A DNA stretch of 64,000 nt from assembly GCF_963921235.1 (NCBI RefSeq), contig NC_086097.1, forward strand, positions 142,106,001 through 142,170,000, written 5' to 3'. Positions within the stretch are counted from its first letter, which is position 1; each line of letters starts with the position of its first letter. The notes beneath the pieces are model-generated. The model saw only the letters and a program-made list of their open reading frames with translations, ran no database searches and was not told the origin of the DNA. This DNA is from Mobula hypostoma (taxonomy: Eukaryota). A program made the position numbers and the translations under genes. Of this stretch, positions 1 through 64,000 are shown piece by piece.

Positions 1-1173
1 TTTGACAAGGTCCCACACAGGAGATTAGTGTGCAAACTCAAAGCACACGGTATTGGGGGTATGGCACTGATGTGGATAGAGAATTGGTTGGCAGACAGGA
101 AGCAAAGAGTGGGAATAAACGGGACCTTTTCAGAATGGCAGGCAGTGACCAGTGGGGTACCGCAAGGCTCAGTGCTGGGACCCCAGTTGTTTACAATATA
201 TATTAATGACTTAGACGAGGGAATTAAATACAGCATCTCTAAGTTTGCGGATGACACAAAGCTGGGTGGCAGTGTTAGCTGTGAGGAGGATGCTAAGAGG
301 ATGCAGGGTGACTTGGATTGGTTAGGTGAGTGGGCAAATTCATGGCAGATGCAATTTAATGTGGATAAATGTGAGGTTATCCACTTTGGTGGCAAGAACA
401 GGAAAACAGATTATTATCTGAATGGTGGCCGATTAGGAAAAGGGGAGGTGCAACGAGACCTGGGTGTCATTGTACACCAGTCATTGAAAGTGGGCATGCA
501 GGTACAGCAGGCGGTGAAAAAGGCGAATGGTATGCTGGCATTCATTGCAAGAGGATTCGAGTACAGGAGCAGGGAGGTACTACTGCAGTTGTACAAGGCC
601 TTGGTGAGACCACACCTGGAGTATTGTGTGCAGTTTTGGTCCCCTAATCTGAGGAAAGACATTCTTGCCATAGAGGGAGTACAAAGAAGGTTCACCAGAT
701 TGGTTCCTGGGATGGCAGGACTTTCATATGATGAAAGACTGGATCGACTAGGCTTATACTCTCTGGAATTTAGAAGATTGAGGGGGAATCTTATTGAAAC
801 ATATAAAATTCTGAGGGGATTGGACAGGCTAGATGCAGGAAGATTGTTCCCGATGTTGGGGAAGTCCAGAATGAGGAGTCACAGTTTGAGGATAAAGGGG
901 AAGCCTTTCAGGACCGAGATGAGGAAAAACTTCTTCACACAGAGAGTGGTGAATCTGTGGAATTCTCTGCCACAGGAAACAGTTGAGGCCAGTTCATTGG
1001 CTATATTTAAGAGGGAGTTAGATATGGCCCTTGTGGCTCAAGGGATCAGGGGGTATGGAGAGAAGGCAGGTACAGGGTTTTGAGTTGGATGATCAGCCGT
1101 GATCATAGTGAATTGCGGTGCAGGCTCGAAGGGCCGAATGGCCTACTCCTGCACTATTTTCTATGTTCCTATG
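1..1173 (+). mobile_element. CR1-clade LINE, 3' part (RT C-terminus and 3' UTR), running off the window start
   Basis: Uninterrupted ORF to 1083 with GVPQGSVLGP, FADDTK and VRPHLEYCVQFWSP motifs, followed by a CR1-type 3' end (gaagggccgaatggcctactcctgcac...ttctatgttcctatg). Confidence 0.95.
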
Positions 1174-2342
1174 CTTCATTAAAACCTTTTGACTTCATCC
1201 ATCAAGTGGGACTATGAAGTGCACTCCTCAAATTGAGCAAGCAAAGAAATTCATTTTCACTTTATGGCTGCTTCATAATACTGGGTAGGTGATAACTGAA
1301 AGAAGCACAAAACCAACCACAGTGCAGCCTGGTTTTAAACAAGCCTGCATCACTGCCCTGAGTCATTTTGTGATCTTTCTTACTGCAAATTTGCACCTCA
1401 TCTCCAGCATGAGTGAAAGCAAACTACAAGGCTAACAGGGAACTTAGGTTATTTCCAGAACAAAAATGATTCTGAACTCAGCAGTCAAGCTAAGTATAAA
1501 ACAACACTTGTGACATCAGACATCTGATGGCCAAGCTCCATATCGTCTTTGAATCTTCGACTCTTTTACTGACAAATATGAGGAAATGAGTTACAGTGAA
1601 CAAACTTCAAATCTGTTAACAATTTGCAGCTGCTCTGTGACATTGCTCCCTGTCAAAAAGGTTCATTGTATGACACTGGAAAATGTTGCTATATTCCACA
1701 TCTCAGGAACCATTTTTCAGTGAAGGCTGAAGAAATACATCCCTGCCAATTTTTAAGACAGCTATTTTTATTTAATTCTAATCATATAATGCTTTGATCC
1801 CCTAACTATATCATCCTTTACTTGTGCCATAGAAAATTTCTCTTGCTACAGGCACTGAAAATCTGTTCTCTTGCATGCACTCACAAACATGGACACAATA
1901 CCTACCTCCCCATATCTCAACCTTCAAATGCTTCAGTCCCATCATACACCCAATTCTCAGTTGCACTCAGCATCCTTCCCTGAATACATATGACCTGTAC
2001 CAAACCAACACACTTCCTCTCCCTTAAGACTCTCAGAGAAGTGCAGCCGTACAATCACATTTACAGACTAGCTGTCGCCCTCACCACTAATTCATCCTCA
2101 TACACCCAATTTACACAAGAGTGAAAGCAGACTACTCATTTGCTGGTAAATATGAACATCTAGCCAAATCAAAGTCCATTGGAACACACAATAGGTGGGA
2201 GGCACATGTTTAGCCTTTACCCCAATTACCATCTCAGAAGCAGAGTTGAATTGTAATCCATACAAATCCAATAAAGGAAGGGGGAATAATTAATTAAATT
2301 TAGGAAAAAGAAAGCAATGACACCCGCTCCCTCCACCCTTAC

Positions 2343-2543
2343 CTTTGGTTTCACATCTTTGGTGGTCGCAGAAAAAGACCGCACCGGACTAGAAGGAAGT
2401 CTCTTGGAAGTGGTAGCTGTCGTCATAGTGGTTGTACTGATTTTTTTATTGGGGCTTGGAACAGCTGCCGCAGGTCGCTTAAGGGAAGCTGATGGCTGTG
2501 GTTTAGTTTTGGTTGGTGAGATCTTTGTAGTCAGTGTGCCCAC
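2343..2543 (-). CDS. MAP4: MAP4 internal exon, proline-rich region (201 nt, phase 0-0): VGTLTTKISPTKTKPQPSASLKRPAAAVPSPNKK...SATTKDVKPK
   Basis: Acceptor ...ccctttcgctgtatgtaaaAG|GTG, donor AAG|GTAAGG. The peptide resembles the recalled mammalian MAP4 exon ending ...PSKDVKPK. Confidence 0.9.
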
Positions 2544-3672
2544 CTTTTACATACAGCGAAAGGGAATAACACAAAGGTCGACGATGCCAAAGAAAACATG
2601 GAATTAAAAGAAGCAAACAAAATACAAAGAAAAAATAGCCAATGGTAATTTTATGCCAAGTAAATAAACTCTGTGAATCCGAGACAAATTTTAATTGTAC
2701 AAAGCTAGATGTCATAATTTTCTAGGTTCCCTGAAACACCTGTTGTCCCACTAAACAGAATACAGGTCAGGAGGGGACAAGAGCTGAAGGGGAGAATCAG
2801 AGTCAGAAGAGCCGGGGAAAGAAGGAAAGTGGGAGGGAAAGGACAGAAAACGGTGCAGCAGAAATACACAAAGAATAAGGGAAGAAAGAGAGGGAGAAAG
2901 GAAAAGAGACATTTACCATGGTTCTAATGCTTGGAAAGCCCAGGAGGTGGCACAAGTGAAGCACAGATTTCAGTTCAGATTAATGACACTATCTCTTCCA
3001 AAATTCCAGAGAATTTCCAGCCATAAAGAGGGCCAGATGCAAACACAAGCCACGGACAAAGGTCAGGGGAATTAAAAATTTAGACAATTAAAAGAATGCT
3101 AAAAAAATTTTCCAGATTAAAAAAGGGAACATAGGAGGGTTGGGAGGTCAGAAAGGTAAGAAGGCTGGATGGGGAGGGAAGAGTGGAAGAAAGAGCTGAG
3201 GGAAGGGGAGGGGGCAGGTGAATAGGGGAGATGCAAAGCAAGGGATGTGGAGGAAAAGGTAGGAAATATTAGTAGGCAGGGTGAGAGTTCATCACTCATT
3301 ACTTTGTTTATAAGCCCATGGGTGAAGCTCAAGTTCTAGCTCTTTAACAACTGCTTAACTATTTTTCTAAAAATAAAGTGATAACATCAAGGCGTACACA
3401 AATGGACCAAATTTGGCTACATTTTGTGGGATCCTGAGTTTCAAGATATACAGAAGATATCAGTAGACAGCAAGGGGTCAGTTTATATAAAACTTGTAAA
3501 GTGCATTTTACTATTTGTCTGACAAAGTCAAAATATACAGACCAAAACCTATTTGCCTCAAAAACACAGACTTTAGGTTGCACTCATGAAAAAAAATTAA
3601 CAGAAATATGGTTGTAGCAAATAAATATACAAAGCACAGGAAGATTGTTTTTCAACCAGAATGTGTACCTAC

Positions 3673-3767
3673 CTTTCCTTTTGCATCAGGGGTTACTGGG
3701 TGCTCTTTGGAGACTGCAGCTGTCTCTTTTTTGGTCACATTCTCTGCTGTTGTTTCCTCTGGTTTGG
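3673..3767 (-). CDS. MAP4: MAP4 shared exon (95 nt, phase 1-0): (A)KPEETTAENVTKKETAAVSKEHPVTPDAKGK
   Basis: Acceptor catctgcAG|CC, donor AAG|GTAGGT. Phases match the upstream phase-1 donors and the downstream phase-0 exon. Equivalent in position to mammalian GIARPEEG...PEKKTK (recalled). Confidence 0.85.
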
Positions 3768-5204
3768 CTGCAGATGTTTTTTTAAAAAAAACGAACAATG
3801 CAATCAGTGAAATTTCAAGGACAAATGTTTTATCTCTTGCTGCAAATCCATACTGCTTCAGGTGAGAAAATTTAGAGACTAGCTTAAACAAAGACATGCA
3901 ATATCCATAGAATCCTTACAGAGACAAAGAAAATATGTATCTTTGGTATCACCTCTGATTAGTAATTAATAGCTTATAACTGCATTTCACATGTGACGTT
4001 CTACATTCCTCTAAACCAATATTTACTTTCTTCTCATTTAATATCAGTTTCACTGTTCTTCTTTGGAACATATATGAATAATCTTACAGTTTTGCATAAA
4101 TTGACATCCTGCCACTTTGGACATTTAACCAATCCAAACCTTTTGCAGACACTTTGCATCCTTCTTGCATATCACCTTCCACCCATGTATTGTACCATTA
4201 ATATAAGTGGACATATTACAAATCTGAACTTTCATTTGATATTAATATAGACCGAAGACCCAGCACAGATTAAGTGCATGAGGACCACAATCTGCAAATG
4301 ACCCAAACATTCTACTGTCACTTCCCTTCAATCCTCTTCCATACAAACATATATTACCCCAAATTCAGAAAGTTTATTTTGAACAATGCTCTTTTGTAAG
4401 GCAATTGATAAAATGCTTTCCAAAAATCAACTTGTACAGTACATTTATAAAATCCTTTCCTGCTATTAGCTATACCTTGGTAATCCCTATTACACTATTT
4501 CTCTTTGATAAAATATTTGCTGATAGTAAGTCTATCAACTCATAAAATTATTTTTTTTTTTCACATGCTCTCTCTTGACTGAGTCATATTGCTATTGCTT
4601 TCTAGTTGCGGCCTCAAATTCCTGGATTTTCCCATTAGCTCAGTGCCTTCAGCACATGAAATGCTGTCATTCATGAAGGTCACTCACTACCATCTTCTCA
4701 AGGGCCTTATAGGACTGATCAGTACACACTGTTCTGTGTAACCATGTCATTATGCAAAGATTCAATAAAAAAAACACATAATGCAATGTACAGAGCTGCT
4801 TCCCATTGGTTATCTGTTGTCTACTGGATGTATAGAATGTGACCATTAAATATGGTCACCAACATTGCATCCACCAGCTCCTCTGGTGAAGCCAATGTGC
4901 ATTCTCTGAGGTTAAATCCACATTCTGTTTGGTAATAGTTAACTAATAACAAAGACACAGTTGGACTCTATGGCCCTGTACTCTATGAAGCAGCTGGTAT
5001 GCTGTGAAGAAAGAAATAGAAATCACAATACTGAAACAACCCAATCAGCCTGCATTGGACTTATTCTTCCACATAAGCAGTAGACTTTAATCATTAAAAG
5101 CACTATATAATTATAAATAGTTGCTGTGAAAATGGCTGCCACATCAGCTTGCATATAGTTATTACAATTTAAAGTAACAAGTAATATGCAAAGCACTCTC
5201 AAGG

Positions 5205-5345
5205 TTTCAAATTCAAGTTTAATTGCCATTCAACCATACACGAATACCCATGAATACAGCCAAACGAAACAGCGTTACTCCGGGGCAAGGTGCAAAACAG
5301 TAACTACCAACAGTCATACACAACACAAGGTACGTATAGCACATA
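5205..5345 (-). mobile_element. 3' end of an unclassified non-LTR retroposon, interrupted by the Tc1 element (apparently continues at about 11318-11620)
   Basis: Minus strand ends ...ggttgaatggcaattaaacttgaatttgaa, similar to Rex1/Babar-type tails elsewhere in the window (38641-38670, 27139-27153). Confidence 0.5.
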
Positions 5346-5992
5346 CAATTGTTAGGGTTTGTGAACCCTTGGCAATTACCTGGTTTTCTGCACTAATTAC
5401 TCAAAACGTAGTCTGATCTTCATCTAAGTCACAACAATCTGCTTGAACTCATAATACACAAACACTTGTACTACTCAATACTGAACACACCATTTAAACA
5501 ATCACAGACTAGGTTCAAAAAAGTATGTGAATCTCTGGGCTAATGCCTTCTTCAAAAGCTATTTGGATTCAGGTATTCCAACCAATCAATGAAATTGGAA
5601 GTGTAGATTGTAGAGGTGCCTTGCCCTATAAAAAAAGACAACACAAAGTCAGGTTACTGACTAAGCCTGCTCTTCTCAAGAAAGATCTGTTTATGTGTAC
5701 CATGCCTCGATCAAAACAATTTTCAAAGAAGAAAAATTGCAGAGATGCATGAAGCTGGAAAAGGCTACAAAAGCATTTCTAAAGACCAGAGTGTTCATCA
5801 GTCCACAGTAAGAGAAATTATTTACAAATAGAGGAATGTCAGTACTGTTGCTACTCTCCCTAGAAGTGGGTATCCTGCAAAGATCACACCAAGAGCACAA
5901 TATGCAATGCTGAAGAAGTTGAAAAAGAACCCAAGGGTAAGATTGAAAGACCTGCAGATGTCTCTAGAACATACTAAAGCCTCTGTTCATGT

Positions 5993-6128
5993 CCAACTTT
6001 CAAATCCCTTACTCACTCTTCCTTCAGTTAGTCCTGACGAAGGGTCTCGGCCTGAAACGTTGACTGCACCTCTTCCTACAGATGCTGCCTGGCCTGCTGC
6101 GTTCACCAGCAACTTTGATGTGTGTTGT
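5993..6128 (+). mobile_element. Penelope-like element 3'-terminal fragment (136 bp) inserted in the Tc1 transposase
   Basis: Near-identical to the PLE end at 47237-47365. 12-bp TSD ctctgttcatgt at 5981-5992 and 6129-6140. Confidence 0.9.
6029..6066 (+). ncRNA. Minimal type-I hammerhead ribozyme motif (PLE-associated)
   Basis: tagtc-CTGACGA-a-gggtctcggcct-GAAA-cg-TT-gactg: helix I tagtc/gactg, intact core boxes, helix III reduced to palindromic ACGU. Confidence 0.7.
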
Positions 6129-6328
6129 CTCTGTTCATGTGTCCACTAAAAGAAAATCACTGAACAAGAATGGTCTTCATGGAAGAACACCATGGAGGAA
6201 AACACTGCTCTCCAAAAAAAAAGATTACTGCATAGCTCCAGTTTGTAAAAAACCACCTGGATGTTCCACAATGCTTCTGGGACAATGTTCTGTGGACAGA
6301 TGAGACAAAAGTTGAACTTTTTGGCAGA

Positions 6329-9300
6329 GTCTGACTGTCATGACTTCCAGTTCCTCTTTTGACCTGTTTTCCTTTTATTGAGAACATGATTTCCCTGCAG
6401 TAGGATTAACCCTTTACACACTATATGATTCTCATTGAAAATGGATAAGACTATTAATTTTGTTTCATGGAATACTAATGGTTTGAACCATCCGATTAAA
6501 CGGAAATTTTTTTAAAAAAATATTTCATAGACTGAAAGCTCAGATTATTTTTGCACAGGAGACTCATGTGAGAAAGGAGGACAACCAACGTTTTTTTTTA
6601 GGTTTTGGAGGGGTATGCAGTTTCATTCTAATTCATCCGCAAAGGTGTAAGGTGTTCCTATATTTATTGATTCTTTGATTTCATTTGTTCATTATGAGAC
6701 AATTTCAGACCCAACTGGTAGATTTTTGTTAATTACCGGTTTATTTTATAATCAAAAAGTTGTTATGGTTAATATTTATGCTCCAAATGTTGATTATCCT
6801 GAATTTTTAAAGCAACTATTTGCATTATTCCCTAACTTAAATGAATATAAATTGATAATAGGTGGAGACTTTAATTGCTGTTTGAATCCTTTGATGGATA
6901 GGTCTTTAGTTAAACAAATCCTACCAAATAAATCTGCACTTTCTATTAATTCTTTTTTAGTGGACTCTGGAATATCAAACATCTGGCGGCTACCCTAATG
7001 ATAAAGAGTTCTCTTTTTTCCTCTCATGTTTATCACAATTATTCTAGAATTGATTACTTTTTTATTGACTCCCGATTAGTACCATCTGTCATTGCTTGTG
7101 ACTATGATGCAATTGCTATTTCTGATCATGCACCTTTGAAATTATCAATTAAATTAGCTGATGTAAGTTTTAGAACTAGACAATGGCGGTTCAATTCCAC
7201 CTTACTTCAAGACAAAGTTTGTTAGTTTCATTAAAGAACAGATCGCTTTTTTCTTTTCAACTAACTCTACTGAAGGAATTTCCAGTGGGACATTATGGGA
7301 AACTTTTAAAACATATATTCGTGGACAAATTATTTCATACTCTGCAGGATTAAAAAAGCAAACCGATAATGAAATGTGTATATTGGTTGATAAGATTAAA
7401 GAAATTGATAAAGAATATTCAATTACTCCCAATTTGGAGATTTATAAAAAGAGAGTCGAACTTCAGATGCAACATAGTTTGTTATTAACATCTCCCATTG
7501 AAAACCAGTTACTTAAAACTAAATCTCAATTTTATATACATGGTGATAAATTGGGGAAATTATTGGCCAATCAATTGAAAACTGTTTCGGTTAAAGTTTG
7601 TAAACAGGATGGCAATTTTACGGTTGACCATGATGAGATTAATAAATCCTTTCAAGAATTCTATACCTCTTTATATCAGTCAGAATTCCCTAACGATACT
7701 ACTACAATGCATGAATTCTTAGGGAAATTGAATTTCCCCAAACTATCATCTGATGAATGTTTACTAAAGATACACTGATTACGGAGGAAGAAATGCAGAA
7801 AGCAATTTCTTTAATGAACTCCGGTAAAGCCCCTGATATGAATGGATTTATAGTAGAATTTTTAAAAATGTTTTTCTGATTTACTCTCTCCTTGGTTAAG
7901 TCGAACTTTTAAAGATGCCTCATTGATAGGTAAACTACCAGAGTCCTTTTATGAAGCATCCATTTCCTTAATTCTTAAAAGAGATAAAGACCCTACTGAA
8001 TGTGCTTCATACAGACCAATATCTTTGTTGAATGTAGATTTTAAAATTCTTTCTAAAATAATGGCAATTTGATTGGAAAACGTGTTGCCCAAAATTGTTT
8101 CAGAAGATCAGACAGGATTTATAAAAAAAATCGTTACTCATACTTTAATGTTAGGAGATTATTGAATATTATATACACTTCCTCACCTAAAATTCCAGAA
8201 TGTATTATTTCATTGGATGCTGAGAAGGCATTTGACAGAATTGAATGGAAATATTTGTTTAATACACTTGAGAAATTTAATTTTAGTCCAAAGTTTATAT
8301 CCTGGATTAAATTGATATATCATACACCTTTGACCTCTGTAGTTACAAATAGTCAGATATCTCCCTTTTTTAGGCTTTTTCATGGTACTAGGCAGGGCTG
8401 TCCTTTAAATCCTTTACTATTTGACATTGCTTTAGAACCCTTGGCAATTGCTTTTCAAGATTCACCAAATATATTTGGCATTATTCAGGGCAATGAAACA
8501 CATAAAGTATCACCATAAGCAGATGACTTGTTATTATATATTTCTAATCCAGAGAAATCCATTCCTTCAGTAATATTATTACTTGCTCAATTTAGTAGCT
8601 TTTCTGGTTATAAATTAAATTTTGATAAGAGTGAGTTATTCCCATTAAATACGCAAACTTTAATTTACAGAAGTGTTCCATTTAGATTGGCTACAGAATA
8701 CTTTATGTACTTAGGGGTTAAAATTACGAAGAAACATCAGGACCTATTCAAGGCTAATTTCTTACCTTTAATTGATCATATTAAACAATTATTAACTAAA
8801 TAGTCTCCGATGTCCTTATCATTAGTTGGCCGAATCAATGCTATTAAGATGATAGTTCTACCTCAATTTCTTTATTTATTTCAGGTAGTACCAATTTTTA
8901 TTCCTAAATCCTTCTTTGATATTATTGATTCCAAAATTTCTTCATAATATATGGCAGAGTAAAAATCCCAGGTTGAGTATGAAATATTTACAGAAATTCA
9001 AAAAGGATGGTGGTTTGGCGATGCTGAACTTTAGATTTTACTATTGGGCAATTAATATCTGAAATTCAACCTTTTGGACCCAAGAGTTAGATAAAACCCA
9101 AAGTCCAAGGTGGTTGAATCTTGAACGCGAGTCTGTGCAAGGATTTTCATTGGCGTCTATTTTAGGGGCTTCGCTCCCCTTTGCATTTACTAAATTGAAC
9201 AAACAAATTACTAACCCAATAATTAAATATACAATACGAATATGGTTCCAATTTCGTAAACTTTTTGATTTGAATAAATTTATCCTTTCCAGCCCTATTT

Positions 9301-10560
9301 TATTTAATTTTTTTTCAACTGTCCAGAATTGATCAAGCCTTTCTTTTTTGGAAAATGAAAGGAATAAACTGTTTTCGTGATTTATTTACGGATAACTCTT
9401 TTATGTCATTTGAACAGTTACCTAATAAATACAATTTGCCTAGATTGCGCTTTTTTTTTAGATATCCACAGACTAGAAATTTTTTGAATGTTATTTTGCC
9501 TACCTTTCTGATGTCACATCAAGCTGAAATTACGGAAAAAATTTTAAGTTTAAATCCCTTACAAAGGAGTGTAATAGCAACTATCTACGACTTGATCATG
9601 AAAATCCCTTCAGGTATACATGATAAAATAAAGAATGAATGGGAACGAGAACTTCAAGTAAATATATCCATAGAAGAATGGGAAAAGATTCTTAAATTAG
9701 TTAATACTTCTTCAATGTGTGCTAGACATACTTCAATACAACTTAAAGTGATTCATAGAGCATATATGTCAAAAGACAAACTAGCCCGTTTTTATTCCCA
9801 TATAAACCCTATGTGTGACAGATGTAACTCTGAGGTTGCTTCTTTAACCCATATGTTCTGGTCCTGCCCTCATTTGAAAAAATATTGGAAAGACATCTTT
9901 GATATTGTTTCAGCAGTTTTACATATTGATTTACAACTCCATCCTATTACTGCAATTTTTGGATTACCAATGATTGATTCTAGTTATTTAACATCTTCAG
10001 CCTGCCATTTGATAGCACTTGTTACGCTGATGGCCAGAAGATCCATTTTATTTAAATGGAAAGATTTTGATCCCCCTACTACACTTCAATGGTTTTCTCA
10101 AACTATAGCGTTTAAACCTAGAAAAAATTAGGAGTGGCACGGTTAATTCCTCGATTAAGTTCAAGGAAACTTGGGAGTCTTTTATTCAATATTTCCATAC
10201 ATATGACTTAAGTTGATTTTTTAAAATTCTTTTTCCTAATATTTAATTGTTTATGGAAAGAGGAATGGAGTCAAGGACAGAATAATTATAATTGACAAAT
10301 TATGGCAGCCCAGTTTTTTGTTTTGTTTTCTGTTTAGTTTAGGGGATTTTTTTGTTTTTTTGTTTTTTTTCTTGAACAAATCTTTTGAACTTTTTCCTGT
10401 TTCAATTATCAAGAGATTGGGTGGACTTGTCTGGATATGATATTTGGAACTTATGTTTGTATATATTATTGCTACTATTGTAATCCTGTTCTCTTGGTAT
10501 TGTTATTATTGATATGTTCATTTAACTGATTATAATGCAATAAAAAGATTTGAAAAGAAA
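6329..10560 (+). mobile_element. L1-clade LINE, 5'-truncated, with a full-length but pseudogenised ORF2 (about 6441-10211)
   Basis: APE endonuclease (MDKTINFVSWNTNGLN, NIYAPN, GGDFN, SRIDYF, SDHAP), RT (SLDAEKAFDRIEW, GTRQGCPLNP, YADD mutated to stop-ADD at 8516) and a C-terminal CDRC...HMFWSC knuckle. AATAAA and an A-rich tail. 15-bp TSD gaactttttggcaga at 6314-6328 and 10561-10575. Confidence 0.95.
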
Positions 10561-11624
10561 GAACTTTTTGGCAGAAATGCACACTGCTATGTTTGGAGGA
10601 AAAAAGGCACTGCACACTAACACCAAAACCTCATCCCAACTGTGAAGCATGGTGGAAGGAGCATCATGGTTTGGGACTGTTTTGTTGCCTCAGGGCCTGG
10701 ACAGCTTGCAATCATTGACGGAACAATGAATTTCAAGTTGTATCATGATATTTTGCAGGAGAATGTCAGCGTAGCAGTCTGTCACCTGAAGCTTAATAGA
10801 AGCTGGATGATGCAACAAGACAATAATCCAAAGCATAACAGTAAATCAACAGAATGGCTTAAATAAAAGGAAATGCATGTTTTGTAATGGCCAAGTCACC
10901 GAGTCCAGACCTTAACCCAATCGAGATGCTGTGGCATGACATCAAGAAGGCTGTCCATGCAAGGCATCCCAGAAATACTGATGAACTGAAACAGTTTTGA
11001 ATGGAGAAATGGTCTAAAATTCCTCCTCACCATTGTGCATGTCTGATTAGCAGCTACAGGAAATATTTCGTGGAGGTTATTGCTGCTAAAGATGGTTCTA
11101 CCAGTCATTAAATACAAGGGTTCACATACTTTTACAGCCTGGAAAAACAATGTTAAATAAATACATGAAAGTACAATTGTTTGTGTGTCATTAGTTTAGG
11201 CAGATTGTATTTGTCTATTATTGTGATTTAGATGAAGATCAGACCACATTTTATGAGTAATTAATGTAGAAAGCCAAGTAATTGCAAAGGGCTCACAAAC
11301 TTTTTCTTTCAACTGTACCAGACAGCAGTAAACAGACAGTCACACAAAAAATAAAGTCATGTTCCTTGAGTCCATGAATGTTGCAGCAGTCTGCAGTTGA
11401 GAAAAATCCAACCTGTCTTCCACCTAACGACAACTGGAGGGCAGCACTGACCCTAGCCTGGACACCGTGTCACACGTTCTTTGGCACCAACTCTTGGGAC
11501 GCTGCAAACAGGCAACAGCATGGCTTAAGGTCTAGTCCTCACTACAACTAAGGTCATTCAGTTCCCCTGCCATTTCCTAATAAACCAGTGAACCAGACTT
11601 GCAGCATTCCATATTCAGCTCTTT

Positions 11625-13960
11625 GACTCCATCACATCCATACTCTTTCCCAATCCCATTCTCTCACCTTCTCCATGTAACCTTTGAAACCCCTGACTAA
11701 TCAGAAACCTATCCATCTCCATTTTAAGTATATTCTATGACTTGTCTTCCGCAGCAGTCTGTGGAAATCAGTTCCACAGATTCACCACCCTCTGGCTAAA
11801 GAAATTCTTTCTCAGCTCTGTTCTGAATGGACATCCCTCTGTTCTGAGGCTGTGCCCTCTGGTCCTAGACTCACCCACAAAAGGAAACATCAATTCCACA
11901 TCCACTACATAGGCCTTTCAATATTTGTTAGGTTTCAATGAGATCCGCCCCACATTCGTCTTAACTCCAGCGAGTACAGACCCAGAGCCATCAAACATTC
12001 CTCATACGTTAACCCATTCATTTCCGGAATCATTCTTGTGAACCTCCTCTGAACCACCTTCAATGCCAGTATATACTGCAGTCTGATAAATGCCTTATAT
12101 AGCCACAGCATCACATTCTTGCTCTTACATTCCAGTCCTCTAGAAATAAATGCTAACATTGCATTTGCCTTCCTTACCATTGACTCAATCTGCAAGTTAA
12201 CCTTTAAGGAAACCTGCACTAGTCCCTTTACACACCAAATTACTGAATTTTCTCACCATTGAGTCTACGTTTTTATTCCTTCTACCAAAGTGCATGATCA
12301 TACATTTCCCTACACGATATTCCATCTGCCACTTCTATTCCCATTTTCCGCATCTGTCTAGACCTTCTGCAGACTCCGTTTCCTCAACTTGACCTGCTCC
12401 TCTACCTATCCTGGTACTGTATACACACTTGGCCACAAAACTATCAATTCTGTCATCCGCCATTTTGTTGCCCTCCAATTACAACCTCTCGTGCATCATT
12501 TTCTAGCAGTCCATTATCCAATCTTGCCTCCCTATTACTCTTTATAAATCTGAACAAAACTTCTGGTATCCTCTTTTATATTATTGGATAGCTTTCCTTC
12601 ATATTTCATCTTTTCTCTCCTTATGTAGTTTTTAGTTACCTTCTGGTGGTTTTAAAGTTTCCTAATCCTCTAATTTCCCACTAATTTTTCTAATATTATA
12701 TGCCCTCTCTTTTCCTTTTATGTTGTCTTTAACTTCCCTTGTCAGTCACAGTTGCCACATCCTCCCTTTAGAATACTTCTTCATCTTTGGGATGTACCTA
12801 TTCTGCGCCTTTCTAATTTCCCCCAGAAGCTCCAGCTACTGCTATTCTGCTGTCAACCCTGCTAGTGTCCTCTTCCAATGAAATTTGGCTAGCTCCTCTT
12901 TCAACCCTCTATAATTCTCTTCACTCCACTATAATACTAATACATCTGTCTTTATCTTCTCTCTCTCAAAATGCAGGGACAATTCTATTCAAATATGATC
13001 ACTGGCTTTTAAGGTTTCCTTTACCTTAAGCTCCCTAATCAAATCTGGTTCATTACGCAGCACCCAATACAGAATTGCCTTTCCCTTAGTGGGCTCAACC
13101 ATAAAGTCCTCTAGAAAGTCAGCTCGTAAGCATTCTACAAATTCCCTCTCTTGGCATCCAGAACCAACCTTATTTTCCCAATCTATCTGCATATTGAAAT
13201 CCCCCATGACTATCGTAACATTGCTCTTTTTAATACCTTTTCTATCTTCCCTTGTAATTTGTATACCACATCCTGGCTACTGATCGGAGGCCTGTATATA
13301 ACTCCCCTCACCGTTTTTCACCCTTGCAGTTTAGTAACTTTGCCTACAAGGATTCTATATCTTCCAACCCTATGTCACTTACTTGTAAGGATTTGATTTC
13401 ATTTTTTTTTTAAACCAACAGAGCCATCCCACCCCCTCTGCCTGTCCTTCTGATACAACGTACATCCTTGGATGTTAAGCTCCCAACTATGATTTTCTTT
13501 CAGCCACAATTCAGTGATGCCCACAACATCGTACCTGCTGATCTCTAAATGTGCTACAAGATCATCTACCTTATTCCATATTACTCCGTGCATTCAAACA
13601 CCTTCAGTCCTGTTTGCATCAAACTTTTCAATTTTGCCCCATATTACACTTCAACTCATCCCACTGACTGCAATTTTTCTCTGTCATCTGCCTGTCCTCC
13701 TTCAGTCTCACTACATACTGCATCTAGTTGTATACCAACTACCCCATCCTCAGCCCTATCAGTCCAGTTCCCATCCCTCTGCCAAATTAGTTTAAACCCT
13801 CCCTAACAGTTCTAGCAAACCTGCCACAAGGATATTGGTGCCCCTTGGGTTAAGGGATAACCTGTCCTTTTTGTACAGGTCATACCTTCCCCAGAAGAGA
13901 TTCTAATGTTCCAGAAATATGAAACCCTGTCCACTGCAACAATTTCTCAGCCATGCATCA
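11625..13960 (-). mobile_element. CR1 LINE, degenerate and internally deleted (ORF1 end, endonuclease, RT C-terminus, 3' UTR)
   Basis: ORF remnants YDVVGITELWL, MGDFNMQIDW, KANAMLAFISRGLE and VQRRFTRMIP. Confidence 0.88.
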
Positions 13961-16008
13961 CAAAGTTTTGTGATTTTATTACCTTATCATTTAATTGGTT
14001 ATTTCTATTGCACTGCAAAGCATGTTCTGTGCTAATGGAACTGATTTCCTTTCAGTAGCCAAAAATGTTTTTAAGAAACATAATTTTAGTTGGAACTACA
14101 GTAACAAGTCCAAAAGGGGAACATTTCCCTGAGATTAGGTCAGTGACTATACGGATCCTCCAAGTGAACATTCAAATCTGAAAGTAAAGGAAATATTGTG
14201 GAAAGAGGTTGGGATCTCCTCACAATGCATAATCATAAGCTTCAATCTTTATGGGAATTCTAGGGGCAAGGGGGAATGAGAAGCTTCATGAATAACATCT
14301 ATCTACACGCATAAGGAGTGAAGTCACTGGGAAAACAACGTCATTTGCAACAATTTCAGTACCTGAGGGAAGCACTGACGGGAGGGTGAAATCTGAAGGG
14401 TTTATAGGATAACATTAGGATTTGAAATGGTAGGGAGGGAGATCCCTGGGATTACAACAGTATTTTTAAAGAAGGATGACTGAGAATGGTATTTATTTGT
14501 CTTGCACCTTTATAAAGCTTGATAAATCTTTGAATTATCAAGCAGCTTCAACTATTTAAACACAAATGGAATAGCACCTATTTCTCTACAGGATTCCTGT
14601 AAACCATTTATTTGAATACGCAGGAATGGCCTTTTTTGGGTGCTGTATACACTCACTGCTACATTCAAAGATATCACAAAGCACAACAAAAATCTCCCAC
14701 ACTCTTAATGGGTTAAGCCCTTCACTGCAGCTGATCTGTAGCATTGTTCACTTTGAGCATGAAGAATTGACTGATTAGCACTTGTCTCTTCATCAACTAT
14801 AAGATTATTCCACATGGTTAGAGCCCTCAAACATTAGTTAGCAGTGCAGTAAATATTAACAGGGAAGTTTTAGCTTTAAAGTGGAACAAGATATACATGC
14901 AAACAATATCCATTCATACAGCTTTTAAAAAATAGGTTGGTAACTTATATATTCTGTAATTAAGCTCTTTGGACTAGTAAAGTACTGATTTAAGTTCTGA
15001 TATATTTTCCTTAAAAGTGGTTCATCCTTGACAGCATTTCTCAATAGTCTATTAGAAATATTTTGATTTTTCAATTCTTCACTTCAACTCCTATTGGTCA
15101 CATCACAGCCTTGCACTAGTGTATGTTCTTCACAGGACAAAATTAAAGACAAAGACCAAGTGAGTAAGCATATCAAGCACAAAGCCATCTGTACTTAACC
15201 ACATACCTTAAGCAAAGAACAGAAATAGAAATCACATAGTTTCTCTCTCTTTAGCTATGATTTACCGAAGACTTTCAAGCACACGTACGACTGGTATTGG
15301 TTAACTCAAAATAGAAAGAATGATCAGTAGCTCTCTTAATTCATGTGATTTTTAATGTTCTTCACAGTTTGATGCCACAAGCAAATAAATGAAGGAGCTC
15401 ATGTCACATCATTTCAATTCTGAGTCCACACAATCTAATGCCATCTGAGTTATGGCTTTTAGCTAATGCATTAAGGTCAAAATACTTCAACAGTCATCAT
15501 CAGTACACTCAGAAATATGTGCAACCATAGCGTAAAGAAATAATAAAACAGCTCATTCATATTACAAAGCTAATGGCAGCAATTCTCGAATTGGAAACAA
15601 TAGTAAATTACAATGCAAAATTATGAGTGTAAACTGAATGCACAAGCCTTCATTTAGAAGCAACACACAGAATTACATTTCTATGACGCGTCACATTTTG
15701 GTATCTGGTTGTAGAGATTGCTAAGCATCTCACAGTACTCTTCCATACAACCCGTTTTTCAACATGTCATCGACAGGAGACAGTGTAAAGTACACACTGT
15801 CAGAGAAGAGTCTGTATCTTCTCACAGACACAGCTGCATATACAGCTTCCGTTATGAGCCATGGCTACTCTTCCTTTCCTTTGTCCCAACTATACCTCAG
15901 AAAAAATGCAATTCAAACACAAAATATTGAAAGCAGTTTTCTTTAAGAATTTAGACTCCTTATTCTGCTACATAATCTTTGATAGTTTCTGATCACATTT
16001 CTCCTCAC

Positions 16009-17791
16009 CTGGAATGTTATCCGGTTTGTGGTTAGTGGCCATAGTAGAACTGAGGCTTGAATCCTTCGAACCTGTGGACTCACTTAGCTCTGCATTCCTC
16101 CCTATTTCTGCTTTTGAGCTTTCAACAGAGCTATGGGGAGAACTGGATACCAAGGGCTGCTGTTGCCCTGAAGAGCCGGCAACACTTTTTCTACACCCAG
16201 TTTCTTGCCGAATACTCATCTGTGCTAGTTCTTGCGGCATTTGTGCTGCCTGTTCAGGCTTGTAATGTGTCATTTCAATTTTCTGAGATGTTTCACTGGC
16301 ATTACAGATGGTTCCAGTAAAGGAAGAATTTTTGAACATGGGGTCATGCGGACTTTCTTGGGAAAGGGGAAATGTCTTGTAATTATTGACTTCATTTGTT
16401 TCTTTCCCCAGTGAAAGAACTTGGTCTGAGCCCACTGAGGTGTTCTTCTGAAGGTTAGTGCAGAGACTGTTCTGTTCTTTTTTGCCATGAAACATTTCTT
16501 CTGTAATCTTACTGCTGCTGAACTCGGGGATTTTTTCCAGTTTCCCATGGCAAAATGGAGCAGTAATACCATCTTTTGTATCTGGGGTAACATCAAGTCC
16601 CTTATTTCTCTCTTTCCCATGTCCTTCATCAGCAAGCTGGCCAAACTGTAATTCTGCTGCAGGTTGATCACTGCCAAAGCTGTAAACTGGGATTTGCTCC
16701 TCTGCCACAGTCATCGATCGCTTAACCTGTGATATTGGACACTTCCGGCTGGCAGTAGCTGCAGGCTGGGTGCTGGGAGAAATTGCTGACTGGTCCATTG
16801 AATTGTCTGGAGATTCTGTTAGCAAGGGTTCTGGATATTTCTCAGTGATGCCGAAACTTGAGGGAACAGACAAGTGTGAGCATTCCGACATTGCACGCCG
16901 CATCATCTTTCTCTGTTGGGTAGCCCTGTTAGCTGTATCATCATTTACTAAATCAATCTTTATACCTTCATTGAGTTCAAGTGACTCATTCAAAGGATTG
17001 ATATTGGATAGATCTTGCTCACAATCCACCATAGTTGGGGTTTCCGACTTCTGTATTGTTAATGTACACGCGGGGACATTTTTAGATTGGACGTCCGTTT
17101 CATTCGTCGTGGACATATCATCTTTAGATTCTGCCATTTGCTTGCAGTTTAAGTCCATATTGTCTGGCACAAAATTAGGGTTCCACACACTAAATTCATC
17201 TTTCTTTATATTTTGTGTAAGATTACCAAATACACGGGATGGATTTGTCATTTTGGTATCTGAGGGATAACTTGCCAGCTCCCCTTCCTTGTCAGTTCTC
17301 TCTTCTGCAATGTTCTTTTCCATTTCTTTCTTACCTGTCTCCTTATCCATAGCACTCACCTGCGTGCTAATAGCAGTTTGGCTCCCTTCATTTCTGACTG
17401 GATTCATTTTCTTTATGCTTTCATCTGAGACGAGATTAGCAGAGGAAGTAGCCCAGCTTCCGAATAATTCCTTAGTCTGAACCTCACCAGCCACGCTTTT
17501 CTGTTCTATGCCTCCTGCTGTCATTCCAAAGAAGCCTAGTTTGTCTTCATCTGTGAGAGAAACATGCTTAATGAGACCATCTTTAGCTGGAGCCGATGCT
17601 GCTGAGCTCGACTCAACTTTCAGATTGCTGCTGCACTGCTCCTCTGTTCTGTGCCATTCCCATTCAGATTGGCTCCAGTTCTTTTGAGGCTGTGTGCACG
17701 GATGTTTGTCAGAGAAACAATCAGCAGGCTTAGGTTTGCAGAGATCAGTGTAATCGGTGCAAGGCGCAGGCGGCTGGTTACTGACAGACAT
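16009..17791 (-). CDS. MAP4: MAP4 alternative first coding exon (oMAP4-like projection domain; 594 codons + 1 nt)
   Basis: ATG at 17791 (MSVSNQPP) with an in-frame stop upstream at 17873-75. Donor CCA G|GTGAGG at 16009 is phase 1 and joins exon 3767 in frame. Motifs EWHRTE, KLGFFG, WNPNF, QQRKMMRRAMSECSHLSVP, EKYPE, KRSMTVAEEQ and HGKLEKIPE match the recalled mouse MAP4 isoform starting MSLPEKQP. Confidence 0.88.
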
Positions 17792-17863
17792 CTCAGCAGG
17801 CTTTTCTTTACACAGCACAAGCAATGCAGTCTGTGTGTTTGCCTGACTGATTATGTCTGAGAA

Positions 17864-18224
17864 GCTGTGACATCACAGCACATCCTGTATTCCTACAACA
17901 AAACTATTTTTTTTTGCATTTAATACAATGTATCCCTCCGCCAAATTAATCCAGCTGCTGCATTTCACTGTACCGCTCACTCTCTGCATCCCTCCCTCCT
18001 CCCCCCCACCCCAATCAGTGCCTCTGTTTTCAACCTCTGGAAGTTCTATTATCAGAAAAGCTTTCAGAAAAGCACATGACAGCAAGATACAGATTTGGAT
18101 ATTTAAATTGTTGTTATGTACAACACATAAGATATGGGAGGACCTCACTAATTTCATGCTCTTCACCTCAACATCAGCCTCATTTATTTTCAAGAAGATG
18201 GCCAATGATGTGATACACCAGCTG
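17864..18224 (-). promoter_or_regulatory. Candidate internal promoter for the alternative first exon
   Basis: Repeat-free region upstream of the ATG. Contains palindrome GCTGTGA-CA-TCACAGC (17864-79, including TGACATCA), E-boxes CAGCTG (17952-57, 18219-24), a C-rich/CCACCC box (17990-18012) and CCAAT (18011-15). Motif presence only. Confidence 0.4.
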
Positions 18225-18504
18225 AACTCCACTTAACCCTCTGAGTGCTGAGCTCAATATACCAGCTTTTAAAAATCCTTGAACATACTCTAATACAAGG
18301 CATTAGTGGCAGTACCCTTAATAAATAACAGCATTTGCAGATGGAACACTTCTCAATAAGCCTTTCTCAAAATAGGTATTATTTAGTCTTTCCTCATTGC
18401 AAAATACTCTCCCTTCCCCCATCTTCTTTATGTAGGGATTTCTTTGCACAGTGCCTAGAAACAAGGCCTGTTATGGACACATATTTTAAGAGAAACTATA
18501 GAAT

Positions 18505-18605
18505 TATTAGATTAGATTATGAGGACACGCAGTCCTCTTTTATTGTCATTTAGTAATGCATACATTAAGAAATGATACAATGTTTGTCTAGTACGATATC
18601 GCAGA
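18505..18605 (-). mobile_element. 3' tip of the same retroposon family as 24748-25277
   Basis: Minus strand reads aaatgacaataaaagaggactgcgtgtcctcataatctaatctaat. Confidence 0.7.
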
Positions 18606-18625
18606 ATTATATTTAAAAAACCAGC

Positions 18626-18962
18626 ATAGAAACATAGAAAACCTACAACACAACACAGGCACTTCAACCCACAATGCTGTGCCGCACATGTACCTACTTT
18701 AGAAATTACCTAGGGTTACCCATAGCCCTCTATTTTTCTAAGCTCCATGTACCTATCCAGGAGTGTCTTTAAAGATCCTACTGTATCTGCCTCCACCACC
18801 GTTGCAGGCAGCGCATTCCATGTCCTCACCACTCTCTGCCTAAAAAACTTACCCCTGACATCTCCTCTGAATCTACTTCCAAGCAACTTAAAAACTGTGC
18901 CCTCTCGTGTTAGCCATTTCAGCCCTGGGAAAAAGCCTCTGACTATCCACATGATCAATGCA
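18626..18962 (-). mobile_element. CR1 3' fragment
   Basis: RGKFFRQRVVRTWNALP remnant and an (tttctatg)-type tail. Confidence 0.9.
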
Positions 18963-19482
18963 TGTGCTTTACAAGTACAGCTTCTCCTCAGCACTGATTT
19001 ATTCTGCCATTGTTCCAAAGCCATGCAATTTCAGTTCAGGCTAGTATCAATAGTATCAAGCAAGGCACATCAATATGACAACAATTTCCTCAGTCTTTCT
19101 CACTGTACTGTTCCACCCCAGTTCCCTCTTGGAAACTCTTTAACAATAGAATCAAGGTTATTCCAACATCAATCATAGAGACGCAGTACAAAGGCTATGC
19201 TTGTGTACGTCCACATTCAAAGGTCAATCTCCTAGTCACTGTCAACCCAATCAAGGAGGCATATGAAACAATGGGCCTTACATTTAACATGCACAAAAAA
19301 CAAAGATCGTCTACCAACCTGCTCTTGTTATACACCATCACTTCATTTAAAGGAAGGAGAAACAAGGTTATTATTTCAGCTCAAGAACCTGAAACATTGA
19401 CTCTGTTTTGTTCCCACAGATGCAGCTTGATCTGTTGAGATTCCTCATCATTTCAGCAGATATTTGATTTTCAATCCTTGTA

Positions 19483-21063
19483 CAGGTGTCCGCTTTTCGA
19501 ACGTTCGCTTTACAAACCCTCACTGTTACGAAAGACCCACATTAGTACCCTGTTTTCGCTTTCAGAAGGTGTTTTCACTGTTACGAAAAAAAGCAGCGCA
19601 TGATAAAAAATCAGCGCACAATAAAAGGCAGCGCGCGCCCCGAGCAGCCGCTCTCCCCCAGGATTCGGAACGGCATTTCAGCGGCATTGCTTAAACACAT
19701 GCCTGTGAGCAGCCATTAGCAAGATGAGTTCTATGGTATCGGAAAAGCCTAAAAGAGCTCGTAAGGGTGTTACACTTAGCGTAAAACTAGACATAATTAA
19801 GCGTTTCGATCATGGTGAACGAAGTAAGGACAAAGTGTGTGGCTTGTGGAAGCTGACGAACATGATGTTGAAGCGGTTTTGGCATCCCATGACCAAGATC
19901 TGATAGATGAAGAGCTGATGCAATTGGAAGAAAAAAGGATAACAATTGAAACCGAATGAGTAATGATAAATTACGACTTTAATTTTGAAAGGGTACGTTG
20001 GTTTAGGGGATATTTGCAGGATGGTTTGAGTCCTTACAAAGAACTGTGCAATAGAAAAACACGCGAGGCTCAGCAGACAAGCAAGCCTTCCACATCAGCC
20101 ACAGCAGACTACGAACCTCGACCTTCGACATCGAGGCGGGCAAAGATAGAAGATGTGCTGCCTACCCTAATGGAAACAGACGATGACGAGATGACACCCC
20201 AGTGTCCCACCACCCCAACCCCCAGGCCACGACAGATACCGATTCGCGGAGAATGCAGCAGTAGCCGGGAGGCACACAGCACATCTTTAAGAAAAAAGCC
20301 GAAATAAACATGCTAATTAATTAGGCGCCGCCTGACACATAATTGTCGGCCCAAATCAGAGATGACGCAATCGGCACTGATCTGGGCCGAAAATTACGTG
20401 CCCGGTGGCACCTAATTAATTAGCATGTTTGTTTCGGTTTTTTTCTTAAAAGATGTCCTGTGTGCCTCCCGGCTACCGCTGGACCCCTGCATGCTTTGCG
20501 GCAATGTATCAGTCGGCGGCCTGGAGGGCGGGGGCCACTACACCACCCCAGCCTGTGACGACTCAGCCTAACACACCATCAGTGTGCTTGGCGCTGAACC
20601 AATTCCAGTAAGTGATACTACACTGTACATACATTATTTCTACTTTATATAGGCTGTGTATTTTTACATGTTATTTGGTATGATTTGGCAGCTTCACAGC
20701 TTAAAGGTTACTGGAGAGCACTTGCGCCGTGTTTTTGCCAACAGCGCTTGCGTGAGATTTTCTGCCGACGGCGCTTGCGTGAGATTTTCGCTACGGAGAA
20801 CAGTGCAGTAATGATTGTGAAAAAGTTTTTCTACTTTATATAGGCTGTGTATTTATCATATCATTCCTGCTTTTACTATATGTTACTGTTATTTTAGGTT
20901 TTATGTGTTATTTGGCACTATTTGCTAGGTTATTTTTGGGTCTGCGAACGCTCACAAAATTTTCCCATATAAATAAATGGTAATTGCTTCTTCGCTTTAC
21001 GACATTTCGGCTTACGAACTGTTTCATAGGAACGCTCTACCTTTGGATGGTGGGGGAAACCTG
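19483..21063 (+). mobile_element. Tigger/pogo-like internally deleted DNA transposon
   Basis: TA-CAGG...CCTG-TA ends with imperfect TIRs. N-terminal CENP-B/psq-like HTH remnant from ATG 19724 (MSSMVSEKPKRARKGVTLSVKLDIIKRFDHGERSKD), fused to an acidic C-terminal remnant (DVEAVLASHDQDLIDEELMQLEE). No DDD domain. Confidence 0.85.
20256..20481. repeat. Long inverted repeat: arms of about 104 bp, 17-nt loop
   Basis: 20256-20359 is reverse-complementary to 20377-20481 with about 10 mismatches by eye. Confidence 0.95.
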
Positions 21064-22504
21064 TACCATAATTGAAAATGAAGGAGGAGCATTTCAGATA
21101 GCACTGTTTGCTGCTGCTATCTCTATCAAACTGGCACAAAACATCAGTATCAACAGAAATGCTGCCACAGGGCAATCAGTATCTGAACTCTCATGGACAC
21201 TGAAGGAGGATCTTTTTAAAAAGCACTTCACAGACAATCTGTTGAATTCAAGCCAAGAGAGATACAAAGTCAGTACTGAGTACAGATTGGTTTGGTTCAC
21301 CATAATTGTTACCTGTGAATGAGCTCTTGGTTTTTCTACCAAGAAAATGCAGGACAACCATATAAACTGGAGATAACTGAAGGGATATTAAGGAGGTACT
21401 AAATATGAAAGAAAGAATAAACTATTTCCTCAAACATACTCCATCATTCAATTACCATCCCTTTTCCTGTAGTCTTTATGATCTTAAAAATGTCTCAAAT
21501 TTAAAACTAGCTATATATCTAGCATCAAGTGATATTTATAAAAGAAACAATCTTCTACCACTCAACATCTGCAGCAATGCTTTCTAACTTCATTCCTGAA
21601 AAGCTTGATTCTAATTTAATTTGGGTCACCTAGACCTAGACTCAGCAAGCAGAGAAAATAGTTTATCTTGCATAGGTACATGGAGGGGAAGGACTTGGAG
21701 GGTTATAAGCTGAACACCAACAACTGTGACTAGCAGGGAGGATGTTGTGGTCAGCATGAACTGGTTGAGCCAAAGGGCCTGCTCCGGTGTAGTATTACTC
21801 TGTGACTATCTATACCTAGCTCATTAACTTCACTTAATATCTTGAAAACATTAATCAAACTACCCCTCAAACATTCCCTCCAGCAAATACAACCCAAGAG
21901 AGGTAAAATTCCTCATAATTTAACCATTGGTGTTTAGATATCATTGTGATAAATCTATCTATACTCATTCCCAAGGTTAGTACACAAAATCTAAATGCTG
22001 TATCAGAACTTTTCACACTACTCCTGGTGTAGTCCAATTAGACTTCTCTATAGCAATAGAATAACGGTGACCTCTTCTAATCCACAAATATAAGAGTAGA
22101 TTTTCAGCTTTTTTAATAGTTATTTTCGACGATTGGCCATGATATTTCAATGATCTTGTTCGTTACTCCATGCCTTCTTGGATGAGTAGCTTTGACATTT
22201 TCATCATTCAAAAAGTACTGTTCTTTTTAAATCCAGTTTGAATAATATCCTACGAGTCCATATGCAAGCTCAATTTGGCAATTTTTGTCAAAAACTGAAT
22301 TTCTAATGTTTAGATAATCTGCTCATAATGCCTATCTTTGAACCATTGGTAAACTGATCTATCCCAGCAACTAAGTCACTTATGAATAAATACTGTGAAT
22401 AACTGTAGTCCCAACACAAACTTGAGAGGCACAGCCAGTCACATCCTAATAATTTGATAGATCTGTACATTCTCCATTGTGGGTAATGTACATGATCCCA
22501 TCAC

Positions 22505-22765
22505 AGAGGACACAGTTTTAAGGTGCTTGGAAGTAGGAACAGAGGAGATATCAGGGGTAAGTTTTTTTTTACGCACAGAGTGGTGAGTGCGTGGAATGGA
22601 CTGCCAGCAATGGTGATGGAGGCGGATACAATACGGTCTTTTAAGAGACTCCTGGATAGGTACATGGACCTTAGAAAAATAGAGGGCTATGGGTAACCAT
22701 AGGTAATTTCTAAAGTAAGTACATGTTCGGCACAGCATTTTGGGCCAAAGGGCCTGTATTGTGCT
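22505..22765 (+). mobile_element. CR1 3' fragment
   Basis: Same subfamily as 18626-18962 (inverted), 33930-34866 and 55805-56247. Confidence 0.88.
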
Positions 22766-22859
22766 GTAGATTTACTATGTTTCTATCCCTGTTGTCTTCT
22801 TCCCCTCAGCCATTTTTTTTAAGCCAGGTTGGTAGTTTCCACTTCCCCTCACACTCCAC

Positions 22860-23040
22860 CCCCCAAGCCTTTTTATTCTGGCATCTTTCCCCTTCCTTCT
22901 CAGTCCAGAAGAAGGGTCTCAGTCTGAAACATCAACTGTTTATTCTTTTCCATTGATACTTTTTGACCTTCTGAGTTCCTCTAGCATTTTCTGTGTGTCG
23001 TTTTGGATTTCCAGCATGTGCAGAGTTTCTCATGTTTCTC
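22860..23040 (+). mobile_element. Old Penelope-like 3' fragment with a decayed hammerhead motif
   Basis: cagtc-CAGAAGA-agggtctcagtct-GAAA-catcaactg followed by the typical PLE end (...ggatttccagcatgtgcagag). Confidence 0.7.
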
Positions 23041-24005
23041 ACTTCCCTGCTACCCTATGAGCTCCAACATTAACATGGAGCCCATATGAAATGCATCACT
23101 CTGCAGTTCCCTTTCAACCACTTGCACCATCCCTTCAGTAAGGTCATTCAGGTTTATCAGGCATGTCTATTCTTCACATGCCATAAGTTTTTCTGGTCAA
23201 CTTCATTTATTGTTACTACATCTTCAAACTGAAAACTCTTAATTTCCCAACACTGATAAGCTAAACTGACCGTAATTCCTTGGTTATATCTGTTTCTTAA
23301 ATGGCAAAGCGATATGAAAAATATTTTAAAAATAGCACCATTACAAAGTGAATTTGGAAGATTATCATCATGATTATGCTCCTACGCAAGTTCTTCAGAA
23401 CATAGGACTTTGGTAAGTACTGTACCTTGTTTATGTTAACTTCATCAAGTCACACCTTTTTTCTTCTTTCCCAAATTATTAAACACCTGCGATTATCATT
23501 ATACACCCTGTAATTGATATTATTAATGTCCTACTATCTTTTTCCTCAAGTATAAACATTAAAATAATTTTGACATTCTTTGCAAATGCTCTTTTCATAC
23601 CATCTCTTATATATATTATTACCTATGTAATCATTTTAAAATTGTTCTTTGTATTTCCTGCGGTTGCTGGGTCTACAGAAATTTCTAGATTGTTGGTGTT
23701 TTTTATTTAATTTTTTTAAATGTTCTACATAGTTTTTTTGTTTGGACAGTTTGGCATACCAAACAGATTCAGATTAAATTAAATCATTTTTAGATACCTC
23801 CCACAGATTTCTGTTTATTCAGTTAGCAAAATTACCAGAAACTGTCCATCAACAAATTTGCTTAATTTACCAAATTTCTGAATTGTCCTTTGACACAGAA
23901 GTCAATGACCCCTAAATTTAAATGTATTTCTCCTTTTCAAACATCATAAGCTATCTTTCTCACATGAGCTAATCTGCTTCCTCCAATCTTTACGAAACAT
24001 ACATA

Positions 24006-24101
24006 CAGTGCCCATAAAAAGTATTCATCCGCCTTGGAAGTTTTCATGTATAATTGTTTTACAAGATTTATTCACAGTGGATTTAATTTGGCTTTTTTTG
24101 A
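24006..24101 (+). mobile_element. Tc1-like terminal repeat fragment
   Basis: TA-cagtgcccataaaaagtattcatccgccttggaag, a Tc1-type end. Truncated by the CR1 fragment that follows. Confidence 0.65.
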
Positions 24102-24545
24102 TTACAGGATGTTGCCAGAACTAGAAGACCTGAGTTACAAGGAAAAATTAAATAGGTTAAGACTTTATCCTTGGAACATAAAGGACTGCAAAGAGATTTG
24201 ATAGAGGTATACAAAATTATGAGCAATATAGATAGGGTAAATGCAAGCAGGCCTTTTCCACTGAGATTGGGTGGGACTACAACCAGAGGTCATGGGTTAA
24301 GGGTGAAAGGTGAAAAGTTTAAGGGAAAGCTGAGGGGAAACTTCTTCACTTAGAGGGTCGTGAGAGTGTGGAACGAGCTGCTGGCATAAGTGGTGCATGC
24401 AAGCTCAATTTCAACGTTCATGAGAAGTTTGGATAGGTACATGGATGGTAGGGGAAGGAGGTCTATGGCCTGGGTGCAGTTCGATAGGAGTAGGCATTTT
24501 AAATGGTTTGGAATAGGCTCGATGGCTGCATATTTCTATGACTTT
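24102..24545 (+). mobile_element. CR1 3' fragment
   Basis: DLIEVYKIM and LRGNFFT-RVVRVWNEL remnants, ttctatgact tail. Confidence 0.85.
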
Positions 24546-24747
24546 AACCTATGGACTCTCTTTCAACTCCATCTCATATTCTCAATATTTGTTTCTTGCT
24601 TATTTATTTATCTGTTTCTTTAATTTTAATGTTTGTATATGCAGTTTGTCTTTTGTACATTGGTTGTGTGTCTGTCTTGTGTGAGTGTTTTTTCCCATTG
24701 ATTCTATTCTGTTTGTTTGTATTTTCGCTGAGTGTCCACAAGAAATG

Positions 24748-25277
24748 CCTGCTTCGCTGCTGCTGCTGCTACTGTATGGTCCGAAATCTCCTGAGGGGAA
24801 GGCCACGAGTCCTCGGCTTTGCTTGTTGCTTGGTGGCCAGGGCAGGGTCGAAGCGCTCGGCAGAGAATGGTGCTCAGAGAGGCTGTGTCGAAGGGCTGGT
24901 TGGAGGCTTGAAGTTTTCAGACAGACAGAGTCCACTGCGGTCAGGTGCTTCAAATGGTGCTGCATTGGCAAGCTTGCGGCGCTTGGAGGTTCATGGCAGG
25001 GAGAGTTTCTCCCTTCTACCGTCTGCATGAGATGATGAGGCTATCGGGACTTTGAGACTTTTTTTTAACCGTGCCCATGGTCTGCTCTTTATCAAATTAC
25101 GGTATTGCTTTGCACTGTTGTAACAATACGTTATAATTATATGGTTTTGTCTGTTTTAGTCTTGGTTTGTCCTGTGTTTCTTGTGATATCATTCTTGAGG
25201 AACATCGTATCATTTTTTAATGCAAGCTTTTCTAAATGACAATAAACGAGGACTGAATGTCTTCATAATCTAATCTA
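24748..25277 (+). mobile_element. Non-coding retroposon (SINE-like or long LINE 3' UTR) with a 3' stem-loop and (TAATC)n tail, inserted into an older LINE 3' end
   Basis: Ends aataaacGAGGACtgaatGTCTTCataatctaatct. Flanked by aagaaatg / aagaaaatg (possible TSD). GC-rich 5' half. Confidence 0.6.
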
Positions 25278-25333
25278 AGAAAATGAATCTCATGGTGGCA
25301 TATACCGTACTTCCACAATAAATTTACTTTGAA

Positions 25334-26255
25334 GTCTCCAACCATCTCCAACAGGATGGGATCCCATCACCAAGCACATCTCCCCCCCACCCCCCGACTT
25401 TCTGTTTTCCGCAGGGATCATTCCCTACACGACTCCTTTGTCCATTCATCCCTCCCCACTGATTTTCCTCCTGGCACTTATCCTTGCAAGCAGAACATGT
25501 ACTACACCTGCCCCTACACCTCCTCCCTCAGGGGCCTAAACGGTCCTTCCAGGTGAGGTGACACTTCACCTGTGAGTCTGTTGAGGTCATATATTGCATC
25601 CAGTGCTCCTGGTGTGGGCTCCTGATATGACCCACCGGTATATCGGTGAGAACCGACGTAGATTGGGAGACCACTTTGCCAAGCACCTACACTCCACCCG
25701 ACAGAAAAAGCAGGATCTCCCAGTGGCCATCCATTTTAATTCCACTTCCCATTCCGATATGTCCATCCATGGTCTCCTCCAATGTCGTGATGAGGCCTCA
25801 CTTAGGTTGGAGGAACAACACCTTGTATTCCGTTCGGGTAGCCTCCAGACTGATGGCATGAACATTGATTTCTCAAACTTCTGGTAATTCCCCTCCCCCC
25901 TCCTTCATCATTTCCTATTCTCTTTCCCCCCCCTCACCTTATCTCTTTGCCCCCCTTACTCCTCCCCTCTCTTCTTCTTCCATTGTCTTCTGTCTCTTTC
26001 ACCAATCAACTTCCCAGCTCTTCACTTCATCCCTCCCCCTTCAGGTTTCATCTACCACCTTCTGTTTCTTTCTCCACTCCCCCACCTTTTAAATCTACTC
26101 ATCAGCTTTTTTTCTCCAGTCCTACCGAAGGGTTTCAGCCCGAAACATTGACTATACTCTTTTTCATAGATGCTGCCTGGCCTGCTGAGATCCTCCAGCA
26201 TTTTGTGTGTTACTCAGATTTCCAGCATCCGCAGATTTTCTCGTTTGTGATTATA
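25334..26255 (+). mobile_element. Penelope-like element 3' fragment (GIY-YIG endonuclease remnant and terminal region)
   Basis: YIGENRRRLGDHFAKHL...PVAIHFN...RLEEQHLVFRSGSLQTDGMNIDF. 10-bp TSD ttactttgaa at 25324-33 and 26256-65. Hammerhead core mutated (CTACCGA). Confidence 0.9.
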
Positions 26256-26280
26256 TTACTTTGAAATTTGAATTTTTACA

Positions 26281-27153
26281 GAGATGAGTTAGGGTAATTG
26301 GCAGAATGGTGCAAGTACAACAACTTGAGTCTCAATGTGGACAAGACTAAAGAAGATTGTGGACTTCAGGAAGATGTATACTGACTACTTTTCAGTGAAC
26401 ATAAACCGCTCCTCTGTGGAGAGAGTTAGGAGCACCAAGTTTCTGGGAGTGCAAATAATGGACGATCTCACCTGATCCCTCAACACCACCTCTTAAGTCA
26501 AGAGCAGTGCCTCCACTTCCTGAAGAGAATGAAGCGAGTGAGCCTCCCTCCCCCCACCTCTCCTATTCTAACCAACTGCATCACTGTCAGGTATGGAAAT
26601 TGCAAGTCATCTGACCAAAAGATCCTACAAACAATTGAGAGGACTGCTGAGAGGATCATTGGGGTCTCCCATCCAAGATATTTACCAGGAGTGCTATATA
26701 CACAGGACACTTAGCATTGTGAATGATCCCTCCCATCTGTCCAACAATCACTCTGACTCCCACCTTCAAACAGCAGGTACTGTAGCATTAGGACAAGGAC
26801 TGTTCGAATGGAAAACAGTTTCTTCCCATGGGCCATGAGACAACCTGCTACCATCCAGGTCTGATCACCTATGAAGCACCAAGTTGTGTCAGACAAGCAC
26901 CTTACTATCTCAGCCCGAAACATCGACTGTACCTCTTCCTAGAGATGCTGCCTAGCCTGTTGCGTTCACCAGCAACTTTGACGTGTGTTGCTTGAATTTT
27001 CAGCATCTGCAGAATTCCTCGTGTTTACCTTATTTTTGTTAATTTTTTTGTGGTAACATTATTTTAAGTGTTGTGTGTGAGTTATGTGTACTGTGTTATG
27101 TACCGGGGGATGTTGCATCGTTTGCCAGTATACATTTATAATAAACTTGAATT
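26281..27153 (+). mobile_element. Rex1/Babar-type LINE 3' fragment containing a short PLE 3' tip (about 26908-27027)
   Basis: Similar to 37740-38670 (agcaccaagtttctgggagtg; LQTIERTAERIIGVS). The insert matches the PLE end cccgaaacatcgactgtacctcttcctagagatgctg. Confidence 0.8.
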
Positions 27154-27957
27154 TAATAAAGAGATTAAATAAATTCTTTTTCAACTGTATGTTATAAATT
27201 CAACTCGTTATGAATTCACATTTAAAGCAAATTACTTAAATTCACATGATTTACGTTTTGAAAGAGGAAGCAGTGTTGCTATCACATAGTATGAACCTTG
27301 ATATATTGTACCAGACAATTCAGCTGAGTTGAACATTACCTTGAATAAAGAAAGAATATCAGCACTCGTTTATTTGTTAATGCTTGCAGCAACTCCAAAG
27401 AACCCCTTGAAAATATAAAGATTTGCTTTTAAATCAAATCTCTTATCTGATTTAATCTACAACTTTGAGCCATTCCATCAAGATCTTATAATTCATTTCA
27501 CCACCCACAATAGGAAGAATTCATCAGTCTAGCAAATTAAGTAACATGGAGCCCATGGCAAGCAAAGCAATTAACCATTCCAGTATATTTTTGTATTATT
27601 AAAATAATGACTCCAGTAAATGAGATCACTATGTAGCTCCACATTCCATGTCTATTTTGATTTATGCCCACTCTTTATTTTGCAACTCTGCTTATTTAAT
27701 CTTCAAATTTTAGTTCCATCCTGCAATTAAGCGGTTCCAAGTAAAGTCATGTCACTGTCATGGATCATATTGTCATCTTTGTCACTCCTTTAATTTTGGT
27801 GTCCAGCCCTTGCTTGGCTCTTTAAATCTATCTAACAAAGTAAACCTTTCACTCACCCCTCGCACTTTACATAGAAATTCTGCAATTAATACAGAGCTTG
27901 CTTGTTCAAAATATACCAGCAATCTCATTAAAAATATAAATCTATTGGAGAACATAA

Positions 27958-28225
27958 GCTGTCTGATGGTCAAGGTAAGTCTTCACCCATCTGGTCTAGC
28001 TAAAGAGAACTGATCTTACTGGCTTTCCACACCATGAAGTCAGGCAGCAAGTTTTTGATGGTGGGTCGACCTCTGGTGATGGTGCTGAGTCCAAGCCACA
28101 GGAACGTCCCAGAAAAATGTTGATTGCAAAGCTGAGAGCAAAGCATTAGCTTCTGATATTCTGATCATTTTTAAATGCCTCTAGCATTCAAAGGTATTTA
28201 GAAGCAATTAAAAGCTGAAGAAAAA
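27958..28225 (+). repeat. Left arm of a diverged ~270-bp inverted repeat (partner at 29420-29705)
   Basis: By-eye alignment, e.g. ggaacgtcccagaaaaatgttgattgcaaagctgagagca versus the reverse complement ggaatatcccagaaagatactgatagcaaatttgagagca. Confidence 0.75.
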
Positions 28226-29419
28226 AAAATTCATGACAATTTATTTGATGTATCCATTTCTGAAAATATTAACAAGAACACCAATGTATAAGAAAGCAAA
28301 GAAAAGGAGCAAAACTAGGACATCTGGCCCTTCAAGACTTCTGTTATTCATTAAGATCACAGGCAGATCAGTCATGTCATTTTCCAGCATCATCATCATA
28401 TCCCTTGATTTCGAAAATATCCAGAAATCTCCTGATTTGAAAGAAACAATGGCTTAGCTCCCAAGGCTGTAGAATTCCTAAGGGTCTCTACCCTGCAAGT
28501 TTATTTCACTTTGGTCTCCTACTGTGCAGCAATTCCTCAGTGGCAACCTCATTGGATGCTCCAGAGTAAGTCAGGAATGTAGTCTTTTAAGTTATGAAGA
28601 ATGGCTAGAAAGGCTTAGGCTTTTTAGTGTAGAAGAAAGGAAAGTAAACTTGGTAAGAGAAACAAAGTAGCAATGGATGCAGAAAAACAATTAAGCATTT
28701 CAATTCAAATTACACTGCAGGAATAGAACTAAGGAGCAGAGGTCCAATTATTAAAAGACTGTATTGATGTTAGAAAATAAGATCAACATGTAGAACAAAC
28801 TTTTAGATAAGAACAGACTACTCCTTGGATAATTTAAGCAAAACAATTGTATTTTACAATGCACCAGGAGGTAAGAATATGAATCTCTCAAAATAGCTGT
28901 TAAAAAAGAACAAGGAGTTTGTCTTATCCATAATTATCCAGCATAGAATATTTTCCAAATTAGCAAAATATATTTCTCATTTTTAAATTGTAATTTTGTA
29001 TTGGTAACTATCTGAAAAGAATCTCAGTTTAACATCTTATCTGAAGAACAATACAGTATACCCTCAAATGAGATCTTATATCATGAACACACTTGGAGTG
29101 AAAATTGCTAGATTAGATTTCAATGGTTCTGAATAGCATTAACAACTCTGAGTAGCTCAAATTTCAGTAGATCTCCTGCACAACTAAATAGAAAATCCAT
29201 ACCTTAACAACTTACAGATGGTATTGCATCTTCATTATATTTCATCCCATCCCAATGCTAGACTTCATATGGAGGCCAAAAGAGCTCAGTCTTTTTGGGA
29301 TGTCATCCTCAAACCTTTTGCCAAATTAAACCTGACACACGAACGGGACACTTCTTATTTCAGTGGGGATTCTAAACTTACAAAGGGAAAGGTAAATGAC
29401 TTCTTGAGAATATAAATAG

Positions 29420-29705
29420 TTTTCATTTTCTTCAATTCTGTACTTCAATTTTTAATTGTTTTTGAACACTGGAGATATTTAAAATTATTAAAATTTCAAG
29501 CAGCTTTGTCAAAAGCCAAAGTTCTGCTCTCAAATTTGCTATCAGTATCTTTCTGGGATATTCCAGTTGTGCGAACTTGGCATTACATCACCAGAATCCT
29601 AACCACCACTGAGATTGCACTGTCTGCCTTGAGAGTGTAGCAGCAAACAAGATCAACTCTCTTTAACTAGACAACAGGGTGGAGGCATACTTTGACTATG
29701 GACAG
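29420..29705 (-). repeat. Right arm of the diverged inverted repeat
   Basis: Reverse complement gtcaaagtatgcctccaccctgttgtctagttaaagagagttgatctt aligns with gtcaaggtaagtcttcacccatctggtctagctaaagagaactgatctt (27969-28017). Confidence 0.75.
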
Positions 29706-29791
29706 ATCCCATAAAATGTTAATTAACTGTGTGATTTCCTACAATGCTGAACTATACACATGCTCAGCTTCTGCTAAACACATTGAGATTA

Positions 29792-30320
29792 TATACTTAA
29801 TGGCCACTGTATTAGATAAAGGAGTAGAACCCACCGTGGTCTTCTGCTGTTGTACCCAATCCACTTCAAGGTTCAACGTGTTGTGTGTTCGAAGATGCTC
29901 TTCTGCACTCCACTATTGCAATGTGTCACTATTTGAGTTACTGTGGCTTTCCTGTCAGGTTGAACCCATTTGGCCATTCTCCTCTGACCCCTCTCATTAA
30001 CAAGGCATTTTCGCCCACGGAACTGCCGCTTACTGGATTTTTTTTTGTTTTTCATATCATTCTCTATAAACTCCAGAAACTGGTGTGTGTGAAAATCCCA
30101 GGAGATCTGCAGTTTGAAATACTCAAGCCACCCAGTCTGGCACCAATCATTCCATGGTCAAAGTCACATTTCTTCCCCATTCAGATCTTTGATCTGAACA
30201 ACAACTGAACCTATTGACCATGCCTATATGGGCTTTTATGCATTGAGTTGCTGTCACGATTGCCTCATTAGATATCTGTACACCTACTTAATGTAGATAT
30301 ACCTAATAAAGTGGCCATTA
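29792..30320 (-). mobile_element. Tc1-derived non-autonomous element
   Basis: Ends tggccactgtattag / cctaataaagtggcca. Transposase N-terminal remnant GRKCLVNERGQRRMAKWVQPDRKATVTQI. Confidence 0.8.
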
Positions 30321-30794
30321 CTTCCTCTCTTTCCCACTCCACTCGTCTTCAAATCACTTGTCCAAATCCTAATTCTGCTTTCTTTAATTCTCAAAATCTG
30401 CTTTTCTGCATATGCCACTCTCTCTTTGCTCCATCACTAGTCCAAACAGCTACATCTAATCCACTGGTACTCCTTGAACTTAACTCCATCTCTGTTCTTC
30501 TCCCATATTTTAAATCCTCTGAAAAGCTTTACCTTTAATTAAATTATTGGCCTGCTGAATGCCTTGAGTGTAAGCTTCTTGCTGCTAGGAGCTAAGTGAA
30601 GTCAAGTTTTTGGATGACAAAGTAAAAACTAATGCAAAGAGATGACAAAATGTAGAAACTTCACTGATAATTTATACTGAATCAATTGGTGTTGAAAAGA
30701 CATGAATTAACACGTCACCAGCTGTCTTGTATTACAATGCTGCTGGACAGAGGAGTGATAGTATGAATGACAGAATATATGGGCACATCAGTAG

Positions 30795-31545
30795 AAAATA
30801 CTGCTCTACTCTCTACACTTGTGACTGTGTGGGTAAGCACAGCTCAAATGCATTCTATAAATTCACAGATGACACCATTATTGCCAGTAAAATCTCAGCT
30901 TGCGACGAAGAGGTATACAGGAGTGAGAAAATCCGGCTGGTTGAGTGGTGTTGTAACAACAACCTCGCAGTCAACATCAGCAAGGCCAAAGAATTGACTG
31001 TGGACTTCAGGAAGGGGAAGTGGGGAGAAGACATACTGGTCCTTAATGAGAGGTTAGTAATGGAAAGGGTGAGCAGCTTCAAGTTCCTAGGCATTAACAG
31101 CTCGGAGGTTCTATCCTGGGTCCAATGCACTGTTGGAATTACATGCCAGTTGCTCTACTTTGTTGCTTGAGAATTAGTATGTCACCACTCTTGCAAATTC
31201 CTATAGATGTACCATGGACAAATCCCAACTGGTTGCATCACATCTGCCAGGTGTAGAGGCTCCAATGCACAGGATCAGAAGAGGTGGCAGAGGGCTGCAT
31301 ATTCAGCCAACTCCATCACGGGCACAATCCTTCCCACCATTGAGGGCATCTTCAAGAGACAGTGCTGCAAAATGACATCATCCTTCACTAAGGACCGTCA
31401 TCATCTGGGACATGCCTTCTTCTCATTACTACCATCAGGGAGATGGTACAGAAGCCTGAAGACCCAAAGTGAACTATTTAGGAACAGCTTCTTCCCCATT
31501 GCCAGCAAATTTCTCAACAGTCCATGAACCCATCAACACTATTTG
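30795..31545 (+). mobile_element. Rex1/Babar-type LINE 3' fragment
   Basis: YKFTDDTII, VEWCCNNNLAVNISKAKELTVDFRK, FSLLPSGRWYRSLK and FRNSFFP. Confidence 0.85.
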
Positions 31546-32846
31546 AACAAATTTCAAGAATCTTTGAAGATTCAAGATCCACACCTAACAGGCTCTGAAC
31601 AGAATAGCTTGCCTGACCATTTCAGAGACAAGTACATTTGGAATCATATGCAGGCCAAACCTGATACAGATGGCAAATTTCCTCCCTGGAGGAGGACACT
31701 CATGAATCAGATGGACTTCTAATGATAATCAGGTTATTTGTGGTCTTTACACAGACTGGAGGTGTTTGTAAATTCTAGATTGAAATTAAATTCAACTGCC
31801 AAGTTCAATTTGAACTTGGGTCGCTGGTTGTTGATTGAGACTGCTGGGTTTCTAGTCTAGTAACCTCGCCATTGCACCATCATCCAAGATCCACTTGATC
31901 CTGTTGAGACCATGCAGCATGGCTTGCTGCAAGATTGGCCCACCACATCTGGATTGAATGAATACAGACAGGTACTGCAAGATCCAGTTCATTAAGTCTA
32001 GCTGACTTTCCATATTTTAAATTGGTTTGTTTTTAAAAACGAACAAAAATAGAAAGGGAACACAGACCGTCTTTCCCTCATTGATCTACAGAATGAACAA
32101 ACTTAGACCCTATGTGCGTCCATTATGAAAAGAAGAACCTAAAGCTCAGCTAAAATGATGGATTTTATTTTTTAATTTTATTAAAGATAGGTCAAGCAAT
32201 TTTCTGTATTATTGGAAATTTGTAATAAATATCCAAATTGCAATTCCATAAGTTCTAGAGAGGCAAATATGACAAGTTGAACTAATTTACATACAAACTG
32301 TATCTTCTTCCCTCAAACAATATGCCGAAGGGCTGTAATTTTAGCTGATATACAGAACTGTTACTTTTATCAGACAAAGCCCCAAACCATTACTCATCTA
32401 CTTCAAATGCTTTTTTTAAAAAAAAAATCTGAATTCACTCTTGTGTGATGAGATGTTGCCATAGTGATGGTATTCATTTGCCTCAGTGCAACACAGCTCT
32501 GTACTCCGAGAGACACAACCCCCATAATTAAGTAACTTCACTAGAGGTTGTGAGGTTAGCAACAACCTTCCTGACAATTTCTTTTAAACATCAAGTAAAT
32601 TAAATATCTCATTCATTCTTTTACAACCAAAAAAAGTTGATCCACGCATCCTAAACCCATCCTTAACAAATAAGGTTGTTTGTCAAGCACCATGTTCTCC
32701 ATCCAAAATATTCACTCCATTCATCATGGGCATAACTGCAACATGCCAAGGTTTCAACCATAGCTGCCAAACCTACAACCTCAACTGCCTAGAAGGTGCA
32801 TGGGACTATTGTCATTCCAAATGCTATTCTATTCTGTCTGCAAAAA

Positions 32847-33352
32847 CACTCAGTGGCCACTTTATCAGGTACACCTGCTCACTAATGCAAATATCTAACC
32901 AGCCAATCATGCACTAACAACCTAGTGCATACAATCATGCTCAAGAGGTTCAGTTGTTATTCAGTCTGAACATTAGAATGGGGAAGAAATGTTATCTAAG
33001 TTTCTTTGGCCATGGAATGATTGTTGGTCCCAGACAGGGTGGCTTTGAATATCTCAGAAACTGCTGATCTCCTGGGATTCTCACACACAACACTCCCCAG
33101 AGTTTAAAAACAAAAAAAATCTAGTGAGCAGCACTTCTGTGAGCAAAAATATTTTGTTAATGAGAGAGGTCAGAAGAGAATGGCTAGACTGGTTCAAGCT
33201 GACAGGAAGGCAACAGTAACTCAGTTTTACAACAATGGTGTGCTGAACAGCCTCTTAGAATGTATAATATATTTGAACCTTGAAGTGGATGGCCTGTAAC
33301 AACAGACCACAATCATATAGTACATTCAGTTGGCACTTGATTAGGTACAGGA
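32847..33352 (+). mobile_element. Tc1-derived non-autonomous element, same family as 29792-30320 but inverted
   Basis: Starts cactcagtggccactttatcaggtacacc. Shares gttaatgagagaggtcagaagagaatggc...gacaggaaggcaacagtaactca. Confidence 0.8.
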
Positions 33353-33929
33353 GACACTTACCATACCTTCATTATTCTGGCAGTGTATGTGTGAGCCCTA
33401 CTTAATTTATTGTCAATAAATTTATAATGTTGTGCCTTAGCTACCAGTCAACTTCTCTTAATATTTCAGAACAAAAGTAGACCAAAACATTTGGGTATTA
33501 GCAAAATTATATAAAATTATGAAAAGTATCAATGCTCATTTTAAAAAATGTAACTTTATTCCATAACCTGCTCCCTGTATTCAGAATTCAGCTTTGGTAG
33601 TAAGTAAAAATAGTTTATTTACGTCAAAATATAAAACCCATGTAAAATTCTGTCTGCAAAATTACAGACAAGCAATGAAAGGCTGTCCGTGATCAGCAAA
33701 CACAGTGATCCATCTGCTTACTTGAAATGTAAACAGGGCCACTTAACATTCAGAACATTGTGCATGACACAAAATGCAGTAAATCACTCTTGGAGAAGAA
33801 AAAAAAATTTACTTTACTTGACTTTGCAGGAAAGAAAAACAAAAAAAAAGAATATAATTATGCAAAGAAAGCAACATTCAGCAAATCAACTCCTTGTATC
33901 TCTACAACCATCTACAACCAGTTGTAGAC

Positions 33930-34866
33930 AGGTCATGGTTGTAGATGGGTCATATTCTGCATTGTGGCCGGTGACCAGCGGTGTGCCTCAGCGATCTGTT
34001 CTGGAATCCTTACTCTTTGTGATTTTTATAACTGACCTGGATGAGGAAGTGGAGAGATGGGTCAGTAAATTTGCTGATGACACGAAGGTTGGGGGTATTG
34101 AGGATAGTATGGAGGGCTGTCAGAGGTTACAACGGGGACATTGATAGGGTGGAAAACTGGGCTGAGAAGTGGCAAATGAAGTTCAACCCAAAAAGTGTGA
34201 GATGGTTCATTTTGGTAGGTCAAATATGATGGCAGAATATAGTATCAACGGTAAGACTCTTGGCAGTGTGGCCGATCAGAGGGATCTTCGGGTCCGAGTC
34301 TACAGGACACACAAAGCTGCTACGCAGGTTGACTCTGTGCATTGGCCTTCATCAATCGTGGGATTGAGTTTAAGAGCCGAGAGGTAATGTTGCAGCTATA
34401 AAGGACCCTGGTCAGACCCCACTTGGGAGTACTGTGCTCATTTCTGGTCGCCTCACTGCAGGAAGGACGTGGAAGTCATAGAAAGGGTGCAGAGGAGATT
34501 TATAAGGTTGTTGCCTGGATTGGAGAGCATGCCTTATGAGAATAGGTTGAATGAACTCCGCCTTTTTTCCTTGGAGCGATGGAGGATGAGAGGTAACCTG
34601 ATAGAGGTGCATAAGATGATGAGAGGCATTGATCATGTGGATAGTCAGAAGCTTTTTCCCAGGGCTGAAATGGCTAGCACGAGAGGGCATAGTTTTAACG
34701 TGCTTGGACGTAGGTACAGAGATGTCAGGGGTAAGTTTTTTTATGCAGGAATTGGTGAGTGCATGAAATGGGCTGCTGGCGGCAGTGGTGGAGGCAGAAA
34801 CGATAGGGTCTTTTAAGAGACTCCTGCATGGCTACATGGAGCTTAGAAAAATAGAGGGCTAAGGGT
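33930..34866 (+). mobile_element. CR1 3' fragment, cut off before its tail
   Basis: VTSGVPQRSVL, SKFADDTK, ERVQRRFIRLLPGLE; frameshifted. Confidence 0.9.
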
Positions 34867-35412
34867 ATGCTTCGCGGATCAGTATCGGTTTGCTGCCCGG
34901 AGGGTGGGGGCCACTGAACCACCCAAACTCCGACGACTCAGTCGAACACACCACCATCAGTGTGCTCCACGCTTTCCCAATTCCGGTAAGTGATACTACA
35001 CTGTCCATACATTATTTCTACTTTATATCGGCTGTGTATTTTTACGTGTTATTTGGTATGATCTGGCAGCTTCACAGCTTAAAGGTTACTGGAGAGCGCT
35101 TGCACCGTGTTTTTGCCGACGGCGCTTGCGTGAGATTTTCGCTATGGAGAACAGTGTGGCATTGATTGTAGAAAAGTATTTCTACTTTATATAGGCTGTG
35201 TATTTATCATATCATTCCTGCTTTTACTATATGTTACTGTTATTTTAGGTTTTATGTGTTATTTGGCATGATTTGGTAGGTTATTTTTGGGTCTGCGAAC
35301 GCTCAAAATTTTCCCATATAAATAAATGGTAATTACTTCTTCGCTTTACGACATTCCGGCTTACGAACCATTTCATAGGAATGCTCTACCTTCGGATGGC
35401 GAGGGAAACCTG
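34867..35412 (+). mobile_element. Right half of a second Tigger-like copy
   Basis: Aligns with 20491-21063 and ends ...gggaaacctg-TA. Confidence 0.9.
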
Positions 35413-36665
35413 TATTTCTTTTAATTTTTTTTATGTTTTAATAACTTAGTAGAACTTCTTATTCTTCCAGCATTTTCTTTGTAAAACTTGAGCTGAATTT
35501 TGGATGTTAATAATTACAATTCCTAATAGTAAAGGAGAAATTTGTAGGATATATAAGACCACTGGTAGATGTCAGCAAGAAAACATTAAGAGTACAATAG
35601 GTAGAGGGGATTTAGAGCAAAGATGACCACGGATTTATTATGTAAAGTTTACAAATTTGGAAATGTTAACAGTGAAGAAACAAATTTCAGAAGGGCATTA
35701 ACTGGTGAAGTTAACAGACATAAAAGCAGTTGAAATTTATTCTTAACAGAATAATTTCAGCTTCTCTTGTTTCTCCACATTTTGAGTATCATTCAGGTAA
35801 ATCAGCACTGCATCCCAGTTACTCCAAATAAAGTCTAAAATTCAGAGTTCTAGGGGAATAACAAGGGGAAATATATGCCTTTTTACTTAAGACCACTTAG
35901 CAAGAAGACATAAATGTAAGATAATTGTCAAAAGAATTGGCAACAGGGAATGGATGAAAGTATGAAGAGATTTTTTTCCCTAACACAAATTATTATGATC
36001 TGGAAATACCTGCCTTTTAAGGGGAACAGAAGTTCAATGATACTTTCTGTAGGAAAATACATAATGTAAGTAAGTAGGAAGAACTTGCCGGCCTCATTAG
36101 AAAGACCGGGGAGCAGAAATACATGGATGATTCTTTTTTAAAAATTGTTATAATGCTTAGCATTATTTTGAATTCTTAAGTACAAGGAGTATCTCAGAGG
36201 TATCAATATTTTCAGAGATCTCCATATACATGCAAGTTTAAATTTGCTGTTTCATACCATTTCACTGAACCCCTACCTTTCAATAGAGAAAGCCCAGCGA
36301 CCAACAGTAAAAAGCAGAATCACAAAATCTAATTACAAAATGACAGGAAGCCCATTACTTTTAGGATACAATCTTATATTCCAATGCATCTATGCTAAAC
36401 CATGCTCTTTTTGAATAACGCTCATCAACAAATGAGCTGTAGACTTTGTGAATATCAAAAGAACAGGCCTCAGCCTTTACTTTGCTAAATTTCAAGACAA
36501 GAGAGAGACAAAAGCAAGAAAAAGCCATGCAGCCTATTCCCCCCAGTATTATTCAGGCAACACACACAATATCTATATATAATTTTATTCTCAAATGCAG
36601 AGCCTTTAAAATGACACAGGGAAAATTAGAAATATGCAGAAAATATTTCATCTGCAAGATCTATT

Positions 36666-36970
36666 GGGAGCCATGGCAGCACAGCAGTTAGTGCAATGTT
36701 ATTATGGCTCAGGGCGTTCCGGAGTTTGGAGTTCAATTTCAAGACCATTCTGTAAGGAGTCTGTATGTCCTCCCTGTGGAATTCAGGGATTTTCCCAGGT
36801 ACTCTGGTTTTCTCCCACAGACCAAAGACATACTGGGTAGGTTAATTAGTCATTGTAAATTGTCCCATGATTAGGTTAGGATTAATCACGTGTGTTGGGG
36901 ATTGCACGGCATAGCTTGAAGGGCCAGAAGGGCCTACTTAGCACTGTATCACTAACTAATAAAAAAAAAA
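36666..36970 (+). mobile_element. tRNA-derived V-SINE (HE1-like) with CR1-like 3' tail
   Basis: tRNA-like head (gcacagcagttag...gagttcaatt), V-domain ggtactctggttttctcccacagaccaaagac, tail gaagggccagaagggcct resembling the CR1 3' end, A-rich end. Confidence 0.75.
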
Positions 36971-37199
36971 TTAAACTCTCAACCGAGCATACTAAAATTG
37001 ATATAACAAATAACATGTTCCAATGCACAAATCATGACGCAAGACTCATTATTAATCTGGAGAATCAAATTCAGCTTACTTTGCACAGAAATACATCTTA
37101 TCCTGAAGAGGTGAACGTGACTGAATCTACCAAATGCTTGTCAAGTTTTACGCCAATGCGGAAAGTATTTAACAATAGATACCCTCACAGGTTGTTTTT

Positions 37200-38670
37200 T
37201 AACTACTGTCCCGTTGCTCTCACATCTATCATCATGAAATGTTTCGAGAGGCTCGTCATGAGGCACTTAAAGACCCTGCTGTCCCCTCACTGGACCCCCT
37301 GCAGTTCGCGTATCGTCCCAACTGCTCAACAGACGACACCATTGCCATCACCCTCCAGCTGGCCCTCACCCACCTGGACGAAAAGGACACATACATTTGA
37401 ATGCTGTTCATAGACTTCAGTTCAGCATTCAACACAATCATTCCTCAGCACCTGATTGGAAAGCTGAAACTGCTGGGCCTGAACACCTCCCTCTGCAACT
37501 GGATCCTAGACTTCCTGACTGGGAAACCTCAGTCAGTTCGGATCGGGAGCAGCATCTCCAACACCAGCACACTGAGCACAGGGGCCCCTCAGGGCTGTGT
37601 GCTCAGTCCACAGCTGTTCACTCTGCTGACCCACGACTGTGCTTCAACACACAGCTCGAACCACATCATCAAGTTCGCCAATGACACAACCCTGGTGGGT
37701 CTCCTCAGCACGGACGATGAGTCAGCATACAGACAGGAGGTGCAGCGGCTAACAGACTGGTGCAGAGCCAACAACCTGTCCCTGAATGTGGACAAAAGAG
37801 ATGGTTGATGACTTCAGGAGAGCATGGAGCGACCACTCTCCACTGAACACTGACGGCTCCTCTGTAGAGATCGTTAAGAGCACCAAATTTCTTGGTGTTC
37901 ACCCGGCAGAGAATCTCACCTGGTCCCTCAACACCAGCTCCATAGCAAAGAAAGCCCAGCAGCATCTCTAATTTCTGAGAAGGCTGAGAAAAGTCCATCT
38001 ACCTGCCCCCCCCGCCCCCCCATCCTCACCACATTCTACAGAGGATGTATCGAGAGCATCCTGAACAGCTGCATCACAGCCTGGTTCAGGAATTGCACCG
38101 TCTCGGATCACAAGGCCCTGCAGCGGATCGTAAGGTCAGCTGAGATCATCCGGGTCTCTCTTCCCGCAATTACAGACATTTATACCACACACTGCACCCG
38201 CAAAGCTAACAGTATTGTGAAGGACCCCACGCACCCCTCACACAAACTCTTCTCCCTCCTGCCAGCTGGCAAAAGGTACCAAAGCATTTGGGCTCTCACG
38301 ACCAGACTGTGCAACAGTTTCTTCCCCCAAGCCATCAGACTCCTCAATACTCAAGAGTCTACACTGACATCTACATCATTTATTATTATATTGTAATTTG
38401 TCCTCTACTGTGCCTATTGTCTTGTTTATTAATTATTGTACTGCCCTGCACGGTTTTGTGCACTTTACATAGTCCTGTGCAGGTCTGTAGTCCAGTGCAG
38501 TTTTTATGTTGTTTTACATAGTCTAGTGTAGCCTTGTGCTGTCTCACATAGTCTAGTGTAATTTTGAGTTGTTTCATGTAGCACCAGGGTCCTGGAGGAA
38601 CATTGTTTCATTTTTACTATGTACTGTACTAGCAGCTTGTGGTTGAAATGACAATAAACGACTTGACTTA
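37200..38670 (+). mobile_element. Rex1/Babar-type LINE, 5'-truncated (RT domain and 3' UTR)
   Basis: [53 protein letters not shown]. 3' UTR carries short acatagtctagtgta repeats and the tail aataaacgacttgactt. Confidence 0.92.
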
Positions 38671-39199
38671 AATACTGAAAGATTGCTATAGCTTGATGAA
38701 TGTCAAAACTTCAAGTATTTTTTTAAAACAAATAAATTAGTCAAAGTTGCTTTAATCCGTACAAATTGAACGATTTTACTTTTCACTTATCAAAGATGAT
38801 TGACATATATACGTTGTCAATATTGTAAGACAACTTCTTGATTTGTCCTGATGATGTGGTATGATTTAGATGAAATGCACCAGGCTATTTTTGAATTGTC
38901 ATACTCATGACCATTCTAAAATCAAATCCATACCCCTTTCTGCCATCTTGATCCTGTATCTTTGCCTGATTCAAACACTTCATCCTATTTGCTAAAAAAG
39001 AATCTCAACATTAAAAAGACTGAATTTCTTTTAATCTTTCCCACCAATATGTCAAATTTAAATTGATAGACAATTTTTGCTAACTCTTCAGTGACTGCTT
39101 CATATAGCAAATAGGAAAAAATTAGTGAACTAATACAGCTAATGTAAACTTTATACTGATCTTGAATAAAAGAGTAAGTACTCTGTATGGAGAATACAA

Positions 39200-39988
39200 A
39201 ACATGCATCAACCTAAGCTTGAATGTGGAGAAGACAAAGGAAATAATTGAGGACTTCAGGACGGTGCAGACAAACCATTCTTCATCTCCTCCATAGAGAG
39301 AGTTAAGAGTACCAAGTTCCTGGGAGCTCACATCACAGATGACCTCATCTGGTCTCTTAATATCGCCTCCCTGAACAAGAAGGCACAGCATTGTCTCCAC
39401 TTCCTAAGAAGTTTAAGGCAAGCAAGGTTTCCATCCCCCATCTTGACTGTGTTTTACAGGAGCATGAGCGAGAGCGTCCTGAAAAGTTACATCTCCATCT
39501 GGTATGGGATCAGTCAAGCATCAGACCATAAATTCCTAGAAAGAACTGTGAGAACAGTTCAGAGGATCTTGGGGATCTCCCTACTATCTATCGGGGACAT
39601 TTTGCAGGAGTGCTGCATATGCAGGGCCCTTAGTATTGTAAAGGATCCCACCCATCCATCCAGCAAGTTATTTGACTTTCTACCATCAGGCAGGAGACCA
39701 CGATGCAAAAAAAAAACAAGAACAGTCAGGATGTGAAACAGTTTCTTTCCCCAGGCCATTAGGCTTCCGAACTCCCAGCGGCATTGTATTCGAGGTGTCA
39801 CTGGTTAACCTGTTCCGTATGTTACAATACTTAATATTAATGCACTTTAGTTTGTTACATATGTGTGATTGATCTATAGATTTTATCTTTACCTTCATAA
39901 ATTATTGTGTGTTACGTGTACTACTGTGCTTTACAGCTGGTTCGAAGAGACATTGTCTCATTTCCATATACATTACATGGTTCTATAC

Positions 39989-40022
<34 letters not shown>

Positions 40023-40065
40023 TATACATGTAGATTAATGACAATACGCTTCACTCACTTCACTT
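39200..40065 (+). mobile_element. Rex1/Babar-type LINE 3' fragment with (TA)n(CA)n microsatellite at about 39989-40022
   Basis: FYRSMSESVL, ERTVRTVQRILG, KDPTHPSSKLFDFLPSGRR. Confidence 0.82.
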
Positions 40066-40403
40066 AAAGTCTTAGTAATCCCTCATCATGCTTCCTAACT
40101 GATTGTCACTACTTTCACAAGACAACCTTTACAAGACATTTTCTATGTTATCTTTTAAAGTCTTGACTTAAATTGTATTGTCTTCTCCCCCCTGTAGCTT
40201 CTAAGTTCAAGGCAATGCAGTATTAATATGTACAACGTTGGTAATTTATGAAAATACAAAAAGTAGAATTTACTATTATTGTAGACAAGCCAGGATTATT
40301 CACAAATAAATATTTCTGAATAAATTTCCTTTTGGGAAAGTGAAACATATTCTAATTTTCAAATACAAGCATATGACATCCAGTTATACAGCTAGACACT
40401 TAC

Positions 40404-40421
40404 CGTTTTTATTCTTCACAT
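40404..40421 (-). CDS. MAP4: Candidate 18-nt MAP4 microexon (phase 1-1): (D)VKNKN
   Basis: ttcacatttacAG|ATGTGAAGAATAAAAACG|GTAAGT: canonical acceptor, perfect donor, frame-preserving, no stop. Confidence 0.55.
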
Positions 40422-40752
40422 CTGTAAATGTGAACTTAACATCAAAAAGTAAGCAACTGCTCTCAAAATCACCTTTAAACCATTCAAATGCCGTGCTGTA
40501 AAGATACCCACTATACACAGGTTGCTAATTTCATCCAATATAATCCTTGCGGTTAGTAAGCCATGGATTAATTACAAATTCAAGGAAAATAGAGCATGCA
40601 AAATAATGGGTGCTTTAGTAAACCAATGTAAGGTATCATGCTGTGCCATTAACAGTCAGCTGAAATCCCGATGACAAGATATTGTAAGTTGAAGCTGGGG
40701 AGAGGAATGGGGTAAGAGGAAGATAGAGGGGAAAAGTGCTCTTGAAACACAC

Positions 40753-43296
40753 CTTCATCTTGACGAGTTCCTTCATCCAGATGCCCCTGGTTAGACTGTG
40801 CATTAACATCTCCAGAGTCCTTTGGTTCTACAGGCACATTATCTCCTCGTCGTTGGTTCAAAACCTTTGTAACTTTTGGCTGCATTGAGGTCTTCAAGGC
40901 CCTGTGCTGTTCAGGAGACACTCTTGCACCAGTTTCCTTCTGTGAAATACCTTTCATGAACCCTTGCTTTTGGAGGAGTTTTGCACCTCCTTTTTTCAAT
41001 GGTGACTTTGGACTTTTCCCCTCATTATTATCTGGTGCTTTTGATGCTTCCTGCTTCAGTGATAGGGATGCAACTTGGTCAGTGCACTCAGAGAGTTTGA
41101 CTTCAGTATGACACTCTAGAGGACTCTCTGGCATCTCATTAATCTCAGAACTTTGCTGCAATTCAGGGGAAGCAGATTCACTATCCCAGCATTGCGGAGG
41201 ACTCTCATGCTCTTTTATCTCAGATTTCTGTTGCGATTCAGTGGATGTAAGTTCAGTACCACGATGCTCTGAAGAAGCATTCACTACCCATGTCCCTTCA
41301 GCAGTGTGCTGTAAATCAAGGGGAGTCACTTCGGTATTTGCATGTTCAAGAGGGGTCGCTATCACGCCCATTACCTCTGATGAATGCTGTGACTCAACGA
41401 CAACTGATTCTCTTGTCAGAGAGGGTTCCACCATCTCCTTCACCTCCTTTGTTTGCATTAACTCAAGGGAGCCCAATTCTTCACTCAGATGTTGTTGAGA
41501 ACTCTCTACTATCTCCTTCAACTCTGATACTTGCTCTGGTTCAAGGACACCCGCCTCTACATACATACAGGTCAAAGGGCTTTCTGCTAACTTTGTCACT
41601 CCTGATGTCTCCTCTGAGTGTTGGGGAATAGATTGTCTACCAACTTGCTCCAAAGAATGCCCAATCACCTCCTTCACCTCGGACAATTTATTTGATTCAA
41701 GAGGAATATCTACGTCGTCTATAAGCATCTCTGCTATCTCCTTTACCAAAGGCATTTGTTGAGAATTAAGACTATCCATTTCTTTACTCATATGATCTAG
41801 ACGGATCTCTACTTCCTTGTTCATTTCAGGGGGAGCAGCTCTTTTACTAACAAGTTGAGAGTTCTCTACCATCCCCTCTGCAGGCAGGTGCTCTGAGTGA
41901 GTAGGAATATTTTGACTAGCAACATGTTCTACACAAGTGCTTATCTCAGGTACTTCCTTCCACTCAAAGGAAGACATTTCTCTACCTAGATTCTCAGTTA
42001 GGGGCTCTGCCATTTCTATTACCTCAGATGACAGATCCATCTTAGGGGAAGCATTTTCTTCACCTCCAAGTTTCAGTAGGGTCTGTACTTCTCCCACTTT
42101 AGAGGATTCCTGTGACACAGGAGCAGTAATTTCCCTACTATTCTCTAGAGGTGTCTCTACTATTTCTTCCACTTTCGGTGTCTGCTTTGATCCTGAGTGA
42201 ATAGTTGTTTGATCCACATGTTCAAGATAAGATCCTTCAATCTCCTTAATTTCAGGCATTTCCATTGATTCAGAGGGAGCATTATCTCTGTCCCTAAGTT
42301 CCAGAGAAGGCATTGCTAACTTGCTTTCCTGAGACTCTTTCTGTGATTTGCAAGAAGCATTTTCACCACTCCACTGTTCTAAAGGTGGCTGTATTACTTT
42401 TTCGACCTCACCTGCTTGGAGAGATTCAGGGGAAGTCACCTCCCTGTTCCAGGAATCCAAAGGGTGCTCAGTCAATTCCACTTCAGAAATTGATTCTACC
42501 TGTGATGAACTCTCTGGAAGTGTTAACTCTCCTCTCTGGCTCCCTACCATAGCTGTTTTATAACCCTCTGAAGCAGCTTTAATATTTTGCATCGGAGCAG
42601 TTGCCATTTTATCCCCTGCACTTCCTGTTGCCCAAGCACTGCCTTGGCTTGATGTATTATCTACCTGTTTTGCTTTTTCCTTCATTCCTGTTACTTCTTT
42701 AAATGATCTCTGAGTGTTTGAAACAATTTCTTTATGTTCTTGTATCACTCCAGCAGACAGCTCTGCTAGCCGCTGATCAGAAATAATTTTATGTACATCT
42801 TTAGCTTTAGGAGGAACATCTACTACAGGTTGAGATGCCTTTGGATGCGAACGCTTTTTCTTTTTCTTTTTCTTCTCCACAGGTACTTTTGCTACTTGGG
42901 GTTCTTTAGCTTGTGCGATTTCTCTTACTTCATTTACAAGTTTATCTTTCTCAGGGGCACGTTTCAAAGGTAAAACTTCTGTAACTGGGGCAACAGTGCT
43001 CGTGGTGTTGCTGGTAAGTACCATAGTGTCCATCGCAAAGCCAGTATTTCTGGAGGAGGGTGGCAATGGTTCTGTGAACACAGAAGCTTCAGTGCCATGG
43101 CCCAAGTTCTCCTGTTGCAGCGAGTTGTTTATTGGTGCTTGCAGTTCAGCATTAACTGTGACCTCTGTCTTCATCACATTTGAAACTAAGTGATCATCCA
43201 TTATGACAGCACTGCTCAAAGATGGGTCACTGCAGTCTACAGGGTGGAAAGATGTTTCAACTTGAGTCAGGCTGGTGAATGGTACACCCAATTCTT
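40753..43296 (-). CDS. MAP4: MAP4 giant cassette exon (2544 nt, 848 codons, phase 1-1), mMAP4-like projection-domain insert
   Basis: Open for 880 codons. Acceptor tttttcccttgtgtAG|AA, donor GAA G|GTGTGT. Glu/Ser/Pro-rich, with a KKKKKKKR tract at 42851-42874 like the recalled poly-K tract in the large vertebrate MAP4 exon. Confidence 0.85.
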
Positions 43297-44786
43297 CTAC
43301 ACAAGGGAAAAATAGCAGCTAAATATAACATTATCATCATCAACTCAAAATACAGATGTATTCAACGGTTCTTTTGCTCTCCTATTCCGCATACCTCCAT
43401 ATTTATGACATCGGTGTTAAAAAAGCAACACCTGGTATAATCATTTAAAAGCACAGAAGGAAGAATCACAGATTGCAACAGCATTAAACCATGCCAGAAA
43501 GGCCCAAGTTCAATCAATACCATATAATCAATTAATAATTTCATCATGATGGCTTTATGGCCCAATTATTAAGCTCAATTGTGAGCTGAGATTTTGGTAA
43601 ACTAGTGTTTGTGCAGCTAATCTCTGGATTCCTGCAGAAGATAGAGTTGTGTACTACTGTAATAGCTCCTCACCTTTAAATGCAGTATTTCTCTATGATT
43701 TTCAATGATGAAAAGTACTTTTACTTAAGATGTAATGCAACAGCAATATTTTTGTTGGATGAATGGACAAAGATAAATGTGTCTAGTTTGCCCAGGGTTG
43801 AATAATCTTCTTGCCCTCTCCCAATGTAACTTGTATATAAAAGCAACAATAAATCTAAACACATTGGTTAGGAGCTCAATTATGACACAAACTACTCTAG
43901 TTGACCCAATTAGAATCTGCAATTTGTGTTGTATTCCAGCTATTATATTAGCAAAATTGGTACAACACTCATTCAGATATCACTGCCTTCACACAGCACA
44001 ATCCAATGGATTTTTATTTGAACAAAGTAAATGCCTTCTATTCCTGAAGCAGAAGAATCTGTCTGCAATAGAAAATCAAGGGCATGGACAAATAACCAGC
44101 GTCTTTATTACTTTTGCCATTTCTTATAACTCTGCTCAGTCCTGTGCTCAACTGTGTAATTATGTGTCTCGATTTTCAGAGACATGTGAACCACCAACTT
44201 AAAGATAAGCTCAAATCCCACCAAAACAGATAGGTAAATTTAAACCCTGAAATAAATGACAATTAAACATAAAATTAACAAAAAAAAAGGTGCTTGTAAT
44301 GAAATTGTCAGATTGCTTCTGATGACTTGTGGGGACAGATCTGAGTTATTAGCTTGTCTGACCTATATGCAATTCCAAATTAAGTCCCCTCTAAAATGTT
44401 GTGGCAAATCAATCAGTTCAAGGACATAAAAAAGAATGATGCCCACCCACAGTCAGGGAATGAAAATAGAAAGCATAAAATAAATTTATCATTAGATAGT
44501 GAGTTACTCAGAAATTAAACAAATATATGAAGTAAAGGAGCCAACAAATAGTCCACAGCTCCCTAAAAGTGGCTAAATGGGTTGGATAGGGTGGTAATGG
44601 AAGCATATGGCATGCTTGCCTTTATTAATCAAGGACTGAGTTCAAGAGTTGGGAAGTTAGTGCTGCACCTTTATACAACTCCAATTAGGTCACATCTGGA
44701 GGCTTTGGAGGGGGCACAGACAAGGGTTACCAATATGCTGCCTAGATCAGAGGACATTTGCTGTAAGGAGAGGCTGGACAAACATG

Positions 44787-45405
44787 TGTAAGGGGTTTCT
44801 TCTTTTATGTTACTGCATAGGCTAATTAAAATGGCTTCTTTGTTATGTTATAATTAAAATGGCTTCTTTATTATGTTATAATTAAAATGGCTTCTTTGTT
44901 ATGTTAACTGCTGAGAAAGTTCTCTCGCTAGCAGCTTGTTTGGGTTATATTATTGATAAGAGAGCGAACAAACCAGTTGGGATAGATGTTATTCTTTCTT
45001 GTGTGTCTGTAAGCTATTGTGATGCGTGGGTTTTTAGGGACAGAAGGCGTGATGGGGAGAGAGAGAGTGATGCGGTGCTGTGAGCTGGCTAACGGGGTCA
45101 GACCCCGAGGTCCAGGGTCTTCAGCGAGGACAGGAGATGGAGACAGACTCATGTGGAGCGTCTGGTCGACCACCGTGGTTAGTCCCAGGTGGCAGGTCGA
45201 AGTGGTCAGAGGGGATTGAATGGTGAAGAGAGGATCATTACTAGAGCTCCAACTGTTTATGCACAAAGAGATTGAACTTTGATAAGTTTGGCACCTTTGA
45301 TTTTCCTTTTATATTTTATCTCTATTAATTATATAGTTACAGTAATATCTATAAATTGTAATCAATTAATCGTATATGGTGTTTTGTCTGTTATCTGTAC
45401 TGAGA
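44787..45405 (+). mobile_element. Probable LTR-like fragment containing a 28-bp x3 tandem repeat (44823-44906)
   Basis: Starts TGTAAGGGG abruptly within CR1 and is non-coding. Repeat unit taattaaaatggcttctttgttatgtta. No clear TSD or second end, so the class is uncertain. Confidence 0.45.
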
Positions 45406-45850
45406 CATCTGCTGTTTGTGATGAATTTAAATGGTCTGGGTAAAAATGTAGTTGGGTGGGTTAGTAAGTTTGCAGATGATACGAAGACAGGAGGTGTTGT
45501 GGACAGCATAGATGACTGGCAAATGGAATTTAACCCGGCCAAATGTGAAATGTTTGACCTACCAAGGTGTAACAGAGAGAGACAGCAAGACTCTTAACAG
45601 TGTTGATGGACAGAGGCAACTTTGTGTCCAAGTTCATAATTCACTGAAGGTGGCTACACAGGTTGATAGGGTGGTTAAGCTCGCCTTTATTAGCTGAGGC
45701 AATGAATTCAAAAGTCAGTAAGTTATGTTCCAGCTTTATAAAACTGTAGTTAGGCCGCATTTGGAGTATTACATACAGTTCTGGTTGCCCCATTATAGGA
45801 AGGATTTCAAAGCTTTGGAGAGGGCACAAAAGAGGTTTACCAAGATATTG

Positions 45851-47365
45851 TTCCAAGCCTATTCTGGTATCTGTCCCCCACTTTTCCTTCGCTACATTGA
45901 CGACTGCATTGGCACTGCTTCCTGAACAACATGCTGAGTTTGTTGACTTCAATAACTTTGCCTCCAACTTTCACCCTGCGCTCAAGTTTACCTGGTCCAT
46001 TTCCGACACCTCCCTCCCCTTTCTAGATCATTCTGTCTCTATCTCTGGAGACAGCTTATCTACTGATGTCTACTATAAGCCTACTGACTCTCACAGCCAT
46101 CTGGACTATTCCTCTTCTCACCCTGTCTCTTGCAAAAATACCATCCCCTTCTCGCAATTCCTCCGTCTCCGCCGCATCTGCTCTCAGGATGAGGCTTTTC
46201 ATTCCAGGACGAGGGAGATGTCCTCCTTTTTTTTTTAAAGCAAGGGGCTTCCCTTCCTCCACCATCAACTCTGCTCTCAAACGCATCTCCTCCATTTCAC
46301 ACATCTGCTCTCACTCCATCCTCCCGCCACCCCACTAGGAATAGGGTTCCCCTTGTCCTCACCTACCACCCGACCAGTCTCCAGGTCCAACATATTGTTC
46401 TCTGTAACTTCCGCCACCTCCAACGGGATCCCACCACTAAGCACATCTTTCCCTCCCCCCCTCTCTCTCTCTGCTTTCCGCAGGGATCGCTCCCTACGCG
46501 ACTCCCTTGTCCATTCGTCCCCCCCCATCCCTCCCCACCAATCTCCCACCTGGCACTTATCCTTGTAAGCAGAACAAGTTCTACACATGCCCTTACACTT
46601 CCTCCCTTACCACCATTCAGGGCCCCACACCGTCCTTCCAGGTGAGGCAACACTTCACCTGTGAGTCGGCTGGGGTGATATACTGCATCCGGTGCTCCTG
46701 ATGTGGCCTTCTATATATTGGTGAGACCCGACGCAGACTGGGAGATCGTTTCGCTGAACACCTACGCTCTGTCCATCAGCGAAAGTAGGATCTCCCAGTG
46801 GCCACACATTTTAATTCCACATCCCATTCCCATTCTGATATGTCTATCCACGGCCTCCTCTACTGTAAAGATGAAGCCACACTCAGGTTGGAGGAACAAC
46901 ACCTTATATGCCGTCTGGGTAGCCTCCAACCTGATGGCATGAACATTGACTTCTCAAACTTCCACTAATGCCCCACCTCCCCCTTGTACCCCATCCGTTA
47001 TTTATTTATATACACACATTCTTTCTCTCTCTCTCTCCTTTTTCTCCATCTGTCCCTCTCACTGTACCCCTTGCCCATCTTCTGGGTTTTTCCCCCTCTC
47101 CCCCTTTTCTTTCTCCCTGGGCCTCATGTCCCATGATCCTCTCATATCCCTTTTGCCAATCACCTGTCCAGCTCTAGGTTCCATCCCTCCCCCTCCTGTC
47201 TTCTCCTGTCATTTTGGATCTCCCCCTCCCCCTCCCACTTTCAAATCTCTTACTAGCTCTTCCTTCAGTTAGTCCTGACGAAGGGTCTCGGCTCGAAACA
47301 TCGACTGTACCTCTTCCTAGAGATGCTGCCTGGCCTGCTGCGTTCACCAGCAATTTTGATGTTTG
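45851..47365 (+). mobile_element. Penelope-like element, 5'-truncated (RT C-terminus, GIY-YIG, terminal region)
   Basis: FLRYIDDCIG, FHPALKFTWSIS, VYYKPTDSH, VIYCIRCS, YIGETRRRLG. 14-bp TSD ttaccaagatattg at 45837-50 and 47366-79. Confidence 0.95.
47270..47307 (+). ncRNA. Minimal hammerhead motif with helix III mutated (GAAACAUC)
   Basis: tagtc-CTGACGA-agggtctcggctc-GAAA-ca-TC-gactg. Confidence 0.55.
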
Positions 47366-49513
47366 TTACCAAGATATTGCCTGGATTAGAGGGCATGTAC
47401 TATAACGAGAGTTTGAACAGACTCTCATGGCTGGGGGGAGATGTGATAGAGGTTTATAAGACTATGAGAGGCATAGATAGAGAGACAGTCTCTTTTCCAC
47501 AGAGTTGAGAAGTCTAATATCAGAGGGCATGGAAATAAGGTGAGTGGGGTTAAGATTTTTTTTTAAAACACAAGAATGATGAGTACCTGGAATGTGGTGC
47601 CTAGGGTGCTCGTAGAGGCAGATACATATGGGACTTTTAAGAGATGTTTAGATAGTGTCATGAATGTGAGGAAAATGGAAGGATACGGACATTGTGCAGG
47701 CAGAAGGAATCAGTTTAATTGGCTATTAACTGGTTCGGTACAGCATTGTGAGCTGAAGACCCCGTTCCTGTGTTGTACTACTGTAGTTCTATGTTCTCCT
47801 TTCCTCAGTATTCTGTTAATACAAAACTAATAAAGTAGGATGTAATACAAATCATATTAAGATTAAGGTTTTGAGCTTTTAAAAAATATTTTCAAACAGT
47901 GGGGCAATCATTTAAGTAGGTCACATATGAAATTGAAAATGAATGAGAGTCACTCCTCTTCTACGCTCACCAGATGCATTATCGCCAATGGCTACAAAGT
48001 GCACATGATATTGCTCAGTGACTTTTACTCCCTTACATTGATGCACCATAACTGAATTAATGTTCTGAAACTACTGTTCATCCAGTTAAACTTGTATTGT
48101 GTAAACTTCTATCCTTCCACTATCATTCTTGGAGTATGTTACACCAGCTCACTGCACCCTCCTTGCACTCTCTAGTATGTTCTTGTTATTATCTGAAAGG
48201 GAAAGTTCTGATGAAGGTCATCCTACATACAAGCAACTTTCCAGTTCCCTCTGTATGCAGCCATGTTTTCTTATATCTAACCTACGCACATTATCCAAAT
48301 GCTCTACCTGTTCTCATCAGATGTTCATACTTGCACATTAGCTGAAGTAGCTTGTTTGTCTCCCTTCTCTGGCAAGGAAACACGCCTCCCTGGCCTTGAA
48401 ACTAACTAGCTCAGGAAATACAGAGGAACAACCCCATCTGCATAGCTTAATACTGTACCATATGGCACATTTGCCAACTGAACTAATTTTGAATATACTC
48501 TGGAAAAATAACCTTCTATTTTATGACTGCAAGGCACTTTTAAACTCAAATTCAGGTCAACCCTTAATTCTGTTGCAGTTTTATTTTTTTTTTAAAAGCC
48601 AAAGGGAAAGTGTCAAGGCAACTCTTGATGAGCTGTACAGCAACATGAACAGTAATGTTCAGAGAAGGAATGCCAGTAAGGCCACGTAATTCCCTGAAGA
48701 AACTGAAGGAAATAGTCACCTTTTGCACATGTGGAATTGCATTAAGACGAGACAGACAAGGTGGAAAGCTTAATGGAAATCAGCAAAGGCACTGAATTGT
48801 CACAAAAATCTGACAGCTTCGGTAGTCAATTTTTGATGATAAACCAGACCCAAACTTTAGTGTTACAATTTGTCTTGGTGGGATTTGAATCTGTATCCTG
48901 TGTTATTGAATTACTGTCATGGCAATTAATATATCAAAACATAATAGCAAAAGTAATTCCCAAAAGCAAAATTAGGAAAAAAGAACAAAGTAAGTAAAAC
49001 TGACATGCACTGTTTTAATGCCCCCCACAGACAATTTTCCCTAATCTTTGTGCAGCACCCCTACACAACTTTGGGCTCAGGAGCAAGCAGGCTAATATCT
49101 TATTATATCTCAATTTCTTCCAAATGTCAACCTTTATTTTTGAAGGCAAATATTCCTTGCTAGATTCTAGGGGATTTAATGCACTCATAATGAAAGCAAA
49201 TAGAAACCTTGAATAAAATCAAATATTGCAATCACCCCGAAGTCCAGAATGCATTTTAAGGTTAATCATCACAGCAAGGACATGATTGATAATTCCTCTC
49301 CACCCAGCCATCCCTCCCCCACCCCTACATTCTTCCACAGGGAAGCAGAGATCAACTGAAACTTTAACTGCTATCCAAGCTGGTTACACTCAACTCAGTA
49401 TTGACATGGGATTGAACCAACGCCATCCTGATATGTATGACTCAGAATCATAATGGGCAGATGTTCTTAACCAAACATTTAAGTAATATCAAATGTTAAA
49501 TTTTATTCCCTAC

Positions 49514-49633
49514 CTTCTACTGTCTGTGCCGATTCCATGGACGTCAGAGTTGGCATCATTGGCAATTCAGTCTTTTCTAGGTCTTCTTCCAATGGCCTTA
49601 CTTCTGCAACCAGATTTCCTTCAAGTTCTGTAA
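49514..49633 (-). CDS. MAP4: MAP4 exon (120 nt, phase 1-1): (V)TELEGNLVAEVRPLEEDLEKTELPMMPTLTSMESAQTVE
   Basis: Acceptor gttgtttgtAG|TT, donor GAA G|GTAGGG. Acidic open frame, not reported in the ORF track. Confidence 0.78.
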
Positions 49634-50129
49634 CTACAAACAACATAGTGATTTACCATTTTTGTTCACATGGTTACACATAGAGATGAAAAAAACAGTT
49701 GGTGTTTAGTGTTGGTAATTTAATGTTAGCACTTAAAAGTATAAATATCCACAGTATGGAACAGTATCAAGCATAGTGACTGCCCAAGTCTACATCTCCT
49801 TTTACTTTAAATACTTATCTACTATTATCATAATAATACAACAGTCTCTACCTCAATGGCCTTCATGATAAAATAACAATTCTCAAATAATGTATTGAAA
49901 ATTTAAAATTGAAAGCCACATCAGTGAATGTTTGCCATTTCTATTTAGAAATAATTTAAAAGGGCAGCGTCATGAATCCTGGCCATCTTTCATCAAGAGG
50001 CGCTGAGATTACTTCATCCATTTTGTTTTACCCATCAGAGATCCCAGCTCCATGAAACTCATTACCATATAGTCCACTGAATTTAGAACATAGATTATTA
50101 CAGCAGTGGCAAGCCATTCCGTTCCTGAT

Positions 50130-50640
50130 GTTATGTAGACTTTGATGCCAATTTATACCAAACGACCTCTTCCTATGTATAGTACGTAGTTTTCCAGTCC
50201 TTCTATATTCATGTAATCATCTAAAAACATCTTAAACTGTCTGATTTCACGACTATTCCTGGTAGCCCATTCTGTGTAGCAGGTGCCCTTGACCTTGCTT
50301 TTAAACATTCCACCCCACCCCCAACTTGAAACTTAAAAGTTTGTTTAATGGTGTTTGGCATTTCTATTCCAAGAAGATTCTGACCATCAACCCAATCTAT
50401 GTCTCTCAATTTTAAAGGCCTCCTTTCAGCCTCTGATACTCAAAGGAGAACAACCTAAGTTTTCCAACCTTTCCTTGCAGCTCATACCCCCTAATCCAGG
50501 CAGAATCCTAGTAAATCTCTTCTGCACCAATTCCACATCTTTCCTAATGGGGGCCAGAACTGCATGCAATATTCCAAATGTTTTCTGACTAAGGTTTTAT
50601 AAAGCCACAGCAAGACTTTCTTGCTCTAATACTCAACACC
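50130..50640 (-). mobile_element. Old degenerate CR1 3' fragment
   Basis: Recognisable blocks ctcataccccctaatccaggcagaatcctagtaaatctcttctgcacc and ccagaactgcatgcaatattccaaatg. Confidence 0.7.
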
Positions 50641-51114
50641 TGACCATTTGGCTTTCGAATATGGCTCACAATCATTTGGAAACTCAAGCTATTTAAAAAC
50701 CTTCTAAAGGTCTTCACCTAAAACAATTATTGCTTCAAAAAGATGTCAGCAATATGAGTAGGGTTGCTGCATTGTCATTCTATGTACTGGATTCCACCTC
50801 TGCTGGTGAAAGTGCCATGCTGCTATTTGTAACTTCTTCCTGATTAGTGCAGGCATGAAATCTGCACAAGCACAACACAGAACTGTAAGCCAAAGAAAAA
50901 GAAAAATGTGATTGTACAAGAACACACTCTTGAATGGCATCAAAAAGCACCTAGCAGTACAGACCAGAAGTCCTGAGTTCAATCTGGCTTAAGTAGATCT
51001 AATTTAATATAGCCAAACCTCCATATTCCCAAAAGGCCTTTTCCTTCAAAAATAAAATCACCATCCCCACTTAAACCACTGTCTAGCAAACTTGTAGGAA
51101 TATTTCTGTGTATA

Positions 51115-51420
51115 TACCCTTGGGAAAGGTGTAGCACCCCTTTGCCTCCCCCGATCAGGGTCACGTGAAGCCACAGGAGCAGGTGGTGGTTGGTCGATTG
51201 AGCAGCTGGTGCATATCACAAGTGCTGGTTATGCAACTAATGATACCAGGTAAACAATCTCTAGAGATTATTGATAACGGATGGGTTCACTCTTCTTGGA
51301 AAGATACTGCACAGAAGGCAGCAATGGAAAATCAATTCTGTAGTAAAAACTGCAAAGAACAATCATGGTTAAGACCATGATCGCCCACATCATATAACGT
51401 TGCACATAATAATAATGATT
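51115..51420 (+). mobile_element. SINE-like element with RTE-like 3' region and (AAT)n tail
   Basis: gaaggcagcaatggaaaatcaattctgtag...gcaaagaacaatcatgg resembles RTE-associated SINE ends. Terminates cataataataatgat. Confidence 0.5.
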
Positions 51421-52344
51421 ATATATGCATAAATGAGAGACAGGCTGTGATATGGTATAGGATCCACTGACTTGACTGAACTTTTAGTGGGAACAACCAC
51501 TAGGAAGAGCGGTGCTGAGATGCCGAACACTGAAGTCAGATTCAGGTTTATCATCTTCAAGCAAGACTGAAAGCAAATCAAAGTCTAATTCTCAGATTTT
51601 TCCTGCCCTCACTGTCTGATCTACTGGAAAATTCAAAATGGACAATCCACAGTTCACAATGCCAAAGAATAAAAGAAACATTGGAAGTAAGCAGGTGGAA
51701 AACTTTCATCTGAAGGATAATAAAGTTGTGGAATAAGTTTCTGTGGAGTAAGAATCTATGGAAAATATCTGAAGCAGACATGGGAAATACGTTCATGCCT
51801 TTTTTGTGATCTCACAAAAATATATGAAACTAAAAGGAAAGCAAGAAGCACTGTATTTTTCAATACTCAAAGAGGAAGACAAGCAAGGTTTCAATAGGAG
51901 CAGGGTATAGCTTGCAGGATGGCTGTAGGAAAAGTAAAAGAGAAGGCAATTTTTCCTCCCTATAAGTATTATATGAATGTCAAAGACAGTTGTTAAAAGA
52001 AAATGTCAGATACAGTGGCAATTAAGGTTAAAAGGCTTGGGTTTACAGAAAAACTCAGTAATAAAAACTTGCAGCAGGAAAAAGAGAACAGAGGTGGCTT
52101 AAAATAACAATGAGATGTGTGCTCCATTTAAAGCATGACAAGGTACTCAGACGACGAAAATCAAGACAGGAAAAAGATTCAAGGAGAAGCAGTTCAAGGT
52201 TGCGATAGACTGTTGGAGAGGGAGAAATGAAGAATCTAACTTGATCCAAGGTAGAAAGGTGAGAAACATCCAAGTAAGCAGTATACAAGGTTCTATCATA
52301 AGCCATCAAATGTTGAGTATATTTCAACTTTTTCCTATTTATAC

Positions 52345-52452
52345 CTCTGGTTTTAAGAGTAGAATCAAGAAGTTCTTCTTCCTGAGAAGCTATTTCCTCA
52401 ATGGAAAGTTGAACTGATTCTTGGTTTCCCTTTTCTTCAAATGTTGGTTCTT
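52345..52452 (-). CDS. MAP4: MAP4 exon (108 nt, phase 1-1): (E)EPTFEEKGNQESVQLSIEEIASQEEELLDSTLKTR
   Basis: Acceptor tttcttcctcctcaacatcttgtAG|AA, donor AGA G|GTATAA. Acidic open frame. Confidence 0.78.
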
Positions 52453-52652
52453 CTACAAGATGTTGAGGAGGAAGAAATATGCTTCATTAAAACTTGGGTC
52501 ACAGTATTATTATTTAAGTGAGACAGCTTATTTATGTAAAATTGATTTTCACCTCAGAGTGAGATACTTTTATAATACAGCCCTAGCATTTTTTTTAACT
52601 CAACACAGATGTAGGACACCAAGGTGAGGAAGACACAATGAACTGTGTAGAA

Positions 52653-53044
52653 GCAACACTTCACAACATGCTGGAGGAACTCAGCAGGTCGAGCTGCATC
52701 CATGGAAACGATCAGTCAACGTTTCAGGCCAGAACCCTTCATCAGGACTGAAGAGGGAAGGGGCAGAGGCCCTATAAATAAGGTGGGGGGAGGGTGGGAA
52801 AGAGAAGGCTGGTAGGTTCCAGGTGAAAAACCAGTAAGGGGAAAGATAAAGGGGTGGGAGAAGGGAAGCAGGGAGGTGATAGGCAGGAAAGGTGAAGAAG
52901 GAATAGGGGAAAACACAAGAGGCGGAACCATGAGGGAGGTGATACGCAACTGGGGGAGGGGGCAGAGTGTAATAGGGATAGGGGAAGGGGGGGGAGGGAA
53001 TTACCATAAGTTGGAGAATTCTATGTTCATACCAAGGGGCTGGA
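52653..53044 (-). mobile_element. Penelope-like 3' fragment
   Basis: Starts at the ORF end (..QPLGMNIEFSNLW*). 13-bp TSD gaactgtgtagaa at 52640-52 and 53045-57. Confidence 0.88.
52712..52751 (-). ncRNA. Minimal type-I hammerhead ribozyme motif, sense to MAP4
   Basis: tcagtc-CTGATGA-a-gggttctggcct-GAAA-cg-TT-gactga, with a perfect 6-bp helix I. Confidence 0.72.
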
Positions 53045-53914
53045 GAACTGTGTAGAAAATGCTAGCTCAGTCACATCTTAGAAAGTATGAATCAGACTGT
53101 GCTGATCATTTGCACAGAACTGTCAACTTGCCACAACAGCTCATCAGTATAGACCCAACATCTGTATCTATGCATTACAACAGACAAACTAGGACTGTGC
53201 CAGATGTCAGATATAAGACATAAGACAACTGACTTCTTGTTCTGTTGTTGGATTGACTTCCAAGTCCGGGGAGCTCAATTGTGGTGAGCCAAAGAATAAT
53301 AGTCTTTAGACCAGTACAAGGTTAACATATACAGAGTTAACATATACAGAGTGACCTCATTAATTTGAACGGTATCATCACCCTTTTCTGAAGTAGTAAT
53401 TTCAGGTAGTTGTTTCTGAATGCATTTTAAGTAAAATTTTCCAGTTTTTAAATTATGTTTTTAAAATGTTTCACCTATTTTTAAGCACGCACAATTGACA
53501 TACCAGAGCCATTTAAAAATGTTAAAAAAGCCTTTTGCAGCATAATCTATCAAGAGGTCATTAGTATGATCCAGAAATAGAGCAGGATCCACCATGAGAG
53601 GCTTAGGTGCCACTTGGTATATATCATTCTGCTTCATGAGACAATCACAGCACTGAAATCTCAAGCTCAATTTAACTTGCAAGGTCACAAAAGGCTAGTG
53701 TTGCCATGGGAATTATGTGGTAAGGTTAGCAGGAGGGGTTGGATCAAGCAATTCCAACCCAAGATAAAGGTCTTGGAGGGAGTACTGGACAGATTTCCTA
53801 TTAGAAGGCTGGAAAAGCAAAGATAATTTGCCTTAGAATAGAGAAAGTCATGGACAGCTACAATAATGAAACTCCAAATAATATGAGATCTACACCAATC
53901 AGACAGCAGAAAGT

Positions 53915-54650
53915 GTTCAGATTTATTATTACTGACATATAGTATGTCATACATTTTGTTGTTTTGTGGTAGCAGTACATTGCAAAACATAAAAAAATTA
54001 CTGTAAGTTAAAATGAACAAATGAATAGGTAGATAGTGCAGAAGAGGAGTAGGGAGATGGTGTTCATGGACTTTCAGAAATCTGATTGTGAGAGGGGCAT
54101 TCCTGGATAGTGAGGATCCTTAGTGATGGATGCCACCTTCTTTAAGACACCACCCTTTGAAGATGTGCCTATGATGGAGCCGGCTGAGTCTACAACTCTC
54201 TGTAGCCTCTTTCAATCTTCTGCATTAGAGCCACCATACCAGGCAGTGATGCAAAAAGTTGGAATGCTCTCCATCATATATCTGCAGAAATATGCTAGAG
54301 TCTTTAGTGGCATATCAGATCTCCTCAAACTCTTAATGGAATATAACTGTTGGCATGCCTTTTTCATGATTTCATCAGTGTTAGATCAAAAATAGATACA
54401 GCTAGATGTAGATGCCCAGGAACTCGAAGCTGTTCACCATTTTTGTTGCTGACCCTCAATGTAGACTGGTGTGTGTTCTCCTGACTTCCTCTTCCTTGTC
54501 CGCAATCAATTCCTTAGCCTTGCTGAAGTTGAGGAAGAAGCTGCTGTTGTGACACCACTCAACCAGCTGATCTCTCTCCAGAATGCGCCCTTGTCGCCAT
54601 TTGAAATTCTGCCAACAGTAGTGCCATCTGCAAACTTGTAGATGACATTT
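53915..54650 (-). mobile_element. Rex1/Babar-type LINE 3' fragment, degenerate
   Basis: DQLVEWCHNSSFFLNFSKAKELI remnant; reverse complement of a YKFADGTT-like motif at about 54620-54640. Confidence 0.75.
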
Positions 54651-54869
54651 GAGCAATTTGAAAAAAGTACAAGAACGAGTAGCATCTAGGGTAATGAAAC
54701 ATCATTATTGCTGTATTGCTTTTGCGGAGAATCAGGACAAACTCAGAATGGTCAAATTATTCCATTCAGTGCTGTTGCCATTATTATGCATCTATTTGTT
54801 TATCATTAGTGGGAATAGCAGAAGAACATGCAAAGATGTTGCAATGGCTTAGCACTTCTTTCATCACTC

Positions 54870-55330
54870 ATACAGGGATTCTGTGTTCATTGTGAATGGA
54901 CCCAAAGTTCATGATAACATGCTGAATTATGCTCTTGCAATTTAAACGGTTTGAGCCAGAGATCTCAGGTGTTGCTCATCCAGGATGCTATGAACATATC
55001 CCTGATTCTTTTCCTTGATCTGCTTGGTAATCTCCACCATGACAAGGCTTGGAATAGAGTGTCTATTTTGGGAGTCTAGTATCAGGTACATGAATGTAGC
55101 AGTCAACAGAAATGAACCAGCACCTCAATACTGGGGCTGTAGCCTGGGAGAGGCTCTGCATTGATACACCTGTTCAAAGTAAATGGGAAGCAGAGATAAC
55201 TGCTGCCTAGTTGACCATGAGTTTTATGACAGGCCAAAGGTCTTGACCATCAAATATCTGATCCTCAATTGAACAAGGCTGCAATGATACACTGAAAGTG
55301 ATGGGGAATCTCATCATCGATATTTGCCTT
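54870..55330 (-). mobile_element. Possible old RTE-clade LINE fragment
   Basis: Minus-strand remnant resembling the RTE ORF2 C-terminus (..RLPK*TLFQALSW..). Heavily decayed. Confidence 0.35.
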
Positions 55331-55389
55331 TCCCCAAAGTTGGCTCCCAAGACAGAATCATACTCTCATATGGCACAGAAATTTCTCCC

Positions 55390-55640
55390 AAATTCTACCA
55401 CTGCACTTAAATACACACTAGGGGCAATTTATAATATTCAATTAACTCACCAATTCACCATACTTTGGTATGTGTGAAGAACTGGAACACCTAGAAGAAA
55501 CACAGACAGTGACAAGGAAGGTGGTGCAAACTCCATACAGTCAACACTGGGAATGGGATCAAACATGGGCTTGGAGCTGTGAGGTGTCAACTTTTCCAGC
55601 TGCATTACTGTGTCACCAATGCGGGAAATGGTCAATGCTT
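55390..55640 (-). mobile_element. V-SINE-like element, degenerate
   Basis: Minus strand gtatggagtttgcaccaccttccttgtcactgtctgtgtttcttctaggtgttccagttcttcacacataccaaag. Confidence 0.65.
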
Positions 55641-55804
55641 CCTGAGGCCTCACAGCTAGATAAAATAGGTTGATAAAGAACCTATGCCTTACAGACATTG
55701 AATAAAAAACCCATCCTCTTATATTTCAGTAAATGATTTGGCAAAATGTGGGAGCTCAGCTTCAAACAGAAGCACTATTTGCATAGTGCAGGTCAACAAG
55801 ATAC

Positions 55805-56247
55805 AGCTGTGTCGAACATGTCCCTACCTTAGAACGACCTAGGCTTTACCCATAGCCCTCTATTTTTCCAAGCTCCATGTAGCTATCCAGGAGTCTCTTA
55901 AAAGACCCTATCATTTCCGCCTCTGCCGCCGGCAGCCCATTCCACGCACTCACCACTCTCTACGTAAAAAACTCACCCGTAACATCTCCTCTGTACCTAC
56001 TTCCAAGCACCTTAACACTATGCCCTCTCACACTAGCCAATTCAGCCCTGGGGAAAAGCCTCTGACTATCCACACGATCAATGCCTCTCTCATCATCTTG
56101 TACACCTCTATCAGGTCACCTCTCATCCTCTGTCGCTCCAAGGAGAAAAGGCCAAGTTCACTCAACCTATTCTCATAAGGCATGCTCCCCAATCCAGGCA
56201 ACATCCTTTTAAATCTCCTCTGCACCCTTTCTATGGTTTCCATGTCC
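55805..56247 (-). mobile_element. Younger CR1 3' fragment adjoining an older CR1
   Basis: ERVQRRFKRMLPGLGSMPYENRLSELGLFSLERQRMRGDLIEVYKMMR. Confidence 0.9.
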
Positions 56248-57780
56248 GATACATTTTGATACAATGTGTATCCTTGGACATTAAGTGCCCATCTATAATC
56301 TTCTTTCAGCCATGATTCAGTGATGCCTACCTCATCATTATTGCCAATCTGTAATTGTGCTACAAAGTTCATCAACTTTATTCCATATGCTGCGCGCATT
56401 CAAATATAAAACCTTTAGTCCTGTACTCACACTTTTCAACTTTGTCCACCTTTTACACTGGAATTCATCCTACTGATTGCAATTTTGCCCTATCATCAGC
56501 CTCTCCTTGCTAGGACTCTCACCACATTTTGCCCCTGTAAACCAACTACCTCATCTTCAGCACTATTACTCCAGTTCCCATCCCCTTGCCAAATTAATTT
56601 AGATCCATCTGACCAACTCTAGCAAACCCGCCCACAAGGATACTGGTTCCCCCCTCGGGTTCAGCTGTAATTCATCCCTTTTGTACAGGTCATGCCTCCC
56701 CCAGAAGAGATCCTAATGATCCATAAATCTGAACCCCTGCCCCCTGCCCTAGTTCCTCACCCACACATTCCTACTCTTACTCTCAAAGGCACAAGGCACA
56801 GGCCAACAATTTAGAGATTACTACCCTGGAGTTTCTCAGCTTTCTACCTAACTCTCTAAAATCTCTCTTCAGGACCTCCTCACCTTGTCTATCTATGTCA
56901 CTGGTGCCAATCTGTACCAAGACTTCTGGCTGCTCACCCTCACCCTTGAGGATGTCATGGACCAGATCTGAAACATCTTTGATCCTAACACCAGGGAAGT
57001 AGCATACCATCTGGGTGTCTATTGCAGCCAAAGAACTTTGTCTCTGTCCCACTGACTAAATGATTTCCTATCAACACTACAACTCAGTGCCAGAGACCTA
57101 GTCATTGTGGCTCCCCCCGGTAGGTCGTTCCCCTCCATGACACTGAAGTTGTCTACTTATTATTGAGAGGAATGATCACAGGTGTACTCCGCACTGGCTG
57201 TGCATTTTCCCTCCTTCTCCTACCAGTCTCCCAGTTACCTGAATCCTGCAACCTCATGGTAACTACCTCCCTGTAGCTCCTGTCTATCACCTCCATGATC
57301 ATTCTCCCATTCGAGTTGAAGGTCATTTAGCTGCAGTTCCAGCTCTTTAATACAGTACATTCTCTCAGGAGCTGCAACTTGGTGCACTGGTGCAAATGTG
57401 TTTATCTGGGAAACTTCCCACATCTCACACACAGTACAAAACACTGCCCCGGAGCCATTCTCACTAAACGACTGTAACCTCAACAGATAAAGAATAAAGA
57501 AATAAGAACAGAGTGAGAGAGTAATTTACAAGATACTTTACCTCACCCAATCCTGATAAGCCAAAAGACTGGTACTCTCCAAAACAATGGCCACTCCAAG
57601 AATGGCTGCTTCATTTGCATTTGAGTTACTTTTATTGATCCTTTCTAATGAATCGCTCTTGCTGATTGGTCGCTTCTCAACTCAAAGTAACTGCTGTGAA
57701 ACTCTGCCTTTAAAGATCTTGATTGCATTCTTGGTTAAAAAGTAGCCCTTTTTACGCACCCCTGATGTGGACTGTCCAAC
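56248..57780 (-). mobile_element. CR1 5' portion: 5' UTR, ORF1 (zinc finger and esterase-like) and ORF2 N-terminus, degenerate
   Basis: AVFCTVCEMWEV, VCYFPGVRIKDVSD...QPEVLVQIGTSDI, DEVGITESWLKE. Confidence 0.82.
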
Positions 57781-57908
57781 TCAAAAAAATCATGAACATA
57801 CACTCAGTGAATATATATTATTAAAAACTAAGGGATTCAAGGGAAATGTCCATAATGCAGTAAAACGGCACTGAACAAGAAGATCTGGCACAGCCTTGAT
57901 AAACCATA

Positions 57909-58225
57909 GGCAGCATGGTGGCATAGCAGTTAGCACAATTGCTTTACAATGCCACTAATTGATGTTTGATTCCCACTACTGTCCTTATGGAGTTTGCAAG
58001 TTCTCCCATGACCATACACGTTTCCTTTAGGTGCTCCAGTTTCCTCCCACATTCCAAAGACATACTGTTAGGATTAGTAAGTTGTGGACCTGCTATATTG
58101 ACATTGGAAACATGGTGAGACTCATGGGCCGTCCCAACATAATCCTCAGATTGTTTTGGTTGTTGATGCAAAATGACACATTTCACTGTAAGTTTCGATG
58201 TACATGTGACAAATAAAGATAATCT
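57909..58225 (+). mobile_element. tRNA-derived V-SINE with a different 3' tail
   Basis: Head ggcagcatggtggcatagcagttagc...gtttgattccc, V-domain ggtgctccagtttcctcccacattccaaagac, tail gtacatgtgacaaataaagataatct. Confidence 0.75.
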
Positions 58226-58669
58226 CTTGAAAAATCTCTGAATTGCAGAGCAGGTTCATAAGGCCAAATGGGCCTTGCTCCTGTTTCTTCGACTTGCCGT
58301 TAACCAGCTAATCTTCAATCTGCGCTAACATGCAAGTTCCAGCAGTATTGTATTTGGCAATACTGTCTGATGAAGCAACTTATAAATGCGTTCTGGAATT
58401 AGTTGATTTACAAATGCAGTAAAATCAATCAATTCCTCCACATTGATGACATGTCAGTTCAAATTCCAATTAATTTTGTGTGTCAGTCATATCTGACTAA
58501 CGTTCTAAAAGAACTCTATATTTTGTGCTTGGATATAAAGGCAAATATTTGCTTTGCTTTCTGAGCAAAGTTGTTACCACTGCTTCTTTAATGGCCTGTC
58601 CCACTTAAAATATTGTATAGCAAATATTATGTAATTTTCAGAAGTGCAGGTTATCTCTGACTACCCAAT

Positions 58670-59525
58670 TAGTCAAAGTAAATTTATTATCAAGTATGTA
58701 TGCAGTATATTACCGTATACTACTGAGATTCATTTTCTTATGAACATTCACAGTACAAAGAAACAGAACTGTATCAATGAAAAAAAAGAGAAAGAACCAA
58801 CGTGTAAAAGACTGCAAACAGTGCAATATAAATAAATAGTAAACAACATGGAGAACATGAGTTGTAGATTTCTTGAAAGTGGGCCCATTGGTTGTAGGAT
58901 CAGTTCAGTGTTGAGTTAAGTGAAGTTATCTATGCTGGTTCAGAAGTCTGATGGTTAAAGGGTAATGACTGTTCCTGAACCTCGTGGAGCGGCACTTAAG
59001 GCTCCAGCAATTCCTTCCCGATGGCAGCATTGAGTAGAGATCATGGCACGGATATGGGGATCCTGATGATGGATGCTGCTTTCATGTGGTATTGTTTCTA
59101 ATAGTTGTGCTTAATGATGAGGAAGGCTTTTTCTGTGATAGACAAGGCTATATTGCTACTTTTTGTAGGCTCTTCCGTTCTTGGCCATTGGTGGTTCCAT
59201 ACCAGGCCATGATACAACCAGACAGGATACTCTCCACTATGCATCAATAGAAGTTTGTCAAAGTTTTAGATGACATGCCGAATCTGTGCAAACTTCCAAG
59301 AAAGTAGAGGTCCTGTCATGCCTTTTTTGTAATAGCACCTACATACATGCTGGTCCCAGGGCAGATCCTCTGATATGATAATGCTAAGGAATATAAAGCT
59401 ACTGTCCTTGATCAGCGCTGCCTCATGAACCTCCATTTCCTCCTCTTGTAGTCAATATTCTGCTCTTTGGTTTTGCTGACACTGAGTGAGAGTTTCTGTG
59501 GCACCATTCAGTCAGATTTTCAATC
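58670..59525 (-). mobile_element. Rex1/Babar-type LINE 3' fragment, degenerate
   Basis: Minus-strand tail ...tacttgataataaatttactttgac, similar to 25290-25333. ORF-end blocks resemble 30795-31545. Confidence 0.72.
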
Positions 59526-59653
59526 TTCTTCCTATAGATCTATATTAGAATTGACTGAAAACCACTATCGATATTTGAAAATAATCTTCGGCTTTATGCA
59601 GGTAGGAACCAAGGCAATTCAAGATGAATCTACATTCTTGTCACAATACATAC

Positions 59654-59785
59654 CTGTAACCTCAGTCAGAGAGTTTGGAAGTATTAGCTCTGCACAAGAT
59701 GTTGCTGAGCCTTTAATTTCGTGTGCAGGAGACTGCACAGGTTCAAAGTTCAATAACTCCTCTGCACCATGTTCTTCTATAGTAC
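59654..59785 (-). CDS. MAP4: MAP4 exon (132 nt, phase 1-1): (G)TIEEHGAEELLNFEPVQSPAHEIKGSATSCAELILPNSLTEVT
   Basis: Acceptor tttttgctgaattttgcAG|GT, donor ACA G|GTATGT. Open frame. Confidence 0.78.
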
Positions 59786-59943
59786 CTGCAAAATTCAGCA
59801 AAAATTTACTACACACACCAGAAAGACACATTTAGCAACTCTATCTTCTCAGACACAAGTGGTCTTCAAATAATCTCAATTTGAGCTGTGCCTTTGGTTT
59901 CATACTGCATAACAATATAATATCAGGATTTTAAACTGATTGG

Positions 59944-62142
59944 AGTAAAACACATCAAAAATGCTGGCGAACGCAGCAAGCCAGGCAGCATCTATAGGAA
60001 GAGGTACAGTCAACGTTTCGGGCCGAGACCCTTCGTCAGGACTAACTGTAAGAAGAGATAGTAAGAGATTTGAATATGGGAGGGGGAGGGGGAGATCCAA
60101 AATGATAGGAGAAGACAGGAGGGGGAGGGATGGAGCTAAGAGCTGGAAAGTTGATTGGCAAAAGGGATACGAGGCTGGAGAAGGGAGAGGATCATGGGAT
60201 GGGAGGCCTAGCAAGAAAGAAAGGGGGAGGAGGGGGGAAACCCAGAGGATGGCAAAGGGTTATAGTGAGAGGGACAGGGGGAGAAAAGATAGAAAAAAGG
60301 AGAAAAGAAAAAAATATATATTAATAATAAATAAATAAGGGATGGGGTACGAAGGGGAGGTGGGGCATTAACGGAAGTTAGAGAAGTCAATGTTCATGAC
60401 ATCAGGTTGGAGGCTACCCAGACGGAATATAAGGTGTTGTTCCTCCAACCTGAGTGTGGCTTCATCTTGACAGTAGAGGAGGCCATGGATTGACATATCA
60501 GAATGGGAATGGGATGAGGAATTAAAATGTGTGGCCACTGGGAGATCCTGCTTTCTCTGGCGGACAGAGCGTAGGTGTTCAGCGAAATGGTCTCCCAGCC
60601 TGCGTCGGGTCTCACCAATATATAGAAGGCCGCATCGGGAGCACGGACGCAGTATATCACCCCAGCCAACTCGCAGGTAAAGTGTTGCCTCACCTGGAAG
60701 GACTGTCTGGGGCCCTGAATGGTGGTGAGGGAGGAAGTGTAAGGGCATGTGTAGCACTTGTTCTACTTACAAGGATAAGTGCCAGGAAGTAAATCGGTGG
60801 GACGGGATGGCGGGGGACGAATGGATAAGGGAGTCGCGTAGGGAGCAATCCCTGTGGAAAGCAGAGAGAGGGGGGAAGGGAAAGATGTGCTCAGTAGTGG
60901 GATCCCGTTGGAGGTGGTGGAAATGACGGAAAATTACATGTTGGACCCGGAGGCTGGTGGGGTGACAGGCGAGGACAAGGGGAACCCTATTCCCAGTGGG
61001 GTGGCGGGAGGATGGGGTGAGAGCAGATGTGCGTGAAATGAGAGAGATGCATTTGAGAGCAGAGTTCATGGTGGAGGAAGTGTAGCCCCTTTCTTTAAAA
61101 AAGACATCTCCTTCGTCCTGGAATGAAAGACTCATCCTGAGAGCAGATGCAGTGCAGACGAAAGAATTGCGAGAAGGGGATGGCATTTTTGCAAGAGACA
61201 GGGTGGGAAGAGGAATAGTCCAGGTAGCTGTGAGAGTCCGTAGGCTTATAGTAGACATCAGTAGATAAGCTGTCTCCAGAGATAGAGACAGAAAGATCAA
61301 GAAAGGGGAGGGAGGTGTCAGAAATGGACCAGGTAAACTTGAGGGCAGGGTGAAAGTTGGAGGCAAAGTTAATAAAGTCAACGAGTTCTGCATGCGTGCA
61401 GGAAGCAGCGCCAATACAGTCGTCGATGTAGCGAAGGAAAAGTGGGGGACAGATACCAGTATAGGCTTGGAGCATGGATTGTTCCACAAAGCCAACAAAA
61501 AGGCAGGCATAGCTAGGACCCATACGGGTGCCCATGGCTACACCTTTAGTTTGGAGGAAGTGGGAGGAGCCAAAGGAGAAATTATTAAGTGTAAGGACTA
61601 ATTCTGCTAGACGGAGGAGAGTGGTGGTAGAAGGGAACTGGTTAGGCCTGGAATCCAAAAAGAAGCGGAGAGTGGGGAATGGAGGTATATAGGGACTGGA
61701 CATCCATGGTGAAAATAAAGCGGTGGGGGCCAGGGAACTTAAAATCATTGAAATAATTCAGAGTGTGAAAAGTGTCATGGACATAGGTGGGAAGGGATTG
61801 AACAAGGGGGGATAAAACAGTGTCGAGGTTTGCAGAAATGAGTTCAGTGGGGCAGGAGCAAGCTGAGACAATGGGTCTATCTGAACAGGCAGGTTTGTGG
61901 ATCTTGGGTAGGAGGTAGAAACGGGAAGTGCAGAGTGTGGAAACTATAAAGGTTGGTAGCAGTGGATGGGAGATCCCCTAAGCTGATAAAGTTGGTGATG
62001 GTGTTGGAGACAATGGCCTGGTGCTTCTTAGTGGGGTCATGATCAAGGGGTGAATAAGAGGAGGTATCCGCGAGTTGTTGCTGTGCCTCGGCAAGGTAGA
62101 GGGCAGTATGCTGTGCCTCGCCAAGGTAGAGGTCAGTATATC
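59944..62142 (-). mobile_element. Penelope-like element, 5'-truncated, about 2.2 kb (most of RT, GIY-YIG, terminal region)
   Basis: QTKGVAMGTRMGPSYA, FLRYIDDCIG, CSRCGLLYIGETRRRLGDHFAEHL; frameshifted. 14-bp TSD tttaaactgattgg at 59930-43 and 62143-56. Confidence 0.95.
60007..60044 (-). ncRNA. Minimal type-I hammerhead ribozyme motif, sense to MAP4
   Basis: tagtc-CTGACGA-a-gggt-ctcg-gccc-GAAA-cg-TT-gactg. Core and helix II fully intact. Confidence 0.75.
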
Positions 62143-63149
62143 TTTAAACTGATTGGCTTAAGTTTAAATACTAATGAATTTCTGACATTAACATCAAGCA
62201 GAATCACTACATGCTTTACTGATGCTTTTTCAATTTTCCATTAAGATTCTCATTGTTTTCTGTAACTAGCTAATATGCACACAGTTATTGCAAACATTTC
62301 ATTGTTCCCATTCTTCTGCACTTCAAATCAGCCTTAATCACCCATCTCCTCAAAACTTTCACATTTTATCTGTCTGCTCTTGCAGATTATCTTCAATCAC
62401 CAACTTTGCTTTGATCTTAAAATCCATCCCCCTCCCTGTGTGGAGTCTGTATGTTCTTCTGTGACTGCCTCAATTTTCTCCACGTGCTCTGCTTTCTTCC
62501 CATATTCCAATGATATGCAAGTTAATGATAATTGGCCTCTACTGGGCCTTCATAAAAACACACATCATATTCTGCTCTGAAAGAGTCTGAATCCTGCAAA
62601 CTGGACATACCATTTTCACCTTGCTTGGAGTCTGATCTTCTTCAGGAGGATCATTTACTTAATTCCAACTTGAGAGCACTGCCAGCACTAAACCTGCCCC
62701 AGCTAATTTTTACTGAAACGTTCATGCATAATTAACATTTTGTTATTATGTTAATAAGTTAACTCTAATCTTCTGCACCATCACCACTTTCCTATACCAT
62801 TTCCATTTCCTTTCACTCTCATAAGGCCCAAAATATCTCCTCTCTTGAATAAACTCAAACTTTGAGCCTCTAATACCCTCTAGATAGAATGTCTAAAGGT
62901 TCCTTGTCCTCTGGGTGAAGTATTTTTTTTCTCAACTCCTTCCTGAATTGGTTACCCCTTTATTTTAAAATTTTGAGCCTGTTCAGAAAACCCCATCAGG
63001 GAAAATGACATCATTGAGCTTATGCTGTTAGCAAGATCAGCTTTCCTTTAAAAAGAACAAGAGAATATGGGATCAGTTTGCATAATCAAGTCAGCATAGC
63101 TGCTTAATTAGTCATCGTAGCACAATCTACCAAGAATCAATCTGGCAAA

Positions 63150-63560
63150 CCTTCATTTTATACAGTTAATGTATCCTTTATTAGATGGGAAATCATACCT
63201 GTGTATAATGTTTCAAGTGTAGTCTCACCAGGCCCCTCTTTCACTTCAATAAAAAATATTTGCTTCTGCAATCAAATCCACTTCCAATAAAGGACAGCAG
63301 AGACTTACTTTCAGAATAGTTTTTTGCAACTTCAGTTCTGACATCAATTCTCACCATTTAAGCCACAACTCTGCACCTTTATTTATTCTGTTGAAGTGGA
63401 TGACATCATGATTTTCCACATTGTACTCTAAATGCCACATCCTCACCCACTTCTTTATCTTGTTCATATCTCTTTTATGTCTCTCTGCATCCTCCTCACA
63501 ATGCTCACTGTCACCCTGGTTTGTATTATTGGTAAACTTGACTACATTATTCTTGGTTCC
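63150..63560 (-). mobile_element. Old CR1 RT fragment
   Basis: Recognisable blocks gtagtctcaccaggccc, aagtggatgacatcatgattttccacattgtactc and tattggtaaacttg (KFxNNTN, a decayed KFADDT). Confidence 0.55.
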
Positions 63561-64000
63561 CTGGAAGGTGAGAAATCAAGATTTTGAATATTAGTCAAAG
63601 GATTGGGGTGAGTGCAGGAAAGTGGCAGTGATATAGATGAGCATGATCTTAATAAACAATTAGGCAGACATGCTCATCTCCTTACTACATTCATCCAAAT
63701 CCTCAACTCGTGACATTCCCTCCACTGTAATTGCTAAACTCTGTCCCATTCTCACACCTAAAGCATGTATTCGTCTTCCATCTCACTAGACCATACATTA
63801 CACTGAAACTTCCATCACCTTCAAAGAGCGAATGGCACTACAATTTGACATGGTAAATCATATGCAAAGTACTCTGAAGGTTTATCAGAAATGTTATCAG
63901 GCATTTTAAATTAAAGCCTTTTTTTTAAACTGAACATCACCAAGACGCAAATACTGCAATTGAGGGAATAGATTCCCATTGTGTATAGGTCAAACACACC

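Follow-up and report, generated by a model that had tools for sequence, protein, structure and literature searches.

Two minimal type I hammerhead motifs, referred to here as A and B, are located on the minus strand of a 64-kb window of the Mobula hypostoma genome (the window being the whole stretch of DNA that was analysed), in the sense orientation of a gene for a MAP4-like protein (Table 1). The exons of the host gene match MAP4-like proteins with tubulin-binding repeats (PF00418), and all 979 of 979 aligned residues are identical to P0023, annotated as Mobula hypostoma MAP4-like isoform X1. The exons were placed by homology, because ab initio exon finders each overlooked real exons. Exons X1 and X2 align with successive segments of MAP4-like proteins annotated in rays and skates, which shows that the acceptors proposed in the first-pass annotation, at 59785 and 52452, are real; as it had also proposed, the motifs lie upstream of these exons, A by 222 nt and B by 260 nt from the respective acceptor. 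The two motifs do share a pre-mRNA, but they occupy separate introns, 7.3 kb apart with exon X1 between them.

Counted over RefSeq models, which are not inclusion levels, exon X1 is present in 10 of the 10 listed Mobula isoforms, and exon X2 is missing from some of those listed for rays, skates and a shark (5/14 listed isoforms in Rhinoraja, 5/13 in Amblyraja, 1/6 in Narcine, and 2/7 in Heptranchias). The isoform table omits P0045 (47 aa) and P0094 (partial) and covers 15 of the 20 members of cluster 6, and the isoform calls leave out Scyliorhinus torazame for X2 and Narcine for X1, for which the scores were too low.

Table 1. Features of the MAP4 window, with positions counted from the first nucleotide of the window
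Feature	Position	Strand	Description
Element A	59944..62142	(-)	5′-truncated Penelope-like element, 2.2 kb; frameshifted reverse transcriptase (RT) ~62100-61125, linker and GIY-YIG endonuclease to ~60390, then pyrimidine-rich region, motif A, ~63-nt tail
Element A target-site duplication, left copy	62143..62156	(-)	14 bp; 14-mer found twice in window
Element A target-site duplication, right copy	59930..59943	(-)	14 bp
Motif A	60007..60044	(-)	Minimal type I hammerhead; helix I 5′ arm 60044-60040; CUGACGA 60039-60033, then one extra A; helix II GGG/CCC with 6-nt loop; GAAA; ACGU 60016-60013; N17 = U at 60012; helix I 3′ arm 60011-60007; helix I of 5 bp including one G-U; predicted cut 60012/60011
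MAP4 exon X1	59785..59654	(-)	132 nt, phase 1-1; between motifs A and B
Element B	52653..53044	(-)	5′-truncated Penelope-like element, 392 nt, of a subfamily other than A's; ORF end only, 3′ region, motif B, tail
Element B target-site duplication, left copy	53045..53057	(-)	13 bp; 13-mer found twice in window
Element B target-site duplication, right copy	52640..52652	(-)	13 bp
Motif B	52712..52751	(-)	Minimal type I hammerhead; helix I 52751-52746 / 52717-52712 (6 bp); CUGAUGA 52745-52739; helix II GGG/CCU; ACGU; N17 = U at 52718; G-U at 10.1-11.1; predicted cut 52718/52717
MAP4 exon X2	52452..52345	(-)	108 nt, phase 1-1; cassette exon
Antisense twin of element A	45849..47369	(+)	88% identity over 1546 nt; own 14-bp duplication; motif at 47275 with C17, but helix III = ACAU
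Antisense family tail	26908..26992	(+)	Starts within motif, without CUGANGA
Antisense family copy	25341..26215	(+)	Broken core CUACCGA
Antisense family tail	22870..22993	(+)	Broken core CAGAAGA
Antisense family tail	19388..19451	(+)	Starts within motif, without CUGANGA
Antisense family tail	5999..6126	(+)	Complete core; motif match 6034-6060; internal control

Motifs A and B are the 3′ ends of two independent Penelope-like insertions, each of which is a 5′-truncated retrotransposed copy with its own target-site duplication; no head-to-tail retrozyme units were found at either site. Relatives of element A bear PF00078, PF26215 and partly PF01541, three full-length relatives are colinear with 62098-60389 (E down to 1.5e-114), and the Atlas features on the element include GIY-YIG clusters at 0.94. 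A direct Pfam scan of element A gave a weak RVT_1 match (E 0.015) and no match to GIY-YIG. An RT followed by a C-terminal GIY-YIG endonuclease in one ORF is thus seen in element A as frameshifted remains. Both motifs occupy the terminal-repeat location of Penelope-like elements (PLEs), at the 3′ ends of copies from an RT + GIY-YIG family, which bears out their earlier assignment to the PLE minimal hammerheads.

Both motifs contain the CUGANGA and GAAA boxes and U16.1-H17, arranged in type I order; 6 of 38 motif positions distinguish B from A. Helix II has 3 bp, and the extra nucleotide between 9 and 10.1 is A in 6/6 full family copies. At 15.2-16.2, motifs A and B share the palindrome ACGU with the 6034 copy, and the remaining five of the eight tails have ACAU. 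Helix III of A and B is limited to this ACGU, so that the stable helix III for monomer cleavage is absent. The G10.1-C11.1 pair is kept in A; in B it is replaced by G-U, or by A-U in a shifted register that consumes the extra nucleotide. The hammerhead parts reported in the first-pass annotation (core, helices I and II, and ACGU) are therefore present in both motifs, and its description of two intact copies holds for the complete cores, but not for position 17, which is U in both, nor for the 10.1-11.1 pair of B.

The U17 is likely a product of CpG decay, as had been suggested for a GUU site derived from GUC, because four copies of the same subfamily span this site and two of them, A's 88%-identical twin included, have C there. 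GUU itself is an allowed NUH cleavage site (PMC3138052). Motif A was not found to be conserved beyond its flanks in the comparison with the twin, which has low power: 3/38 positions differ in the motif and 148/1467 elsewhere (Fisher p = 1.0), and a CpG-corrected expectation gives 5.7 motif differences (P(≤3) = 0.18).

This window was the basis for counting copy number, orientation bias and near-acceptor enrichment; it holds eight family tails, six antisense and two sense (p = 0.29, not significant). The core is complete in both sense copies and in 1/4 full antisense copies, with no significant difference by strand (Fisher p = 0.40 for the six full copies and 0.11 for all eight). The 6034 copy is not mentioned in the first-pass annotation; its core is as complete as those of A and B, and it differs from motif A at only 1 of 38 positions, which indicates that a complete core needs no host selection.

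The distance to an acceptor is at most 260 nt for both sense copies (2/2) and for none of the six antisense copies; 3.1-3.5% of all intronic positions of the window fall in that zone (post hoc p ~0.001). This nearness counts against a purely passive role of the motifs. A role of the pyrimidine-rich tails as distant branch-point tracts was rejected on the 13 and 12 AG dinucleotides between motif and acceptor, and the creation of exons X1 and X2 by the insertions was rejected on the presence of both exons in skates and a shark.

The motifs belong to a known class, the minimal hammerheads (min-HHRs) in the pseudo-LTRs of metazoan PLEs (Cervera and De la Pena 2014, PMC4209133, cited here from partial text). 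A and B resemble this class in several respects: they are of type I order, their helix I falls within 4-6 bp, an extra nucleotide separates 9 from 10.1, a palindrome stands in for helix III, and they lie in the terminal repeat of an element with RT + GIY-YIG. In addition, copies of the class are mostly single and truncated (~4,000 in coelacanth and ~9,000 in Xenopus), as are those of the ray. In contrast to the Schistosoma min-HHRs, with a helix II of 7-8 bp, the ray copies have 3 bp, and U17 in both copies and the missing G10.1-C11.1 of B also depart from the published examples. The host here is a ray, and cartilaginous fish were not found in the excerpted text of PMC4209133. The Anolis Poseidon element PAc, as far as described in excerpts of PMC11167929, is similarly a vertebrate endonuclease PLE with a terminal-repeat hammerhead and insertions ending shortly past it; PAc is active and encodes a protein, whereas the ray copies are frameshifted and truncated. 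The type I hammerheads of non-LTR retrozymes (bioRxiv 10.64898/2026.07.22.740005, in part) likewise stem from PLE terminal repeats and cleave as dimers, but the retrozymes form head-to-tail units of 51-972 bp with adjacent partners, whereas A and B are solitary, of different subfamilies and 7.3 kb apart. Sense self-cleaving motifs in host introns are known from the RECK, CTCL and DTNB hammerheads of amniotes (PMC6155905, PMC6765202) and the HDV-like ribozyme of CPEB3 (PMC10919898); according to the excerpts of these sources they are conserved across species, unlike A and B, which are decayed repeats inside an element and show no excess conservation.

We consider it highly probable that A and B are standard PLE minimal hammerheads ending two truncated insertions in neighbouring MAP4 introns, where they are likely inert and spliced out uncut. 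Retrotransposition would account for the arrival of each copy: because it starts copying at the 3′ end of the element, the hammerhead is retained every time. The CpG sites of each copy, including C17, would later have decayed. A lone motif is predicted to be unable to close helix III, its core tending to pair with its own helix III strand; with natural flanks, the dimer-competent monomer fold is predicted at ~2e-3 for A and 2e-4 to 3e-5 for B. The A:B heterodimer is fully complementary (7+5 bp in helix I and 4 bp in helix III), but in nearest-neighbour models, which omit tertiary and Mg2+ stabilisation and were run without an active-dimer positive control, the active dimer lies +5.8 to +11.6 kcal/mol (Turner 2004) or +1.9 to +8.4 kcal/mol (Turner 1999) above the free ensembles, with a best-case occupancy of 1.1e-6 at a tether concentration of 25 μM. 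A dimer across 7.3 kb is thus predicted to be almost unpopulated. Moreover, the antisense twin, which is the complement of A and B within the MAP4 pre-mRNA, is predicted to bind either motif far more strongly (-165 kcal/mol for A and -60 for B) and would outcompete the dimer once it is transcribed. In the excerpted text of PMC4209133, monomers of the class did not cleave and dimers or trimers cleaved little; for the anole hammerhead, the excerpts of PMC11167929 report no cleavage without the element's protein and no RNA-seq ends at the site. Co-transcriptional splicing would probably cope with a rare, slow cut in an intron, and slow hammerhead cuts within introns left splicing unblocked in work cited in PMC2995048. 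Activity of A and B in the MAP4 pre-mRNA is, on these models, improbable. As found, the motifs are of small import, adding two copies of an already described transposon-borne motif to a genome full of them.

Any effect on MAP4 could instead arise from double-stranded RNA rather than catalysis, through the 1.5-kb inverted repeat that element A and its twin form around X1, X2 and X4, with A-to-I editing, back-splicing or skipping as possible outcomes. This reading, which is compatible with inert passengers, appears unlikely. In its favour, 12.6 kb separates the two oppositely oriented copies, their predicted duplex is very stable, and inverted repeats in introns are known to promote the formation of circular RNA. 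Against it, all 10 listed Mobula isoforms contain X1 and X4, and internal repeats account for about 21% of the window, so that such inverted pairs are commonplace.

Occasional slow, unregulated cleavage, helped by a family partner in trans or by the protein of an active PLE, would impose a small load on the host rather than serve a function, and we regard it as distinctly unlikely. The anole hammerhead does cleave once the element's protein is added (PMC11167929, in part), and the family is dense, with its eight tails per 64 kb. Selection against sense copies would predict the excess of antisense tails, and Xenopus introns are depleted of tandem retrozymes, according to the available text of bioRxiv 10.64898/2026.07.22.740005; the excess in the window is nevertheless not significant, and a shortage of sense copies has other causes as well. 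U17 is present in both copies, and they end 85-88 nt past the start of helix II, whereas template activity in the anole element needed 172 nt counted from that point (PMC11167929, in part; an analogy from a different family).

The first-pass annotation had gone further and proposed that A and B could form a double hammerhead in cis. In such a model, by swapping helix I strands and pairing ACGU with ACGU over 7.3 kb, they would cut both sites and tune exon inclusion or the level of MAP4. Both motifs are sense, core-complete and mutually complementary, both are near acceptors, and they would coexist, being transcribed 2-7 min apart when splicing is reported to take 5-10 min. Furthermore, fast intronic ribozymes can affect the host mRNA, as with that of CPEB3, whose cut half-life is 2-3 min (excerpts of PMC10919898), and as with the engineered T3H48 in intron 3 of Actg1 (PMC12069562). 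The proposal is very improbable all the same. An occupancy of 10% at 0.24-25 μM would need 11-20 kcal/mol of extra stabilisation (Turner 2004), the antisense twin competes, the class is slow even in tandem (PMC4209133, in part), and U17 in both copies and the G-U of B also speak against it. No sign of an effect is seen in the listed isoforms, since X1 is retained in all 10 from Mobula and X2 is skipped in distant species too, and motif A is no better conserved than the dead element around it. A switch on MAP4 is thus not supported.

It is just as doubtful that an active PLE protein or a host chaperone lets A and B, paired as a double hammerhead, excise the 7.3-kb piece holding X1. Such a piece would have 5′-OH and cyclic-phosphate ends ligatable to a circle, X1 would be lost in frame, thousands of sense intronic copies would become an inducible genome-wide cutter of host pre-mRNAs, and the copies close to acceptors would be the ones that matter. 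If relic hammerheads could pair across kilobases and cut, every large shark or ray gene would hold latent cleavage sites, and the transition from transposon ribozyme to domesticated intronic ribozyme would be observable. This question fits the genome-wide scale better than the MAP4 locus, where A and B are among the weaker candidates because both carry U17.

That the motifs are chance look-alikes is scarcely credible: CTGANGA alone is near its chance level in the window (51 vs 42.6), folding z-scores are weak (-0.1 to -1.4), and Rfam gave no hammerhead family in the whole window (E≤5) or in two 141-nt stretches (E≤10), but the full pattern CTGANGA-N8..30-GAAACGT has 3 matches against 0.01 expected (100 shuffles), and the motifs match the published min-HHR layout, including the extra nucleotide and the palindrome, and close an RT + GIY-YIG element on its 3′ side. 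The exact motif pattern had 0 matches in metagenome contigs, and look-alike stretches numbered 0 among the other genomes compared. An Rfam match to mir-7131 at 20289-20449 was set aside, as it scores under the gathering threshold and sits on an inverted repeat.

Both hammerhead motifs recorded in the first-pass annotation, A and B, are borne out at their positions on the minus strand, and each reads as a helix I arm, CUGANGA, an extra A, a 3-bp helix II, GAAA, ACGU, U17, and a helix I arm. The pattern CTGANGA-N8..30-GAAACGT gives three matches in the window, compared to 0.01 expected from 100 shuffles, and these are A, B, and an antisense copy at 6034; CTGANGA by itself occurs at about chance level (51 vs 42.6 in the window). 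The Rfam check for a hammerhead listed no family for the whole window or either local stretch, presumably because the truncated motifs are missed by the models. Motif B lacks G10.1-C11.1, which is described in PMC4209133 among the highly conserved hammerhead features. Across the eight tails, the 3′ ends of the same family, position 17 is C in three (the antisense twin of element A included) and U in five, a split that fits the earlier guess of CpG decay at the cleavage site. Both sense copies have U at this cleavage nucleotide, at which cleavage is slower, roughly tenfold or more. GUU is a permitted cleavage site, and GUC and GUA are cleaved fastest, according to PMC3138052. In motif A and the 6034 copy, where N7 is C, base pairing of the core's GACG with N17 and the helix III strand produces a self-blocking monomer fold, which a C17 version would be expected to form as well.

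The motifs end two 5′-truncated Penelope-like (PLE) insertions, elements A and B, whose flanking duplication words each occur exactly twice in the window. Frameshifted remains of a reverse transcriptase (RT) and GIY-YIG domain lie inside element A. The RT piece matches 272 of 1249 candidate proteins, and the matches listed carry PF26215, in many cases with PF00078 and in some with PF01541. Three full-length relatives align colinearly with element A over 62098-60389, and its C-terminal piece shows a likeness of 0.94 to GIY-YIG clusters in language-model features; a direct Pfam scan is weak. This layout is shared with the endonuclease-bearing PLEs described in PMC4209133. A 3′-end profile (E<1e-8) finds the eight tails in the window, six antisense and two sense to MAP4 (p = 0.29 for the sense share). 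A and B, 77% identical over 97 nt, belong to different subfamilies. The motif class and its PLE carrier are already published; the sighting is correct, and the thing itself is ordinary. Titles from the literature searches, with subscription journals thinly covered, include none on hammerheads at the MAP4 locus or on such motifs in rays. The supplements to PMC4209133 and to a 2026 retrozyme preprint (bioRxiv 10.64898/2026.07.22.740005), with one chondrichthyan in its sample, may contain this ray family.

Positions of the motifs, their carriers, and neighbouring features in the window
Feature	Position	Strand	Remark
Motif A	60007-60044	-	N7 = C
Motif B	52712-52751	-	
Element A	62142-59944	-	2.2 kb, motif A at 3′ end, 14-bp flanking duplication
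Element A 5′ end	62138-62081	-	opens with near-exact tandem duplication, ~30 nt
Element B	53044-52653	-	392 nt, ends in motif B, 13-bp flanking duplication
Twin of element A	45849-47369	+	1.5-kb inverted repeat with 59945-61474 (-), 88% identical, 12.6 kb apart
6034 copy	6029-6066	+	antisense, N7 = C
Two tails	26908-26992, 19388-19451	+	start within hammerhead motif, in or just past helix II loop
Exon X1	59785-59654	-	acceptor at 59785
Exon X2	52452-52345	-	acceptor at 52452
Large MAP4 ORF	40652-43318	-	alternative exon acceptors at 43296 and 43237, both in Mobula isoform models
634-codon ORF	15968-17872	-	matches MAP4-like P0001 (E 7e-47)
Dead MAP4 exon	~50900-50780	-	runs into TAG, no GT donor
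LINE-like element	~7167-10131	+	large, decayed, RT (RVT_1 E 4e-14), antisense to MAP4
MITE-like element	20286-20450		165 nt, two 74-nt inverted arms, 88% complementary, sub-threshold mir-7131 match

The host gene encodes a MAP4-like protein on the minus strand. Its large ORF has 18 PF00418-bearing relatives among 7998 candidates scored, many of them named MAP4-like, and P0023, annotated as isoform X1 of the Mobula hypostoma MAP4-like protein, is matched by five window exons without a difference over 979/979 aligned residues. Since X1 and X2 are consecutive in MAP4-like proteins, the two acceptors assigned earlier are real and the motifs lie in separate introns with X1 between them; the measured motif-to-acceptor distances are 222 and 260 nt. 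The 634-codon ORF, absent from every elasmobranch isoform tabulated, is likely a second, alternative large MAP4 exon.

We consider it likely that the motifs are inert passengers, spliced out uncut. For minimal PLE hammerheads, PMC4209133 describes uncleaved monomers and low-level cleavage of dimers and trimers, and a review (PMC6765202) gives very low rates, dimers included. An anole PLE hammerhead, according to PMC11167929, cleaves only with the element's own protein, is not required for in vitro insertion, and leaves no RNA-seq ends. An effect on the host is possible when an intronic ribozyme is fast, as in CPEB3 (PMC10919898) and the engineered T3H48 (PMC12069562), but slower intronic hammerhead cuts did not prevent splicing in Dye 2006 and Fong 2009 (both as cited in PMC2995048). 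No selection on the sense copies was found, at low power, when A was compared with antisense copies in the window: a single one of its 38 motif positions is different in the 6034 copy, whose antisense orientation rules out ribozyme action in MAP4 pre-mRNA, and the differences from the twin number 3/38 within the motif and 148/1467 elsewhere (p = 1.0). After CpG correction, 5.7 motif differences from the twin would be expected (P(≤3) = 0.18). The proximity of both sense copies to acceptors counts against the passenger view. Each of the two has an acceptor no more than 260 nt away, as none of the six antisense copies does, and this zone covers 3.1-3.5% of window intron positions, giving p ~0.001 for 2 of 2 in a post hoc test. 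As a rough figure, 275 windows of this genome with two sense copies each would yield 0.3-0.5 such cases.

The double hammerhead in cis proposed in the first-pass annotation holds on paper, where the motifs are complementary (the A:B heterodimer pairs 7 and 5 bp in helix I and 4 bp in helix III), but is energetically disfavoured in nearest-neighbour models. Transcription between the two sites takes 2-7 min, a time covered by the 5-10 min that PMC2995048 gives for splicing, so dimerisation would be possible on paper. Relative to the free ensembles, the energy of the active dimer is higher by 5.8 to 11.6 kcal/mol (Turner 2004) or 1.9 to 8.4 kcal/mol (Turner 1999), in calculations that omit tertiary and Mg2+ effects and have no positive control. 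With the effective concentration of 0.1-25 μM estimated for the 7.3-kb tether, these energies give a best-case occupancy of ~1e-6; 10% occupancy under Turner 2004 would need at least 11 kcal/mol of additional stabilisation. In monomer A with its natural flanks, the core GACG pairs with CGUU and ~0.2% of the ensemble is dimer-competent, the share for monomer B being 0.02% or less. The twin, 5.4 kb past B in the same transcript, is the complement of both motifs, with predicted binding of -165 kcal/mol for A and -60 kcal/mol for B. The inverted repeat formed by A and its twin brackets X1, X2, and X4, a geometry suited to RNA editing or back-splicing.

The suggested effect on exon inclusion finds no support in RefSeq gene models listed within 90%-identity clusters, whose counts are not inclusion rates: X1, the exon that a double cut would remove, is kept in 10/10 listed Mobula isoforms, so its skipping is not seen. 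X2 is skipped in 1/5 isoforms of M. hypostoma, 1/5 of M. birostris, 1/7 of Hemitrygon, 5/14 of Rhinoraja, 1/6 of Narcine, 5/13 of Amblyraja, and 2/7 of Heptranchias, and in 0/2 of Hypanus, 0/7 of Pristis, and 0/7 of Leucoraja. This skipping across several genera indicates that X2 is likely an old cassette exon that does not need a ribozyme to be skipped. The counterpart of the dead MAP4 exon occurs in 0/19 listed Mobula, Hypanus, and Hemitrygon isoforms and is used as a cassette exon in Pristis, Narcine, skates, and sharks.
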